From: Candidatus Omnitrophota bacterium
GTDB lineage: Bacteria > Omnitrophota > Gorgyraeia > Aquiviventales > Aquiviventaceae
DNA length: 64,000 bases
NCBI GenBank assembly: GCA_016180575.1
Contig: JACPAY010000002.1
Span: 27,235 to 91,234, forward strand
Reading direction: 5' to 3'
This document shows positions 1-64,000 of the stretch, piece after piece. Every line of letters starts with the position of its first letter. The first letter of the stretch is position 1. The notes beneath the pieces were generated by a model that saw only the letters and a program-made list of their open reading frames with translations, had not been told where the DNA came from and did no database searches. Made by a program: the position numbers and the translations under genes.

Positions 1-1055
1 CGGCCGCCGTCGCGGGGTTCCTGGCCGCCTGCGCGCTCTCCATCGCGTTCAGCGGGCACCCGCAGTTGAGCGTGCGCGGCTTCGTGGGGAAGTGGCTGGA
101 GTACTTGTTGCTGATGGTGATCGCGGCCGATGTCGCCTCGCGTCCGCGGGTGGCTCAGCGCGGCGTGATGGCGCTCATTGCCGGGTCGGTGTTTGTCCTC
201 ATCGAGGGGGTCACCCAGGAGCTCTTCGGCAAGGGCCTCTTCCGCGGGCACCTGATCGGGTGGGAGGGAGGGTCCCTCTATCAGCGCATGATCGGCCCGT
301 ACGAAAACCCGATTGATCTCGCGACCTACCTCATGGTGGTCATCCCCATCCTGGCGGCCTTCGCCATGAGCCGCAAGGGAGGGATCCGGTGGGGGCTGTG
401 GGGGCTCCTGCTCTCGCTGCTCCTCTGCCTGGCGAGGACGCAGGCCCGGGGCGCCTGGATCAGCCTCGCCGTCGGCGGGCTCATCGTGGCGGGCTGGCGC
501 GCCGCGCCTCGGCGGGCCGGGATGGTCCTCGCGGCCGTCGCGCTGCTGGCCGGCGGCGTCCTGCTCATGAGGCAGGGAAGGCCGCTCGGAGACGCCGTGG
601 CCCTGCACGACATCGGGACGCGCGACCGGTGGGTGATGTGGCAGGCGGCCATCGGGATGATCCGGGATCGGCCGATCGTCGGCCACGGGGTGAACACCTT
701 CATGGCCAACTACCTCGAGTACTGGGTCGGGGGCGAGCGCATGCCGCGGTACGCCCACAACTGTTACCTGCAGGTCGCGGCGGAGACCGGGATCGTCGGC
801 CTCGCCGCGTTCCTCTGGCTGCTGGCGGCCCTGTTTCTCCGGCTGGGGCGCGCGGCCAGGCGCCCGCCGCTCGACGCCTCGCGCCTGCTGCTCGTCGGGA
901 TCTGCGCAGGCCTGGCGGCGTTCGCGGTGCAGGCGGCGATCGACACGAATTTCTACGCGCTGCGGCAGGCGGCGCTCTTCTGGGTGCTGGCCGGGATGGC
1001 CGTGGGGTTGAGCGAACATGCCGCCGCTCCTCAGCATCATCGTCCCGGTCTATAA
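1..1055 (+). CDS. O-antigen ligase / Wzy_C family membrane protein, 5'-truncated at window edge
   Basis: The reading frame is open from nt 3. The C-terminal region GHGVNTFMANYLEYW..RYAHNCYLQVAAETGIVGLAAF resembles the matching loop of the paralog at 1866..3086, and several hydrophobic segments are present. Confidence 0.6.
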   Translation, partial: AAVAGFLAACALSIAFSGHPQLSVRGFVGKWLEYLLLMVIAADVASRPRVAQRGVMALIAGSVFVLIEGVTQELFGKGLFRGHLIGWEGGSLYQRMIGPYENPIDLATYLMVVIPILAAFAMSRKGGIRWGLWGLLLSLLLCLARTQARGAWISLAVGGLIVAGWRAAPRRAGMVLAAVALLAGGVLLMRQGRPLGDAVALHDIGTRDRWVMWQAAIGMIRDRPIVGHGVNTFMANYLEYWVGGERMPRYAHNCYLQVAAETGIVGLAAFLWLLAALFLRLGRAARRPPLDASRLLLVGICAGLAAFAVQAAIDTNFYALRQAALFWVLAGMAVGLSEHAAAPQHHRPGL

Positions 1056-1728
1056 CGAGGCTCGGCTCATCGAGCCGACGCTCCGCAGGGTGCTGGCCTC
1101 GCCGCTGGAGAAGGAGGTCATCGTGGTCGATGACGCCTCCACGGACGGGACCGCCGGGGTGCTCGCGCGCCTGGCGCAGGAGCTGCCGATCCGCGTCCTC
1201 ACCCACCCGGCGAATCGGGGCAAGGGGGCGGCCGTGCGCACGGGGTTTCAGGCCGCGACCGGCATGATCCTCCTCATCCAGGACGCGGACCTCGAATACG
1301 ATCCCGCCGACTACCCGGCGCTCATCGAGCCGATCCGCCGGGGCGAGGCCGACGCGGTCATGGGCTCGCGCTTCCTGCGCGAGCGCCCTCGGTTCTTCAC
1401 CCCGCGCGGCGATCCGTTCTTCTCCCACTACATCGGCAATAAAATCATCATCTGGCTCACCAACCTGCTCTACGGCTTCCACGCCACCGACTATGAGGGG
1501 TGCTACAAGGCGTTCAGCCGGGAGGTGGTCGACTCGACGCCGGTCCTCGCCGACGGCTTCGAATTCGACAACGAGCTCGTCTGCAAGCTCCTGCGTCGGC
1601 ACCGGCGGATCGTCGAGGTGCCGATCCGCTACACCCCCCGCGACTACCGGGAGGGGAAGAAGATCCGGTGGCCGCACGGCGTCAAGATGGTGTGGACCAT
1701 CCTGAAATGGCGCGTGAAGCCGTTCTAG
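1018..1728 (+). CDS. GT2 glycosyltransferase (dolichyl-phosphate-sugar synthase-like)
   Basis: N-terminus LSIIVPVYNEA...VIVVDDASTDGT carries a DxD-type motif (QDADLEYDP). Length 236 aa. It overlaps the upstream gene by 38 nt. Confidence 0.8.
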   Translation: MPPLLSIIVPVYNEARLIEPTLRRVLASPLEKEVIVVDDASTDGTAGVLARLAQELPIRVLTHPANRGKGAAVRTGFQAATGMILLIQDADLEYDPADYPALIEPIRRGEADAVMGSRFLRERPRFFTPRGDPFFSHYIGNKIIIWLTNLLYGFHATDYEGCYKAFSREVVDSTPVLADGFEFDNELVCKLLRRHRRIVEVPIRYTPRDYREGKKIRWPHGVKMVWTILKWRVKPF

Positions 1729-1740
1729 GGAACGGCGGCC

Positions 1741-1850
1741 GGACGTCGGTGACGTTGCCCGTATCGGTTGTCGGTGACGGTGGTCGGCCACGGTCATTGA
1801 CGAAGACCGACAACCAACGGACGACACGGGCCACGTCACCGAGAGACGAC
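1741..1850. repeat. Long imperfect intergenic palindrome (about 110 nt)
   Basis: Arms cggtgacgttgcccgtatcggttgtcgg and ccgacaaccaacggacgacacgggccacgtcaccg are near reverse complements, flanking the loop ccacggtcattgacgaagacc. Confidence 0.45.
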
Positions 1851-1865
1851 TGACGAACACCTGAG

Positions 1866-3086
1866 ATGACCCGCTCCATACCGTGGGCACCTCGCATCCA
1901 ATACGCGGCGGTGGTGGCGTTCGCCGCGGTCCTCCCGCTCGGGCAGGCGCCAGCCGAGATCACCCTGGTGATCGGCCTGGCGGCCTGGGTGTTCCGCGCC
2001 GTGCGGGAACGGCGCGGGTCCCAGCTGCTGAGGAATCCCCTCAGCGGGCTCCTGGTCCTCTGGTTCCTGGCGGCACTCGTCTCCATGCTGAACTCCGTTG
2101 ATCCGGCGGCGAGCCTGCACGGCCTGCGCAAGCTCCTGAAGGGGTTCGGCCTCTACTTCCTCGTCGTCGACACGGTCGGCTCCCGGGATGCCCTCCGCGG
2201 CGTCGTTGCCGGATCGCTGGCGGGCCTCAGTCTCGTCGTGGGAGACGGCCTGTGGCAGTGGGCCGCTGGCCGCGATCTCATCTACGGCCACGTCCCGGTC
2301 AACGAGTTGCCGACCGGCAAGACCATCCTGCGGTTGTCGGCGATGTTCGGCCACTCGGCGAGCCTGGCGATGTACCTGGTCAGTTGGGCTCCCCTGGCGA
2401 TCGCGGCCGGGCTGGCCGGGGGGCGGCGATGGCGGCGTTGGCTGTTCGGTCTGGGCGCGCTGGCCGCCGTGGTCCTCGTGTTCAGCCGGACCCGCGGGGG
2501 GATCCTTGGGTTTGCGTGCGCGCTCCCGCTCATGAGCTGGTGGCTGCGCAGCTGGATTCCCGCGGCGGTGGGGGTGGCGGCCGCGGCGCTGCAGGTCGCC
2601 ACGGTGCCGCCGGCGGTGGCCGAGTGGGCGGCGGCGATGCCGACGCTGCTGCATCAATTCACGGAGCCGGAGCGGCTCATGTATTGGCAGGCGGCGCTGC
2701 GGATGGTGCAGGCCCATCCGCTCATCGGCGTCGGGGTCAACACGTTCGTCAAGGCATATCCCTCCTATCGCGTCGCGGGCGACCCGTATGCGGCCCTGGG
2801 CCCCTATGCGCATAACCAGTACCTGCAGGTGGCGGCCGAGCTGGGGCTGGTCGGCCTTGCCGTATTCGCGGGGGTCCTGGTCCGGCTCGGTCTTGCGCTG
2901 CGCCGGGGCCTCGCCGCGCGGTCCGGGCACCCGTTCGAAGCGGCCGTCGCCGCGGGCGTGGGGGCGGGGCTCGTGGGCTACCTGATCCTCGGGGGCCTTG
3001 AGTCCTCGCTCTTCTACGGGCGGGGCTCGCTCATCTTCTGGACGCTGGCAGGACTGTTGGTTGCGGTCGAGCGGCGATACAAATGA
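1866..3086 (+). CDS. O-antigen ligase / Wzy family membrane protein
   Basis: 406 aa, multi-TM, with the motif GVGVNTFVKAYPSY...YAHNQYLQVAAELGLVGLAVF. Its stop TGA lies inside the family-A repeat. Confidence 0.75.
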   Translation: MTRSIPWAPRIQYAAVVAFAAVLPLGQAPAEITLVIGLAAWVFRAVRERRGSQLLRNPLSGLLVLWFLAALVSMLNSVDPAASLHGLRKLLKGFGLYFLVVDTVGSRDALRGVVAGSLAGLSLVVGDGLWQWAAGRDLIYGHVPVNELPTGKTILRLSAMFGHSASLAMYLVSWAPLAIAAGLAGGRRWRRWLFGLGALAAVVLVFSRTRGGILGFACALPLMSWWLRSWIPAAVGVAAAALQVATVPPAVAEWAAAMPTLLHQFTEPERLMYWQAALRMVQAHPLIGVGVNTFVKAYPSYRVAGDPYAALGPYAHNQYLQVAAELGLVGLAVFAGVLVRLGLALRRGLAARSGHPFEAAVAAGVGAGLVGYLILGGLESSLFYGRGSLIFWTLAGLLVAVERRYK

Positions 3087-3152
3087 GGAGTCCGGTTCCC
3101 GCTTTCCCATCGGAGAACTCCAGGAAACCGGGAACCGGACCCGGGACTATCG
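3080..3152 (+). repeat. Family-A palindromic element, copy 1 (caaATGAGGAGTCCGGTTCCC...GGGAACCGGACCCGGGAC)
   Basis: Four copies in the window: 3080, 6765 (short), 19270 and 31410. A nested inverted repeat is present, and copies 1 and 3 differ by a compensatory CCCG/CGGG versus CCCT/AGGG change. Confidence 0.8.
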
Positions 3153-4156
3153 GGGACTGTCCGCGTCTCCTGTTCATTCGGACTGATCGGCTCGGCGAAA
3201 CGCTCCTCGCCCTGCCGGCGGCGCTGGCGCTGCGCGCCGCGTCCCCCGGGGCGCACCTGACGCTGCTCGTGCAGCCTGGGCTCCAGCCGCTTCTGGCCGG
3301 CGTGCCGGGGATCGACGAGGTGCTGGCCTATGACGAGACCGCCCCGCCCCAATGGTGGCGGCGGGCGCTGCGCCTGGGGCGCGCGCTGCGGCCCAGGCGG
3401 TTTGACGCGGCGGTCATCGCCAACCCGAAGAAGGAGCTGCACCTGGCGGTGTGGCTGGCCGGCATCCCGGTGCGGGCGGGCTACGGCCGGAAGTGGGGCG
3501 GCCTGTTGACCCACCGGGTGCCGGACCGCAAAGCGCTTGGCGAGCGTCACGAAGTCGAGTATAATCTGAGGCTGGTCGAGGCGGTCCTCGGGCCGCTCGC
3601 CCCGGCGTCGGCTCCGACGGTGCGGCTGCCGCTCCGCGAGGAGGCGAAGGGCCGCGTCCTGCAGCGGCTGGCCCGCCACGGCGTGCAGGGGACCGACCCG
3701 TTCCTCGCGGTCCATCCGTGGACCTCGAACCCCGTCAAGCGATGGGCGTCCGCCCGCTACGGGGAGCTGGTCCGCGCGATGGCGCAGCGCCTTCCCGTCG
3801 TGGTCATCGGCGGCCCTGAAGCCGTGGGCTGGGCCCCAGACGTTGCTCCCGCCGGTCAGCCTCGCGTCGTGAACCTCGTGGGAGGCCTGTCGTTGAGCGA
3901 GCTGGCCGAGCTCCTGCGCGCTGCCCGGCTGCTGGTGTCGAACGACAGCGGGCCCGTCCATCTCGCGGCGGCGGTGGGGACGCCGACGGTGGTGCTCTTC
4001 GGCGGCTCGTCCCCGGCGGCCGGCCCGCGCCGCTGGGGACCCTGGGGGGATGGCCACACGGTGATCTGGAAAGGCTCGATGGAGGAGATCACGGTCGATG
4101 AAGTCGTCGCGGCGGCCCGCGACGTCCTGGACGCTCGCGATCCCCGCGCAGGATGA
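3083..4156 (+). CDS. ADP-heptose:LPS heptosyltransferase (GT9)
   Basis: Motifs LLFIRTDRLGETLL and NDSGPVHLAAAVGTPTVVLFG. No ATG, GTG or TTG lies between the repeat and the conserved N-terminus, so the ATG inside the family-A repeat (overlapping the upstream TGA) is the likely start. The alternative is a rare ATC or CTG near 3149-3170. Confidence 0.75.
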   Translation: MRSPVPAFPSENSRKPGTGPGTIGDCPRLLFIRTDRLGETLLALPAALALRAASPGAHLTLLVQPGLQPLLAGVPGIDEVLAYDETAPPQWWRRALRLGRALRPRRFDAAVIANPKKELHLAVWLAGIPVRAGYGRKWGGLLTHRVPDRKALGERHEVEYNLRLVEAVLGPLAPASAPTVRLPLREEAKGRVLQRLARHGVQGTDPFLAVHPWTSNPVKRWASARYGELVRAMAQRLPVVVIGGPEAVGWAPDVAPAGQPRVVNLVGGLSLSELAELLRAARLLVSNDSGPVHLAAAVGTPTVVLFGGSSPAAGPRRWGPWGDGHTVIWKGSMEEITVDEVVAAARDVLDARDPRAG

Positions 4157-4229
4157 TCCTTCGACTCGCTTCGCTCGCTCAGGATCATGGTGAGCAAGGC
4201 CCCGCCGTACGGCGGGGCCGCGTCGAACC

Positions 4230-5339
4230 ATGAGCGCCGCCCCCGATCGCATCCTCGTCATCAACCCGTTCGGGATCGGGGACGTGCTGTTCACGACCCC
4301 CCTCGTGCGGGCGGTGCGCCGCGCCTTTCCCTCGAGCCGCCTCTGCTACCTCTGCAACCGACGGACGGAAATGATCCTCCGGACCAACCCGCATCTCGAC
4401 CGCCTGTTCGTGTACGAAAAGGACGAGCTGGTCGCGCGCTGGCGCGCGTCCCCCCGGCAGGGCCTGCGCGAGGTGGGCCGGCTGTTCCGGCGGCTGCGAC
4501 AGGAGCGGTTTGACCTCGTGATCGATCTCTCCCTGGGCGAGCGCTACGGGTTTCTTCTGAAGTGGTTCGGCGCCCCCCGCCGCATCGGGTTCACCTACCG
4601 CAACCGCGGCCGGTTCCTCTCGGACGCGCTGGGGATCGACGGCTACCACGAGGTCCACGTGGTGGAGTACTACCGGCGGCTGCTGCGGTTCATGGGGATG
4701 CGGCTGCTGGAGGATGCGTTGGAGCTTGAGCCGTCCGAGGAGGATCAGCGATGGGCCGCGGAGTGGCTGCGGTCCCGCGGCCTGGGGAGCGGCCGGTTCC
4801 TCGTCGGGATGGTCCCGGCGGGCGGCGTGAGCTGGGGGGTGAGCGCGCCGTTCCGGCGGTGGAACGCCGAGGGGTTCGCGGCGGTGGGCGATTGGCTGAT
4901 CGAGCGCCACGGCGCGCAGGTGCTCCTCTTCGGCGAGGCGGCGGATGGGTCCATCTGCCAGATGGTGGCGCAGCTCATGCAGCATCCCACCCTCGACGTG
5001 AGCGGGCAGACGACGCTGGGCCAGTTCGTCGGGCTGCTTGGCCGCCTGGACTTGGTCATCTGCAATGACGGCGGGCCGCTCCACCTCGCCGTCACGCAGG
5101 GGGTGAAGACCGTCTCGGTCTTCGGACCGGTTGACCCGCGCGTGTACGGGCCGTACCCGCCCGGCCCCAGGCACCGGGTGGTGTACCGGGCTGACCTGAC
5201 GTGCCGCCCCTGCTATCGCAATTTTCGGCTGCCGCCGTGCCCCTATGAGCGCGCCTGCCTGCGCGAGCTCGGCGCGGAGGCGGTCATGGAGGCCTGCGGC
5301 GACCTCCTCGCGGACGCAACCCCGATCGGCCGCGGATGA
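4230..5339 (+). CDS. ADP-heptose:LPS heptosyltransferase (GT9), second paralog
   Basis: Motifs ILVINPFGIGDVLFTTPL and ICNDGGPLHLAVTQGVKTVSVFGP. Length 369 aa. Confidence 0.8.
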   Translation: MSAAPDRILVINPFGIGDVLFTTPLVRAVRRAFPSSRLCYLCNRRTEMILRTNPHLDRLFVYEKDELVARWRASPRQGLREVGRLFRRLRQERFDLVIDLSLGERYGFLLKWFGAPRRIGFTYRNRGRFLSDALGIDGYHEVHVVEYYRRLLRFMGMRLLEDALELEPSEEDQRWAAEWLRSRGLGSGRFLVGMVPAGGVSWGVSAPFRRWNAEGFAAVGDWLIERHGAQVLLFGEAADGSICQMVAQLMQHPTLDVSGQTTLGQFVGLLGRLDLVICNDGGPLHLAVTQGVKTVSVFGPVDPRVYGPYPPGPRHRVVYRADLTCRPCYRNFRLPPCPYERACLRELGAEAVMEACGDLLADATPIGRG

Positions 5340-5358
5340 GCGGCCTCGCCACCCCACA

Positions 5359-5523
5359 GCTGCGGGGCCTGGCAGGGTGGTGTCTCGCCGGACCGCTCGG
5401 CGTGCCCCACCGTGGCACGCCGTCGCTCGGCTTCCGGGGCTCGCTCGTCCCGCCTGCGGCGGGACACCATGGCCGCTCGCCCCGTCAGACGTCCGGCTCG
5501 ACATCCACCCTGCCACCCGCAGC
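5359..5523 (+). ncRNA. Candidate structured RNA or structured repeat, family E copy 1
   Basis: About 85 % identical to 49803..49972. The closing helix is GCUGCGGG/CCCGCAGC plus GGCAGGGUGG/CCACCCUGCC. Compensatory changes between the copies occur in three helices, so structure is conserved. Confidence 0.45.
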
Positions 5524-5673
5524 CACGCGGTGGCTCAATGGCCCGACGGGTGACGCGGAGCGAGCCCACCGCCCGCGCGCAGTCCCGCCATCGGCGGGAC
5601 GAGCACGGACGGTGGGGTCGCGCAGCGGCAGGACCCGTCGGGCGATCGAGCCAGGGCGGGGGGGAGCGAGTCA

Positions 5674-6771
5674 ATGAGCCCGGTGCCGTTCCTTGAGGTG
5701 GCGCCGTCCCCCGCGCTCCAGGGGGAGCTGGAGGCGGCGGTGCGCGGGGTCCTCGCGGGCGGGCAGTACATCCTCGGGGAGCGGGTGCGCGCGTTCGAAG
5801 AGGCGCTGGCCGCCCGGTGCGGCTGCCGCTTCGGCGTGGGCGTGAACTCGGGCACCGACGCGCTGGAGCTTGCCCTGCGCGCCTGCGGGATCGGGCCGGG
5901 CGATGAGGTGATCGTGCCCGCGTTCACCTTCATGGCCACCGCGCTCGCGGTGACCTGCGCCGGGGCGACGCCGGTCCTGGCGGATATCGACGAGGCGTCC
6001 TATGGCATCGACGTGGAGGACGCCGCCCGCCGCGTGAGCGCCAAGACGAAAGCCATCATCCCCGTCCACCTCTACGGCCAGCCCTGCGACCTGGACGGGG
6101 TGCTGCGCCTCGCGGAGCGCCGGCGCCTGTGCGTCATCGAGGACTGCGCGCAGGCGATCGGCGCCGCCTACCGCGGACGAGCGGTGGGCGGCTTCGGCGC
6201 GGCCGGGTGCTTCAGCTTCTACCCGACGAAGAACCTGGGCGCGGCCGGAGACGGCGGGGCGGTCGTCACCAACGACCCCGCGATCGCCGAGCGGCTGTCG
6301 CTGCTACGCCAATGCGGCACGCGCGACAAGGTGCGCTATGAGATGGTCGGGCGCAACAGCCGGCTGGACGAGCTGCAGGCGGCCATCCTCCTCGTCAAGC
6401 TCAAGTATCTGGACGGCTGGAATGAGGCCCGGCGGGCGCGGGCGGGGTGGTACCGCGCGGCATTCGAGCAGGAGCGGGTGGAGGGGGTCGGCCTGCCCCA
6501 GGAGCTCGCGGAGCGGCGCCACGTCTACAACGTGTTCACCGTGCGCGTGAGCGAGCGGGACCAGGTGCGGGCAGAGCTGGCGTCGGGGGGCATCGAGACC
6601 ATGGTGTACTATGCGCGCCCGCTGCACCTGGATTCGTTCTACGAGGGCGGCGCGGCCAAGCGGGGAGACCTGCCGCGGGCCGAGCAGGCCGCCCGCGAGG
6701 CGCTGGCGCTGCCGATGTATCCCGGGCTCAGCCGGGAAGCGATCGCGGCGGTCGTGCGCGCCTTCAAATGA
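5674..6771 (+). CDS. DegT/DnrJ/EryC1/StrS family sugar aminotransferase (PLP-dependent)
   Basis: 365 aa with motifs GQYILGERVRAFEE, FYPTKNLGAAGDGGAV and YGQP. Its stop TGA lies inside the short family-A copy. Confidence 0.85.
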   Translation: MSPVPFLEVAPSPALQGELEAAVRGVLAGGQYILGERVRAFEEALAARCGCRFGVGVNSGTDALELALRACGIGPGDEVIVPAFTFMATALAVTCAGATPVLADIDEASYGIDVEDAARRVSAKTKAIIPVHLYGQPCDLDGVLRLAERRRLCVIEDCAQAIGAAYRGRAVGGFGAAGCFSFYPTKNLGAAGDGGAVVTNDPAIAERLSLLRQCGTRDKVRYEMVGRNSRLDELQAAILLVKLKYLDGWNEARRARAGWYRAAFEQERVEGVGLPQELAERRHVYNVFTVRVSERDQVRAELASGGIETMVYYARPLHLDSFYEGGAAKRGDLPRAEQAAREALALPMYPGLSREAIAAVVRAFK

Positions 6772-6800
6772 GGAGTCCGGGAACCGGACCCGGGACAATC
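6765..6800 (+). repeat. Family-A element, truncated copy 2
   Basis: caaatgaggagtccgggaaccggacccgggacaat. The internal part of the full element is deleted, leaving the short hairpin GTCCGG-gaa-CCGGAC. Confidence 0.7.
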
Positions 6801-7151
6801 GTCCTTTCACTCGTCGAGCGCGGCTGGCAGGCGGCGCGGGAGTATTCGCTGGACGTGCAGCGGGAGGGCGGAGGCGTGGTCCATCTCGTGAAGGGGGCTC
6901 TCTCGCCGGCGGTCCACGCCATGATCGCCCCCCAGCCGCGCGTCCGCGTCGTGAGCGTCCGGCGCGCGCTGTTCTGGCCCCTCGCGTGGGCGTGGTGCGC
7001 CGGATTGCTCGCGGCGGCCAGGCTGCGCGGGGTGCTCGTGGACAACGAGCGGTCGCTGCGGCGCGTGCGGCGCTGGGTCGGCGGCCCGCGCGTGCGCCTC
7101 GTCCGGGTTGGGCCCGGAGGGCGGGGCTACGAGCTCGCCGGTGGCTCATGA
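6768..7151 (+). CDS. Hypothetical protein (127 aa) that initiates on the repeat ATG
   Basis: It starts at the ATG of the family-A copy, which overlaps the DegT stop as ATGA. It ends in an ATGA overlap with the next gene. No recognisable domain. Confidence 0.35.
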   Translation: MRSPGTGPGTIVLSLVERGWQAAREYSLDVQREGGGVVHLVKGALSPAVHAMIAPQPRVRVVSVRRALFWPLAWAWCAGLLAAARLRGVLVDNERSLRRVRRWVGGPRVRLVRVGPGGRGYELAGGS

Positions 7152-8032
7152 AGCTGGCGTTGATCTTCGATAAGACCCGCCCGGACACGATCGGGGGGTA
7201 CTTCGAGCGGGCCACTCGCGCGCTCGGCCTCTCCGCGGACCACTGGTGGCTGCGGGACGCGGGCCGCATGCCGGCCGCCTATGACCTGTACCTGCGCATC
7301 GACCACGGCGATGACTACGACGTGGCGCTGCCGGAGCATCTGCGGCCGGCCGTGTTTTACGCTATCGACACGCACCTCCCGCACAGCTGGCGCAAGATCC
7401 GGCGCGCCGCGCCGCGGTATGACCTGGTCTTCTGCTGCCATGAGGAGGGCGCCGGCCGCCTGCCCGGGGCCGAGTGGCTGCCGGTGGCCTGCGACCCGGA
7501 GCTGCACGGGCGCCTCGACGTCGAGCCGGCGTGGGACGTTGCGTTCGTCGGGACGGACGGCGGCGTGCCCAGGAAGTTCTACCTCCAGGCGCTGCGGGAG
7601 CGGTATCCGAACAGCTTCCTCGGCATGGCCGGCCACACGCAGCTCGCCGCCATCTACAGCCGGGCCCGGATCGGGTTCAACTATTCCATCGCCGATGACG
7701 TCAACATGCGGGTCTTCGAGGTGCTGGCCGCGGGGACGCTGCTCCTCACCAACGCCCTGAGGGGCGACCCCTTCCGGCGGCTGGGGCTGGAGGATCGGAA
7801 GCACCTCGCGCTCTACCGGAGCCCCGAGGAGCTGTTCCGGCTCCTCGATGAGTGGCTGGGGCGCGCGGAGGAGCGGCAGCGGGTCGCGCGCGCGGGGCGC
7901 GAAGTCGCGCTGGCGCGCCACACCTACGCGCACCGCCTCCGGCGGATCCTGGCCGTCTCGGCCGACCGCCTGGGCCTGGACGCGTCGCGGACGGCGCCTG
8001 AGGGCCGTCCGGCCATGGAGGCGCCGCGATGA
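7148..8032 (+). CDS. CgeB-like / DUF3880-type glycosyltransferase domain protein
   Basis: MKLALIFDK...FVGTDGGVPRKFYLQALRE...RIGFNYSIADDVNMRVFEVLAAGTLLLTN resembles the spore-maturation CgeB glycosyltransferase family. Confidence 0.6.
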   Translation: MKLALIFDKTRPDTIGGYFERATRALGLSADHWWLRDAGRMPAAYDLYLRIDHGDDYDVALPEHLRPAVFYAIDTHLPHSWRKIRRAAPRYDLVFCCHEEGAGRLPGAEWLPVACDPELHGRLDVEPAWDVAFVGTDGGVPRKFYLQALRERYPNSFLGMAGHTQLAAIYSRARIGFNYSIADDVNMRVFEVLAAGTLLLTNALRGDPFRRLGLEDRKHLALYRSPEELFRLLDEWLGRAEERQRVARAGREVALARHTYAHRLRRILAVSADRLGLDASRTAPEGRPAMEAPR

Positions 8033-9141
8033 GGGTCCTCGTCACCGGCGGCGCCGGGTTCATCGGCTCCCATCTCGTGGACGCCCTCGTGCGCGACGGC
8101 CACGCCGTCCGCGTCCTGGACAGCTTCGACCCGCAGGTGCATGGCGGACGAGCCCCGGACTACCTGAACCCGGCAGCCGAGTACGTGGAGGGCGATGTCC
8201 GGGACCGCGACGCGCTGCGCCGCTCGCTCCGGGATATTGAGGTGGTGTTCCACGAGGCGGCGGTCGTCGGCGTCGGCCAGTCCATGTACGAGATCGAGCG
8301 GTACGTCTCGGTCAACGTCCTGGGCACGGCCACCCTCCTCGACGTCATCGTCAATGACCGCCTTCCGCTGAAGAAGCTCGTGGTGGCGAGCTCGATGAGC
8401 ATCTACGGGGAAGGGCAGTACGCCTGCCCGTCCTGCGGGCCGGTGACGCCGCCGCTCCGCCCCCTCGAGCAGCTCAAGGCGCGCGAGTGGGAGATGCGCT
8501 GCCCGCGCTGCAGCCGTCCGGCGCGCCCCCAGCCGACCGCGGAGGCCAAGACGCTTTCCCCCACGTCGGTCTACGCGGTGTCCAAGCGGGACCAGGAGGA
8601 GCTGTGCCTGTGCGTGGGCCGCAGCTACGGCATCCCGACGACGGCGCTGCGCTACTTCAACGTCTACGGGCCCCGCCAGGCGCTGTCGAACCCCTATACC
8701 GGCGTCTGCGCCATCTTCTCGGCGCGGATCAAGAACCGGCACCGCCCCCTCCTGTTCGAGGACGGCGGGCAGACCAGGGATTTCATCGCCGTCCAGGATA
8801 TCGTCCAGGCGAACCTGCTGGTGATGCGGGATGCCCGCGCCGACTTTGAGGTGCTGAACGTGGGCACAGGGCACCCGGTGTCGATCGCCCAGATCGGCCG
8901 GCTGCTCGCCCAGCTCTACGGGGTGCCGGTCGAGCCGGAGCTCACCCGCAAGTACCGCGCCGGCGACATCCGCCATTGTTATGCGGACATTTCCAAGCTG
9001 CAGGCGCTGGACTTTCGCCCGTCCGTCTCGCTGGAGGAGGGGCTGCGCGCGCTGGCGGCGTGGGGCCGTGGGGTGGAGGCGGAGGACCGGGTGGAGAAGG
9101 CGGCGAAGGAGCTGGAATCGCGCGGCCTCACCCGAGGGTGA
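8029..9141 (+). CDS. NAD-dependent epimerase/dehydratase (GalE-like) with an inserted Cys4 zinc ribbon
   Basis: Motifs GGAGFIGSHL and YAVSK...YFNVYGPRQ. An approximately 33-aa insertion CPSCG...CPRCS lies at nt 8424..8525. Confidence 0.85.
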   Translation: MRVLVTGGAGFIGSHLVDALVRDGHAVRVLDSFDPQVHGGRAPDYLNPAAEYVEGDVRDRDALRRSLRDIEVVFHEAAVVGVGQSMYEIERYVSVNVLGTATLLDVIVNDRLPLKKLVVASSMSIYGEGQYACPSCGPVTPPLRPLEQLKAREWEMRCPRCSRPARPQPTAEAKTLSPTSVYAVSKRDQEELCLCVGRSYGIPTTALRYFNVYGPRQALSNPYTGVCAIFSARIKNRHRPLLFEDGGQTRDFIAVQDIVQANLLVMRDARADFEVLNVGTGHPVSIAQIGRLLAQLYGVPVEPELTRKYRAGDIRHCYADISKLQALDFRPSVSLEEGLRALAAWGRGVEAEDRVEKAAKELESRGLTRG

Positions 9142-9147
9142 CCGTCC

Positions 9148-10263
9148 ATGCCAGTCTGCGATCTAGTCTTGATCAGTTGGAATCATCTCGAGCAGACGCG
9201 GCCGTGCCTGGAGACGCTCTTCCGGTCGACCCGGACGCCGTGCCGCCTCTTCATCGTGGACAACGGCAGCACACCTGCGGTGCGCGCGTTCCTCGCCGGG
9301 GTGAAGCCGCAGGGCGAGATCCGGGAGGTCGTGCTGCTGCAGAACGACTCCAATGAGGGGTTCCCCCGCGCCGTGAACCGCGGCATCCGCGCCTCCTCGG
9401 CGCCGTTCGTCTGCCTCCTCAACAACGACCTGCGGTTCGCCGCGGGGTGGCTGGAGGAGATGCTCGAGGTGGCGCGCGCCGGCCCCTCGATCGGCGCGGT
9501 CAACCCGACCAGCAACACGTTCGGCAATGTCCCTCCGGACGGCCTGCCGCTCGACGCCTACGCCGACCGCCTCCGGGCGCGTCACGGCCGGTACACGGAA
9601 GTCGGGATGTGCATCGGGTTCTGCATCCTGACGAAGCGGGAGGTGCTGGATCGGCTGGGGGGGCTCTCCGAGGAGGTCGAGCGGATCTTCTTCGAGGACG
9701 AGGATTTCTCCATCAGGGTCCAGCAGGCCGGGTTTCGGTGCGTCGTGGCGCATGCGGCGTACGTCTTTCACGCGGAGCATCAGACGGTGAAGAAGATGCC
9801 GGAGCGCGAGGCGCTCTTCGTGAGGAACCAGCGGTGGTGCCACGCGAAGTGGGGCCGGTGGGTCCGCATGGCCTGGCCGCGCTTCACGCCGCTCACCCCG
9901 GGCTCGGAGGAGCTGCGCCGGTGGCTGGAGGAGCTGCTGGGCTGGGCCAGGCGCCGGACCCACGTCTACGTCTACTGCCCCCTGCCGCCCCGGATGACGC
10001 GGGACGCGCTGTTCGGCTCCGTCGGCCTCGTCCCGCACGCGGACATCCGGTGGCATCCGGTGGCCGCCGGCTGGGCCCGCTGGGCGGCCGCCGGGCGCAT
10101 CCTGCGGCGGCGGAAGAAGCGGTTCGATATCATCGTGGCGCCGGACGAGCGGTGGCGGCGGGCGCTTGAGCGCCTGGCGTGGGTGCACCGCGCGCAGGTG
10201 GTCCCCGCCGCGCACGCCGAGGAACTGGAGGCGCAATGGGAACGGTCCCGCTCTCGGTTGTGA
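9148..10263 (+). CDS. GT2 glycosyltransferase
   Basis: Motifs LFIVDNGST and LLNNDLRFAAGWLEEM. Length 371 aa. Confidence 0.8.
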   Translation: MPVCDLVLISWNHLEQTRPCLETLFRSTRTPCRLFIVDNGSTPAVRAFLAGVKPQGEIREVVLLQNDSNEGFPRAVNRGIRASSAPFVCLLNNDLRFAAGWLEEMLEVARAGPSIGAVNPTSNTFGNVPPDGLPLDAYADRLRARHGRYTEVGMCIGFCILTKREVLDRLGGLSEEVERIFFEDEDFSIRVQQAGFRCVVAHAAYVFHAEHQTVKKMPEREALFVRNQRWCHAKWGRWVRMAWPRFTPLTPGSEELRRWLEELLGWARRRTHVYVYCPLPPRMTRDALFGSVGLVPHADIRWHPVAAGWARWAAAGRILRRRKKRFDIIVAPDERWRRALERLAWVHRAQVVPAAHAEELEAQWERSRSRL

Positions 10264-11762
10264 TCATCGCCAGGAACGAAGCTGGGCGGCTCCGCGACTG
10301 CATCGAGAGCGCGCGGTGGGCGGGAGAGGTCCTCGTCGTGGACGACCGCAGCACCGACGACACCGCGCGCCTCGCGGAGTCGCTCGGGGCGCGCGTCCTT
10401 GCGCGCGCAATGGACATCGAGGGCCGCCATCGGAACTGGGCCCACGCGCAGGCCCGGCATGACTGGATCCTGAGCCTCGACGCGGATGAGCGGGTGACGC
10501 CGGAGCTGGCCGAGGAGATCCGCGGGCTCTTCGCCGCCGGCCCGCGGTTTGAGCTGTACGCGATCCCGCGCCGGAACTTCATCGGGGGCCGGTGGATCCG
10601 CTACGGGGGCTGGTATCCGAGCGCGCAGATCAAGCTGTTCAAGCGCACGGCGCTGCGCTGGGAGGAGACGACGGTGCACCCCCGGGCGATCTCCGACAAG
10701 CCGGGGGGGACGCTGACGCACGACCTCATCCACCTCTCCTATCGCGACCTGGCGGATTTCCTCGACAAGCTGAACCGCCAGACGACGCTGGAGGCCGAGA
10801 AGTGGCGGCTCGACGGCCGCCGGGTGACGCTGGGCAAGGCGCTGTGGCGCACGGCGGACCGCGCCCTCCGGAGCTATGTCGGGAAGCAGGGCTGGCGCGA
10901 CGGGTTCTGGGGCCTCGTGACGGCGGTCCTGGCCGGCCTGTACCAGTTTGTGGCGTGGGCGAAATACACGGAGCAGCGGCGGGCGCTGGCGGTCGAGGCG
11001 GTCGTGGCGCCGTTCGGGTCGCTGGTCGTCGACCAGGAGCGGTATGATCGCCAGCTGCTCATGTCGCACCTGTGCGCCTATCGGATCGCGGCGCACGTGG
11101 GCCGGCGGAAGCGGATGCTGGAGATCGGCTGCGGGGCGGGCTACGGGGCGTTCTACCTGGCGCATCACGCCCGGGAGGTGACGGCCATCGATGTGCAGCA
11201 GCCGAAGCTCGAGCAGGCCGCGCGGCTCTTCCGCCGCGACAACGTGCGGTTCCTGCCGGCGCAGGGGAGCCGCTTGGCCTTCCCCGACGCGAGCTTCGAG
11301 TGCGTGGGGACCTTCCAGGTCATCGAGCACATCCCGGAGCCGGAGCTTGAGACGTTCGTCCGGGAGATGGCGCGCGTCCTCACCCCCGACGGCGTCCTCG
11401 TCGTCTCGACGCTGAACCTGGACCACAACTGCAAGGACCCGGCGACCTACGTGAAGCCGTCGTTTCACGAAAAGGAGTTCAGGCCGGAGGAGCTCCGGGC
11501 GCTGCTGCAGCGCGCCTTCCCGGCCGTGGAGCTCTTCGGGCTGTACCCGGGCCGGCGCTACCGGATCTACCGGCGGCTCAAGAAATGGGGCCTGGACAAG
11601 TGGGGCCCGGCGCGGTGGAACCCGGTCCGGCGGTTCCTCCAGACGCTCGACACCGACGCGCATGAGCTCCGGCCGCAGCTGGACGCGAGCGCGGTGGACC
11701 TCATCGCGATCTGCCGGAAACAGGCGGCTCCGCTTGACGGGTTGCCGCTGCTGCGCCGGTGA
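10236..11762 (+). CDS. Bifunctional GT2 (WaaE/KdtX-like) fused to a class-I SAM methyltransferase
   Basis: The N-terminus LSVVIIARNEAGRL...VVDDRSTDDT is a GT2 domain. The C-terminus MLEIGCGAGYGAF...VIEHIPEPE is a methyltransferase fold. Start taken at the internal ATG MGTVPLSVV. Confidence 0.7.
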   Translation: MGTVPLSVVIIARNEAGRLRDCIESARWAGEVLVVDDRSTDDTARLAESLGARVLARAMDIEGRHRNWAHAQARHDWILSLDADERVTPELAEEIRGLFAAGPRFELYAIPRRNFIGGRWIRYGGWYPSAQIKLFKRTALRWEETTVHPRAISDKPGGTLTHDLIHLSYRDLADFLDKLNRQTTLEAEKWRLDGRRVTLGKALWRTADRALRSYVGKQGWRDGFWGLVTAVLAGLYQFVAWAKYTEQRRALAVEAVVAPFGSLVVDQERYDRQLLMSHLCAYRIAAHVGRRKRMLEIGCGAGYGAFYLAHHAREVTAIDVQQPKLEQAARLFRRDNVRFLPAQGSRLAFPDASFECVGTFQVIEHIPEPELETFVREMARVLTPDGVLVVSTLNLDHNCKDPATYVKPSFHEKEFRPEELRALLQRAFPAVELFGLYPGRRYRIYRRLKKWGLDKWGPARWNPVRRFLQTLDTDAHELRPQLDASAVDLIAICRKQAAPLDGLPLLRR

Positions 11763-12996
11763 GCAGCCGCCGCTGAGACAACAGGCACCAGGCGAGTGAC
11801 AGCCCGAGGAGGGGGAGGATCATCAGGACTTCGAAGACGTACGTCTCCCCCTTGATGGCCAAGACGCCGAAGAAACGCCACACCTTGGCGTGCGTCAGGG
11901 TGCTGAAGATCGCGAGCGCCGCCGCCCCGAAGAGCAGCGAAGGGCGGCGCAGCGTGGCGCGGGGCGTTGCCGCGAGCAGCGCGAGCGCCACGAAGGCGGG
12001 CCAGAGCAGGGCGCTGTACGTTGCGACCCAGCAGGTGGGGGAGCTGAGCACCATGAGCACGGCCAGCAGCGCGCCATCAAAGACGGCCCGCGCAGGTCCG
12101 GGCGTCGGGCGCGCACGGGGGAGGCACACCGCGGCGAACAGCGCTGCCGCGAGCACGGCGGTGACCGCGGCGACCGCGCCGTCGGAGAGCGCCAGCACGT
12201 TGAAGCCATAGCCGTCCGCGCGCAGCAGCCGCCCCATGAGGGCGAGGAGCGACTGGCTGCCGATTTCAAACGCGCGGTCTGGTCCGCTGGCCGCAAGCGT
12301 CTGCCACCAGGACCCGAGCAGGGTGAGCGGGCCGGCAGGCGCGAGCGCCCAGGCGGCGGCCAGATTGAGGACGAGGAACAGCAGGGCGGCCCGTCCGGCC
12401 GAGGCAAAGCGGCGGCGCACGAGGAGGTACGCGAACACGATGAGCGCCGGCAGCTTGAGCGAGACGGCCAGCGCCAGCGACAGGGCGGCGGGCCAGGGGC
12501 GCCCGCTCGTTTCGCCGAGCAGGAAGGCGAGGACGAGCAGCCCCCAGAGGATGTTGACCTGCCCGTTGAGCAGCTCGGCGGTCAGCGGACGCACGAGGAG
12601 CAGGACGGCGGCTGCCGCAGCGAGCGGATGGACGCGGATGCCATGGCGTCGGCAGAGCCGCGCGGACAGCGCGAGGGTCGCGAGCAGCAGCGCCACGCCG
12701 ACCGCGGTCCAGAGGATGGCGCCGGCGCGCGGCGTGAGCCAGCCGAGCGGCGCCCAGGCGAGCGCCCAGAGGGGCGCGTACTTGAACAGCGCGGTCGCGG
12801 AGAGCGTTGGGTCGTACAGGGCGGCCCCCCCGCCGTCCAGGACGCGCTCCGCCACCGCGCGGTAGACCTCGAAGGTCATGAGGTACGGTTGCGTGAGGGC
12901 AAAGTGGATCGGGAAGCGAATGAGGAACACCGCGCCGAGCAGGGTCAGGCAGGCGCGCTCGAGAATGCGGGGACGTTGCGCGAGCAAATTCCACAT
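11701..12996 (-). CDS. DUF2029 / GT87-like polytopic membrane glycosyltransferase (GT-C type)
   Basis: 431 aa with more than 10 predicted TM helices. Its architecture matches polyprenol-phosphate-dependent mannosyl/arabinosyl transferases. It converges on the upstream gene by about 60 nt. Confidence 0.55.
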   Translation of the reverse strand: MWNLLAQRPRILERACLTLLGAVFLIRFPIHFALTQPYLMTFEVYRAVAERVLDGGGAALYDPTLSATALFKYAPLWALAWAPLGWLTPRAGAILWTAVGVALLLATLALSARLCRRHGIRVHPLAAAAAVLLLVRPLTAELLNGQVNILWGLLVLAFLLGETSGRPWPAALSLALAVSLKLPALIVFAYLLVRRRFASAGRAALLFLVLNLAAAWALAPAGPLTLLGSWWQTLAASGPDRAFEIGSQSLLALMGRLLRADGYGFNVLALSDGAVAAVTAVLAAALFAAVCLPRARPTPGPARAVFDGALLAVLMVLSSPTCWVATYSALLWPAFVALALLAATPRATLRRPSLLFGAAALAIFSTLTHAKVWRFFGVLAIKGETYVFEVLMILPLLGLSLAWCLLSQRRLLTGAAAATRQAEPPVSGRSR

Positions 12997-13035
12997 GGCA
13001 AGCGGCGTTCATTCTAACACACTGGGGGACGCGGC

Positions 13036-15699
13036 ATGAAACCGCCCGTGTTCATCGTCGGATCGGGCGGGTCCGGCACCACCCTCCTTCGGTTGATGCT
13101 GAACGCGCACCCCCACCTCGCGATCCCGCCGGAATCGAACTTCGTCCCGGAGGTGTGGAAGGCGTTCGAGCGCGCGCAGCCCTGCAGCCCGGACACGCGC
13201 CGGGAAATTCTGCGCTTTCTGGAGGGGTTTCCCGGCTACCATGACTTCCAGCTCGACCGCGCCCGCGTCGAGGCCCGGCTGGATGCGCTCTCCCGGCCCA
13301 TGCTGTCGGACGTGCTCGACGCCATCTACCGCGAATACGCCGAGCGGCACGGCAAGTCGCGGTGGGGCGACAAGACGCCCGGCTACGTCGAGCAGCTCAG
13401 GCGGCTCAACGCGCTCTTTCCGAACTGCCTGGTCATCCACCTGATCCGCGACGGCCGGGATGCGGCGCTCTCCATGCTCGCCCGGGGCGTCGGGCCCCGC
13501 ACCCTCTACGAGGCGGCCAGGGAATGGGTGGGGCGCGTCCGGCGGGGGCGTCGCGACGGCGCGCAGGTGCTGGGGAGCGCCCGCTACCTGGAGGTCTATT
13601 ACGAGCGGCTCGTCGCCGAGCCCCGGGAAACGCTGCAGCGCGTCTGCGCGTTCGTCGGCGAGCCTATGGATGAGGTGCTGCTGGCCTTCTACCGCGACGC
13701 GAGCCGGCACATCCCTGAGGCGGAGCGGCAGAAGCACGCGGCGACGACCCGCCCGGTGACGACCGAGCGGGTGGGGCGGTGGGAGCGGGACATGCGCCTG
13801 CTGGACGTACTGATCGTGCAGGCGGTTGCAGGGTCGCTGCTCGCGGAGCACGGCTACGCGCTGAAGCGCTCGCCGCTGGCCGCGCCGGTCAGCGCCGCGG
13901 TCTGGTGCCGCCTGGCGGCCGAGCGGTTGCTGCGAACGCCCAAAAAGCTCTACAATAGCGTCGCCAAACGGCTCACCAAAAAAAGGGGTCAGACCCCTTT
14001 TGCCGAAAAGGGGTCTGACCCCTCTGAGCGCCAGGCGCTGTCGGTGGTCATCATCGCGCGCAACGAGGAGCGGCGGATCGGCCGGTGCCTTTCGAGCGTG
14101 CAGTGGGCGGATGAGATCATCGTCGTGGACGGGATGAGCGAGGACCGGACGGCCGAGATCTGCCGGCAGATGGGGGCGCGGGTCGTGTCGCACCCCTTTG
14201 AGGGGAGCTTTGCAAAGGAGCGAAATCTCGGGATGGAGCACGCCCGGGGTGAGTGGGTGCTGCAGCTTGACGCCGACGACGTGGTCACGCCGGCGTTCCG
14301 GGAGGCGGTGGCGCGGATGCTGAAAACGCCCCAGCCCCACGAGGCGTTCAAGTTCAGGCGGAAGAGTTTCCTGATGGGGCGATTCATGCGCCACGGCGGC
14401 TGGTACCATGAGCTGCCGAACCTCGTGCGGCGGACGGTCCGCTACGAAGGGCTGGTCCATGAGCGTCCGGTGATCCGAGGCACCATCGGCCGGCTGGACG
14501 CCGACGTGGAACACCATCCTTGCGACGACCTGACATCGTTCCTGGACCGGCACAACCGCTACACGACGCTCAGCGCCCAGGAGCTGGCCGGCCGGGGCGA
14601 GCGGCTGACCGAGGCCCAATGGCGCGCGCGCCTCGTCCGGAAGCCGTGGAAGACGTTCTGGAAGACCTGCGTCAAGAAACAGGGGTTCCGGGAGGGGATG
14701 CACGGCCTGGTGTTCTCGCTCTTCTTTGCCGGTGTGGAGCTCATCAAGTGGGCGAAGGTCTGGGAGCGCTCACTGCGCGCCCCCGGCATGCCGCCGGGGG
14801 ACGAGCCGATGGCCGTCCGCGCCGCGCCGCCGGGCGCCGCCCCGTCGAGGGCAGCCCACCGTGAGACGCTGTCGGTCGTCCTCATGACGAAGAACGAGGA
14901 GGCGCGCCTTTCGGCCTGCCTCGACCAGGTCGTCGGATGGGCGGATGAGATCGTCGTCATCGATGACCTGAGCACCGACCGGACCGTGGAGATCGCCCGG
15001 CGCTATACCGACAAGGTCTTCGCCTTCGCCTTGGAGGACAACCACGACCGGCAGTGGAACCGGGGGATCGAGCGCGCCACCGGCGAATGGGTCCTCCACA
15101 TCGATGCGGACGAGGTGGTGACGCCCGCGCTCCGGGAGGCGATTGACCGGCGGCTCGCGGGGGCGGAGGGCTACGGCGCATTTGAGCTGATGCGGAAAAA
15201 CTTCTTTCTGGGCCGCCCGATGCGCGACGGCGGCTGGTACCACCGGCACCTCGTCCTGTTCCGCCGCCGGCTGTCGCGGTGCGTGGGGCAGGGGATCCAC
15301 GTGCGGCTGCAGGTGGACGGCCGCATCGGGTTCCTGGATGCCGAGATCGAGCACTACCCCTTCAGCTCCCTCGCGCAGTTCGTCGAGCGGCAGAACCACT
15401 ACACCGGCGTCGAGGCCCGCGTCCTCTTGGCGGAGCGCGGCGCGCCGAGCCTGCGGGTCCTCCGCTACCAGCTGACGGTGCGGCCGGTGAAGCTGTTCTG
15501 GAAGAGCTACATCAAGCATCGGGGCCGCCGCGAGGGGGTGCACGGGCTCGTGTTCGCGCTCCTCTACGCGTTCGCCCACGTGATGCTGTGGGCCAAGGTC
15601 TGGCAGCTGAGCCTGTCGGAGGCGCCGCCCGCCTCCGCGGCGGCTGCGCAGCCGAACCAGGAGCCTGAGCTGACGCCATGGCACGCCAGTCCGACGTGA
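13036..15699 (+). CDS. Sulfotransferase domain followed by two tandem WaaE/KdtX-like GT2 domains in one stop-free frame (fusion or unseparated genes)
   Basis: The N-terminus VFIVGSGGSGTTLL is a PAPS-binding P-loop sulfotransferase. LSVVIIARNEERRIG starts at about 14040 and LSVVLMTKNEEARLS at about 14870. An AT-rich hairpin element lies in-frame at the first junction. Confidence 0.55.
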   Translation: MKPPVFIVGSGGSGTTLLRLMLNAHPHLAIPPESNFVPEVWKAFERAQPCSPDTRREILRFLEGFPGYHDFQLDRARVEARLDALSRPMLSDVLDAIYREYAERHGKSRWGDKTPGYVEQLRRLNALFPNCLVIHLIRDGRDAALSMLARGVGPRTLYEAAREWVGRVRRGRRDGAQVLGSARYLEVYYERLVAEPRETLQRVCAFVGEPMDEVLLAFYRDASRHIPEAERQKHAATTRPVTTERVGRWERDMRLLDVLIVQAVAGSLLAEHGYALKRSPLAAPVSAAVWCRLAAERLLRTPKKLYNSVAKRLTKKRGQTPFAEKGSDPSERQALSVVIIARNEERRIGRCLSSVQWADEIIVVDGMSEDRTAEICRQMGARVVSHPFEGSFAKERNLGMEHARGEWVLQLDADDVVTPAFREAVARMLKTPQPHEAFKFRRKSFLMGRFMRHGGWYHELPNLVRRTVRYEGLVHERPVIRGTIGRLDADVEHHPCDDLTSFLDRHNRYTTLSAQELAGRGERLTEAQWRARLVRKPWKTFWKTCVKKQGFREGMHGLVFSLFFAGVELIKWAKVWERSLRAPGMPPGDEPMAVRAAPPGAAPSRAAHRETLSVVLMTKNEEARLSACLDQVVGWADEIVVIDDLSTDRTVEIARRYTDKVFAFALEDNHDRQWNRGIERATGEWVLHIDADEVVTPALREAIDRRLAGAEGYGAFELMRKNFFLGRPMRDGGWYHRHLVLFRRRLSRCVGQGIHVRLQVDGRIGFLDAEIEHYPFSSLAQFVERQNHYTGVEARVLLAERGAPSLRVLRYQLTVRPVKLFWKSYIKHRGRREGVHGLVFALLYAFAHVMLWAKVWQLSLSEAPPASAAAAQPNQEPELTPWHASPT
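13978..14026. repeat. Perfect 17-bp-stem hairpin (AAAAGGGGTCAGACCCCTTTT gccg AAAAGGGGTCTGACCCC) embedded in-frame
   Basis: It has family-C-like architecture around a TCAGA/TCTGA core. The local AT-rich, Lys-rich codons are atypical for this genome. TGA occurs in both alternative frames but not in the coding frame. Confidence 0.6.
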
Positions 15700-16070
15700 T
15701 CATCCAGCCGCGGGAGCCGTTCATCGACGCCCGCGGCCGGATCCTGAACCTGATCGATGCGCCGTTTACCAGCGCCGCCGTCGTGACCTCGGTCAAGGGC
15801 GCAGTCCGCGGCAACCACTACCACAAGACCGACTACCATTATTGCTGGCTGCAGCGCGGCGGGCTCATCTACCTGCACCGGCCTGCCGGCGCCGCGACGC
15901 CCCCGGAGCGATGGGTCATCGCGCCGGGGCAGCTCTTCTACACGCCGCCGGGCTATGAGCACGCGATGCGCTTCACGGAGGATTCCGTGATGGTGGTCCT
16001 GGCCCGCAACAACCGCGAGATGGCCAACTACGAGGCGGACACCGTGCGCACCCCGCCCCTCGGTCCATGA
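15678..16070 (+). CDS. FdtA/WxcM-like cupin (NDP-sugar 3,4-ketoisomerase family)
   Basis: 130 aa with the His-rich cupin motif VRGNHYHKTDYHYCW. It overlaps the neighbouring genes by a few nt. Confidence 0.65.
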   Translation: MARQSDVIIQPREPFIDARGRILNLIDAPFTSAAVVTSVKGAVRGNHYHKTDYHYCWLQRGGLIYLHRPAGAATPPERWVIAPGQLFYTPPGYEHAMRFTEDSVMVVLARNNREMANYEADTVRTPPLGP

Positions 16071-17389
16071 GGCAAGAGCCCCCAGCCTCCAGCCTCCAGC
16101 CTCCAGCCCCCGCCGCCGTCAGGCGGCGGACGGACTGCCGGCTGTGCGGGTCCCGCGACTTGCAGCAGGTCATGTCGCTTGGCGCGACGCCGCTCGCCAA
16201 CGCCTTCGTCAGCGCCGCCGACCGAAAGACACCGCAGGCGCGCTTCCCGCTCGACGTGCACCTCTGCGGGGGCTGCGGCCACGTGCAGCTGCTCGACGTG
16301 GTGGACCCGGAGGTCCTCTTCCGGGACTACGTCTATGTCTCCTCGACCTCGCCCGTGTTCGTGGACCATTTCCGCCGCTACGCCGAGGCGATGCTCGCCC
16401 TCACCGGCATGCCGGCGGGTTCGCGGATCGTGGAGATCGGCTCAAATGACGGCGCGCTGCTCGGCTTCTTCCAGGCGGCCGGCATGCGGGTCCTGGGGAT
16501 CGACCCGGCCCGCCGGATCGCCGAGCGAGCCACCGCCGGCGGCATCCCGACGCTGCCCGAGTTCTTCACCCCGGCGCTCGCCAAGCGGCTGCGCACGGAG
16601 GGCGGGGAGGCGGCGCTCGTGGCGGCCAACAACGTCTTCGCGCACGCGGATGACCTGCACGCGATCGCCGAGGGGGTCGCGCAGCTCCTCGCGCCCGACG
16701 GCCTCTTCGTCTTTGAGGTCTCCTACCTCCTCGACGTCGTGGAGAAGACGCTCTTCGACACGATCTACCATGAGCACCTCAGCTACCACACGGTGAAGCC
16801 GCTGGCCAGCTTCTTCGAGCGGCACGGGATGGAGCTCATCGACGCCATCCGCATCGATTCCCATGGCGGATCGCTGCGCGGCATCGCCAAGCGACGCCCG
16901 CCCCGGCGATGGTCAGCGGCGGGCCGGGGCGGCGGCCGCTTCCCCAGGCAGCCGGGCGTGGACCGGCTCATCAGTGAGGAGGCCCGCCTGGGCCTGCACG
17001 GGCCCGAAGCGTTCCGGGCGTTCTTCCGCGACATCCAGAGCCGCAAGGCGGAGCTGACCCAGCTGCTGCGGCGGCTCAAAGGAGAAGGGAAGCGGATCGC
17101 CGGCTTCGGCGCCCCGGCCAAGGCGACGACGCTGATGTTCCACTTCGGCCTCGGGCCAGAGACGCTGGACTACGTGATCGATGACAGCCCCCTCAAGCAG
17201 GGGCTCTACACGCCTGGCCACCACCTGCCGGTCGTGCCCTCCTCCTGCCTCTACGAGGCGTCCCGCCGGCCGGACGAGGTACTCATCCTCGCCTGGAACT
17301 TCGCCGAGCCGATCATGCAGGCGCACCGGAAGTTCCTCGATGCGGGCGGCCATTTCATCGTGCCGCTCCCCCGCGTGGAGGTCCGATGA
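16067..17389 (+). CDS. NDP-hexose C-methyltransferase (TylCIII/NovU-like) with an N-terminal Zn-ribbon
   Basis: CRLCGS...CGGCGHVQL zinc-binding domain, followed by the SAM-binding motif IVEIGSNDG and the C-methyltransferase C-terminal domain. Confidence 0.75.
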   Translation: MRQEPPASSLQPPAPAAVRRRTDCRLCGSRDLQQVMSLGATPLANAFVSAADRKTPQARFPLDVHLCGGCGHVQLLDVVDPEVLFRDYVYVSSTSPVFVDHFRRYAEAMLALTGMPAGSRIVEIGSNDGALLGFFQAAGMRVLGIDPARRIAERATAGGIPTLPEFFTPALAKRLRTEGGEAALVAANNVFAHADDLHAIAEGVAQLLAPDGLFVFEVSYLLDVVEKTLFDTIYHEHLSYHTVKPLASFFERHGMELIDAIRIDSHGGSLRGIAKRRPPRRWSAAGRGGGRFPRQPGVDRLISEEARLGLHGPEAFRAFFRDIQSRKAELTQLLRRLKGEGKRIAGFGAPAKATTLMFHFGLGPETLDYVIDDSPLKQGLYTPGHHLPVVPSSCLYEASRRPDEVLILAWNFAEPIMQAHRKFLDAGGHFIVPLPRVEVR

Positions 17390-18453
17390 CCGCCCCGTAC
17401 GTGGAGAGCGACATCCGGGAGATCGCCGCGACGCTCGGCGAGGAGGCCAAGGCGTTCAGCCGCTCCACCATCCTGCTCTGCGGCGGCGCGGGGTTCCTCG
17501 GCCGCTACTTCACCGCGCTCTTCGCCCACCTCAACGCCCACGTGCTGAAGCACCCCTGCCGCGTCATCGTGTGCGACAACCTCATCACGAGCGGGCGGGC
17601 CGGCGCCAAGGCGCCGCGGCTGGACGGGTTCCGGTTCCTCACGCACGACATCATCAAGCCGCTGAAGATCACCGAGCGCATCGACTACGTGATCCAGGCG
17701 GCCGGCATCGCCAGCCCCTACTACTACCGGAAGTATCCGCTGGAAACGCTGGAGGTGGCGACGCTCGGCACCAAGCGGGTCCTGGAGCTGGGGGTCAGGC
17801 ACCCGCTCAAGGGGTTCCTCTTCTTCAGCTCAAGCGAGATCTACGGCGACCCGGACCCGCGCCATGTGCCGACGCCCGAATCGTACCGGGGCAACATCTC
17901 CTGCCTGGGCCCCCGGGCCTGCTACGACGAGTCGAAGCGGCTCGGGGAGACGCTCTGCGCCATTTTCCACGAGCTCCACGGGGTGCCGACCCGGATGGTC
18001 CGGCCCTTCAACGTCTACGGGCCGGGCATGCAGGAGACCGACTACCGCGTGCTGCCGAACTTCGCCAGCCGGATCATCGCGGGGAAGCCCGTGCAGGTGT
18101 ACGGCAGCGGGAAGCAGACCCGCACCTTCTGCTACGTGACGGACGCGATCACCGGCTTCATCAAGGTGCTCCTGCGCGGCAGCCCGGGCCAGGCCTACAA
18201 CATCGGCAACCCGGTGCCGGAGCTCTCCATGCTGGAGCTGGCACGTGTGCTCGAGCGCGTCGCCGGCCGGAAGCTCGACGTGCGGGTCGTGGAATACCCC
18301 GACACGTACCCGGCCGATGAGCCGCAGCGGCGCTGTCCTGATATCGCCAAGGCCGCGCGCCAGCTTGGCTACAAGCCGGCGGTCAGCCTCGAGGAGGGGC
18401 TGAAGCGGTTCATGGCGTGGGCGAGCGCGGTCTACACGGGAACGCAGTTCTAG
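17386..18453 (+). CDS. SDR-family NDP-sugar dehydratase/decarboxylase (UXS / dTDP-glucose-4,6-dehydratase-like)
   Basis: Motifs ILLCGGAGFLGRYF, YDESKRLGE and FNVYGPGM. Confidence 0.85.
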   Translation: MTAPYVESDIREIAATLGEEAKAFSRSTILLCGGAGFLGRYFTALFAHLNAHVLKHPCRVIVCDNLITSGRAGAKAPRLDGFRFLTHDIIKPLKITERIDYVIQAAGIASPYYYRKYPLETLEVATLGTKRVLELGVRHPLKGFLFFSSSEIYGDPDPRHVPTPESYRGNISCLGPRACYDESKRLGETLCAIFHELHGVPTRMVRPFNVYGPGMQETDYRVLPNFASRIIAGKPVQVYGSGKQTRTFCYVTDAITGFIKVLLRGSPGQAYNIGNPVPELSMLELARVLERVAGRKLDVRVVEYPDTYPADEPQRRCPDIAKAARQLGYKPAVSLEEGLKRFMAWASAVYTGTQF

Positions 18454-18456
18454 CCG

Positions 18457-19554
18457 ATGCCTGAGCCGGTCCGTTTGGGCCTGATCGGCGCCGGGCGGTG
18501 GGGGCGCGTCCACCTCCGGACCCTCCTCTCGCTCGGGGACCGCGTCCGGCTCACGCACCTGTGCACCACCAAGCCGGCTGCGGCCGACCTCTTGCCGTAC
18601 CCGGTGAGCGTCGTGCCCGACTGGCGGCAGCTCCTCCGGGCGCCGTGCGATGCGCTGATCATCGCGACGCCTCCCGCGTACCATCCCGAGATGCTCGAGG
18701 CCTGCCTGGACGCCGCCAAACCGTGCCTGGTGGAGAAGCCGCTGTGCCTCGACGTCGCCACTGCCGAGCGGCTCCACGAGCGCATCCGGGCCTCAGGCGT
18801 CCCGGTGCTGGTCAACCACACCCACCTCTTCGCGCCGGCGTATCGCGCCCTGAAGCGGGCGGTGGCGGAGGGCGGGGAGCCGATCCGGATCCTCCTCTCG
18901 GAGGGGATGGGCTTCGGCCCGTTCCGGACCCACACCCCCACCCTCTGGGATTGGGGTCCGCATGACGTGAGCCTCTGCCTCGACCTCCTGGGGGAATCCC
19001 CGCGCGGCGTGGAGGCGCTGGGCGGCCCGCGCAGCCCGGACGGCGACCCGGAGCTGGTCAGCCTGCGCCTCGAGTTTCCGGGGGGCGCCTGCGCCTGGAT
19101 CCAGACGGGGCGGCTCGCCGCCAAGAAGCGGCGGAGCCTGGCGGTCATCACCAACAGCCGGCTCTATCTCCTCGACGACCTGGCGGCCGAGCCGCTGACG
19201 GTCGCTCCCATCCAGTTCTCAGAACGGTACACCGATGGCGTGCCGGAGCCGCCGGCCCCTGTGCCGCTACAAATGAGGAGTCCGGTTCCCTCTTTCCCTT
19301 CGGAACACTCGGGGAAACAGGGAACCGGACCCGGGACTGGCATGGCGACGATGGCCCATGTCCTGACCTATTTCCTGGACGGGCTGGCCGGAGGCGACCG
19401 CAGCCAGTTCGGGACCGGGCTTGCGCTGGAGGTGACCCGCGTGCTGGCCGCCTGCGAGCGGGCGCGCATCTCCCGGTATCAGATACCGGTTGAAGGAAGC
19501 CGCTCTTTCAGGCCGGTATCTGATACCGGAGAGGGACATGGCGCCGTTCCGTGA
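18457..19554 (+). CDS. Gfo/Idh/MocA-family oxidoreductase carrying an in-frame family-A element
   Basis: N-terminus RLGLIGAGRWGRVHL, and DALIIATPPAYH. The C-terminal third contains the repeat translated as QMRSPVPSFPSEHSGKQGTGPGT. Confidence 0.7.
   Translation: MPEPVRLGLIGAGRWGRVHLRTLLSLGDRVRLTHLCTTKPAAADLLPYPVSVVPDWRQLLRAPCDALIIATPPAYHPEMLEACLDAAKPCLVEKPLCLDVATAERLHERIRASGVPVLVNHTHLFAPAYRALKRAVAEGGEPIRILLSEGMGFGPFRTHTPTLWDWGPHDVSLCLDLLGESPRGVEALGGPRSPDGDPELVSLRLEFPGGACAWIQTGRLAAKKRRSLAVITNSRLYLLDDLAAEPLTVAPIQFSERYTDGVPEPPAPVPLQMRSPVPSFPSEHSGKQGTGPGTGMATMAHVLTYFLDGLAGGDRSQFGTGLALEVTRVLAACERARISRYQIPVEGSRSFRPVSDTGEGHGAVP
19270..19340 (+). repeat. Family-A element copy 3 (inside a CDS, in-frame)
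   Basis: caaatgaggagtccggttccctctttcccttcggaacactcggggaaacagggaaccggacccgggactgg. Confidence 0.8.
19473..19528. repeat. Family-C REPIN-like element (CCGGTATCAGATACCGG ... CCGGTATCTGATACCGG)
   Basis: Two self-palindromic 17-mers in inverted orientation separated by a 22-nt spacer. It overlaps the 3' end of the oxidoreductase and the 5' region of the methyltransferase. Confidence 0.8.
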
Positions 19555-20428
19555 CCGGCGGATGGAGGCGGGCTTCCCCTCATGGGGGCTGCCCGGCAGC
19601 CGCGCCGCCCGGCTGGTCTTCGGAGACCTGGCCGCCTACCTCCGGCAGCCGCTGGAGACGGTCGCAGAGGCCTACTGGCGCCACCGGGACGGCGACGACC
19701 TGGCCGCGCAGCGGCGGGTCGGCGAGGCGACGGAGGCGGCCGACGTCCTGGCCTACTACGCGGCGACGCCCCACTATCTCTATGAGCTGAGCTACTGGGA
19801 GGCCTCGCCCGACAAGCAGGCGTGGTTCCGCGTCATCGAGCGGGCCTGCCGGCGGCACCGGCTGCGGCGCGTCCTGGATTTCGGCGGGGGGGTGGGCGGC
19901 CTGTGCCTGTTCCTCAACGCCCGGGGCATCCGCTGCGACTACCTCGACGTGGGCGGCAAGACGTTTGAGTACGCGGCCTGGCGGTTCGCGCGGCACCGGC
20001 TCGACGTGGCGATGCATGACGCGGCATCCGGCGACGGCCACTCGTCCGGCTCGTACGATGCCGTGGTCGCCTGGGATGTCCTGGAGCACCTCTTCGATCT
20101 GGAGGGGGCGATCCGGCGCATAGCCGCCCTCCTGCGCCCCCGGGGCTGGTTCCTCAGCAAGTCGACCTTCGCGGTGTCCGGCACTGAGCATGAGGCGATC
20201 CACCTGGCCCAGCATGCCCGGTACGCGGACGTCGCGGAGCTCAACCGCCTGATGGCCCGCAGCGGCTTTCGGTTCGTCGGGCAGCTCAAGCCGGACCGGC
20301 TCTCCCGGCTGCTGCGGCTGTGTGGCCTCCGGCAGGCGGTCGCGGGGATCCGGATCGCGCCGCGCCTGAAGCACGGCGGCAACTTCCTCATCCATGAGCG
20401 GGGCGGCACCGAGGCGGGCGATGCATAA
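19538..20428 (+). CDS. Class-I SAM-dependent methyltransferase
   Basis: VLDFGGGVGGL motif. Start chosen at ATG MAPFRDRR, downstream of a GGAGAGGGA Shine-Dalgarno-like site. An upstream in-frame extension through the repeat is also possible. Confidence 0.65.
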   Translation: MAPFRDRRMEAGFPSWGLPGSRAARLVFGDLAAYLRQPLETVAEAYWRHRDGDDLAAQRRVGEATEAADVLAYYAATPHYLYELSYWEASPDKQAWFRVIERACRRHRLRRVLDFGGGVGGLCLFLNARGIRCDYLDVGGKTFEYAAWRFARHRLDVAMHDAASGDGHSSGSYDAVVAWDVLEHLFDLEGAIRRIAALLRPRGWFLSKSTFAVSGTEHEAIHLAQHARYADVAELNRLMARSGFRFVGQLKPDRLSRLLRLCGLRQAVAGIRIAPRLKHGGNFLIHERGGTEAGDA

Positions 20429-21227
20429 GACGGTGCGGAAGGTCCTGCGGGCGGTGGCGGACTACGACCCGGACTACTTCGACATGTACGCGGATGCGGC
20501 CGAGGCGATGTTCGCCCGGCTCTACGTGGAGCGGATCCTGCGGCACGCCTCCGCCGCGGGCATCCGCCAGCCGGCCACGCTGCTGGAGGCCGGCTGCCAG
20601 GCGGGGCGGCTCGTGGTCCCGTTCGCAAGAGCGGGCTTCCGCGTGACCGGCATCGACACCTCCGGCTTCGCCCTCCGGCGCGCCCGCGAGCACGCGAAGG
20701 CCGCCGGCGTGGACGCCGCGTTCATCCAGGGCGACCTGCTCGCGGTGCTGCGCCGCCAGCCGGCGCCGCAATTCGATGTGGTCGTCTGCGCCGAGGTGGT
20801 CTATCTCTCGCCGCAGCACCGCCAGATGCTGGAGGCGCTCGCGGCGGCGGTCAGGCCGGGGGGGCTGCTGTGCGTCTCGCACCGGCCGAAAATGTATTAC
20901 CTGCTCGAGGCGCTCCGGCAGTATGATGTGACGAGCGCAACGGACGTCCTGCGGCGCGGCGAGGGACCGTTTCGGGACAGCGCCTATTACAACTGGCAGA
21001 CCCCAGACGAGCTGCGCGCCCTGTACCGGTCGCTTGGGCTGCGCTGCCTCGCGGTGCATCCCATCGACCGCCTGGCGTGGCTGGCCCAAGTGGACGTGAA
21101 GCGGCTGAGCGAGCCGCAGCGCGCGCAGTGGGTGCAGTGGGAGCTGGAGCTGCCGGATGACACCGCCGGGGACTGCGCCCGCTACCTCCTCATCGTGGCG
21201 GAGCGTCCGGCAGAATCGCACGCATGA
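20421..21227 (+). CDS. Class-I SAM-dependent methyltransferase
   Basis: LLEAGCQAGRL motif. Its ATG overlaps the upstream TAA as ATGCATAA. Confidence 0.7.
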   Translation: MHKTVRKVLRAVADYDPDYFDMYADAAEAMFARLYVERILRHASAAGIRQPATLLEAGCQAGRLVVPFARAGFRVTGIDTSGFALRRAREHAKAAGVDAAFIQGDLLAVLRRQPAPQFDVVVCAEVVYLSPQHRQMLEALAAAVRPGGLLCVSHRPKMYYLLEALRQYDVTSATDVLRRGEGPFRDSAYYNWQTPDELRALYRSLGLRCLAVHPIDRLAWLAQVDVKRLSEPQRAQWVQWELELPDDTAGDCARYLLIVAERPAESHA

Positions 21228-21934
21228 GCCGCTGGGCGTACCATCTCCCCATCCTGGCCTATCACCGCGTGGGCCCCTTCAGAGCGGACCACGTCCCGAC
21301 CGTTTCGGCGGAAGCCTTCGAGCGGCAGCTCGAGCTCCTGGCCAGGTTCCAGTACCGTGTCCTGCCCCTGGAGGACCTCATCAGCTGCCTCGACCGCGGC
21401 GAGCGGCTCCCGCGCCGCAGCGTCGTCATCACGTTCGACGACGGCTATGCGGAGACCCACACCGTGGCCTGGCCGCTCCTCAAGCGGTTCGGCTATCCAG
21501 CGGCCGTCTTCGTCGCGCCGGGAGAGGTGGGACGGGCAGGCTTTGCGACCTGGGAGCAGCTCGCGGAGCTGGCGCGGGACGGCATCGCGGTCGGCAGCCA
21601 CACGATGCACCACAGCTACGTCCCGCTGCTGAGCGCGGAGCGCCTCCAGGAGGAGTTCCGGCAGTCGAAGGCGGTCATCGAGTCGCGCATCGGACGCGTG
21701 GTCCAGTGTCTCAGCTATCCCAGCGGGGGGTTCACGCCGCAGGCGCAGGCGGCCGCACGAGCTGCCGGGTACCTTGCGGCCTGCACGACGAACCGCTCGC
21801 TCCCCGGTGCTTCGCTCGACCGCTGGGCGCTTCGCCGGATCAAGATGACGGAGCGCGACGCCCAGCCGCTGCGCCTGCTCGCCAAGGTCTCCGGGCACTA
21901 TGACTGTTTTCGCCGGCTGAAGCGGCCGAACTAG
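21224..21934 (+). CDS. Polysaccharide deacetylase (CE4 family)
   Basis: Motifs VITFDDGY and SHTMHH. Confidence 0.8.
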   Translation: MSRWAYHLPILAYHRVGPFRADHVPTVSAEAFERQLELLARFQYRVLPLEDLISCLDRGERLPRRSVVITFDDGYAETHTVAWPLLKRFGYPAAVFVAPGEVGRAGFATWEQLAELARDGIAVGSHTMHHSYVPLLSAERLQEEFRQSKAVIESRIGRVVQCLSYPSGGFTPQAQAAARAAGYLAACTTNRSLPGASLDRWALRRIKMTERDAQPLRLLAKVSGHYDCFRRLKRPN

Positions 21935-21950
21935 CCAACTTCCTACGCCG

Positions 21951-23093
21951 ATCCGCATCCTCGTCACCTACGTCACCGCCGGCGCGGGCCATCGCCGGGC
22001 CGCCGAAGCGGTCGCGCAGGCGGCCGGCGCCCAGTACCCCGACGCGGACATCCGCTGCGTGGACGCGCTCGACTACACCTCGCGGCGGTTCCGCGCGTTC
22101 TACGGGGCCACCTACATCTTCCTCGTCCGGCATGCGCCATGGCTGTGGCGGGCGAGCTACGCCCTGCTGGACTGGGGGCCGGTGTACCGCCTCATCCAGC
22201 CCTTCCGCCGGCGGTGGAACCTCTGGATCTGCCGGCCGCTGACGGCATGGCTGCGGGAGTTCCAGCCCGACGTGATCGTCACGACGCATTTCCTGCCCGC
22301 CGACGTCTGCGGCGCCGGGAAGGCCGCCGGCTGGCTCACCAGCGCGCTGGTCGTCGTGGTGACGGACCTCTTTCCGCACCGCTTCTGGATCGCCCCGGAG
22401 GCGGAGGCGTTCGTCATCAGCACCGCTGAGGGGCGGGAGGTGCTGACGCGGCGGGGGATGGCCCCTGACCGGATCCACATGCAGGGCATCCCCATCGCGC
22501 GCGCCTTCAACTCGGCCATCGGCGACCGTGCCGTGCTGTATGAGCGGCTTGCGCTGGACCCCGGCCGCCTGACGGTGCTGGTGACGAGCGGCGGCACGAC
22601 GGTGGGACAGTTCGAGCGCGTGGTGCACTCGCTTGCGGAGCTGGAGGTCGCACTGCCGCAGCGGCTGCAGCTGCTCGTGGTCTGCGGGGAAGACGGCCGG
22701 GCCTGCCGCCGGCTGGCCGAGCGGGCGGGAGCCCTCGCGATGCCGATCCGGGTCTTCGCGTTCATCGACCACATGGCCGAGCTGATGGCGGCGAGCGACC
22801 TGATCGTCACGAAGGCGGGCGGCCTCACGGTGAGCGAGGCGCTGGGCCGCGGCCTGCCGATTGTCCTCTACCATGTGATCCCGGGGCAGGAGCGGATGAA
22901 CGCGCACTACATCGCCCTGCACGGGGCGGGGCTCATCGCGAGGCGCCCCCGCGCCGTCGCGCAGACGGTGCGGCGGCTCGCGGAGGATCCTGAGCTGCTG
23001 GCGCGGATGCGGGCGGCGGCGAGGGCGCTTTCCCGTCCGGACGCCGCAGCGCAGATCGTGTCGCAGGCGGTGCAGCCGCTCGTGCGCCGATGA
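21951..23093 (+). CDS. MGDG-synthase-like glycosyltransferase (GT28, diacylglycerol glycosyltransferase family)
   Basis: N-terminus IRILVTYVTAGAGHRRAAEAV and C-terminal motif KAGGLTVSEAL. No ATG, GTG or TTG lies in-frame between the upstream stop (21918-20) and the conserved N-terminus. Confidence 0.6.
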   Translation: MRILVTYVTAGAGHRRAAEAVAQAAGAQYPDADIRCVDALDYTSRRFRAFYGATYIFLVRHAPWLWRASYALLDWGPVYRLIQPFRRRWNLWICRPLTAWLREFQPDVIVTTHFLPADVCGAGKAAGWLTSALVVVVTDLFPHRFWIAPEAEAFVISTAEGREVLTRRGMAPDRIHMQGIPIARAFNSAIGDRAVLYERLALDPGRLTVLVTSGGTTVGQFERVVHSLAELEVALPQRLQLLVVCGEDGRACRRLAERAGALAMPIRVFAFIDHMAELMAASDLIVTKAGGLTVSEALGRGLPIVLYHVIPGQERMNAHYIALHGAGLIARRPRAVAQTVRRLAEDPELLARMRAAARALSRPDAAAQIVSQAVQPLVRR

Positions 23094-23785
23094 GCCGCGT
23101 CCTGGCCTCCCCCCTGGTCCGAGCGGTGCAGCAGCATCTTGAGGGGCTGCGCGCGCTCGGGGTCACCGCGGTGCCGGCGTCCCCCGTGGGCGCAGCCCCT
23201 CCGACTGGGGCAAAGGGCGGCGCTTCAAAGGAGGAGCGGTTGAGCCGGCTCGCCCGCGAGGTCGAGCGCTGCCGGCGCTGCACGCTCTACCGCACGCGCA
23301 CCCACGCCGTCGTCAGCGACGGCTCGCCGCATGCGCGCCTGGTCTTCATCGGCGAGGCGCCCGGACGCGACGAGGATCTCCAGGGCAAGCCGTTCGTCGG
23401 CGCGGCCGGCAAGCTCCTCACGAAGATGATCGAGGCGATGGGCCTCGCGCGCGAGGCGGTGTACATCTGCAACGTCCTCAAGGACCGGCCCCCCGGCAAC
23501 CGGACGCCGCTGCCGGAGGAGGTCGAGGCCTGCCTGCCGTTCCTGCAGGAGCAGCTCGCCATCATCCGGCCGGCGGTCATCTGCACGCTGGGGGCGGTCG
23601 CGGCCAAGGCGCTCCTGGGGCCGCATGTCGCCATCACCAAGGTCCGCGGCGAGGTCAGGGAGTATCAGGGGGTTCCGCTGGTGCCCACGTTCCATCCGGC
23701 GTACCTCCTGCGCAATCCGGACGCCAAGCGATACGCCTGGGCCGACCTCAAGAAAGTAAAGCGGCTGCTTGAGAGAGAGCAATGA
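23090..23785 (+). CDS. Uracil-DNA glycosylase, family 4
   Basis: Motifs CRRC and LVFIGEAPGRDEDLQGKPFVGAAGKLL. Confidence 0.85.
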   Translation: MSRVLASPLVRAVQQHLEGLRALGVTAVPASPVGAAPPTGAKGGASKEERLSRLAREVERCRRCTLYRTRTHAVVSDGSPHARLVFIGEAPGRDEDLQGKPFVGAAGKLLTKMIEAMGLAREAVYICNVLKDRPPGNRTPLPEEVEACLPFLQEQLAIIRPAVICTLGAVAAKALLGPHVAITKVRGEVREYQGVPLVPTFHPAYLLRNPDAKRYAWADLKKVKRLLEREQ

Positions 23786-25986
23786 TGGATCCATCGAAAT
23801 CCCGTGTGGCCGCGGGTGACGCGGAGCCGGGGACCCCGTCGCCTGCCCGCAGGCCGAGGCCGAGGACAGCCGACGGGGTGGCGGCGCGGCAGGACCCGCG
23901 GCCGACGATTGCTGAGGTCGCCTTCAATCTGCCGCTCGACAAGTCGTTCCACTACCTCATCCCGGAGGCGATGCGCCAGACGCTCGCGCCCGGGATGCGG
24001 GTGGCGGCCCCGTTCGGCCCTCGCGAGCGCATCGGCTTCGTCCTCAAGGTTGTGGCCGAGAGCCCCGTGAAGGAGCTGAAGGAGATCCGCCGCGTCCTGG
24101 ACCCGCGGCCGGTGATCGGCGAGGAGCAGTGGGCGCTGGCGTCGTGGCTGTCCACCTACTACTGCTGCAGCATGGGCGAGGCGCTGGCCACGATGGTGCC
24201 TGGCGGCCTGCGCCTCCGAGCGGGGGCGGGTCCTGCCGCCTCGGGCACTCCGCCTGCCGTCCTCGTCCCTGACGGGACTGCGGCCGGCGGCGGAGGCCTC
24301 CCCTCGGCGTCACCCGTCCCCACGGGTGTTGTGATGTTGACCGCGCATCAGCGGCAGGCGCTGCCGCCCATCCTCGAGGCGCTGGAGGCGAAACGCTTCG
24401 CCTCCATCCTCCTCTTCGGGGTCACCGGGTCAGGGAAGACCGAGCTCTACCTGCAGGCGATCGACCGCGCGCTGCGCCAGGGACGCTCCGCCATCTGCCT
24501 CATCCCGGAGATCGCGCTCACGCCGCAGACGACCGACCGCTTCGTCGAGCGCTTCGGCGGCGGCGTCGCGGTCTGGCACAGCCGCATGAGCGCACGAGCT
24601 CGCTCGCGCGACTGGATGCGGATGAGCGACGGGGCGTGCCGGATCGTGGTCGGGGCCCGCTCGGCGGTCTTCGCCCCGGTGCAGCGCCTGGGGCTCATCA
24701 TCATCGATGAAGAGCACGAGCCGACCTACAAGCAGGAGGATGCCCCGCGCTACCACGCCCGCGAGGTCGCCATGGCCCGCGCGCGGCTCGCCGGCGCCGC
24801 CGTCGTGCTGGGGAGCGCCACGCCGTCCGTGGAGAGCTACTATGCCGCCGCGCGGCGGGCGGGGGGTGTCGTGACGCTGCCGGAGCGGATCGCGGGACGG
24901 GGGCTGCCGGCGGCGGAGGTCATCGACATGCGGGAGGAGATGAGCAGCCGCCGCCGCTTCGGCCCTCTCTCAGCCCGCCTGGAGCGGGCGCTCGCGCAGA
25001 CCGTGGAGCGCGGGGAGCAGGCCATGCTCCTGCTCAACCGGCGCGGGTTCGCGCGGGTGGCGCAGTGCAAAACGTGCGGGGCGGTCGAGCGGTGCGCGCG
25101 CTGCTCCGTCCCGCTCGTCTACCACGCCGGCCGCCGGGAGCTGGTCTGCCACTATTGCAACTTCCATGAGCCGCCGCGGGAGCTCTGCCGCCAGTGCCGG
25201 AAGGGCTACCTGAGCTTTCGGGGGAGCGGGACGGAGCGGGTCGAGTCCGAGCTGCACCGGCTCTTTCCCGTGGCGTCCATCGCCCGGATGGACCGGGACA
25301 CCACCGCGCGCCGCGGCAGCCACCGCGAGCTCTACGAGGCGGTCAAGACGCGCCAGGTGAACCTCCTCGTCGGCACGCAGATGATCGCCAAGGGGTTCGA
25401 TTTCCCGCAGGTGACGCTCGTCGGCGTGGTGTCGGCGGACACGGCGCTCAACCTGCCGGATTTCCGGGCCGGCGAGCGGACGTTCGACCTCCTGACGCAG
25501 ATGGCGGGACGGGCGGGGCGGGGGGAGCGGCCGGGGCGGGTGCTGATCCAGACTTTCTGCCCGGGCCACTACGCGATCCAGGCCGCCAAGGCGCACGACT
25601 ACCTGGGATTCTACGCGCAGGAGATCCGGATGCGGCGAGCGCTGCGGCTGCCGCCCTTCGTGCACCTCATCGAGCTGACGGTGCTCGGCTCCTCGCTGCC
25701 GCGCGTGGAGGAGGCGGCGCAGTGGCTCGCGGGCCGCCTGCGGCGGGCGCTCGCCCGCCGCCTGCCTGCCGCGCCGGGGAAAGGCGCGACTCGCGCGGCG
25801 CAGGCAGGCGCCGTCCTGCTCGGGCCGGCGCCGCACCGCATCCCGCGGCTGCGCCGGGCCTACCGGGTGCACCTCCTCCTCAAGGCCCGGTCGGTCGAGG
25901 CGGTGACGCCGATCGTGCGCCGGGTCCTCGCGCCGGGGCGGAAGGCGAAGGGCCTCCCCGTGATCGTCAACGTCGACCCACTGTGA
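23782..25986 (+). CDS. priA: Primosomal protein N' (PriA helicase)
   Basis: Contains the 3' DNA-binding domain NLPLDKSFHYLIP, Walker A GVTGSGKT, Cys-rich zinc motifs (CKTCG, CARC, CHYC, CRQC) and a C-terminal region. Its ATG overlaps the UDG stop as ATGATG, which implies an N-terminal extension of about 38 aa read through the family-B repeat. Confidence 0.85.
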   Translation: MMDPSKSRVAAGDAEPGTPSPARRPRPRTADGVAARQDPRPTIAEVAFNLPLDKSFHYLIPEAMRQTLAPGMRVAAPFGPRERIGFVLKVVAESPVKELKEIRRVLDPRPVIGEEQWALASWLSTYYCCSMGEALATMVPGGLRLRAGAGPAASGTPPAVLVPDGTAAGGGGLPSASPVPTGVVMLTAHQRQALPPILEALEAKRFASILLFGVTGSGKTELYLQAIDRALRQGRSAICLIPEIALTPQTTDRFVERFGGGVAVWHSRMSARARSRDWMRMSDGACRIVVGARSAVFAPVQRLGLIIIDEEHEPTYKQEDAPRYHAREVAMARARLAGAAVVLGSATPSVESYYAAARRAGGVVTLPERIAGRGLPAAEVIDMREEMSSRRRFGPLSARLERALAQTVERGEQAMLLLNRRGFARVAQCKTCGAVERCARCSVPLVYHAGRRELVCHYCNFHEPPRELCRQCRKGYLSFRGSGTERVESELHRLFPVASIARMDRDTTARRGSHRELYEAVKTRQVNLLVGTQMIAKGFDFPQVTLVGVVSADTALNLPDFRAGERTFDLLTQMAGRAGRGERPGRVLIQTFCPGHYAIQAAKAHDYLGFYAQEIRMRRALRLPPFVHLIELTVLGSSLPRVEEAAQWLAGRLRRALARRLPAAPGKGATRAAQAGAVLLGPAPHRIPRLRRAYRVHLLLKARSVEAVTPIVRRVLAPGRKAKGLPVIVNVDPL
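23806..23905 (+). repeat. Family-B palindromic element copy 1 (about 100 nt, ends GGCCGCGGGT...ACCCGCGGCC)
   Basis: Four copies: 23806, 35505, 49537 and 56788 (inverted). The internal pairing is CCCCGTCG/CGACGGGG. A conserved left-flank TCGAA motif precedes every copy. Confidence 0.8.
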
Positions 25987-26008
25987 GGTTGGCGTGTTTG
26001 CCGGTTAG

Positions 26009-26052
26009 CGTGTTTGCGCGTTAACGCACGAACGCGCCAACGCGCAAACGAA
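26009..26052. terminator. Hairpin between convergent priA and the TPR gene (GTTTGCGCGTT...AACGCGCAAAC), candidate bidirectional terminator
   Basis: An 11-bp stem lies in the 75-nt gap between the convergent stops. It is followed by the AAAGGCGCTTTTAGGCGGAAAAACCTTT hairpin. Confidence 0.4.
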
Positions 26053-26060
26053 AGGCGCTT

Positions 26061-26660
26061 TTAGGCGGAAAAACCTTTCTTGATGGTGCCGAGGGCGTCG
26101 AGGTTGCGCAGGCTCTGCTGCGCCTCGATGTCGCCTGGGTGGAGCTGGAGGATCCGCTCGAAACAGTGGCGGGCCTTCGGGTCGTCGCCGCGCTTCATGG
26201 CCAGCCGGGAGAGCTTGCGCAGCGCCCCGAGGTGGTTGGGGTCGACGGTGAGCAGCTCCTCGTAGGTCTGCAGCCCGGCGTCATCCAGCCCGCTCTGCGT
26301 GAGGGTGCCCGCCAGGCGCATCAGGAGCGAGCGGGAGCGCGGGGTGAGGCTCAGGAGCCACTCATAGACGTTGATCGCCTGCCGGCTCTGCCCCCGCAGC
26401 TGGCACACGATCGCCCAGCCGCGGAGGGGAAGGGTGGCGAGCAGCAGGCCCGCCTGCGTCAGCGCCGACGGCGGGTGCTGGCTGAATTGTTTCTGCACGG
26501 CGAGGCGCAGATAGCGGCGCGCCTCGGTGGCGTCCGGCGCGTGTCTGACGACGAATGTCAGCAGGTCAACGGCGTACGCGTAGCTGCCCTGCGTGTAGGC
26601 CTGGATGCCCTTGTCGAAATACGGCTGGAGGTCGGTCGGGACCGCGGCGGCGCCGGCCAT
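26061..26660 (-). CDS. TPR-repeat protein
   Basis: 199 aa with repeated A..Y..A helical TPR-like motifs. It is the only confident minus-strand gene in this stretch. Confidence 0.65.
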   Translation of the reverse strand: MAGAAAVPTDLQPYFDKGIQAYTQGSYAYAVDLLTFVVRHAPDATEARRYLRLAVQKQFSQHPPSALTQAGLLLATLPLRGWAIVCQLRGQSRQAINVYEWLLSLTPRSRSLLMRLAGTLTQSGLDDAGLQTYEELLTVDPNHLGALRKLSRLAMKRGDDPKARHCFERILQLHPGDIEAQQSLRNLDALGTIKKGFSA

Positions 26661-26684
26661 GACGCCCTATCATACCACACGTGA

Positions 26685-26712
26685 TTGCAATTTCACCCCC
26701 CATCGCTAGAAT
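26685..26712 (+). promoter_or_regulatory. Sigma-70-like promoter TTGCAA-N16-TAGAAT, placing the def ATG at the predicted transcription start (leaderless)
   Basis: -35 at 26685-90 and -10 at 26707-12. The ATG at 26720 lies 7 nt downstream of the -10 box. Confidence 0.4.
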
Positions 26713-26719
26713 ACCATCA

Positions 26720-27220
26720 ATGGATCATCCGGCCCTGTGCACGGCCCCGCACCCTGCGCTCCGCGCCGTGGCGCGTCCGGTGGAGGCGTTCGCGGAGGAG
26801 GTGCGCCGCCTTGCGCACGACCTCATCGAGACCATGTACGCCCACGACGGCATCGGCCTCGCGGCGCCGCAGATCGGCCGCGATGTCCAGGTCTTCGTGG
26901 CGAACCCCTCGCAGCGGCGTGGGAGCGAGCTCGTCGTCGTCAATCCCGTGCTGCGCGGCTCGCGCGGGCGCGCCTCCGTGACGGAAGGGTGCCTCAGCCT
27001 GCCCAGCATCTGGGCGCGGGTGCGGCGCGCGTCGGCCGTCCGCCTGGAGGGATGGGACCTGGCGGGGAAGCCGCTCGTCGTCGAGGCGGAGGGGCTGCTT
27101 GCCATCGTCCTCCAGCATGAGTGCGATCATCTGCAGGGCCGCTTGTTCATCGACCGCCTGCCGTGGCTCCAGCGCCGCCGGGTGGAGGCGCGGCTCCGCG
27201 ACACTGCCGCATGCGCGTGA
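26720..27220 (+). CDS. def: Peptide deformylase
   Basis: Motifs GIGLAAPQIG, EGCLS and HECDHL. Confidence 0.85.
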   Translation: MDHPALCTAPHPALRAVARPVEAFAEEVRRLAHDLIETMYAHDGIGLAAPQIGRDVQVFVANPSQRRGSELVVVNPVLRGSRGRASVTEGCLSLPSIWARVRRASAVRLEGWDLAGKPLVVEAEGLLAIVLQHECDHLQGRLFIDRLPWLQRRRVEARLRDTAACA

Positions 27221-28134
27221 TGTTTTGCGGCACGGCGGCCTTTGCGGTGCCGAGCCTGGAACGGCTCCTCGCCGCGGGGCACACGATCGCGCGGTGCATC
27301 ACGCAGCCCGACCGGCCCCGGGGCCGGGGGCTCGCCCGTGAACCCTCCCCGGTGAAAGCGGCGGCGCTGCGCCTCCGCGTGCCGCTCGCCCAGCCGGAGC
27401 GCCTTTCGGCGGCGCCGCTGGAGGGCCTGGGCGCGGATGTCGGGGTCGTGGCGGCGTACGGGCAGCTGATTCCCCGGGACGTCCTGGCCTTGAGCCCGCA
27501 TGGGATGTTGGGCGTGCATCCGTCGCTCCTGCCGAAATACCGGGGTGCCGCGCCAGTCGCCTGGGCGCTCTTACACGGCGACACGGTGACCGGGGTCACG
27601 ATTTTCCGCCTCAACGAGCGCCTGGACGCCGGGGACATCCTGCTGCAGCGGCGTATGGAGGTCGAGCCGCGCGAGGACGCCCAGGCGCTCACGAGCCGGT
27701 TGGCGGAGGCGGGGGCCGAGGCGCTGGTGGAGGCGCTGGAGGCGGTGGCGGAGGGCCGAGCGCGCGCCACGCCGCAGGATGAGGCGCAGGCCACCCTGGC
27801 GCCGAAGCTGGCCAAGGCGCAGGGCCGGATTGACTGGCGCGCGCCGGCCGAGACGATTGAGCGGCTCGTGCGCGCGACCGTGCCGTGGCCTGGCGCCTCC
27901 ACCGCGTGGCGGGGCGTCTCCTTGAGGGTGTGGCGCGCCGCAGTCGGGGCGGGCGATTCCGCCTCCGCCCCGCCGGGGACGGTCGCGGCGGCGGGGCAGG
28001 GCATCATTCGTGTGGCGGCCGGGCGAGGGTGCGTGGATCTCCTCGAGGTGCAGCCGGCGGGCCGACGCCGGATGGGTGTTGCGGAGTTCCTCGCCGGCCA
28101 TCGCATGACTGTGGGAGAGCGGTTTGAGACATGA
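27211..28134 (+). CDS. fmt: Methionyl-tRNA formyltransferase
   Basis: N-terminus MRVMFCGTAAFAVPSL, and GVHPSLLPKYRGAAP. Overlaps def by 10 nt. Confidence 0.85.
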   Translation: MRVMFCGTAAFAVPSLERLLAAGHTIARCITQPDRPRGRGLAREPSPVKAAALRLRVPLAQPERLSAAPLEGLGADVGVVAAYGQLIPRDVLALSPHGMLGVHPSLLPKYRGAAPVAWALLHGDTVTGVTIFRLNERLDAGDILLQRRMEVEPREDAQALTSRLAEAGAEALVEALEAVAEGRARATPQDEAQATLAPKLAKAQGRIDWRAPAETIERLVRATVPWPGASTAWRGVSLRVWRAAVGAGDSASAPPGTVAAAGQGIIRVAAGRGCVDLLEVQPAGRRRMGVAEFLAGHRMTVGERFET

Positions 28135-28200
28135 GACAGGAGACAAGTGCAAGCCACACCTGTCCCATGTCCCATGTCCCATGTCCCATGTCTCAGCTTT
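28127..28200. repeat. Family-D palindromic heptamer array (GGACATG x4 and inverse) upstream of GalT-like gene 1
   Basis: gagacatgagacaggagacaagtg...cacctgtcccatgtcccatgtcccatgtcccatgtctc. The fmt stop lies in the left arm. Confidence 0.75.
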
Positions 28201-28204
28201 TCAC

Positions 28205-29287
28205 ATGCCTGAGCTGCGCAAGGATCCCTTGATCGGCCGGTGGGTGATCATCGCCACCGAGCGGGCCAAGCGGCCGGTGGACTTCATCGCGTTCCATGAG
28301 GAGCCGGCGCTGCAGGCCGACTGCCCGTTCTGCGCCGGAAACGAGGCGCGCACGCCCAAGGAGATCCTCGTCCTCCGCGGCGACGGGCCCGGCGCCCCAA
28401 ACGGCTGGCAGGTCCGGGTCGTCCCCAGCATCAACCCGGTGCTGCGCATCGAGGGGGCGCTCAACCGGCGCGGCAAGGGGATGTACGACATGATGGACGG
28501 CATCGGCGCGCATGAGATCGTGGTCGAGAGCCCGCAGCACATCGCCAATGCCGCGGACCTGCCGGTGGAACAGGTCCACGCCGCGCTCCAGGCGTCGATC
28601 GCGCGCATCGCGGACCTGGAGCGCGACCCCCGGTTCCGCTATGCGCTGTGGTTCAAGAACTACGGGTCGGTCGCCGGGGCCGGCCGGATCGAGCACACCC
28701 GGTCCCAGCTGATCGCCACCCCCGTGACCCCGCTGCGGGTCAAGGAGGAGCTGGTCGGCGCGCGGCGCTACTACGAGGACAAGGAGCGCTGCCTCATCTG
28801 CGACCTGCTCTTCCAGGAGCGGGAGGCCAAGCTCCGTGTGGTCATCGACTCGACCCACATCATCGCGCTGTGCCCCTTCGCGTCCCGGTTCCCCTTCGAG
28901 CTCTGGCTCCTCCCCAAACGGCACAACTGCGACTTCGCGAAGATGCAGCCGGAGGAGCTGAGCGACCTCGCGGCGGTCCTCAAGCAGGTCCTCAGCCGGC
29001 TCAAGACGGTGCTGGACGATCCGCCCTACAACGCCCTCCTGCACACCGCGCCCTTCCGCCGGCAGCGCGGGAAGGTCGGCCACTGGAAGACGATCGAGGA
29101 GGACTACCACTGGCACATCGAGCTGATCCCCCGCCTCACGCGGGTGGCGGGCTTTGAGTGGGGCAGCGGGTTCTACATCAACCCCACCCCGCCGGAGGAG
29201 TCGGCGAAGTACCTGCGGGAAGCCGGGGTCGACGTCGGCGAACATGTTGGGACAGGAGACAGGGGACAGGAGACAGGGGACAGGTAA
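28205..29287 (+). CDS. Galactose-1-phosphate uridylyltransferase-like (GalT/HIT superfamily) paralog 1, with HPH replaced by HTR
   Basis: CPFCAGNE zinc motif and FKNYGSVAGAGRIEHTRSQ. The position of the nucleophilic His is Arg (codons 28694-28702). The last approximately 14 aa (GTGDRGQETGDR) are encoded by the family-D array. Confidence 0.7.
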   Translation: MPELRKDPLIGRWVIIATERAKRPVDFIAFHEEPALQADCPFCAGNEARTPKEILVLRGDGPGAPNGWQVRVVPSINPVLRIEGALNRRGKGMYDMMDGIGAHEIVVESPQHIANAADLPVEQVHAALQASIARIADLERDPRFRYALWFKNYGSVAGAGRIEHTRSQLIATPVTPLRVKEELVGARRYYEDKERCLICDLLFQEREAKLRVVIDSTHIIALCPFASRFPFELWLLPKRHNCDFAKMQPEELSDLAAVLKQVLSRLKTVLDDPPYNALLHTAPFRRQRGKVGHWKTIEEDYHWHIELIPRLTRVAGFEWGSGFYINPTPPEESAKYLREAGVDVGEHVGTGDRGQETGDR

Positions 29288-29325
29288 TATGTCTCACGTC
29301 TCTTGTCTCCTGTCTCAGCAATTCC
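29237..29325. repeat. Family-D palindromic heptamer array (GACAGG[A/G] x5 and inverse) upstream of GalT-like gene 2
   Basis: gggacaggagacaggggacaggagacaggggacagg taatat gtctcacgtctcttgtctcctgtctc. It is followed by the conserved CTCAG-N12-CTGAG hairpin with the ATG in its loop. Confidence 0.75.
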
Positions 29326-30330
29326 ATGTCTGAGCTGAGGCGCGATCCCGTCATCGGGCGGTGGAACATCATCGAGGCCGAGGGGCCGGTCGGCCCGGAG
29401 GCGTTCGAGGTGGCGCGGCACACGCCAAGCGGCGGCCGCTGCCCCTTCTGCGTCGGAAACGAGGGGATGACCCCGCCGGAGATCTACACGGTGCGGCCCG
29501 CCGGGAGCGCCGCCAACGGCGCTGGCTGGCAGCTCCGCGTCGTCTCGAACAAGTTCCCCGCGCTCAAGATCGAGGGGGACCTGGACCGCCGCGGCATCGG
29601 CGTCTTCGACTTCTGCAACGGGGTCGGCGCGCACGAGGTGATCATCGAGACGCCCGACCACCAGCGGCAGATGAGCGACCTCTCTCTGGAGGAGCTCTCA
29701 GGCGTCATCACGGCGTTCAAGGTGCGGTCGCTGGACCTCCGGGGCGACCGGCGGTTCCGGTACACGCTCATCTTCAAGAACTTCGGGATCTCCGCCGGGG
29801 CGTCGCTTGAGCACTCGCACTCGCAGCTCATCGCGCTGCCCATCGTCCCGAAGCGGGTCCAGGAGGAGCTGAAGGGCGCGCAGCTCTACTTCGAGTTCCG
29901 CGAGCGCTGCCCCTACTGCGACATGCTCCACCAGGACCTGCAGGAGGATGAGCGGCTGGTCTGCGAGAACCGCTCCTTCGTGGCCCTCTGCCCGTTCATG
30001 TCGGGCTTCCCGTTCGAGGTCTGGATCCTCCCGAAGGAGCACCGGGCCGACTTCGCCCAGATCGGCCCCGAGGCGGTCGGCGATTTCGCGCGGGTCCTCA
30101 GGGAGGTCCTGCTGCGCGTCCGGACGACCCTCTCGAACCCGTCGTACAACTTCATCATCCACACGGCACCCATCGAGACGCGCGAGCGGGAGGAGTACCA
30201 CTGGCACCTGGAGCTGATCCCGAAGCTCACCAAGATCGCCGGCTTCGAGTGGGGGACCGGGTTCTACATCAACCCCACCTCGCCGGAGCGCGCCGCCAAG
30301 GCCCTCCGCGAGGCCGCCCTTCCATCCTGA
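29326..30330 (+). CDS. Galactose-1-phosphate uridylyltransferase-like (GalT/HIT superfamily) paralog 2, canonical HSHSQ
   Basis: CPFCVGNE and FKNFGISAGASLEHSHSQLIALP. Length 334 aa. Confidence 0.8.
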   Translation: MSELRRDPVIGRWNIIEAEGPVGPEAFEVARHTPSGGRCPFCVGNEGMTPPEIYTVRPAGSAANGAGWQLRVVSNKFPALKIEGDLDRRGIGVFDFCNGVGAHEVIIETPDHQRQMSDLSLEELSGVITAFKVRSLDLRGDRRFRYTLIFKNFGISAGASLEHSHSQLIALPIVPKRVQEELKGAQLYFEFRERCPYCDMLHQDLQEDERLVCENRSFVALCPFMSGFPFEVWILPKEHRADFAQIGPEAVGDFARVLREVLLRVRTTLSNPSYNFIIHTAPIETREREEYHWHLELIPKLTKIAGFEWGTGFYINPTSPERAAKALREAALPS

Positions 30331-32661
<2,331 letters not shown>

Positions 32662-32669
<8 letters not shown>

Positions 32670-33438
32670 GCCCATCGTCGCCGGGAACTGGAAGGCGAAC
32701 CTGACGGCGGGGGAGGCGGCCGCCCTCGTGCGGCAGTTGAAGGCCTCCTGCGAAACGGCTGCCGCGGAGGTCGTCGTCTGCCCCCCGTTCACGGCGCTGG
32801 CGGCGGTCGCGCCGCTCCTGAAAGGCTCGCGGATCGCCCTCGGCGCCCAGGACGTCTTCTGGGAGCCGGCCGGCGCGTTCACCGGCGAGGTGACCCCGCC
32901 GATGCTGCGCGATGCCGGCTGCCAGTACGTCATCGTCGGCCACTCGGAGCGCCGGACGCACTTCGGCGAGACGGACCAGATTGTCAGGCGCAAGCTGCAG
33001 GCGGCGCTCGCCCACGGCCTGACCCCGATCGTGTGCATCGGCGAGACGCTGGCCCAGCGGGAGGCCGGGCAGACGTTTGACATCCTGACCAGGCAGCTGG
33101 ACGGGGCGCTGGGTGATTGCCCTCCGGAGACGTGCCGCCGTCTCATTCTGGCCTATGAGCCGGTCTGGGCGATCGGGACCGGGAAGAACGCGACGCCTGA
33201 GCAAGCGCAGGAGGCCCATCAGGCCATCCGCCGGTGGGTGGCGGACCGCTGCGGCTCGTCGGCGGGCGGGGGGATCCGGATTCAATACGGCGGCAGCGTG
33301 ACCCCTGCCAACGCCGCGAGCCTGCTCCAACAGCCGGACGTGGACGGCGCGCTCGTGGGCGGGGCGAGCCTGAAGGCGGACGCATTCAGCGCGATCGTCA
33401 AAGCGGCGAAGACAGGGGCGGCGGCCCCGCACGAATAG
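32662..33438 (+). CDS. tpiA: Triosephosphate isomerase
   Basis: Motifs AGNWKAN, VGHSERR and AYEPVWAIGTG. Confidence 0.92.
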
Positions 33439-33447
33439 GTGGGTGGC

Positions 33448-33837
33448 ATGCTCTATGCGCTGGTGTTGGTGGTCCACGTCCTGGTCTCGTTCTTTCTCGT
33501 CGGCGTCATCCTCCTGCAGGGCGGGCGGGGGGGCCTGGGCGAAGCGCTGGGCGGCTCCGGGACGCAGTCGCTCTTCGGCGGCGGGGCGAACATCGTCATG
33601 ACGAAAATCACCGCGGTGGTCGGGACGCTGTTCATGGTGACGTGCCTCTCCCTGGCGGCGCTCTCCACCGCGCAGGGGCGGTCGGTGATCGACCGCCTGC
33701 CGGCCTCGATCGACCAGCTCCCGTTCACCCTGCCGTCCGAGCCCGCTCCAGCGCCGGCTGCCCCCGAACCGAGCTCCGCCCTCGATCCGGAGCTGACAGA
33801 GCCGCCATCCTCTGAGGCCCCGCAGCCGGCCCCGTAG
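33448..33837 (+). CDS. secG: Preprotein translocase subunit SecG
   Basis: MLYALVLVVHVLVSFFLVGVILLQGGRGGLG is a typical SecG N-terminus. The gene order pgk-tpiA-secG is conserved. Confidence 0.75.
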   Translation: MLYALVLVVHVLVSFFLVGVILLQGGRGGLGEALGGSGTQSLFGGGANIVMTKITAVVGTLFMVTCLSLAALSTAQGRSVIDRLPASIDQLPFTLPSEPAPAPAAPEPSSALDPELTEPPSSEAPQPAP

Positions 33838-33850
33838 CGACGGAGGTCTC

Positions 33851-35470
33851 GTGCGCCCGCGCAAGTGGTTGGTGGCCGGCGCGATCGCCGCGCTCGCCAT
33901 CGGGATCGCCCTTCCGGTTCCCGTGACGGCGCAGTCCCAGCCGGCGTCCGGGGACGCGCTCGTCGTCAGCTCCATCGGGGACGCCAGCCGCCTCCTGCCT
34001 CTCCTCGCCACCGACAGCGCCTCGGGCGACATCGTCGGGCTGCTGTTCAACGGCCTCCTGAAGTACAACGAGCGGCTGGAGATCGTGGGCGACCTCGCCG
34101 AATCGTGGACCGTGAGTCCGGACGGCCTCACGATCACCTTCGTCCTGCGCCCCGGCATCCGCTGGCATGACGGGGCGCCGGTCACGGCGGAGGACGTCCG
34201 GTTCACCTACGAGAAGCTCATCGATCCAGCCGTCCTGACCCCCTACTCGAGCAGCTACCAGCTCGTGGAGGCCGTGGAGGTGCTCGATCCTCGGACCATC
34301 CGCGTGCGCTACCGCGAGCCGTTCGCGCCGGCGCTGGAGAGCTGGATGATGGGCATCATCCCGAAGCACCTGCTCGAGGGGGAGGACCTCAACACGACGC
34401 CGTTCCTGCGCCGGCCCGTGGGGATGGGGCCCTATCGCTTCAGGCGATGGAGCACCGGCGAGCTGATCGAGCTTGCGGCCAACCCGGACTACTTCGAGCA
34501 CCGGCCGCACATCGACCGCTACCTCTACCGCATCATCCCGGACCAGGCCACGGCGTTCCTGGAGCTGCTCACCGGCCAGGTGGACCTGGCGGGGCTTTCG
34601 CCGCTGCAGTACCGCCGGCAGACCGACACCCCGTACATCCGGCGGTCCTACCGGAAGTTCCGCTATCCCTCCTTCGGCTTCACGTACGTCGGCTACAACC
34701 TGCAAGACGCGCGGTTTGCGGACCCGCGGGTGCGGCAGGCGTTCAACCTGGCGATCGACAAGCAATCGCTCATCGACGGGGTGCTCTTCGGCCTCGGCGC
34801 TGCCGCCACCGGGCCGTACCCGCAGGAATCCTGGGCCTACGACCCGTCGATCCAGCCGCCGCCGCCGGATCGGGAGGCGGCCCGGGCGCTGCTGGCGGAG
34901 GCCGGGTGGCGCGACCAGGACGGCGACGGCGTGCTCGACAAGGACGGGCGGCCGTTCCAGTTCACCCTCATCACCAACCAGGGCAACGAGGTGCGCCGGC
35001 AGGTCGCGGAGCTTGTCCAGCAGCAGCTCCGGGCGCTCGGGGTGGACGTGAAGATCCGGATCATCGAGTGGAGCTCGTTCGTCCACGAGTTCATTGACAA
35101 GCGCCGCTTCGAGGCGGTCCTGCTCGGCTGGAGCCTCTCGCGCGACCCGGACCTCTATGACCTCTTCCACTCCTCGAAGACCCGGGAGGGCGAGTACAAC
35201 TTCGTGGGCTACGCGAGCCCCGAGGTGGACCGGCTCCTTGAGCGGGGCCGGCGCGTGTTCGACCAGGCCGAGCGGCAGCGCATCTACCGCGAGGTCCACC
35301 GCCGCCTGGCGGAGGACCAGCCCTACACGTTCCTGTTCGTCCCGGATGCGCTGCCCATCCTCCACGCGCGGTTCCGCAACGTCGCCGCCACCCCCATCGG
35401 CATCGCCTACAACCTCATCGACTGGCACGTGCCGCCGGCGGAGCAGCGCTACCGCCGGATGACGCCATGA
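33851..35470 (+). CDS. ABC transporter substrate-binding protein, family 5 (Opp/Dpp peptide-binding)
   Basis: 539 aa. GTG start preceded by GGAGG. Signal-peptide-like N-terminus and SBP_bac_5-type length and composition. Confidence 0.75.
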   Translation: MRPRKWLVAGAIAALAIGIALPVPVTAQSQPASGDALVVSSIGDASRLLPLLATDSASGDIVGLLFNGLLKYNERLEIVGDLAESWTVSPDGLTITFVLRPGIRWHDGAPVTAEDVRFTYEKLIDPAVLTPYSSSYQLVEAVEVLDPRTIRVRYREPFAPALESWMMGIIPKHLLEGEDLNTTPFLRRPVGMGPYRFRRWSTGELIELAANPDYFEHRPHIDRYLYRIIPDQATAFLELLTGQVDLAGLSPLQYRRQTDTPYIRRSYRKFRYPSFGFTYVGYNLQDARFADPRVRQAFNLAIDKQSLIDGVLFGLGAAATGPYPQESWAYDPSIQPPPPDREAARALLAEAGWRDQDGDGVLDKDGRPFQFTLITNQGNEVRRQVAELVQQQLRALGVDVKIRIIEWSSFVHEFIDKRRFEAVLLGWSLSRDPDLYDLFHSSKTREGEYNFVGYASPEVDRLLERGRRVFDQAERQRIYREVHRRLAEDQPYTFLFVPDALPILHARFRNVAATPIGIAYNLIDWHVPPAEQRYRRMTP

Positions 35471-35504
35471 AAAAGTGCCAGGCTGCTCCATCGAAGACTC
35501 CCGT

Positions 35505-35606
35505 GCGGCCGCGGGTGACGCGGAGCCGGGGACCCCGTCGCCTGCCCGCAGGCCGACCAGGCCGAGGACAGCCGACGGGGTGGCGGCGCGGCAGGACCCG
35601 CGGCCA
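35505..35606 (+). repeat. Family-B element copy 2 (in the 5' leader of the permease gene)
   Basis: Near-identical to copy 1. Confidence 0.8.
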
Positions 35607-35621
35607 AACCGGGGGGCCGAG

Positions 35622-36473
35622 ATGATCGGCTATCTCGCCCGGCGGCTGCTCGGCCTGATCCCCGTCCTGCTCGGCATCACCCTGATCTCGTTCGGCGTCA
35701 TGAAGCTCGCCCCCGGCAAGCCGACCGACGCCGCGGTGCAGTTCAACCCCAAGGCCTCCTTCGAGGCGCGCGAGCGGATGGAGAAGCTCCTGGGCCTCGA
35801 TCAGCCGCTCCATCGCCAGTACCTCCGGTGGCTGGGCCGCGTGGTCCGCTTCGACTTCGAGGTCCGGCCCGGAGGGCTCTTCGACCGGCTGACCACGGTG
35901 CTCGTCTTCATCGGCTACTCCGCGCCGGGATTCTGGCTCGCGCTCCTGGCGATCGGCTGGTTCGGCGTGACGCTGCGCTGGTTCCCGGTCTCCGGCCTCC
36001 ACGCGATCGACCACGAGGCGATGGGGCTTCTCCGGCGCGGCCTGGACGTCGCCTGGCACCTCGCCCTGCCGGTGGGGGTCATGACGTTCGTCGGCCTCGC
36101 CGGGCTCTCGCGGTACGCCCGCTCCGGGATGATCGAGGTCCTGCGGCAGGACTACATCCGCACGGCCCGCGCCAAGGGGCTGCCCGAGCGCCGGGTGCTG
36201 TTCCGCCACGGCCTGCGCAACGCCCTGCTGCCGATCATCACGATCCTGGGGCTCTCGCTTCCCGACCTCATCGCGGGCAGCGTCGTCATGGAGACGGTCT
36301 TCTCCATCCCCGGGATGGGGCGGCTCTTCTACGACGCGGTGATGGCGCGCGACCAGAACGTGGTCATGGCGCTGGTGACCATCGGGGCGCTGCTGACGCT
36401 GCTGGGCAACCTGCTCGCGGACCTGGCGTACGCCTACGCCGACCCGCGCATCCGCGTCAGGGGCGGCAGATGA
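35622..36473 (+). CDS. ABC peptide transporter permease (OppB/DppB-like)
   Basis: MIGYLARRLLGLIPVLLGITLISF is a typical N-terminus. Confidence 0.8.
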   Translation: MIGYLARRLLGLIPVLLGITLISFGVMKLAPGKPTDAAVQFNPKASFEARERMEKLLGLDQPLHRQYLRWLGRVVRFDFEVRPGGLFDRLTTVLVFIGYSAPGFWLALLAIGWFGVTLRWFPVSGLHAIDHEAMGLLRRGLDVAWHLALPVGVMTFVGLAGLSRYARSGMIEVLRQDYIRTARAKGLPERRVLFRHGLRNALLPIITILGLSLPDLIAGSVVMETVFSIPGMGRLFYDAVMARDQNVVMALVTIGALLTLLGNLLADLAYAYADPRIRVRGGR

Positions 36474-37315
36474 AAAAAGTACCGGGTACTTTTCCCGCTT
36501 TGCGAAGTACCCGGTACTTCGGCAACCGGCTGGCGGCGACCGGGGCCGCGGTGCTGCTCCTGCTGGCGGTCATCGCGGTCTGCGCCCCGTGGCTGGCCCC
36601 CTACGACCCCTTGGCCGTCAACCTGCCGGAGGCGCTCCTGGCGCCGTCGCCGGCCCACTGGCTGGGGACGGACCCGCTCGGCCGCGACGTCCTCAGCCGG
36701 CTCATCTTTGGCAGCCGCATCTCGCTCCTCATCGGGTTCATCGCGGTCGGCGTGGCGGTCGTCATCGGGACGGCGGTGGGGCTCCTGGCCGGCTACGCCG
36801 GCGGGCGGTGTGATGCGGCGCTCATGCGCCTGGTGGACACGATGCTCGCGTTTCCCTCCATCTTCCTCCTCCTCGCGGTGATCGCGATCCTGGAGCCGAA
36901 CATCTACAACATCATGGCGGTCATCGGGCTGACGAGCTGGATGGGGGTGGCCCGCCTCGTGCGCGCCGAGATCCTCAGCCTCAAGGAGCGCGACTTCGTG
37001 CTCGCGGCGCGCGCCCTTGGCGCCTCGCCGCTTCGGCTCATGGTCCGCCACCTGCTGCCCAACGCGATGGGGCCGGTGCTGGTGGCCGCGACGCTGGGCG
37101 TCGGCGGCGCCATCCTGACCGAATCGGTGCTGAGCTACCTCGGGCTCGGGGTGCAGCCCCCCACGCCGAGCTGGGGGAACATCCTCAACGAAGGGCGGGT
37201 GGCGCTGGGGATCGCCTGGTGGCTGACGCTCACGCCAGGGGTGTGCATCCTGGTGACGGTGCTCGCGTTCAACCTGCTCGGGGAAGGGATCCGGGATGGC
37301 CTTGCTCGACGTTGA
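36470..37315 (+). CDS. ABC peptide transporter permease (OppC/DppC-like)
   Basis: ATGA overlap with the upstream gene. Typical permease motifs. Confidence 0.8.
   Translation: MKKVPGTFPALRSTRYFGNRLAATGAAVLLLLAVIAVCAPWLAPYDPLAVNLPEALLAPSPAHWLGTDPLGRDVLSRLIFGSRISLLIGFIAVGVAVVIGTAVGLLAGYAGGRCDAALMRLVDTMLAFPSIFLLLAVIAILEPNIYNIMAVIGLTSWMGVARLVRAEILSLKERDFVLAARALGASPLRLMVRHLLPNAMGPVLVAATLGVGGAILTESVLSYLGLGVQPPTPSWGNILNEGRVALGIAWWLTLTPGVCILVTVLAFNLLGEGIRDGLARR
36477..36520. repeat. Paired self-palindromic 15-mers AAGTACCGGGTACTT / AAGTACCCGGTACTT inside the DppC-like N-terminal coding region
   Basis: Same arm, spacer, inverse-arm architecture as family C. It lies in a locally AT-rich, Lys-rich coding stretch. 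Confidence 0.6.
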
Positions 37316-38114
37316 AGACCTCTCGGTGACCTACCACGGGCGCGGCGCTGACGTCCGCGCCGTCGACCGGGTCAGCCTGTCGGTAGAGCCCGGCGAGGTG
37401 GTGGCGGTCGTCGGAGAGTCCGGCTCGGGGAAGTCGACGCTCGCGCTCTCGCTCACCCGGCTCTTGCCGTCTCCGCCGGCTGAGCTGCGCGCCCGGCGCG
37501 TGCGCTTCGAGGGGGTGGACCTCCTGACCGCCTCGGAGCCGCAGCTCCAGCGCCTGCGGGGCGGCCGGATCGCCTACGTGTTCCAGGATCCCGCCACGTC
37601 GCTCAACCCGGTCCTGACCATCGGGGAGCAGCTCCGGGAGCCCATCGAGCGGCACACGGACCGGCGCGGGCATGACGCGGACACCGTGGCGCTGGACTGG
37701 CTCTCGCGCGTCGGCATCCCGTCCGCGCAGCGCCGCCTCGGCGCCTACCCGCACGAGTTCTCCGGCGGGATGCAGCAGCGCGTCATGATCGCGATGGCGA
37801 TGGCCTCGCACCCGCAGCTCCTCATCGCCGATGAGCCGACCTCGGCGCTCGACGTGACGGTCCAGGTCCAGATCCTGCGCCTGCTGCGCGACCTTCAGCG
37901 CCGGCTGGGCCTCTCGCTGCTCCTCATCTCCCACGACCTGCTCGTCGTGCAGCGCCTGGCGCATCGCACCGTGGTGCTCTCGCGCGGCGCCGTGGTGGAA
38001 TCCGGGCCGACCGAGCAGGTCCTGCAGCGGCCGGCGCACCCCTACACGAAGAGCCTGCTCGAGGCGCGCGCCTCGATGACCTGGCGGAGAGGGGAAGGCG
38101 GGCCGGATGGCTGA
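37296..38114 (+). CDS. ABC peptide transporter ATP-binding protein (OppD/DppD-like)
   Basis: Walker A GESGSGKST and signature LSGGMQQR. Confidence 0.85.
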   Translation: MALLDVEDLSVTYHGRGADVRAVDRVSLSVEPGEVVAVVGESGSGKSTLALSLTRLLPSPPAELRARRVRFEGVDLLTASEPQLQRLRGGRIAYVFQDPATSLNPVLTIGEQLREPIERHTDRRGHDADTVALDWLSRVGIPSAQRRLGAYPHEFSGGMQQRVMIAMAMASHPQLLIADEPTSALDVTVQVQILRLLRDLQRRLGLSLLLISHDLLVVQRLAHRTVVLSRGAVVESGPTEQVLQRPAHPYTKSLLEARASMTWRRGEGGPDG

Positions 38115-38922
38115 GCCGGTCCTGGCGGTCCGGTCGCTGACGAAATCGTTCCCCATCCACTGGGGATGGCTGCGCCGAGAGACCAGCCGCATCGAGGCGG
38201 TGCGGGAGGTGACCTGGTCGCTGGCCAAGGGGGAAACGCTCGGCCTGGTGGGGGAATCCGGGTGCGGCAAGTCCACGCTGGCGAAGCTGTGCGTGGGGCT
38301 GCTGGCGCCGACCGCCGGCGAGGTCCTGGTCGCGGGGGCGCGCCTCGCCGGGCTGCGGGGCGGAGCAGCCCGCGCGGCGCGCCGGATGATCCAGATGGTC
38401 TTTCAGGACCCCACCGGCAGCCTCAACCCGCGGATGACGGTTGGCGAGATGCTCGATGAGCCGCTGGTCATCCACCGCCTCGCGGCCGGCCGGGCCGCGC
38501 GCCGCCGGCGGGTGGCGGAGCTGCTGGAGACGGTGCAGCTGCCGGCAGGCTTCGCCCGCCGCCTGCCGAGGGAGCTGAGCGGGGGAGAGCGCCAGCGCGT
38601 CGGCATCGCCCGGGCGCTCGCCGTCGAGCCGGCGGCGCTGATCTTGGACGAGCCGGTGGCATCGCTCGATGTGTCGGTGGGCGCCAAGATCCTGGAGCTG
38701 CTGCGCGCGCTGCGCGCGCGCCTTGGCATGGCGGTGCTGTTCATCTCGCATGACCTCGGCATGGTGGCCTCGCTCTGCGAGCGGATGGCGGTCATGCGCG
38801 AGGGGCGCCTGGTGGAGCTTGCCCCGACCCAGCAGCTCCTGGCCCATCCGGCGCACCCCTATACCCAGCTCCTCATCCGCTCATCCGCGCTCGACCTCGA
38901 CGCCGACACGTCCCGTATCTGA
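38107..38922 (+). CDS. ABC peptide transporter ATP-binding protein (OppF/DppF-like)
   Basis: Walker A GESGCGKST and signature LSGGERQR. The stop TGA is inside the family-C arm. Confidence 0.85.
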   Translation: MAEPVLAVRSLTKSFPIHWGWLRRETSRIEAVREVTWSLAKGETLGLVGESGCGKSTLAKLCVGLLAPTAGEVLVAGARLAGLRGGAARAARRMIQMVFQDPTGSLNPRMTVGEMLDEPLVIHRLAAGRAARRRRVAELLETVQLPAGFARRLPRELSGGERQRVGIARALAVEPAALILDEPVASLDVSVGAKILELLRALRARLGMAVLFISHDLGMVASLCERMAVMREGRLVELAPTQQLLAHPAHPYTQLLIRSSALDLDADTSRI

Positions 38923-38971
38923 TACGGGTACGGGGCCTATGTTATAATGAAGCCCCGTATCAGATACGGGG
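38912..38971. repeat. Family-C REPIN-like element (CCCGTATCTGATACGGG ... CCCCGTATCAGATACGGGG) with an internal TTATAAT hairpin
   Basis: The left arm contains the oppF stop codon. The spacer carries TATAAT 26 nt upstream of the marC ATG. Confidence 0.8.
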
Positions 38972-38974
38972 ACG

Positions 38975-39553
38975 ATGGAACAGTTCTGGCATGCGTTCAT
39001 CCCCCTGTTCGTGGCGTTTGACGCCGTGGGGCTGCTGCCGCTCTTCTGGGGGCTGGCCCACCGTCTGAGGCCCAGCGAGCGCAGAAGGGCGGTGACCGAG
39101 GCGGCCGCCACCGCGCTCCTCGTGGGGCTGGGGTTTCTCCTCGTCAGCCGCTTCGTCTTCGCGCTGATGGGGCTCGAGCTCGCCGACGTCATGGTCGCCG
39201 GCGGGGCCATCCTCATCGTCCTCTCGCTGCGGGACCTGCTGCTCCCGGGCCCGCCGCCCCAGGAGACGCTCCAGAGCCCCGGGGTGGTGCCGCTGGGGGT
39301 CCCGCTGCTCGCGGGGCCGGCGGTCCTGACGACGCTGCTGCTGGTCAGGGACCGGCACGGCTGGGTGGTCACCCTTGCCGCGCTCCTCGCGAACATGGCG
39401 GTGGTGTGGATCGTGCTGCGCGGCGCCGAGGGGCTGATGCGGCGGCTCGGCCAGGACGGGGCGCAGGTCATCTCGAAGATTGCGAGCCTGATCCTCACCG
39501 CGTACGGGGTCATGCTGATCCGGCACGGCCTGGCCGTGTTCGTGACGAGATAG
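38975..39553 (+). CDS. MarC family integral membrane protein
   Basis: MEQFWHAFIPLFVAFDAVGLLPLF is a typical MarC N-terminus. Confidence 0.8.
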   Translation: MEQFWHAFIPLFVAFDAVGLLPLFWGLAHRLRPSERRRAVTEAAATALLVGLGFLLVSRFVFALMGLELADVMVAGGAILIVLSLRDLLLPGPPPQETLQSPGVVPLGVPLLAGPAVLTTLLLVRDRHGWVVTLAALLANMAVVWIVLRGAEGLMRRLGQDGAQVISKIASLILTAYGVMLIRHGLAVFVTR

Positions 39554-39565
39554 GGGCGCGCAATC

Positions 39566-40816
39566 ATGCGGCGTGTCGTGACGTTCATCATGGCGGGGGG
39601 CAAGGGGGAGCGGCTGCTGCCGCTCACGAAGGACCGCGCCAAGCCGGCGGTGCCGTTCGGCGGGACCTACCGGATCATCGACTTCACCCTGTCCAACTGC
39701 ATCAACTCAGGGATCCGGACGATCCACGTCCTCACCCAATACAAGTCCATCTCGCTCCAGCGCCACCTGCAGATGGGGTGGAATGTCTTCAACAGCGAGC
39801 TGGGCGAGTACATCGACGTGATGCCGGCGCAGCAGCGCACCGGGGAGCACTGGTACCTGGGCACGGCCGATGCCGTGTACCAGAACCTCCATGTCCTGGC
39901 GCATGAGCGGCCGGACCAGGTCCTCATCCTGGCGGGCGACCACGTCTACAAGATGAACTACGCCGACATGGTCGCGTTCCACCAGGCCCAGCGGGCCGCC
40001 GTCACCGTTGGGGTGATCGAAATGGAGCAGGAGCGCGCGAGGGGCTTCGGCATCGTCGAGGTGGACGCGCAGGAGCGGATCAGCGGGTTCGAGGAGAAGC
40101 CGGCGCGGCCCAAGACGATCCCCGGACGAGCGGGGCGGTGCTACGTGTCGATGGGCATCTACCTCTTCAACCGGCCCCTGCTGGACGAGGTCCTGGACGA
40201 GGACGCGCGGCGCGCGGACAGCACCCACGATTTCGGCCGGGACGTGATCCCGAGGATCGCGCGCAGCGTCCGCGTCATGGCCTACACCTTCCGGGATGAG
40301 GCCAGCCAGGAGCCCCGGTACTGGCGGGACATCGGGACCCTCGACGCGTACTATGAGGCCAACATGGACCTGGTGCAGGTGACGCCGCAGTTCAACCTGT
40401 ACGACCGGGATTGGCCGATCCGGACCTATCACGAGCAGTGGCCGCCCGCGAAGACGGTCTTCGCCGACGAGGCGACGGGCCGGGTGGGGAAGGTGCTGGA
40501 CTCGCTCGTCTCCAACGGCTGCATCATCAGCGGCGGCCGGGTCGAGCGCAGCGTGCTCTCCCCGGACGTGCGCGTCAACAGCTTCGCCCAGGTCGAGGAC
40601 GCGATCCTGATGGAGCACGTGGAGGTGGGGCGCTACGCCAAGATCCGGCGCGCCATCGTCGACAAGGACGTCGTGATCCCGCGCTACGCGGAGATCGGCT
40701 ACAACCTGGAGGAGGACCGGCGGCGCTTCACGGTGACCGAGTCCGGGATCGTTGTCGTCGGCAAGGGGACGGTCATCGACGAGCCGCGGCCCGCCGTGTC
40801 GCTCGCGGGGACCTGA
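39566..40816 (+). CDS. glgC: Glucose-1-phosphate adenylyltransferase
   Basis: Motifs [14 protein letters not shown] and YLGTADAV. C-terminal LbH domain. Confidence 0.9.
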
Positions 40817-40818
40817 CG

Positions 40819-41634
40819 ATGGATGAGCTGCGGATCGGGGAGCGCGCCTTTTCATCGCGGCTGATCGTGGGGACGGGGAAGTACGCGAGCTTCCCGCTGA
40901 TGCGGGACGCCATCGAGGCCTCCGGCGCCCAGGTCGTGACCGTCGCCGTGCGCCGCATCAACCTCGACCGGCCCAAGGAGGAGGGCCTCCTGGATTACCT
41001 GGATCGCTCCCGGCTCACCATCCTGCCCAACACGGCGGGCTGCTACACGGCGGAGGAGGCCATCCGCACCGCGCGCCTGGGCCGCGAGGCGGGGCTCTCC
41101 AACCTGGTCAAGCTCGAGGTGATCGGCGACCGGACGACGCTGCTGCCGGATACCGAGGCACTCCTCGAGGCGACCCGCGCGCTGGTCCGCGAGGGGTTCA
41201 TCGTCATGCCCTACACCAACGACGACCCGATCATGGCGAGGAAGCTCCAGGACGCCGGCGCCGCGTGCGTGATGCCGCTCGCAGCACCCATCGGCTCGGG
41301 CCAGGGCATCCTCAACCCGCTGAACATCCGGTTCATCCTCGAGGCCGTTTCGGTGCCGGTGATCGTCGATGCCGGCGTCGGGACCGCCTCGGATGCCTCG
41401 GTCGCGATGGAGCTCGGCGCGGACGGCGTGCTCATGAACACCGCCATCGCCGGAGCGCGGGACCCGGTCAAGATGGCGCGGGCGATGCGCCTGGCGGTGG
41501 AGGCGGGGCGCCTGGCCTATGAGGCCGGGAGGATCGCGAAGAGGCCGCACGCCGCCGCCTCCAGCCCGCCGGAGGGCCGGGTGGCGCCCGCCCCGCCGGC
41601 GGCGGGGCCCGCGCGCGAGCCGGTCCGCTCATGA
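40819..41634 (+). CDS. thiG: Thiazole synthase
   Basis: Motifs [16 protein letters not shown] and [12 protein letters not shown]. Confidence 0.85.
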
Positions 41635-44600
41635 GCGCGCTACAGCGCGAGACGGCCGCGGTGCTGCGGAACGTCCACCTCTGCTACTTCCTCTCCGGGG
41701 CGCTCGGCCTGGCCTATCAGATCCTCTGGCTGCGCAAGCTCCTCCTGGTATTCGGCAGCACGGTGCATGCCGTGAGCACCGTGCTCACCGTCTTTTTCGG
41801 CGGCCTGGCGCTGGGCAGCTGGCTGTTCGGCCGGCTCATCGACCGGCCGCGGTGGACGGGGACCGGCCTGCGCTGGTACGCGGCCCTGGAGGTCGGGGTC
41901 GGCCTCTGCGCGTTCGCCACGCTGCCGCTCTTCGAGGCGATGCAGCGCCTGTATCTCCCGGCGTATCAGGCGTCGGGGTTCTCCCCGGCGATCCTCATGG
42001 GCGGCGCGTTTGTCTGCTCGGCCGCCATCCTGCTTGTGCCCACGACGCTGCTGGGCGGGACGTTCCCCGTGCTGAGCCGGTTCCTCATCCGGTCAAGCGA
42101 AGGGCGCGGCCCCGCCATCGCCACGCTGTACGCGGTGAACACGGCCGGCGCGATGGCCGGCACCCTGCTGGTGTACTTCGTGGGCCTGCCGGTCCTGGGG
42201 ATGTTCCGCACCCTGTTATGCGCGGGCATCCTGAACGTAGGGATCGGGCTGCTGTGTCTCGCCTTTGACCGCCATCTGGCGACCCTCGGCTGGACGGCGC
42301 CGCGCGCGGCGGACACGTCCCCCGCCGCGCGACCGAGCCCAGCAGGCGAGGGAGTCCCGAGCGAGCGCAAGCGAGTCGAGGGGCCGCCCCGGCAGCCGCT
42401 CGGGCCCCTCCGCTGGGTGTTCGCGGCCTTCGCGCTCTCAGGCTTTTCGGCGATGGTCTATGAGGTGGCCTGGACGCGCGCCCTGAGCCTGGTCCTCGGC
42501 AGCTCCACCTACGCGTTCTGCCTCATGCTGGCGACGTTCCTCGGCGGCATCGCCCTGGGCAGCGCCCTGGCGCGACGGGACCTGCGCGCGCGGCCCGCCA
42601 CCGTGAAGCTGTTCATCGATCTGGAGCTGTGGCTGGGCGGCTATGGCCTGCTCTCGGTGTGGCTGTTCAGCCAGCTGCCGTCCGTGTTTCTCTCCCTGTG
42701 GCCGGCGGCGGGGCGGACGTTCGCGGGCCTGTTGTGGCTGCAGGCGACGCTGAGCGCGCTCGCGATGCTGACGCCCACCCTGATGCTGGGCGTGCTGTTC
42801 CCGCTGGTGAGCGACCTCGTGACCACGCGGTTCGGCCAGTTCGGCGAGCGGCTCGGGGCCGCCTATGCCGTCAACACGGCGGGGGGGATCCTCGGGTCGT
42901 TCCTGGCCGGGTTTGCGCTGATCCCGTGGCTCGGGCTCCCGGGGGCGATCGTCGCGGCGGCCCTGGTCAACCTGCTCGCGGCGGCGGTCCTCTACGTCCG
43001 GTTCGAGCCGCAGCGCGCGCTGCCGGTGCGCCTGGGCCTCGCGGCGCTCCTGCTGGCGCAGGCCGCGTGGCTGGGCGCCGCGGCGGTCGTCCCCGCCTGG
43101 CAGCGGCAGGCCTTCGCCGCGGGCGTGTACATGTATGCCGATAGGCTCCAGCCGGCATCGGTCGAAGAGGGGGCGGGCGCCAAGCTGCTCTACTACCGGG
43201 ACGGCCTCAATACGACGGTCAGCGTCCACCAGACCAGCGACACGACCTTCCTCCGGGTCGGGGGGAAGACGGATGCGTCCAATGGCCGCGACATGGGGAC
43301 CCAGGTGCTGGCTGCGCACGTCCCACTTCTGATGCACGCGGACCCGCAGCGCGTGCTCGTCATCGGGTTGGGGAGCGGGGTGACGCTCGGCCACGCGGCG
43401 CGCCATCCGGTGTCGCTCGTCCACTGCGCGGAGATCGAGCCGGCGGTCATCGAGGCCGCGCGGTACTTCAAGAAGGAAAACTACGGCGTCCACGAGGATC
43501 CCAAGGTGCGGATCATCGCCGCGGACGGCCGCAACTTCCTGCGGGCGACGCGCGAGGCGTACGACGTCATCATCTCAGAGCCGTCCAACCCATGGATGAC
43601 GGGGGTGGCCGCGCTGTTCACGGAGGAGTTCTACGAGCTGGCGAAGGCGCGCCTCGCGCCGGACGGCATCATGTGCCAATGGCTCCAGCTCTACGGGCTC
43701 TTCCCGAACGACGTGAAGCTGATGCTGAAGACCTTTCACGAGGCGTTCCCGCACGTGTCGGTGTGGTCCTCGGCGCCGGGCGACCTGCTCCTCATCGGCT
43801 CGATGGCGTCCCAGCGGCTCGACCACCAGCGGCTCTCGGCGCGCATGGCCGCGCCAGCGGTCCACGACAGCCTGGCGGTCGTCCATGCCGAGCGGCCCAA
43901 CATGCTCCTCCAGCTCTTCTGGTTTGGGACGCGCGAGGTGGAGGCGCTGACGGCGGACATCACGTGGGTCCATGAAGATGACCAGCCTTCCGTGGAGTTC
44001 AACGCGCCCAAGTCGCTCTACGCTCGCGACGCCTTCAGGATCAACAGCGAGGGGCTGAAGCGGTTCGCGGGCCGTCCCCGCGCGATCGCGCTCGACTACG
44101 CTCCGGAGGAAGATGCCGAGTTTTACCGGGCGCTGGCGCGGCTGCGGCGGTTCCGCGACGAGCGGGAGGAAGGGATGGCGGCGCTGGAGCGGGCGGTGGA
44201 GCTGGACCCGTCTTCCGGCGACACGTGGAGGCAATTGGGGACATTGGCGCTCGAGCGCCACCAGCCGTTGAGGGCGCAGGAGGCCTGGCTGCGCGCCATC
44301 GAAGCGGACCCGGCAGACGCCGAGGCGCATCGCCTCCTGGCGAGGCTCTCCCGGCAGCAGGGCCAGCGCGAGGAGGCGCAGGCGTGGTACCGCCGCGCCG
44401 CCGCCATCGCGCGCCCCGACGGGATGTTCGCCGCCGAGCTGGGGGACGTGCTGCGCGAGGCCGGCGAGCTGCCGCTGGCGGTCGAATGCTACCGCTCCGC
44501 CATGTCGCTCGGGGGAGGGGATCGGCCGCCGTTCCTGCTGGCGTATGGCCGCGCGCTGCGGGACCTGCGCGCATGGGAGGAGGGGGAGTGGATTGCGGCG

Positions 44601-44870
44601 TTTGCGATGCGCCAGTTTCCATCGGACGGCGCATTTCCGCTGCTCTTGGGCGAGACGCTGCTGGCGCAGGAGCGGTGGCGGGACGCCGAGCCGCTGCTGG
44701 CCCGGGCCGCGGAGCTCGATCCGCGGAGCGCAGAGGCGTATAGCGGGCTGGGACGCGCGGCGCTGGGACAGGGCGCGCGCGCGGAGGCCGCCCGGTGGTT
44801 CGAGCGCGCCCTGGCCCAGGATCCGTACCATCGCAGGGCCGCGCAGGGGCTCTACGACGCGTTGAACTGA
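41631..44870 (+). CDS. Giant membrane-anchored spermidine-synthase-like protein with a C-terminal TPR array
   Basis: The N-terminal half is polytopic (MFS-like). The core is a spermine/spermidine-synthase fold ([10 protein letters not shown]...ISEPSNPW). The C-terminus has multiple TPR-like repeats. Length 1079 aa. Confidence 0.65.
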
Positions 44871-44896
44871 CCATCCACCAGGCGAGGGGTGCGCGC

Positions 44897-45997
44897 ATGA
44901 CGACAGGAACGACGAAGCGACCCGCGGCGGCCCGCACCGCGACGCGGACCTATCAGGTGGCGGTGATCCCGGGCGACGGCACCGGCCCCGAGGTGATCCG
45001 CGAAGGGCGCAAGGTCCTGGACGCCGCGGCCGGTCGGGGCGGATTCCGGGTCGACTGGCGCGCCTATGACATCGGCGGCGCGCGGTACCTCAAGACGGGC
45101 GAGGCGCTGCCGTCCGCCGTGCTCAAGGAGCTGCGCGAGGCGGACGCCATCTATCTTGGCGCCATCGGCCATCCGGACGTCAAGCCGGGCATCCTGGAGC
45201 AGGGGATCCTGCTCCGGATCCGCTTCGAGCTGGACCAGTACATCAACCTGCGCCCCGTGAAGCTCTATCCCGGGGTGTGGACGCCGCTCAAGGACAAGGG
45301 GCCCGAGCACATCGACTTCATCGTGGTGCGGGAGAACACGGAGGGGCTCTACGCCGGGGTCGGGGGGTTCCTGCGCAAGGGGACGCCCGAGGAGGTCGCG
45401 CTCCAGACGTCGGTCAACACGCGGCGCGGGGTGGAGCGGTGCATCCGGTTCGCCTTCGACCTCACGCGGAAGCGGGGAAAGAGCAAGAAGCTCACGCTGT
45501 GCGGCAAGACCAACGTCCTGACCTACGCGCATGACCTGTGGCAGCGCGCCTTCAACGAGGTCGCCGCGGAGTACCCGGACGTCCGGACCGACTACACGCA
45601 CGTGGACGCCTGCTGCATGTGGATGGTGAAGAACCCGGAGTGGTTCGACGCCATCGTGACGGACAACATGTTCGGCGACATCATCACGGACCTCGGCGCC
45701 ATGATCCAGGGCGGGATGGGGATCGCGGCGGGCGGCAACCTCAACCCCGGGGGGGTCTCCATGTTCGAGCCCATCGGGGGCTCGGCGCCGAAGTACACCG
45801 GCAAGGGGGTCATCAATCCGCTCGCCGCCATCTGCGCGGGCGGCATGATGCTGGAGCAGCTGGGCGAGCCCCAGGCCGGGCGGGCCGTGGAGCAGGCGGT
45901 CATGCAGGTGACCCCGCGGCTGAAGAGCCTCGCGGCCGGCAAGATGGGGTTTTCGACCTCGGAAGTTGGCGACCTTGTGGTCGAAGCTTTGCGATGA
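44897..45997 (+). CDS. Isocitrate/isopropylmalate dehydrogenase family enzyme (tartrate-dehydrogenase TtuC-like)
   Basis: Motifs VIPGDGTGPEV, LDQYINLRPVKLYPGV and IVRENTEGLYAG. Confidence 0.8.
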   Translation: MTTGTTKRPAAARTATRTYQVAVIPGDGTGPEVIREGRKVLDAAAGRGGFRVDWRAYDIGGARYLKTGEALPSAVLKELREADAIYLGAIGHPDVKPGILEQGILLRIRFELDQYINLRPVKLYPGVWTPLKDKGPEHIDFIVVRENTEGLYAGVGGFLRKGTPEEVALQTSVNTRRGVERCIRFAFDLTRKRGKSKKLTLCGKTNVLTYAHDLWQRAFNEVAAEYPDVRTDYTHVDACCMWMVKNPEWFDAIVTDNMFGDIITDLGAMIQGGMGIAAGGNLNPGGVSMFEPIGGSAPKYTGKGVINPLAAICAGGMMLEQLGEPQAGRAVEQAVMQVTPRLKSLAAGKMGFSTSEVGDLVVEALR

Positions 45998-47112
45998 AGA
46001 GACGCTATAACGTCGCCGTCGTCGGCGCCACGGGCGCCGTCGGCACGGAGATGCTCCGGGTGCTTGCGGAGCGCCGGTTCCCCGTGAACCGGCTCCGGGT
46101 CCTGGCGTCCGCCCGCTCGGCGGGCCGGCGCGTGCCGTTCAACGGCGCCACGCACGCGGTGGAGGAACTGCGCGGGCGGTCATTCGACGGGATCGACTTA
46201 GCGCTCTTCAGCGCCGGGGCGACGCGGAGCCTCGAGTTTGCGCCCGAGGCGGTCCGGCGGGGCGCGGTGGTCGTCGACAACTCCAGCGCCTTCCGCATGG
46301 CGCCGAACGTGCCGCTCATCGTGCCCGAGGTCAACCCCGAGGCGCTGTCGGGTCACCGCGGGCTCATCGCCAACCCCAACTGCTCCACCATCATCATGCT
46401 GGTGCCATTGGCCCCGCTGCACCGGGCAGCAGCCCTGCGGCGCATCGTCGTGGCGACCTACCAGTCGGTGTCGGGCGCGGGCGCCAAAGCCATGTGGCAA
46501 CTCCTCAACGAGACAAAAAAGGCCCTGAGACATTACGAGGCTAGGGGCTCAGGGCTAGGGGCTCAGGGCAAAAGCCCCAAAGGGTTTTCAATGAAGCAAC
46601 TCCTTGCTCGGCCCATAGCCCATAGCCCACAGCCCAGGGTCTTGCCCGCGCAGATCGCCTTCAACGTCATCCCGCAGGTGGACGTCTTCCTCGACAACCG
46701 CTCCACCAGGGAAGAGTTGAAGATGGTGAACGAGACCCGCAAGATCCTCGGCGAACCGCGCCTGCCGGTCTCCGCCACGTGCGTCCGCGTGCCGGTCTTC
46801 GTCTCGCATTCGGAGGCGGTGTGGATCGAGACCGAGCGGCCGCTCTCACGCGCGCGGGCGGCCGCGCTCCTGCGCCGCGCGCCGGGGGTGAAGCTGATCG
46901 ACGACCCCGGCCGGGGGGCCTACCCGCTGCCGATCCAGGCAGCCGGGCAGGACGACGTGCTCGTCGGCCGCCTCCGGCGGGATGAGTCGGTGGCGCACGG
47001 GCTCGCCCTCTGGATCAGCGGCGATAACCTCCGCAAAGGGGCGGCGACCAACGCCGTCCAGATCGCCGAGCTACTTACCGGTATCAGATACCGAACTCGC
47101 TTTGGTATCTGA
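45994..47112 (+). CDS. asd: Aspartate-semialdehyde dehydrogenase, with an in-frame repeat insertion and a repeat-encoded C-terminus
   Basis: Motifs VAVVGATGAVG and NPNCSTI (active-site Cys). IAFNVIPQVD. Stop inside the family-C arm. Confidence 0.85.
   Translation: MKRRYNVAVVGATGAVGTEMLRVLAERRFPVNRLRVLASARSAGRRVPFNGATHAVEELRGRSFDGIDLALFSAGATRSLEFAPEAVRRGAVVVDNSSAFRMAPNVPLIVPEVNPEALSGHRGLIANPNCSTIIMLVPLAPLHRAAALRRIVVATYQSVSGAGAKAMWQLLNETKKALRHYEARGSGLGAQGKSPKGFSMKQLLARPIAHSPQPRVLPAQIAFNVIPQVDVFLDNRSTREELKMVNETRKILGEPRLPVSATCVRVPVFVSHSEAVWIETERPLSRARAAALLRRAPGVKLIDDPGRGAYPLPIQAAGQDDVLVGRLRRDESVAHGLALWISGDNLRKGAATNAVQIAELLTGIRYRTRFGI
46537..46640. repeat. Palindromic heptamer-array element inserted in-frame in asd (GGGGCTCAGGGCTAGGGGCTCAGGGC ... 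GCCCATAGCCCATAGCCCACAGCCC)
   Basis: The arms are imperfect reverse complements built from the 7-mer GGGCT[C/A][A/G]. The centre is AT-richer. It adds about 25 aa (ARGSGLGAQGKSPKGFSMKQLLARPIAHSPQPR) between conserved Asd blocks. Confidence 0.65.
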
Positions 47113-47118
47113 TACCGG
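47078..47118. repeat. Family-C REPIN-like element (CCGGTATCAGATACC ... GGTATCTGATACCGG)
   Basis: It encodes the last 12 aa and the stop of asd (TGIRYRTRFGI*). Confidence 0.8.
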
Positions 47119-47123
47119 GACTG

Positions 47124-47888
47124 ATGCGGACGCTCAAGCTGACCGTCGCCTACGACGGGACGCGCTACGCCGGCTGGCAGGCGCAGCGTCGAAGCCGCAC
47201 GGGCGGCAAGCCGACGATCCAGGAGACACTGGAGCGGGCGCTGCGCCGGATCCTGCGGGAGCCGGTGCGGGTCGTCGGCAGCGGCCGGACAGACGCCGGC
47301 GTCCACGCCGAATCACAGGTCGCCCACCTCCGGACGCGCACGACCCTCCCCGTCGCCGGGCTGCTGCGCGGCGTCAACGCCTTGCTGCCGGCCGACCTGG
47401 CCGTGACGCGCATCGAAGAGGTCCGCGGCTCGTTCCATGCCCGGTTCGGGGCGTCTCGCAAGCGATACCGCTACCGCCTCTTCACCGGTCCGGTGGCGCC
47501 CCCGTTCATCCGGCCCTACGTCCATCACGTCCGCGCCCCCCTGAACGTCGCCCTGATGCGGCGGGAGGCGGCGGCCCTGCGCGGTACGCACGACTTCAAG
47601 GCCTTCGCCCGCGCCGCAGCGGTCCCGCGCGGCACGACCCGCCGGACCATCACGGACATCCAGGTGCGCAGACGCGGCGGCGAGTTGCAGGTTGACGTCG
47701 AGGGCAATGGGTTCCTCCACACGATGGTCCGCACGATCGCTGGCACGCTGATCGACGTCGGGCGGGGCCGCCTGCCGCCCGGGACGGTGCGCCGCATGCT
47801 GCGCACCGGCTCGCGGTCGCTCGCCGGCACGGTGGCGCCGGCGCAGGGGCTCACACTGCGCGCCGTGACCTATCGGGACGCCCCCTGA
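47124..47888 (+). CDS. truA: tRNA pseudouridine(38-40) synthase
   Basis: Motifs KLTVAYDGTRYAGWQ and VVGSGRTDAGVHA. Confidence 0.85.
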   Translation: MRTLKLTVAYDGTRYAGWQAQRRSRTGGKPTIQETLERALRRILREPVRVVGSGRTDAGVHAESQVAHLRTRTTLPVAGLLRGVNALLPADLAVTRIEEVRGSFHARFGASRKRYRYRLFTGPVAPPFIRPYVHHVRAPLNVALMRREAAALRGTHDFKAFARAAAVPRGTTRRTITDIQVRRRGGELQVDVEGNGFLHTMVRTIAGTLIDVGRGRLPPGTVRRMLRTGSRSLAGTVAPAQGLTLRAVTYRDAP

Positions 47889-49435
47889 TGGCGAAGCCGA
47901 CCGCGGCTGCCGCCATCCACGCCGGCGGCCACGAGCGATGGGGCTCAAAGCTGGGCGTCATCCTCGCGGTGGCCGGCAGCGCGGTGGGCCTTGGCAACTT
48001 CCTCAGGTTCCCGGTCCAGGCGGCGCAGAACGGCGGCGGCGCCTTCATGATCCCGTACTTCCTCGCCCTCATCTTCCTGGGGATCCCGCTGGCGGTGGTG
48101 GAGTGGACGATCGGCCGCCACGGCGGCATGCACGGGCACAACACCGCCGCCGGCGCCTTCAGCGCGATGTGGCCCTGGCGCGGGGCCAAGTACCTGGGGC
48201 TGCTGGGGGTGTTCGGCCCGTGGGTGATCTTCCTCTATTACACCTACATCGAGAGCTGGACCCTGGCCTTCAGCTACTTTTCCTTGGCGGGCCTCCTGGG
48301 ACAGGCCAGGGAACAGGCCGCGATGACCGGGTTCCTCCAGGCGTTCCAGGGTCTTTCGCCGAACGCCATCTTCCCGCATATCGGCACTGCCTACTTCTTC
48401 TTCCTCCTGACGTTCGCCGTGAACCTCCTCGTCGTCGCCGGGGGGATCCAGAAGGGCATCGAGTTCGTTTCCAAGGTGTTCCTGCCGCTGCTCTTTCTCT
48501 TCGCGTTCGTGCTGGCCGTCCGTGTCTTCTGGATCGGCGCGCCGGACCCGGCCCGGCCGGACTGGCACGTGGTTAACGGCCTCGGCTACCTTTGGAACCC
48601 GAACCTGTCCGTCTTGGGCAGCTCCCGCGTGTGGCTGGCGGCGGCCGGGCAGGTCCTCTTCACCCTGAGCGTCGGCATCGGCGCGATCGTGACCTATGCG
48701 AGCTACCTCAGGCGGGATGACGACGTCGCGCTCTCCTCGCTGACCGCCGTCGGCACCAACGAGTTCGCGGAGGTGATCCTGGGCGGCTGCCTGGTCATCC
48801 CGGCCGCCTTCGCGTTCTTCGGCCCGGAGCAACTGGCCGCCATCGCCAAGGGCGGCGCCTTCAACCTGGGGTTCGTCACCATGCCGCTCGTGCTGGGGCA
48901 GCTCTCCTGGGGCCAGCTGTTCGGGTGCCTCTGGTTCCTCCTCCTCTTCCTCGCCGGCATCACCTCATCAATCTCGCTCGCCCAGCCGGTCATCGCCTTC
49001 TTCCAGAACGTCTACGGCTGGCGGCGGGCCAGGGCGGTGGCGGTCTTCGGCGCGGTGAGCTTCGTGCTGAGCCAGCCGGCGATCCTCTGGCTCGGCCGGG
49101 GCGCGCTGGATGAGATGGATTTCTGGGGCGGGACGGTGTGCCTGGTCGTCTTCGGCCTGCTGGAGGTGCTGCTCTTTGCCTGGGTCTTCGGGATGGAGCG
49201 GGGCTGGCGCGAGATCCACCACAGCTCGGACATCCGCCTGCCAGGGTTCTTCCGGTGGGTCATCGCCTACGCCACCCCGGCCTACCTGCTCTTCGTCCTC
49301 GGCTTCTGGCTCTATGACAACGCGAAGACCACCATCAGCATGGCCGGCGTGGATGCCGCGAATCGGCCCTACGTCATCGGGGTCCGATGGATGCTGATCG
49401 GCCTTCTCCTGGTCATGGCGCTGACGATGCGCTGA
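47888..49435 (+). CDS. Sodium:neurotransmitter symporter (SNF) family transporter
   Basis: N-terminus RWGSKLGVILAVAGSAVGLGNFLRFP, with 11-12 TM segments. TGATG overlap with truA. Confidence 0.8.
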   Translation: MAKPTAAAAIHAGGHERWGSKLGVILAVAGSAVGLGNFLRFPVQAAQNGGGAFMIPYFLALIFLGIPLAVVEWTIGRHGGMHGHNTAAGAFSAMWPWRGAKYLGLLGVFGPWVIFLYYTYIESWTLAFSYFSLAGLLGQAREQAAMTGFLQAFQGLSPNAIFPHIGTAYFFFLLTFAVNLLVVAGGIQKGIEFVSKVFLPLLFLFAFVLAVRVFWIGAPDPARPDWHVVNGLGYLWNPNLSVLGSSRVWLAAAGQVLFTLSVGIGAIVTYASYLRRDDDVALSSLTAVGTNEFAEVILGGCLVIPAAFAFFGPEQLAAIAKGGAFNLGFVTMPLVLGQLSWGQLFGCLWFLLLFLAGITSSISLAQPVIAFFQNVYGWRRARAVAVFGAVSFVLSQPAILWLGRGALDEMDFWGGTVCLVVFGLLEVLLFAWVFGMERGWREIHHSSDIRLPGFFRWVIAYATPAYLLFVLGFWLYDNAKTTISMAGVDAANRPYVIGVRWMLIGLLLVMALTMR

Positions 49436-49450
49436 AGCATCGGCGCGACC

Positions 49451-49518
49451 ATGGTGTCAGACACCATATTCCTGACCGGGGCAGCGAGGCGACCGAGCTG
49501 AACATGGTGTCTGACGGC
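49451..49518. repeat. Family-C variant arms (ATGGTGTCAGACACCAT ... CATGGTGTCTGAC)
   Basis: GTGTCAGACAC is a covarying version of GGTATCAGATACC around the same TCAGA/TCTGA core. Confidence 0.7.
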
Positions 49519-49536
49519 TCTGTCGAACACCTCCGT

Positions 49537-49637
49537 GTGGCCGCGGGTGACGCGGAGCCGGGGCCCCCGCCGCCTGCCCGCAGGCCGACGAGGCCGAGGA
49601 CAGCCGGCGGGGTGGCGGCGCGGCAGGACCCGCGGCT
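49537..49637 (+). repeat. Family-B element copy 3
   Basis: gtgtggccgcgggtgacgcggagccggggcccccgccgcctgcccgcaggccgacgaggccgaggacagccggcggggtggcggcgcggcaggacccgcggc. Confidence 0.8.
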
Positions 49638-49656
49638 CAGCGAAGTATTCGATAGA

Positions 49657-49676
49657 GCAGTGTCTGACACCATATT
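49657..49676. repeat. Family-C variant arm (AGCAGTGTCTGACACCATAT)
   Basis: Third GTGTCTGACAC arm of the cluster. Family-B copy 3 sits between arms. Confidence 0.6.
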
Positions 49677-49679
49677 TAA

Positions 49680-49790
49680 ATGACGCGGGCTGGGTGGGTG
49701 TTCCTGGTGGTGTCGTGGGGCGCGATCCTGGCGCTGTGCGCCTTCTGCTTCAGTCGAGTCTTTCGGCACCACCGGCAGCGACGGTCATGA
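49680..49790 (+). CDS. Possible small single-TM membrane peptide (36 aa, MTRAGWVFLVVSWGAILALCAFCFSRVFRHHRQRRS)
   Basis: ATG directly after an AT-rich catatttaa box. One hydrophobic helix followed by a basic tail. No SD, so it would be leaderless. Confidence 0.25.
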   Translation: MTRAGWVFLVVSWGAILALCAFCFSRVFRHHRQRRS

Positions 49791-49802
49791 GCACGCGTGG
49801 CG

Positions 49803-49972
49803 GGTCCCGCTAGCTGCGGGTCCTGGCAGGATGGTGTCTCGCCGGACCGCTCGGCCCGCCCCACCGTGGCGGGCCTTCGCTCGGCTTCAGGGGTTCGCTC
49901 GTCCCTCCGGTTCACCGAGGGGACACCATGGCCGCTCACCCCTTCAGACGTCCGGCTCGACATCCATCCTGC
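49803..49972 (+). ncRNA. Candidate structured RNA or structured repeat, family E copy 2
   Basis: Homologous to 5359..5523. The covarying helices are GGCCCGCC/GGCGGGCC (versus GGCGTGCC/GGCACGCC), CCCTC/GAGGG (versus CCCGCC/GGCGGG) and GGCAGGATGG/CCATCCTGCC (versus GGCAGGGTGG/CCACCCTGCC). Confidence 0.45.
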
Positions 49973-50127
49973 CACCCGCAGCCAACAAGGACCCATGCCC
50001 GCCCGCACGACCGCGAGCCCCGGCATCGCAAGTCCCCTGTCACCCGCCAACCTTTTTCGCTTGACAGCGGAACCTGGAGGCTCCATAATTTCCAACAAAT
50101 GGTTGGTAAGGCATTGGGGGGGGAAGG

Positions 50128-50586
50128 TTGATGAGAGAGACGCAGCCGGTTGCGGTGAATGTGCCCCTAGAGCTTCAAAAGACCCTAGCGGAGCTTTTGA
50201 AGCTTGAGAAGGCAATGGATATCCTCGGCAAGCGGATTGCCGATCGCCGATGCTACGTTGATGCGCTCAAGCGAGTGCAGAACCATTTCAACGATCATCT
50301 GGAAACGTCCGAGTCCTCCAACCCCTCCTCGTCAAGCTCATCCTGCTCTTCCTCCAGCTCCATTCCAATTAGTGAATCAGCGGCACCTGTCACTTCCGCT
50401 TGTCTTGAGATTTTCAGGCAAGAACACGGCCCCCTCAGGTTGAGCTTTATTGAGAAACGACTTCGCGAACGGGGAGTTCGAGTGGGGCGAAACACGGCAT
50501 GGATGGCGATCAAGCGACTTGAGCAGAGGCACCGCATCCGTAAACGTAGCCGCGGTGTCTACGAGTTGATGAATGGTTCGAGCTAG
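50128..50586 (+). CDS. Hypothetical protein (152 aa) in a low-GC patch, with coiled-coil N-terminus, Ser-rich linker and basic C-terminal domain
   Basis: Its GC is markedly lower than the genome. GGGGGGAAGG lies upstream of the ATG. No recognisable family. Confidence 0.4.
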   Translation: MMRETQPVAVNVPLELQKTLAELLKLEKAMDILGKRIADRRCYVDALKRVQNHFNDHLETSESSNPSSSSSSCSSSSSIPISESAAPVTSACLEIFRQEHGPLRLSFIEKRLRERGVRVGRNTAWMAIKRLEQRHRIRKRSRGVYELMNGSS

Positions 50587-50724
50587 GGAATAAAAACAGG
50601 GCCAGTAGCTTCCACTACTGGCCCCGCAAAACTGATCGGTGCCCCGACTAGGAGACACGCGATCTGCGCTTTCGCGCTTTAATTTATTCTAAACCAATTG
50701 GAACTCCTGTCAAGCACTTTATGC

Positions 50725-50815
50725 GGAGGGGTGGGCGAGTGGTCGAAGCCAGCTGACTTAAAATCAGCCAATCGTCTGGGAGGACGGTTCACGAGTTCAA
50801 ATCTCGTCCCCTCCG
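50725..50815 (+). tRNA. tRNA-Leu (anticodon TAA), class II with a long variable arm
   Basis: Acceptor GGAGGGG/CCCCTCC, U8, 3-bp D stem, anticodon stem GCTGA/TCAGC with loop CTTAAAA, 22-nt variable arm, T arm ACGAG-TTCAAAT-CTCGT. No CCA is encoded. Confidence 0.85.
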
Positions 50816-51407
50816 CACACTCTTTAAGCTAAGTTGTCAAGGACCTATTAGCTTAATTCGGAGAAAGTACCCGCATAATTGTGCCTGTCCGGTCAAGTAA
50901 ATGTCAAATAAATTAATAAATTGAGCCGTTGATGAACCAGGAAGGCGACGGCAAGTGTGGGAGTAGTTAACCGTGAGGCGTGCATGGCGAAGAACGAGCG
51001 CACATCCCGGCGTGTCGCGTCGATTGCCAGCCGCATCCTTCGCGACCCTTGGGCAACTAGGGCGCAGAAGAGTGCGGCGGGTTCGGCGCTGACTCAGATT
51101 CGGGATCGCAAGCGGCGCGGACGGTAAGGCTCACTTAGCCGAGTGAGACGGACAATTGCGCAGGCTGGTATGGTAATCTGCCCTATCACCTGCGCATTGT
51201 CCTTTGTAGTATTCAAGCTCTGAGCCAGCGTCTTGTAGTCCTTCTGATTATCTGTCAGGAACCCGACGGAGAAACGCCGAGCTGGGAAAAAGGGTAGAAT
51301 ACCTTCCAGATGTTCCCAGCCAGGATCAGTCCTCTTGCTGTCTAGCCATTCGACTAGGACGAGCGGCGGCGGGTAGTGTCTCATTTTGAACGGTAGGAGG
51401 TCATAAG

Positions 51408-51521
51408 ATGCCTGAGTGTCAGCATGAGTGGGTGCAGGTGGTTGAAGACAAGGCGATTGGCCTGAAGCACATTGAGGTCTGCCGTTTGTGCGGCGTCAAG
51501 AAGTCCGAGAAGCAAACTTGA
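51408..51521 (+). CDS. Possible small zinc-ribbon protein (37 aa, MPECQHEWVQVVEDKAIGLKHIEVCRLCGVKKSEKQT)
   Basis: A perfect AGGAGG lies 8 nt upstream of the ATG. C4/H...CxxC arrangement. Located in the low-GC patch. Confidence 0.4.
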   Translation: MPECQHEWVQVVEDKAIGLKHIEVCRLCGVKKSEKQT

Positions 51522-51557
51522 CCACTACCGGCTCGACCACGCGGCTCGACCGCGCGG

Positions 51558-51586
51558 TTGACAGCTGCGCCCTCGTGTGTTACACT
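51558..51586 (+). promoter_or_regulatory. Consensus sigma-70 promoter TTGACA-N17-TACACT for rplM-rpsI
   Basis: -35 at 51558-63 and -10 at 51581-86. The rplM ATG (51596) lies about 10 nt downstream, giving a near-leaderless transcript. Confidence 0.55.
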
Positions 51587-51595
51587 CCCTCGCTA

Positions 51596-52001
51596 TGTCG
51601 ACGACGTTTCCCGCGGTCAAGACGATGCAGCGCGATTGGCTCGGATCGCGCTCATCCTCCGCGGCAAGCACAAGCCGACCTACACGCCGTTCCTGGACAC
51701 CGGCGATTTCGTCGTGGTCATCAACGCGGGGAAGGTCGCGGTGACCGGCAACAAGCTGAAGCAGAAGACGTATCAGCGCTACTCCGGCTACCCGGGCGGG
51801 CGGCGGGCGCGCACGCTGGAGGAGGTCCTCCGGACGCATCCCGACCGGGCGCTCCGCCAGGCGGTGAAGGGCATGATGCCGGACGGGCCGCTGGGGCGGC
51901 GGCTGCTCGGCAAGCTCAAGGTCTACGCCGGCCCGGCGCACCCGCACGCAGCGCAGCAGCCGAAACCGATTGACGTGGGGACCTCGACTCGCCATGGCTG
52001 A
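51596..52001 (+). CDS. rplM: 50S ribosomal protein L13, with the canonical N-terminus in a different frame from the body (apparent frameshift/deletion near codon 15)
   Basis: The ATG at 51596 encodes [15 protein letters not shown], matching the L13 consensus M.TF.A....V.RDW. The body [40 protein letters not shown]... reads in the +2 frame from about 51631 (the ORF track starts it at a TTG inside the -35 box). Confidence 0.75.
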
Positions 52002-52410
52002 CGCGACCGCACCGGCCGCCTCCGCGGGGCCGCTCTTGGGCACCGGGCGCCGGAAAGAGTCCGTCGCGCGCGTGCGCCTCATGCCGGGGGCCGGCACGAT
52101 CCTGATCAACGAGCGGCCGTATGAGGAGTACTTTCCCCGCGAGGCGCTGCGCCTGGCCATCCGCGCGCCGCTCTTGCTGACGCACCAACTGGGCAAGATG
52201 AACGTCCTCGTCAACGTCGAAGGGGGCGGGCTCACCGGCCAGGCCGGTGCGGTCCGCCTCGGCATCGCCCGGGCCCTGGCGGGCCTGGACCCCGCGCACC
52301 GCGTGAGCCTGCGCGGCGCCGGGCTGCTCACCCGGGATCCCCGGATGAAGGAACGGAAGAAGTACGGGCACAAAGGGGCCCGCAAGCGGTTCCAGTGGAC
52401 GAAGCGCTGA
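51994..52410 (+). CDS. rpsI: 30S ribosomal protein S9
   Basis: [14 protein letters not shown] and the C-terminus [11 protein letters not shown]. Confidence 0.9.
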
Positions 52411-52472
52411 GCCCGCGTATCGTTGCGCCCCTGAAGCGGTTCTGTTAAGATGACAGCCACTCAACCTCACAG

Positions 52473-53513
52473 ATGTCCACGATTCGCGTCGCGATCGCAG
52501 GCGCGACCGGCTACGCAGGCGAAGAGCTTATCCGGTTGCTCCTCCAACACCCGCATGTCCAGCTCACCTGCTTGGCGGCCTCAGCCAAGTGGGAGCGCCC
52601 GACCTCTGTCGCAGAGGTCTATCCACGGTTCGCCCGCCAGCTAGACCTTCCCGTTGAAGCGCTCGACCTCGGCCGGCTCGCCCGGGCCGCCGACGCGGTC
52701 TTCCTCGCGCTGCCCCATGGCACGGCCATGGCGCTGGTCCCCTCGCTCTTGGAGGCGGGCAAACGCGTCATCGACTTAAGCGGCGACTTCCGGCTGCGCG
52801 ACCCCTCGCTCTACCCGCGGTGGTACCGCTTCACCCACGCCCACCCCGAGTGGCTTGGCCAAGACGGGCTCGCCTACGGCCTCACCGAGTTCCACCAAGA
52901 GGCCATCAAGAAGGCCCGCCTCGTGGCCAACCCCGGCTGCTACGCGACCAGCATCCTGCTCGGCGTCCTGCCGCTCTTCCAGGCCCAGCTCATCGAGGAG
53001 GGCCGCTTCCTGGTGGACGCCAAATCCGGCCTGAGCGGGGCGGGCCGCAAGGCCGATACCTCGCTCCTCTTCACCGAGATGACGGAGAACCTCCGCGCCT
53101 ACAAGGTGAACGAGCACCAGCACATGCCGGAGGTCCTGCAGGAGCTGGAGCGGGCCTCCGAGACCCGGCCGCTCATGGGGTTCGTCCCGCAGGTCATCCC
53201 GGTCAGCCGCGGCCTCATCTCGATGATCTACGCGAAGACGCGCGCCACGCCCGATGCGATTGCGGCGGCGTACCGCTCGGCGTACCCGGAGGACCGCGCG
53301 CCGTTTGTCCGCGTCCGGCCGCATGGCGCGCTGCCCGAGCTGCGGGACGTCGTCGGGACGAACTTCTGCGACGTCGGCTTCCAGCTCGACCCCGCGCTCG
53401 GCTATGTCATCGTGGCGAGCGCCCTGGACAACCTCACGAAGGGCGCCGCGGGCCAGGCGATCCAGAACTTCAACGTGATGCACGGGTTCCCTGAAGCCGC
53501 AGGTCTGCGCTGA
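52473..53513 (+). CDS. argC: N-acetyl-gamma-glutamyl-phosphate reductase
   Basis: Motifs VAIAGATGYAGEEL and PGCYAT. Confidence 0.9.
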   Translation: MSTIRVAIAGATGYAGEELIRLLLQHPHVQLTCLAASAKWERPTSVAEVYPRFARQLDLPVEALDLGRLARAADAVFLALPHGTAMALVPSLLEAGKRVIDLSGDFRLRDPSLYPRWYRFTHAHPEWLGQDGLAYGLTEFHQEAIKKARLVANPGCYATSILLGVLPLFQAQLIEEGRFLVDAKSGLSGAGRKADTSLLFTEMTENLRAYKVNEHQHMPEVLQELERASETRPLMGFVPQVIPVSRGLISMIYAKTRATPDAIAAAYRSAYPEDRAPFVRVRPHGALPELRDVVGTNFCDVGFQLDPALGYVIVASALDNLTKGAAGQAIQNFNVMHGFPEAAGLR

Positions 53514-54712
53514 TGCGGTGGGTGCCGGGCGGGGTGACCGCCCCCAAGGGGTTCGTCGCCGCAGGGGTCGCGGCGGGGATCAAGCGCAGCCGCAAGCCGG
53601 ACCTCGCGCTCGTGGCGGCGGATCGGCCGGCCGCCGCGGCCGCGGTGTTCACGACGAACCGTGTCCAGGCCGCCCCGGTCCTCATCAGCCGGGCGCGGGC
53701 CCGCCGCGGCCGCGCGCAGGCGGTGCTCATCAACAGCGGCTGCGCCAACTGCCTGACCGGCCCGGCCGGGATGCGCGATGCGCTGCGCGTGAGCCGGGCG
53801 GCCGCGGAGGCGCTGCGCATCAAGGAGTCTCACGTGCTGGTCGCCTCGACCGGGCTCATCGGGACCCGCCTGCCGGTGGCCAAGATCGAGCGGGCCTTGC
53901 CGAAGCTCGCGCGGCAGCTGAGCCGCCGCCGCCACGAGGCGGCCGCCCAGGCGATCCTGACGACCGACCTGCACCCCAAAGAGGCGGCGGTGGAGGCGCG
54001 CATCAACGGGCGCTTCGTCCGCGTCGGCGGCATGGCCAAGGGGTCGGGCATGATCGCGCCCTCGATGGCGACGATGCTGTGCGTGCTCACCACCGATGCG
54101 GCCGCGCCGGCCCGGTGGCTCGGCGGGCTCCTGCGCGAGGCGGCCGAGGAGACGTTCAACCGGATCAGCGTGGACCATGACATGAGCACCAACGACACCG
54201 TCTTCGCCCTCGCCGGGGGCGGCTCCGGCGCCGCGATCCGTCCCGGGACCGCCGGGGCGCGGCGCTTCGCGCGGATGGTGACCGCGGTGGCCGGGCGCCT
54301 CGCCGAGCGGCTCGTGCGGGACGGGGAAGGCGCCACCAAGCGCATGACGGTGGAGGTCTGCGGGGGCCGGACGGCCCGGGAGGCGCAGGCCTGCGCCCGG
54401 CAGGCGGCCGGTTCGCCGCTTGTGAAGACGATGCTCGCCGGCAGCGACGCCAACGTCGGCCGGCTCGCCGCCGCCGCGGGCGCGTCGGGGGCGCGGTTTG
54501 ATCCGGCGCGCCTTGAGATCCACGTGGAGGGGGTTCGCCTCGTCGCCGGCGGGGCGGCCCTGCCGGTGCCGGCGGCGGCGCTGCGTCGGCTGCTGCGGCG
54601 GCCGCACGTGCGCGTGCGCATCCACCTGCACGCGGGGCGCGCCTCGGCCCGCATGCTCACGTGCGACCTGACCGAGGAGTACGTGCGGATCAACGCGGGC
54701 TACGCGACGTAG
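53513..54712 (+). CDS. argJ: Bifunctional glutamate N-acetyltransferase / amino-acid acetyltransferase
   Basis: PKGFVAAGVAAGIK, and the self-cleavage region ATMLCVLTTDA. Confidence 0.9.
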   Translation: MRWVPGGVTAPKGFVAAGVAAGIKRSRKPDLALVAADRPAAAAAVFTTNRVQAAPVLISRARARRGRAQAVLINSGCANCLTGPAGMRDALRVSRAAAEALRIKESHVLVASTGLIGTRLPVAKIERALPKLARQLSRRRHEAAAQAILTTDLHPKEAAVEARINGRFVRVGGMAKGSGMIAPSMATMLCVLTTDAAAPARWLGGLLREAAEETFNRISVDHDMSTNDTVFALAGGGSGAAIRPGTAGARRFARMVTAVAGRLAERLVRDGEGATKRMTVEVCGGRTAREAQACARQAAGSPLVKTMLAGSDANVGRLAAAAGASGARFDPARLEIHVEGVRLVAGGAALPVPAAALRRLLRRPHVRVRIHLHAGRASARMLTCDLTEEYVRINAGYAT

Positions 54713-54719
54713 CGGGCTC

Positions 54720-55568
54720 ATGCGCGCATCGATCCGGAAAGCGGACATCCTCATCGAGGCGATCCCGTACATCCAAGCGTTCCGGGGGAAGGTCATCGTG
54801 GCGAAGTACGGCGGCAGCGCCATCGACGACCCCGCCGCGATGCGGCGGATCCTCCAGGACCTCATCTTCCTCACGGAGGTCGGGGTCCGGTCGGTCCTCG
54901 TCCACGGGGGCGGGCCGGCCATCACGAAGCGGCTGGCCGCCTCGGGCGCGGAGAGCCGGTTCGTGGACGGGCTGCGCGTGACGGACGCGCGCGCGGTCCG
55001 CCTCGTCAACCGAGCGCTGGCGGAGGTCAACCGCCGCCTCGTGCGGCAGGTCCGGTCGCTGGGCGGGCGCGCGGTCGGGCTCACCCCCCGGCAGAAGGTC
55101 GTCGCCGCCGAGCCGCACCCGCGGGCCGGGGAGCTGGGCGCCGTCGGGACGGTCGCCTGGGTCCAGAACGGGCTCATCCGGCGCGTCCTCGCCGGGCACG
55201 CGATCCCGGTCATCTCGCCGGTGGGGGTCGGGCACGGGCGGCTCTACAACGTCAACGCCGACGACGTGGCGAGCGAGGTGGCCGCGGCGCTGCGGGCGGA
55301 GAAGCTCGTCCTGCTCACGAACGTCCGGGGCATCTGCCGCACGCCGGGGGAGCCGTCGTCGCTCATCCCCCACGTGTCGGTGAAGGACGCCAAGGCGCTG
55401 GCGCGCCGCGGGGTCGTCCAGTCCGGGATGATCCCGAAGGTCCGGGCCTGCGTGCGGGCGTTGCGGCGCGGCGTGAAGAAGACGCACATCATCGACGCCG
55501 CGATCCCGCACGCTCTCCTGCTTGAGATCTTCACGAAGCGGGGCATCGGGACCGAGATCGTCCGCTGA
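54720..55568 (+). CDS. argB: Acetylglutamate kinase
   Basis: Motifs VIVAKYGGSA and VLVHGGGP. Confidence 0.9.
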   Translation: MRASIRKADILIEAIPYIQAFRGKVIVAKYGGSAIDDPAAMRRILQDLIFLTEVGVRSVLVHGGGPAITKRLAASGAESRFVDGLRVTDARAVRLVNRALAEVNRRLVRQVRSLGGRAVGLTPRQKVVAAEPHPRAGELGAVGTVAWVQNGLIRRVLAGHAIPVISPVGVGHGRLYNVNADDVASEVAAALRAEKLVLLTNVRGICRTPGEPSSLIPHVSVKDAKALARRGVVQSGMIPKVRACVRALRRGVKKTHIIDAAIPHALLLEIFTKRGIGTEIVR

Positions 55569-56755
55569 TGGGACAGGCGACCGACGAGGTCATGCAGCAG
55601 TACGAGCGGTACGTGATGAACACGTACGTGCGGCAGCCGCTCGTCATCACCAAGGCGAAGGGCAGCCGGGTGTGGGACGTCGAGGGGCATGAGTACCTGG
55701 ACCTCTTTCCCGGCTGGGGGGTGGGGGGCCTCGGCTACAACCACCCGTGGGTGACGGCGGCGCTGCGCGGGCAGGCGGGCCGCGTCCTCCACGTCTCGAA
55801 CAACTACTACCACCCGCTCCAGTGGCGGGCGGCCAAGCGGCTCATCACAGCCTCGTTCGACGGGACGGTCTTCTTCACGAACAGCGGCGCCGAGGCGGTC
55901 GAGACCGCGGTCAAACTCAGCCGACGCTGGGGGGGTGGCCGCCACGAGATCATCGTCATGGAGCGGTCGTTCCACGGCCGGACGATGGCAGCGCTGAGCG
56001 CCACCGGGCAGTCCAAGCACCAGGAGGGGTTTGAGCCGCTGCTGGCGGGGTTCGTGCGCGTGCCGTTCAACGACCTGGCCGCGGCGCAGGCGGCGGTGAC
56101 GCCGAAGACCGTCGCCGTGCTGGTCGAGCCGATCCAGGGGGAAGGGGGGGTGCGCGTGGCGGACGACGAGTTCCTCACGGGGCTGCGCCGGCTGTGCGAT
56201 GAGCGGCGCCTCTTGCTCATCATGGATGAGATTCAGACCGGGATGGGACGGACCGGGACCTGGTTCGCCTACCAGCGCAGCGGGGCCGAGCCGGACCTCT
56301 TGCTCGTCGCGAAGATGCTCGGCGGGGGGTTCCCGATCGGGGCGGTGGTGGCCAAGCGGGCGCTGGCGGGCGTGCTGAGCCCGGGGACCCATGCGACCAC
56401 GTACGGCGGAAGCCCGCTCGGCTGCGCCTGCGTCCTGGCGGCCTTCGAGGCGATCGAGAAGCAGCGGCTGCTGGAGCGGGTCAACACGCTGAGCCCGATC
56501 CTGTTTGAGCGGCTGCGCGCGCTCAAGGAGCGCGTCCCCGCCATCCGCGAGGTGCGCGGGCGGGGGTTCATGGCCGGCATCGAGCTGGCGGCGAGCGGCA
56601 AGCCCATCGTCGAGGCGTGCCGCGCCAAGCGGCTGCTCATCAACTGCACGCAGGAGACCGTCCTGCGCCTGCTGCCCGCGCTGACGATCACGCGCGCGCA
56701 GCTGGACCGGGGGCTGGGCGTCTTGGAGGAGACACTCGTGGAGTCGAGCCGATGA
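55568..56755 (+). CDS. argD: Acetylornithine aminotransferase
   Basis: Motifs FTNSGAEAVE, DEIQTGMGRTG and LLVVAKMLGGG. Confidence 0.9.
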   Translation: MGQATDEVMQQYERYVMNTYVRQPLVITKAKGSRVWDVEGHEYLDLFPGWGVGGLGYNHPWVTAALRGQAGRVLHVSNNYYHPLQWRAAKRLITASFDGTVFFTNSGAEAVETAVKLSRRWGGGRHEIIVMERSFHGRTMAALSATGQSKHQEGFEPLLAGFVRVPFNDLAAAQAAVTPKTVAVLVEPIQGEGGVRVADDEFLTGLRRLCDERRLLLIMDEIQTGMGRTGTWFAYQRSGAEPDLLLVAKMLGGGFPIGAVVAKRALAGVLSPGTHATTYGGSPLGCACVLAAFEAIEKQRLLERVNTLSPILFERLRALKERVPAIREVRGRGFMAGIELAASGKPIVEACRAKRLLINCTQETVLRLLPALTITRAQLDRGLGVLEETLVESSR

Positions 56756-56787
56756 AGCCGCGTCTGTTCCGTCGAACACCCCGCCTG

Positions 56788-56886
56788 GGCCGCGGGTCCT
56801 GCCGCGCCGCCACCCCACCGGCTGTCCTCGGCCTCGGCCTGCGGGCAGGCGGCGGGGGCCCCGGCTCCGCGTCACCCGCGGCCGGA
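56788..56886 (-). repeat. Family-B element copy 4, internal segment inverted relative to the other copies
   Basis: The plus strand reads the reverse complement of the copy 1-3 core, but retains the same left-flank gtcgaacacc motif seen in copy 3. Confidence 0.75.
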
Positions 56887-56892
56887 CGACGT

Positions 56893-57834
56893 TTGCAACA
56901 GCGCAGCGCGCGCCACTTCCTCACGGTGAGCGACCTCACCCGCGAAGAGCTGGGCGCGCTCTTCCGCACCGCCGCGCGCGTCAAGCGGCGGCCCTCGGCC
57001 GGACGGGCCGCGCTGGCGGGGAAGACTGTCGCCCTAGTCTTCCAGAAACCGTCCATGCGGACCCGCGTGGCGTTTGAGGTGGCGGTGCTTCAGCTGGGCG
57101 GGTCGGTGGTCTATCTCGGCCAGGACGATATCCAGCTGGGGCTGCGGGAGCCGGTCAAGGACGTCGCGCGGGCGCTCTCGCGCTACGTGGACGGGATCGT
57201 GGTGCGGACGTTCTCGCACGAGAACGCGGTGGAGTTCGCGGCGTACGCGGCGATCCCGGTCATCAACGGGCTCTCGGACCTCGTCCACCCGTGCCAGGCG
57301 CTGGCGGACCTCTTCACGCTGCAGGAAACGTTCGGCCGCCTCAAGGGGCTGCGGCTGGCCTACGTGGGCGACGGGAACAACGTGCTGCACTCGCTGCTGG
57401 AGGGATGCGCCCTCTTCGGCGTGCGCGTGGCGGTGGCGACGCCGAGCCGCTACCGGCCCGATCCGGCCATCTGGAAGGCGGCCTCGCGGCAGGCGGCGGC
57501 GCACGGCGGCTCGCTGCGGTGGGACGCGGATCCGCGCCGCGTGATGCGCAAGGCGGACGCCGTGTACACCGATGTCTGGGTGAGCATGGGGCAGGAGCGG
57601 GAGCGCGCGCGACGGCTGCGGGCGTTTGCGCCCTACCAGCTCAACCGGGCGCTGCTGGGGCAGGCGCCGCGCGGCTGCCGGGTCATGCACTGCCTGCCGG
57701 CGCACCGGGGCGAGGAGATCACCGACGAGGTGATGGAAAGCCCGCGCTCCGTCATCTTCGACCAAGCGGAGAACCGGCTGCACGTCCAGAAGGCGCTCTT
57801 GATGATGCTCCTCGGAACGAAAGGGTCGCGATGA
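56893..57834 (+). CDS. argF: Ornithine carbamoyltransferase
   Basis: RHFLTVSDLTREEL and STRTR-like motif region, HCLPAHRGEE. The start is uncertain; TTG at 56893 was chosen downstream of the repeat. Confidence 0.8.
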   Translation: MQQRSARHFLTVSDLTREELGALFRTAARVKRRPSAGRAALAGKTVALVFQKPSMRTRVAFEVAVLQLGGSVVYLGQDDIQLGLREPVKDVARALSRYVDGIVVRTFSHENAVEFAAYAAIPVINGLSDLVHPCQALADLFTLQETFGRLKGLRLAYVGDGNNVLHSLLEGCALFGVRVAVATPSRYRPDPAIWKAASRQAAAHGGSLRWDADPRRVMRKADAVYTDVWVSMGQERERARRLRAFAPYQLNRALLGQAPRGCRVMHCLPAHRGEEITDEVMESPRSVIFDQAENRLHVQKALLMMLLGTKGSR

Positions 57835-59012
57835 ATCGCACGGTGGTGCTGGCCTACTCGGGGGGGTTGGACACGTCGGTCTGCGTGAAGTGGCTGACGG
57901 AGCGCGGGTCCCGCGTCGTCGCGTTCATGGCCGACGTCGGCCAGGGCGATCCCTCGGCCAAGGCGATCGCCCGCGCCAAAGCGGCCGGGGCGTCCCGGGT
58001 CATCGTCCGGGACCTGCGCCGGGAGTTCGTGGCGGACTACTGCTGGCCGGCGCTGCAGGCGCACGCGGTCTATGAGGGCAAGTACCTGCTGGCCACGGCG
58101 CTCTCCCGGCCGCTCATCGCGGCCCACCTGGTGGACGTGGCGCACCGCCTCGGCGCGACGGCGGTCGCGCACGGGTGCACGGGCAAAGGGAACGATCAGG
58201 TGCGATTCGAGGTGACCGTGCGCACCCTCGATCCGCGGCTTGAGATTGTGGCGCCGGTGCGGGAATGGGAGTTCAAGTCGCGCGAGGAGGAGATCGACTA
58301 CGCCAAGCGCCACCGCATCCCCATCGACATCTCCAAGCGCAGCCCGTACAGCATCGACCAGAACCTGTGGGGCACGAGCATCGAGTCGGGCGTGCTGGAG
58401 GACCCGCAGGCGGAGCCGCCCGCGGACACGTACCGGTCCATCCGCGCCCCGGAGCGCGCCAAGGGCGCGCCGGCGTACGTGACGGTGGCGTTCTCGCGCG
58501 GGGTGCCGACGCGGCTCAACGGGACGGCGCATGCGCCGGTGGCGCTGGTCGAGCGGCTCAATCGGCTGGGTGCGGCGCACGGCATCGGGCGCTCGGACCT
58601 CATCGAGAGCCGGGTCGTCGGGATCAAGTCGCGCGAGGTGTACGAGGCGCCGGCCGGGACGATCCTGTTCGAGGCGCACCAGGAGCTTGAGCGCCTCGTG
58701 CTCGACCGCGAGCTGCTGCAGTTCAAGCAGGGGGTGGCGGGCGACTACGCGCGCCTCGTCTACGCGGGGCTGTGGCTGACGCCGCTCAAGCGCGCGCTGG
58801 ACGCGTTCGTGCGCCAGACGCAGCGCCGCGTGACCGGGACGGTCCGGCTCAAGCTGTTCAAGGGCTCCTGCCGCGTCGTGGGCCGCAGCTCGCCGTACAG
58901 CCTGTATCGGGAGCGCCTCGCGACCTACTCCGCGCGCGATGCGTTCGACCAGCGCGCAGCGGAGGGATTTATTAAACTCTACGGCCTCCCGTATGAAGGG
59001 AGCGGGAAATAG
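57831..59012 (+). CDS. argG: Argininosuccinate synthase
   Basis: Motifs VLAYSGGLDTS and GCTGKGNDQVRFE. ATGA overlap with argF. Confidence 0.9.
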   Translation: MNRTVVLAYSGGLDTSVCVKWLTERGSRVVAFMADVGQGDPSAKAIARAKAAGASRVIVRDLRREFVADYCWPALQAHAVYEGKYLLATALSRPLIAAHLVDVAHRLGATAVAHGCTGKGNDQVRFEVTVRTLDPRLEIVAPVREWEFKSREEEIDYAKRHRIPIDISKRSPYSIDQNLWGTSIESGVLEDPQAEPPADTYRSIRAPERAKGAPAYVTVAFSRGVPTRLNGTAHAPVALVERLNRLGAAHGIGRSDLIESRVVGIKSREVYEAPAGTILFEAHQELERLVLDRELLQFKQGVAGDYARLVYAGLWLTPLKRALDAFVRQTQRRVTGTVRLKLFKGSCRVVGRSSPYSLYRERLATYSARDAFDQRAAEGFIKLYGLPYEGSGK

Positions 59013-59013
59013 G

Positions 59014-60417
59014 ATGGCACGCAAACTGTGGGGTGGACGGTTCATGAAGCGGACGGACCCGCTCGTGGAGCGGTACACCTCGAGCATCGGGGTGGATTAC
59101 CGGCTTGCCCGGTACGATGTCCTGGGCTCCATCGCGCATGCCCAGATGCTGGGCAAGTGCCGCATCATCCGGGCGGCGGAGAGCCGCCGGCTCGTCGCCG
59201 GCCTCACGCGCATCCTCCGCGCCGTCGAGGCGGGGCGATGGCGGCCTGACCCCCGGGCGGAGGACATCCACACGCAGATCCAGCAGTGGCTCACGCGGCT
59301 CGTCGGCCCGGCGGCCCGCACGCTCCACACCGCGCGCAGCCGCAACGACCAGGTGGCGCTGGACCTGCGGCTCTACTGCCGCGAGGCGGTGGCGGAGCTG
59401 TCGGCGCGCATCCGGGAGCTGCAGCGCTCGCTCGTCCGGATCGCCGCCGCGCACCGCCGGGCGGTGATCCCCGGCTACACGCACCTGCAGCGGGCCCAGC
59501 CGGTGCTGCTCGCGCACCACCTGCTCGCCTATGTGGAGATGCTGGAGCGCGACCAGGAACGGCTGCGGGACGCCCGCAAGCGGATCGACGTCCTGCCGCT
59601 GGGCGCCGGCGCGCTCGCGGGGACGTCGCTTCCCATCGACCGCCGCGACGTGGCCAAGCGGCTCGGCTTTCCCCGGGTGGCCGAGAACAGCATCGATGCG
59701 GTGTCCGACCGGGACTTCGCGCTGGAGCTGCTGTCGGCGCTCGCGATCCTGGGCGTGCACCTCTCCCGCCTGGCCGAGGATGGCGTCCTGTGGACCACGG
59801 AGGAGTTCGGCATCCTCGCCCTGGACGACGCGGTGGCGACCGGCTCGAGCCTCATGCCGCAGAAGAAGAACCCCGACGTCTTCGAGCTGGTCCGCGGCCA
59901 GGCCGGGATCGTCATCGGGGAGCTGACGGCGCTTTTGGCGGTGCTGAAGGGGTTGCCCCTGTCGTATAATCGAGATCTGCAGTGGGACAAGCGGTGCGTG
60001 TTCGGCGCCGTGGAGATCAGCCTTGACGCGCTGGCGGCGCTGGCGCTCGTGCTTCGGCACGCCCAGGTGCGGACGGCGCGCCTGCCGGCGCTCCTCGTCT
60101 CCGACGCGCTCTGCGCGACGGACCTGGCCGAGCATCTGGTCGAGCGGGGCGTGGCGTTCGCCGACGCGCATGGGGTCGTCGGCCGGGTCGTGTCCTACGC
60201 CGAGCAGCGGGGCAAGCGGCTCCGGGACCTGTCCCTCGATGAGCTGCGCCGGTTCTCCGGCCGGTTCGACCGCCAGGCGCTGGCCCGGCTCGACCCGGAG
60301 CGCTCCGTCGAGCGCAAGCGCAGCCTGGGCAGCACGAGCCCTGCGGAGGTCGCGCGGGCGCTGGCCCGCTGGCAGCGGCAGCTTGGTATCAGATACCAAT
60401 CGGGGCACGGTATCTGA
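59014..60417 (+). CDS. argH: Argininosuccinate lyase
   Basis: Motifs KLWGGRF and GSSLMPQKKNPD. The last 11 aa and the stop are encoded by a family-C element. Confidence 0.9.
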   Translation: MARKLWGGRFMKRTDPLVERYTSSIGVDYRLARYDVLGSIAHAQMLGKCRIIRAAESRRLVAGLTRILRAVEAGRWRPDPRAEDIHTQIQQWLTRLVGPAARTLHTARSRNDQVALDLRLYCREAVAELSARIRELQRSLVRIAAAHRRAVIPGYTHLQRAQPVLLAHHLLAYVEMLERDQERLRDARKRIDVLPLGAGALAGTSLPIDRRDVAKRLGFPRVAENSIDAVSDRDFALELLSALAILGVHLSRLAEDGVLWTTEEFGILALDDAVATGSSLMPQKKNPDVFELVRGQAGIVIGELTALLAVLKGLPLSYNRDLQWDKRCVFGAVEISLDALAALALVLRHAQVRTARLPALLVSDALCATDLAEHLVERGVAFADAHGVVGRVVSYAEQRGKRLRDLSLDELRRFSGRFDRQALARLDPERSVERKRSLGSTSPAEVARALARWQRQLGIRYQSGHGI

Positions 60418-60420
60418 TAC
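60384..60420. repeat. Family-C REPIN-like element (TTGGTATCAGATACCAA ... GGTATCTGATAC)
   Basis: It encodes LGIRYQSGHGI* of argH. Confidence 0.8.
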
Positions 60421-60431
60421 GCTGAGGTGAG

Positions 60432-61709
60432 ATGTACTATCCACACGACTTCAAGCGGGTGAGGGGCGAGCTCTACTGTGAGCAGGTGCCGGTGGCGCGC
60501 ATCGCCGAGGCGGTGGGGACGCCCGTCTACATCTACAGCCACAAGACGCTGGTGGACCACCTCCGGAAGCTGCAAGCGGCCTTTCGGACGCTGCGCCCGC
60601 TCATCTGCTTTTCCGTCAAGGCGAACGGGAACCTGGCGATCCTCCGCCTCCTCGTCCGCGAGGGGGCGGGCCTGGACATCGTCTCCGGCGGGGAGCTGTT
60701 CAAGGCGCTGCGGGTCGGCTGCCCCCCGTCGCGGATCGTCTTCGCGAGCGTCGGGAAGCGGCCGGAGGAGATCCGCGAGTCGCTCCGGGCCGGCATCTTC
60801 TGCTTCAACGTCGAGTCGGCGCCCGAGCTGGACGCGGTCGACCGGATCGCCCGCGCGATGGGCCGGACGGCGCGCGTCGCGCTGCGGGTCAACCCCGACG
60901 TCGAGGCCCACACGCACCGCTACATCACGACCGGGGTCGCCGAGAGCAAGTTCGGCATCGACCCCCGCACGGCCGTGGAGCTCCTGCGCCGCGCGGAGAC
61001 GTTCGCCGGGGTGCGCATCGTGGGGCTGCACCTGCACATCGGCTCGCAGATCACGCAGGCCGAGCCCTTTGTCCGGGCGATCCGGCGGGTGGCGGAGGTG
61101 CTGAAGGCGGGCAGGCACGCCGGGGCGCCGCTGGAATGGCTGAACCTCGGCGGCGGCCTCGGGATCATCTACAAGAACGAGCGCCCGCAGACCCCGCAGC
61201 AGTTCGCCGCGGCGGTCCTGCCGCTCCTGCGGCCGCTGCGGGCGCGGCTCATCCTGGAGCCGGGCCGGTTCATCGTCGGCAACGCGGGGATCCTCGTGAC
61301 CGAGGTGCTGTACGTCAAACAGGCCCGCGGCAAGCGGTTCGCCGTGGTGGATGCGGGCATGAACGACCTGGTCCGCCCCGCGCTCTACGGCGCCTACCAC
61401 GAGGTCATCCCGGCGGTGCAGCCCGCGCGCGCGGCAAGCGGCCTCGCGCGCTATGACGTGGTCGGGCCGGTGTGCGAGAGCGCCGACGTCCTGGCGAGGA
61501 ACCGGCGCCTGGGGCCGGTGAAGCCCGGGCACCTGCTGGCGGTGCTGGGCGCCGGGGCGTACGGCTCCGTGATGGCGTCGAACTACAACGGGCGGCTGCG
61601 GCCGGCCGAGGTCCTCGTCCGGGGCCGCCGCTTTGCGCTCATCCGGCGGCGCGAGACGGTGCGCGACCTCATCCGCCACGACGTGATGCCCCGCGCGCTG
61701 CTCAGATGA
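60432..61709 (+). CDS. lysA: Diaminopimelate decarboxylase
   Basis: Motifs CFSVKAN, GLHLHIGSQ and EPGR. Confidence 0.9.
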   Translation: MYYPHDFKRVRGELYCEQVPVARIAEAVGTPVYIYSHKTLVDHLRKLQAAFRTLRPLICFSVKANGNLAILRLLVREGAGLDIVSGGELFKALRVGCPPSRIVFASVGKRPEEIRESLRAGIFCFNVESAPELDAVDRIARAMGRTARVALRVNPDVEAHTHRYITTGVAESKFGIDPRTAVELLRRAETFAGVRIVGLHLHIGSQITQAEPFVRAIRRVAEVLKAGRHAGAPLEWLNLGGGLGIIYKNERPQTPQQFAAAVLPLLRPLRARLILEPGRFIVGNAGILVTEVLYVKQARGKRFAVVDAGMNDLVRPALYGAYHEVIPAVQPARAASGLARYDVVGPVCESADVLARNRRLGPVKPGHLLAVLGAGAYGSVMASNYNGRLRPAEVLVRGRRFALIRRRETVRDLIRHDVMPRALLR

Positions 61710-62626
61710 CGGGCGTGCCGATTCCATTCACCAAGATGGTCGGGACCGGCAACGACTTCGTCGTGGTGGATGCCGTGGCGCGTTCCTTCGGCCGCCTGCG
61801 GGCGAGGTGGGGCGCGGTCAGCCGGGCGCTGTGCGACCGGCACGCCGGGATCGGCGCCGACGGATTGCTCGTGCTGGAGCGCTCGCCCCGCGCGGATGTC
61901 CGGATGCGGGTGTTCAACCCGGACGGCTCGGAGGCCGAGATGTGCGGCAACGGGGCCCGCTGCGTCGCGCGCTATCTCCAGGAACGCATCCGGCGGCGCG
62001 GCGACGGCAAGGCGCCCGTCACAATCGAGACGCGGGCCGGGCTCATTGCCGCCAAGGTGCTCGGCCGTCCCGCGGCCGACGGCGCCCGGCGCGTCGCCAT
62101 GCGGATGACGGACCCAACGGGGCTGCGCCTCGAGATGAGCCTGCCGGTCGAGGGGCGCCGCCTGCGCCTGGGGTTCGTGAACGCTGGCGTCCCTCACGCG
62201 GTCGTGTCCGTCGCCTCGCTTGACGCCGTCGATGTGGCGCGCCTGGGGCGGCTGATCCGGCGCCACCGCGCGTTCGCCCCGGCGGGGGCCAACGTGAACT
62301 TCATCCAGCCGGATGCCCGGCATCCGTCGCGGTTGCGGGTGCGGACCTATGAGCGCGGCGTCGAAGGCGAGACGCTCGCCTGCGGGACCGGCGCGGCCGC
62401 CTCGGCGGTCGTGTACGGCGCGCGCCGCCAGCTCGTGGCGGACGGTGCGATGCCCTCGACGGAGCGGCATCGGTACGAGGTGCAGGTGCAGAGCGGCGAG
62501 GTGATGGCGGTGTCCTTCCGCGCCTCCCGCGCCGGGCGAACCCCGCGCGTCACCGACCTCATGCTCGAGGGCGGGGCGGAGCAAGTCTTCGAGGGCACCG
62601 TCGTGTGGCCAGGGGGGAGGGGCTGA
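61706..62626 (+). CDS. dapF: Diaminopimelate epimerase
   Basis: Motifs FTKMVGTGNDFVVVD and CGNGARC. Confidence 0.85.
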   Translation: MTGVPIPFTKMVGTGNDFVVVDAVARSFGRLRARWGAVSRALCDRHAGIGADGLLVLERSPRADVRMRVFNPDGSEAEMCGNGARCVARYLQERIRRRGDGKAPVTIETRAGLIAAKVLGRPAADGARRVAMRMTDPTGLRLEMSLPVEGRRLRLGFVNAGVPHAVVSVASLDAVDVARLGRLIRRHRAFAPAGANVNFIQPDARHPSRLRVRTYERGVEGETLACGTGAAASAVVYGARRQLVADGAMPSTERHRYEVQVQSGEVMAVSFRASRAGRTPRVTDLMLEGGAEQVFEGTVVWPGGRG

Positions 62627-63531
62627 TGGCACGGCTGATCCTGCAGGGATCCATGGTGGCGCTGGTCACCCCGTTCCGGAACGACCAGATCGACGAGCCC
62701 GCGCTCAAGCGGCTCATCGAGCTGCAGGTGGAGGGCGGCACCAGCGCCATTGTGCCCTGCGGCACGACGGGAGAGTCCGCGACGCTTTCCTTCGACGAGC
62801 ATGAGCGCGTCATCGAGCTGGCGGTGCAGGCGGTGCGGGGCCGCATCCCGGTCATCGCCGGGACCGGCTCCAACAACACGCGGGAGGCGATCCGGCTGAC
62901 GAAGCACGCGAAGGAGGCCGGGGCGGACGCGGCGCTGCTCATCTCGCCCTACTACAACAAGCCGACGCAGCGGGGGCTCACCCTGCACTTCAAGGCGATC
63001 GCCGAAGCGGTCGATCTGCCGCTGATCGTCTATAACATCGCCTCGCGGACGGCGGTCAACATCGAGCCGGAGACGTTCGCCCAGCTGGCCGCCATCAAGA
63101 ACATTGTGGCAGTCAAGGAGTCAAGCGGCAACCTCGAGCAGATGAGCCGGATCCTGCAGCTCACCCAGGGAAAGCTCACGCTCCTCTCAGGGGACGACGC
63201 GCTGACGCTGCCGGTCCTCGCCATTGGAGGCACGGGGGTCATCTCCGTGGCGGCCAACCTGGTCCCCCGCGACGTGGCCGCGATGGTCGCGGCGTTCCGC
63301 GCCGGGCGGCAGGAGGAGGCGCTCCAGCGGCACCAGCGCCTTGCGCCGCTCGTGAAAGCGCTGTTCCTGGAGACCAACCCCATCCCGGTCAAGACCGCGA
63401 TGGGCCTGCTGGGGATGATCGAGCCGGAGCTGCGCCTGCCCCTCTGCGGGATGTCCGAGGCGAACGAGGCCAGGCTCCGCCAGGCCCTGGAGGCCTACGG
63501 CCTGCTGAAACCGGGCGCTCGTCTGGATTGA
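62626..63531 (+). CDS. dapA: 4-hydroxy-tetrahydrodipicolinate synthase
   Basis: Motifs GSMVALVTPF and GTTGES. Confidence 0.9.
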   Translation: MARLILQGSMVALVTPFRNDQIDEPALKRLIELQVEGGTSAIVPCGTTGESATLSFDEHERVIELAVQAVRGRIPVIAGTGSNNTREAIRLTKHAKEAGADAALLISPYYNKPTQRGLTLHFKAIAEAVDLPLIVYNIASRTAVNIEPETFAQLAAIKNIVAVKESSGNLEQMSRILQLTQGKLTLLSGDDALTLPVLAIGGTGVISVAANLVPRDVAAMVAAFRAGRQEEALQRHQRLAPLVKALFLETNPIPVKTAMGLLGMIEPELRLPLCGMSEANEARLRQALEAYGLLKPGARLD

Positions 63532-63533
63532 AC

Positions 63534-64000
63534 ATGGCGATTAAGCTGGTCATCTCAGGTTGTTGCGGGCGGATGGGGCGCAGCATCGCGCTGCTCGCCC
63601 TGCAGGATCCGGCGTTCACCCTCAGCGCGGCCGTGGAGGCCGCCGGGCATGAGGCGGTGGGCCGCGACCTCGGGTTGGCGATCGGCCACCCGTCGGACCT
63701 TGGCGTGAAGGTGGCGAGCGACGCCCGGGCGGCGATCGCGCAGGGCGACGTCGTCATCGAATTCACCACGCCCGACGTGACGGTCGCCCACGCGCAGCTG
63801 GCCCAGGAGCTGCGCAAGGCGATGGTCATCGGGACGACCGGGCTCTCCGACGCCCAGCTGCAGACGGTCCGCCTGGCGTCGAAGACGGTCCCCATCGTGC
63901 TGAGCCCGAACATGAGCCCCGGCGTCAATGTGCTCTTCGAGCTCGCCCAGGCTGCGGCCCAGCGGCTGGGGCCGGACTATGACGCGGAGGTGGTGGAATG
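63534..64000 (+). CDS. dapB: 4-hydroxy-tetrahydrodipicolinate reductase, 3'-truncated at window edge
   Basis: MAIKLVISGCCGRMGR is a typical DapB N-terminus. Confidence 0.8.
   Translation, partial: MAIKLVISGCCGRMGRSIALLALQDPAFTLSAAVEAAGHEAVGRDLGLAIGHPSDLGVKVASDARAAIAQGDVVIEFTTPDVTVAHAQLAQELRKAMVIGTTGLSDAQLQTVRLASKTVPIVLSPNMSPGVNVLFELAQAAAQRLGPDYDAEVVE

Follow-up and report, generated by a model that had tools for sequence, protein, structure and literature searches.

From the interior of essential genes one expects microsatellites to be purged when their unit length is not divisible by three, and the gene for aspartate-semialdehyde dehydrogenase (asd) considered here raises the question of how a convergent pair of heptanucleotide arrays comes to lie inside it, and what keeps it there. 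The gene lies in a 64-kb stretch of DNA (the whole of which we refer to as the window); its ORF matches the NCBIfam asd equivalog, NF011456 and TIGR01296 (E 3e-141), and its product matches PDB Asd entries (best E 7e-93) and is 100% identical to P0001, from a Candidatus Omnitrophica MAG. The analyses presented here lead us to regard as probable that the asd segment is a clade-wide, vertically inherited and self-homogenising inverted heptanucleotide microsatellite, carried in frame in a permissive loop of Asd.

The coordinates of the segment, of its parts and of the other heptamer elements in the window are collected in Table 1. Mapped by sequence alignment to PDB Asd, the site follows the helix behind the SGAG motif and precedes the QIAFN strand; residues 185–217 are unaligned to PDB 2qz9, and 180–215 to 8juo. 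A repeat search detects an inverted repeat of 25 nt (46545–46569 and 46611–46635, 80% complementary, 41 nt apart), and TRF describes the left array as having period 14 (2.2 copies, 100% match) or period 7 (4.1 copies) and the right array as having period 7 (3.7 copies, 94%). The predicted hairpin consists of helices of 4–7 bp with small internal loops between them, spaced roughly 7 nt apart. For the sense RNA the folding energy is -58.6 kcal/mol, compared with -42.5 +/- 3.8 in 200 dinucleotide shuffles (z -4.2, 0/200); folding is also in excess for the antisense strand (z -3.1) and for ssDNA (z -3.9). The repeat search, TRF and the folds thus bear out the earlier note on this DNA, in which an in-frame palindromic heptamer-array segment was described between conserved Asd blocks, and the segment is, as it also held, AT-richer than its surroundings (GC 0.59 and GC3 0.61, versus 0.71 and 0.94 in the flanks). 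The loop is about 33 nt longer than that of the closest short-loop ortholog (comparison with P0002 (L112), L095 and L105), and these additional nucleotides carry a predicted small stem-loop of their own, found once in the window and otherwise only in long-loop orthologs; the window copy is a long-loop, G-rich variant of the clade element.

Table 1. Positions of the asd gene, of the hairpin within it and of the other heptamer elements in the window
Feature	Position	Strand	Description
Single heptamer array, AGCCYCC x5	16077..16111	+	Junction before, or 5' end of, a C-methyltransferase gene
Heptamer hairpin, GAGACAN x3 / TGTCCCA x4-5	28125..28195	+	Fills the formyltransferase / GalT-like 1 junction
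Heptamer hairpin, GGGACAG/GAGACAG x5 / TCTCNNG x4	29245..29320	+	GalT-like 1 / GalT-like 2 junction
asd (aspartate-semialdehyde dehydrogenase) CDS	45994..47112	+	372 aa; ORF, NCBIfam and PDB matches
Hypervariable clade-specific segment	46513..46650	+	Codons 174-219, 138 nt, between invariant E173 and Q220; alignments
Whole predicted interrupted hairpin	46536..46644	+	Outer stem 46536-46542 / 46638-46644; RNA and DNA folds
Left arm, G-rich heptamer array GCTAGGG GCTCAGG GCTAGGG GCTCAGG GC	46539..46569	+	Encodes ARGSGLGAQG
Loop, 41 nt	46570..46610	+	Encodes KSPKGFSMKQLLAR; predicted small stem-loops 46571-46588 and 46595-46608
Right arm, C-rich heptamer array GCCCATA GCCCATA GCCCACA GCCCA	46611..46636	+	Imperfect complement of the left arm

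Whether the segment arrived recently in this gene was addressed with a set of 116 close Asd orthologs (69–81% identity, Candidatus Omnitrophica MAGs). The site is occupied in 116/116 of these proteins, by a segment of 27–81 aa, and no deletion was found among them; outgroup Asd (<=64% identity) does not have the segment, the equivalents of E173 and Q220 being 19 aa apart in the alignment. At the DNA level, where 30 distinct asd ortholog sequences were compared, 21 carry a four-to-five-unit heptamer array, a loop and an inverse array, and one register is common to all 21, with G at columns 21/28/35/42/49 in 17–21 of them, the window included. From the ubiquity of the loop in the clade and its shared register we infer that the insertion, as judged from these sequence comparisons, is ancestral to the clade and not recent. 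The view that a discrete insertion sets the window asd apart from its orthologs is consequently not upheld, and the estimate of about 25 added residues holds against outgroups (27 aa more) but not against the commonest clade ortholog, which has 34 aa to the 46 aa of the window (12 aa more). Native loops of equal length, named in the earlier note as evidence against an insertion, do literally occur (P0009 and P0019, 46 aa), yet both of these loops are themselves heptamer hairpins. Misassembly, the other objection raised there, is excluded, because more than 30 independent metagenome assemblies agree on identical architecture and site.

The segment is read straight through in translation: insert lengths are multiples of three in 37/37 cases and 36/37 are without a stop. 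Translational bypass and hairpin excision, which we considered, are ruled out because frame and freedom from stop codons are both conserved.

While position, register and frame are shared, the sequence of the unit is not. The heptamer varies by lineage (GTTCGAA, GTGGCGA, GGGCTCA and TTTCGCG among others), units inside one arm are mostly 70–100% identical despite flank divergence (median third-codon-position distance 0.48, taken as near saturation), and most periodic orthologs fold with z of -4 to -7. About one-third of the DNA orthologs retain the length of the segment with periodicity gone and no folding excess (z about 0). The segment evolves much faster than its own flanks, as exemplified by L089 and L116, which differ by 5.3% in the flanks and by about 45% in the insert. 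Considering that the unit changes by lineage, that the arrays are internally uniform and that the arms are largely complementary, the segment undergoes concerted and compensatory evolution. Further, GC3 is 0.61 in periodic inserts versus 0.84 in their own flanks, and 0.81 in non-periodic inserts.

These observations bear on the idea of a protein-level adaptation, i.e. an extra surface loop of Asd (e.g. a beta-hairpin plus a short helix) whose heptamer periodicity would be no more than a by-product of how the loop arose. That the segment is never deleted in the clade fits such an idea, as do the F/W/C-x-V motif repeated at 7-aa spacing, the conserved peptide patterns (F-x-V ... F-x-V in the common class, LLxxP in the long-loop class) and an AlphaFold2 model, built on a 36-sequence Asd alignment, that places two short strands and one helix in the insert; lag-7 peptide periodicity is retained in 74/116 ortholog proteins. 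However, the peptide is swapped wholesale with the unit (FRVSSSEFRV, WRVASGEWRV, RGSGLGAQG), the same model has low pLDDT over the insert (28–53 for residues 181–230; overall 72.7, which is moderate), the GC3 values show a nucleotide-level constraint that overrides codon usage, and complementary arms are not predicted by constraint on a peptide. We therefore judge adaptation of the protein to be very unlikely as the source of the pattern. The common class also has a conserved GT/AC step recurring at 7-nt intervals, which was at first considered as a recognition motif; it is also obtainable from conserved Val/Phe codons plus homogenisation and is not used as evidence.

Unit turnover likewise weighs on a role as a G-quadruplex element, in which the left arm, (G3-4 N3-4)x4, and the antisense of the right arm would act through a predicted G4, like the GGGAATC repeats of Xanthomonas. 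The left arm of the window does fit a (G3+N4)x4 quadruplex motif, GG columns are invariant in the G-rich subclade to which the window belongs, and arrays tend to have four units, a preference also seen in the repeats described in PMC4692102. Most orthologs, however, keep the four-unit architecture unchanged at the same site with units that are not G-rich (GTTCGAA, GTGGCGA and TTTCGCG), so that what is conserved cannot be G4 formation, and this role is hardly credible.

The asd segment is one member of a class of heptamer arrays and hairpins that is particular to this lineage. The kinship proposed earlier with the arm–spacer–inverse-arm arrays upstream of the two GalT-like genes is well founded, these being the same kind of element: in the first the left arm contains the upstream stop codon and the end of the right arm is 9 nt ahead of the ATG, and in the second a TAA stop lies inside the loop, with the ATG at 29326. 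Read on the minus strand, the single array at 16077–16111 has the unit GGRGGCT, similar to that of asd. Period-7 arrays numbered 55 across 257 kb of clade DNA (31 outside the asd insert), versus 11 in 1.18 Mb of outgroup DNA (relatives at 59% Asd identity or less, among the matches listed). Heptamer arrays are about 13 times as abundant in clade genomes as in outgroups; periods 5, 6 and 8 gave 4–8 arrays in the same clade DNA. Most clade arrays fill junctions of co-directional genes, some lie in frame in a loop of TruA, and the junction hairpins sit exactly between stop and next start, ending 3–10 nt before the ATG. Units differ among loci and among orthologs, with no single consensus.

Membership of such a class invites the suggestion that a miniature mobile palindromic element (MITE or RPE-like) was recently inserted in frame into asd. 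The segment is palindromic, in frame and AT-richer than its host gene, one genome carries identical hairpin arms at two junctions, which shows that hairpins can be copied between loci, GGGYTNN-type arrays are present at other loci in relatives, and the Rickettsia palindromic elements (RPE) offer a precedent for in-frame palindromes (PMC10969869). Against this stand the common register and full occupancy across the clade, with empty sites in the outgroups only; moreover, no direct repeat is present as a target-site duplication at the arm boundaries, and within the 64-kb window the asd loop has no copy besides itself and the arms are matched only loosely, by the array at 16077. Recent mobile insertion is, in our view, extremely improbable. 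A 14-nt direct repeat (46492–46505 and 46591–46604) was examined as a duplication trace and dropped, about 0.3 chance matches being expected by rough estimate.

The relation between the two arms is informative as to what maintains the element. In the 102-nt class 74% of cells are paired, versus 31–39% in slid controls, and both sides have changed in 21/32 pairs; the observed values were reached by 0/500 shuffles. In the G-rich subclade of the window 74% are also paired, but there is little variation; the GG columns and CC columns are invariant, and one mismatch per heptad is conserved. Across the asd orthologs complementarity ranges from 39% to 87%. L116 and L114 each have two perfectly periodic arms that are non-complementary (52% and 39% Watson–Crick); arms can therefore homogenise independently, and templating of one arm by the other is not obligatory. 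As to the mismatches, consensus units are free of stop triplets in every cyclic phase in 38/40 arms (0.79 expected), and the exact complement would hold a stop triplet for 11/40 arm consensus units (9/20 hairpins). Stop avoidance as the sole source of arm mismatches was rejected, since at the single-site level it explains only 19/114; it is a partial explanation.

In the reading that we favour, that of a repeat tolerated by the loop, the nucleic acid and not the peptide would be the evolving entity. Uniformity of the arrays would be upheld at the DNA level by replication slippage and gene conversion within arrays, together with template switching or conversion from one arm or copy to another. 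Selection would act only as a filter, passing those outcomes that keep the frame, contain no stop codon and leave a loop that the protein tolerates, and the element would survive through the tolerance of the loop, not through any need of Asd for it; where homogenisation halts, the segment would decay to ordinary GC-rich coding sequence with its length unchanged. Some findings sit less easily with toleration. Pairing and compensatory unit changes persist over near-saturated divergence, which equally fits a selected RNA or DNA structure, and because inter-arm templating is not obligatory the usual complementarity of the arms is harder to explain without selection. In addition, the segment has been deleted in no clade member (minimum 27 aa), parts of the peptide pattern are conserved, and the junction hairpins have, on the sense strand, an excess of G.U over A.C mismatches (17 versus 6, a weak signal) that hints at RNA-level pairing for the class.

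On a rival reading, the asd mRNA hairpin and its junction counterparts would be cis-acting nucleic-acid structures kept by selection, possibly for expression tuning (ribosome pausing, a barrier to RNase III/E or exonuclease, translational coupling) or on account of a protein that reads the 7-nt period; on the folding models, a regulatory effect of the mRNA hairpin, e.g. ribosome pausing or nuclease targeting, is possible. Besides that G.U excess, the strong covariation and excess folding speak for such selection, as do the retention of pairing even though the arms can homogenise independently, the exact placement of the junction hairpins and the mismatch conserved in each heptad of the G-rich subclade. 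Yet in one-third or so of the DNA orthologs the peptide is retained although periodicity and folding are gone, the asd hairpins themselves are without a G.U excess (G.T and A.C mismatches being equally common, 25 versus 22), complementarity is widely spread, and the periodic mismatch is also explained by stop codon avoidance. In agreement with these reservations, the sole Rfam 15 match in the window is a tRNA, a local search gives nothing better than E 0.46, and no internal promoter or terminator signal was found. On balance we think a selected structure rather unlikely.

More speculatively, the clade may possess active machinery, specific to its lineage, for writing and maintaining heptamer hairpins, used as operon punctuation or as translational-coupling devices, the asd and truA copies being products of the same machinery inside coding sequence, where it would rewrite a protein loop in whole-unit steps with the frame preserved. 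Its candidate basis would be a polymerase, nickase or conversion activity dedicated to the task, or else a protein reading the 7-nt period; we hold the existence of such a system to be distinctly unlikely.

Several known systems invite comparison. REP/BIME (REPIN) elements are extragenic palindromes of 20–40 nt with a family consensus and a RAYT transposase partner, and are not based on tandem repeats. The sister hairpins resemble them in occupying intercistronic operon spacers and in having some arms that are multi-copy within a genome, whereas the asd copy is intragenic, tandem-repeat based and without family consensus. The cyanobacterial STRR heptamers, reportedly described by Mazel in 1990 and Elhai in 2008, share the 7-nt unit with the asd arrays, as do the TAACTGA repeats; both are, however, direct repeats whereas the clade arrays are inverted, and for neither are units reported to turn over in concert at an orthologous site in coding sequence. 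In the cyanobacterial STRR a small dispersed repeat (SDR) may lie nested within the heptamer array. The TAACTGA arrays, known from Beggiatoaceae, Cyanobacteria and Bacteroidetes, are concentrated immediately upstream of start codons, occur inside ORFs in stop-free orientations only, have been proposed to arise by slippage, and consist of one heptamer with an inverted partner in 1/170 sets in BOGUAY (PMC4679880); 7 nt is the favoured unit length of long prokaryotic SSRs (Mrazek et al. 2007, summarised in PMC4679880).

A closer parallel in form is given by the G-rich heptameric simple-sequence repeats of Xanthomonas (GGGAATC) and Nostoc (GGGGAYT), which are found chiefly in the gaps between co-directional ORFs, no more than about 50 bp from a stop or start, some overlapping ORFs, with repeat position conserved between related species (83%) and, in Xanthomonas, with 70–75 stem-loop-capable convergent inverted pairs per genome (Rehm et al. 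2015, PMC4692102). Like these, the asd arrays are formed by about four tandem 7-nt units in a convergent inverted pair, and the unit in the window has the G3-4N3-4 form. Unlike Xanthomonas, with its one genome-wide consensus unit, the clade has units that differ between most loci and lineages. The asd copy further departs from both in lying mid-gene, in frame, in an essential gene (although its sister copies do sit at junctions), in being orthologous across the whole clade with covarying arms, and in that most of its copies are not G-rich. The RPE are in-frame palindromes in housekeeping genes, translated as a fold-compatible extra peptide (PMC10969869), and the asd element is similarly palindromic, about 100–150 bp long, in frame in a housekeeping gene and translated. 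RPE, however, form dispersed families with conserved sequence and peptide and with insertion polymorphism, whereas the asd element is fixed at one orthologous site and made of microsatellite arrays in which nothing is conserved beyond period and register.

Heptamer repeats as such are known, and the inverted array in asd adds a variant to them: an inverted heptamer pair that has survived at one codon-exact position of Asd across near-saturated synonymous divergence, with its units repeatedly swapped and its arms complementary. In annotating the MAGs of this clade, hypervariable segments that lie in frame within conserved enzymes are to be taken as real features and not as assembly errors, and odd C-terminal tails or 5' ends beside junction hairpins are likewise real. 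The abundance of operon-junction heptamer hairpins in these uncultured bacteria raises the question of whether they are functional punctuation or genomic weeds. Finally, the asd system offers a natural, phylogenetically replicated test of concerted evolution and hairpin-mediated conversion in bacteria, and bears on the extent to which protein loops are rewritten by nucleotide-level processes.

The gene that carries the heptamer element is asd (NCBIfam equivalogs NF011456 and TIGR01296) and lies in a window of 70% GC; its product matches PDB Asd structures (E 7e-93) and is 100% identical to a protein from a Candidatus Omnitrophica MAG. The analyses below establish where the element sits and in which register, that it is translated, that its arms covary, that it turns over fast and that it belongs to a wider class; it is probably a self-homogenising repeat tolerated within Asd. 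An earlier note had described palindromic 7-nt arrays in this gene, and the repeat scan agrees: the left and right arrays jointly form an inverted repeat of 25 nt (80% complementary, spacer 41 nt). As sense RNA the segment folds at −58.6 kcal/mol versus −42.5 ± 3.8 in dinucleotide shuffles (z −4.2), with z −3.1 for antisense RNA and −3.9 for ssDNA. The segment matched no Rfam family, and promoter and terminator signals were absent from it. An imperfect 14-nt direct repeat (ATGTGGCAACTCCT / ATGAAGCAACTCCT, 99 nt apart), for which a rough estimate gives ~0.3 expected chance matches, ties conserved MWQLL codons to MKQLL codons of the hairpin loop.

Since query residues ~185–217 have no counterpart in solved Asd structures (2qz9, 8juo), the E173-to-Q220 interval is 46 aa in the window versus 19 aa in outgroup Asd (55–64% identity), and the AlphaFold2 model has low confidence at the segment (pLDDT 28–53), the segment is placed in a variable loop on the C-terminal side of the helix following the SGAG motif. 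The insertion described in the same note is not confined to this gene copy but ancestral to the clade: the segment is present in all 116 close Asd orthologs (69–81% identity) that could be parsed in the protein comparison, at 27–81 aa (mode 34 aa, in 48; 46 aa in 3).

Orthologous loci were drawn from a pattern scan of metagenome contigs (31) and from exact-protein look-ups (5). In 21 of 30 distinct DNA sequences, 4–5 heptamers, a loop and 4–5 inverse heptamers occur in one shared register, with G at segment columns 21, 28, 35, 42 and 49 in 17–21 of these 21 periodic sequences, the window among them. The units are lineage-specific (GTTCGAA, GTGGCGA, GTTCCGG, TTTCGCG, CGTTGGC, GGGCTCA, GGGGTTC, GGGGCAG and others), related units being found in related lineages of an NJ tree, and most heptamer-array orthologs have z of −4 to −7 against shuffles; about one-third of the DNA orthologs keep the length without periodicity or excess folding. 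At the protein level, 7-aa periodicity persists in 74/116 orthologs. The commonest segment peptide, FRVSSSEFRV...LETRNSKLET, corresponds to TTCCGAG/CTCGAAA-type units, and its variants show single-base changes across all units, mirrored in the opposite arm. Despite a median third-codon-position distance of 0.48 in the flanks (GC3 ~0.8–0.9), which we read as near saturation, units inside one arm are mostly 70–100% identical. GC3 is 0.61 in periodic inserts versus 0.84 in their own flanks, and 0.81 in non-periodic inserts. Two relatives' loci, L089 and L116, differ by 5.3% over 600 flanking nt and by ~45% in the insert, where new, still periodic units have replaced both arms.

Covariation was assessed in a gap-free alignment of eleven 102-nt orthologs: 74% of cells are paired versus 31–39% with partners slid, both sides have changed in 21 of 32 pairs, and 0/500 shuffles attain the observed pairing values. 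Pairing in the window's G-rich subclade is 74% versus 17–51%, but covariation is uninformative there because the unit varies little; one position per heptad never pairs. Evolution at the orthologous asd site is both concerted and compensatory.

Each of the 37 inserts has a length divisible by three, and 36 lack stop codons; the exception (L103, on a 1.1-kb contig) has an in-frame TAA in the right arm, which may be a sequencing error or indicate a pseudogene. Because successive copies of a 7-nt unit fall into all three reading phases, none of these phases may contain a stop triplet; 38/40 arm consensus units comply, versus an expectation of 0.79. For 11/40 units (9/20 hairpins) the exact complement would hold TGA or TAG; the GGGCTCA-type periodic mismatch arises because the complement, TGAGCCC, would contain a stop triplet. 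At the level of single sites, stop avoidance covers just 19/114 mismatches.

Clade DNA (257 kb) holds 55 arrays of period 7 with at least 3 copies, 31 of which lie outside the asd insert, and outgroup DNA (1.18 Mb) holds 11; arrays of period 5, 6 or 8 are rare in the clade. Most arrays with gene calls sit in co-directional gene junctions (oppC/ABC, leuB/asd, asd/truA, argC/argJ, argJ/argB, argF/argG), where the left arm of a typical hairpin begins at, or overlaps, the stop codon of the upstream gene, the right arm stopping 3–10 nt short of the next ATG. In the asd/truA spacer of two relatives (L108, L104), long hairpins comprise up to 13 + 9 units TCAGANN/TCTGANN and truA itself contains a third array with matching polarity, so that the spacer's right arm could pair on either side of the truA start codon. 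Between GWQxQ and T[IV]Q, the TruA loop measures 4 aa in outgroup proteins and 5–28 aa in those of the clade. In-frame heptamer arrays make up this loop in many relatives, so truA is a second housekeeping gene whose 7-nt repeats are translated; the window's loop is non-periodic (9 aa). In L116, AGTCCAT-type hairpins at two junctions have identical arms and differing loops; an identical left arm (ATTGCGG x4.5) also recurs at two junctions with unrelated right arms, the arms of the second hairpin not being complementary.

We suggest that the asd arrays may homogenise at the DNA level via slippage, conversion and, as known from quasipalindrome correction, template switching, and that selection would then retain only variants that keep the frame, lack stops and leave a tolerable loop. 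A DNA-level process that Asd could do without is supported in three ways: asd hairpins show an even split of G.T and A.C mismatches (25 vs 22), periodicity has decayed in one-third of the DNA orthologs, and arm complementarity spans 39–87%. Selection for an RNA or DNA structure, a less likely reading, is supported by arms that are usually complementary although able to homogenise independently (L116, L114), by junction hairpins that favour G.U over A.C mismatches (17 vs 6), and by the retention of the segment in all 116 orthologs.

The window holds further repeats. The building block of a REP-like family is the near-palindrome CCGGTATC[A/T]GATACCGG, in two copies; one member overlaps the asd stop codon and encodes an unusual C-terminal tail (...TGIRYRTRFGI). 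Hairpins of another dispersed family, GTCCGGTTCCCGCTTTCC ... GGAAACCGGGAACCGGAC, are present in three copies with arm complementarity of 94–95%. Elsewhere, a 16-nt tandem repeat (GGTTAGCGTGTTTGCC x2) continues into an overlapping palindrome of 31 nt and a repeat of 8 nt, and an inverted repeat of 18 nt, perfect and bordered by A/T tracts on both sides (AGGGGTCAGACCCCTTTT / AAAAGGGGTCTGACCCCT), resembles a bidirectional terminator. A stretch of low GC (0.58 vs ~0.71) that carries a 91-nt tRNA together with short AT-rich tandem repeats may represent foreign DNA or a hotspot of integration.

Positions of asd, heptamer arrays and other repeats in the window and in asd-bearing loci of relatives (L numbers)
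Feature	Source	Positions	Units
asd gene	window	45994-47112	
Left array, asd	window	46539-46569	GCTAGGG/GCTCAGG
Right array, asd	window	46611-46636	GCCCATA/GCCCACA
14-nt direct repeat	window	46492-46505, 46591-46604	
asd insert with TAA	L103	73-174	
Junction hairpin, formyltransferase/GalT-like 1	window		
Junction hairpin, GalT-like 1/GalT-like 2	window		
Single heptamer array	window	16077-16111	
asd/truA spacer hairpin	L108	8258-8455	TCAGANN/TCTGANN
asd/truA spacer hairpin	L104	3357-3484	TCAGANN/TCTGANN
TruA loop	window	47187-47213	
TruA-loop segment	L095	6099-6149	
TruA-loop segment	L104	3550-3600	
TruA-loop segment	L108	8527-8574	
TruA-loop segment	L114	11162-11206	
TruA-loop segment	L116	11185-11247	
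Hairpins with identical arms	L116	4215-4339, 9910-9992	AGTCCAT-type
Hairpins with identical left arm	L116	15807-15884, 20390-20465	ATTGCGG
REP-like family	window	19473-19529, 38912-38970, 47078-47118 (asd stop codon)	
Second hairpin family	window	3090-3140, 19280-19330, 31420-31470	
16-nt tandem repeat and palindrome	window	25987-26050	
Perfect inverted repeat	window	13984-14023	
Low-GC stretch	window	50001-52000	
tRNA	window	50725-50815	
AT-rich short tandem repeats	window	50892-50922	

The nearest known elements to the asd arrays are heptameric SSRs. GGGAATC arrays of Xanthomonas resemble the asd and junction elements in their preference for four units, their inverted pairs (70–75 convergent ones), their placement between aligned ORFs and their conserved positions (PMC4692102); TAACTGA arrays, like further heptamer SSRs, are likewise related (PMC4679880). 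The asd element differs from them in that its units are specific to locus and lineage, that it lies mid-gene and in frame, and that its orthologous arms covary. RPEs are likewise in-frame palindromes but occur as dispersed families that have a sequence consensus (PMC10969869); a MITE/RPE-type insertion in asd is very unlikely, as the 64-kb window holds no near-identical dispersed copies, the arms have no target-site duplication and no close relative has an empty site. The literature searched yielded no account of such heptamer hairpins in Omnitrophica. The asd element, any function of which is putative, is a heptanucleotide SSR of a novel variety that evolves in an unusual way.
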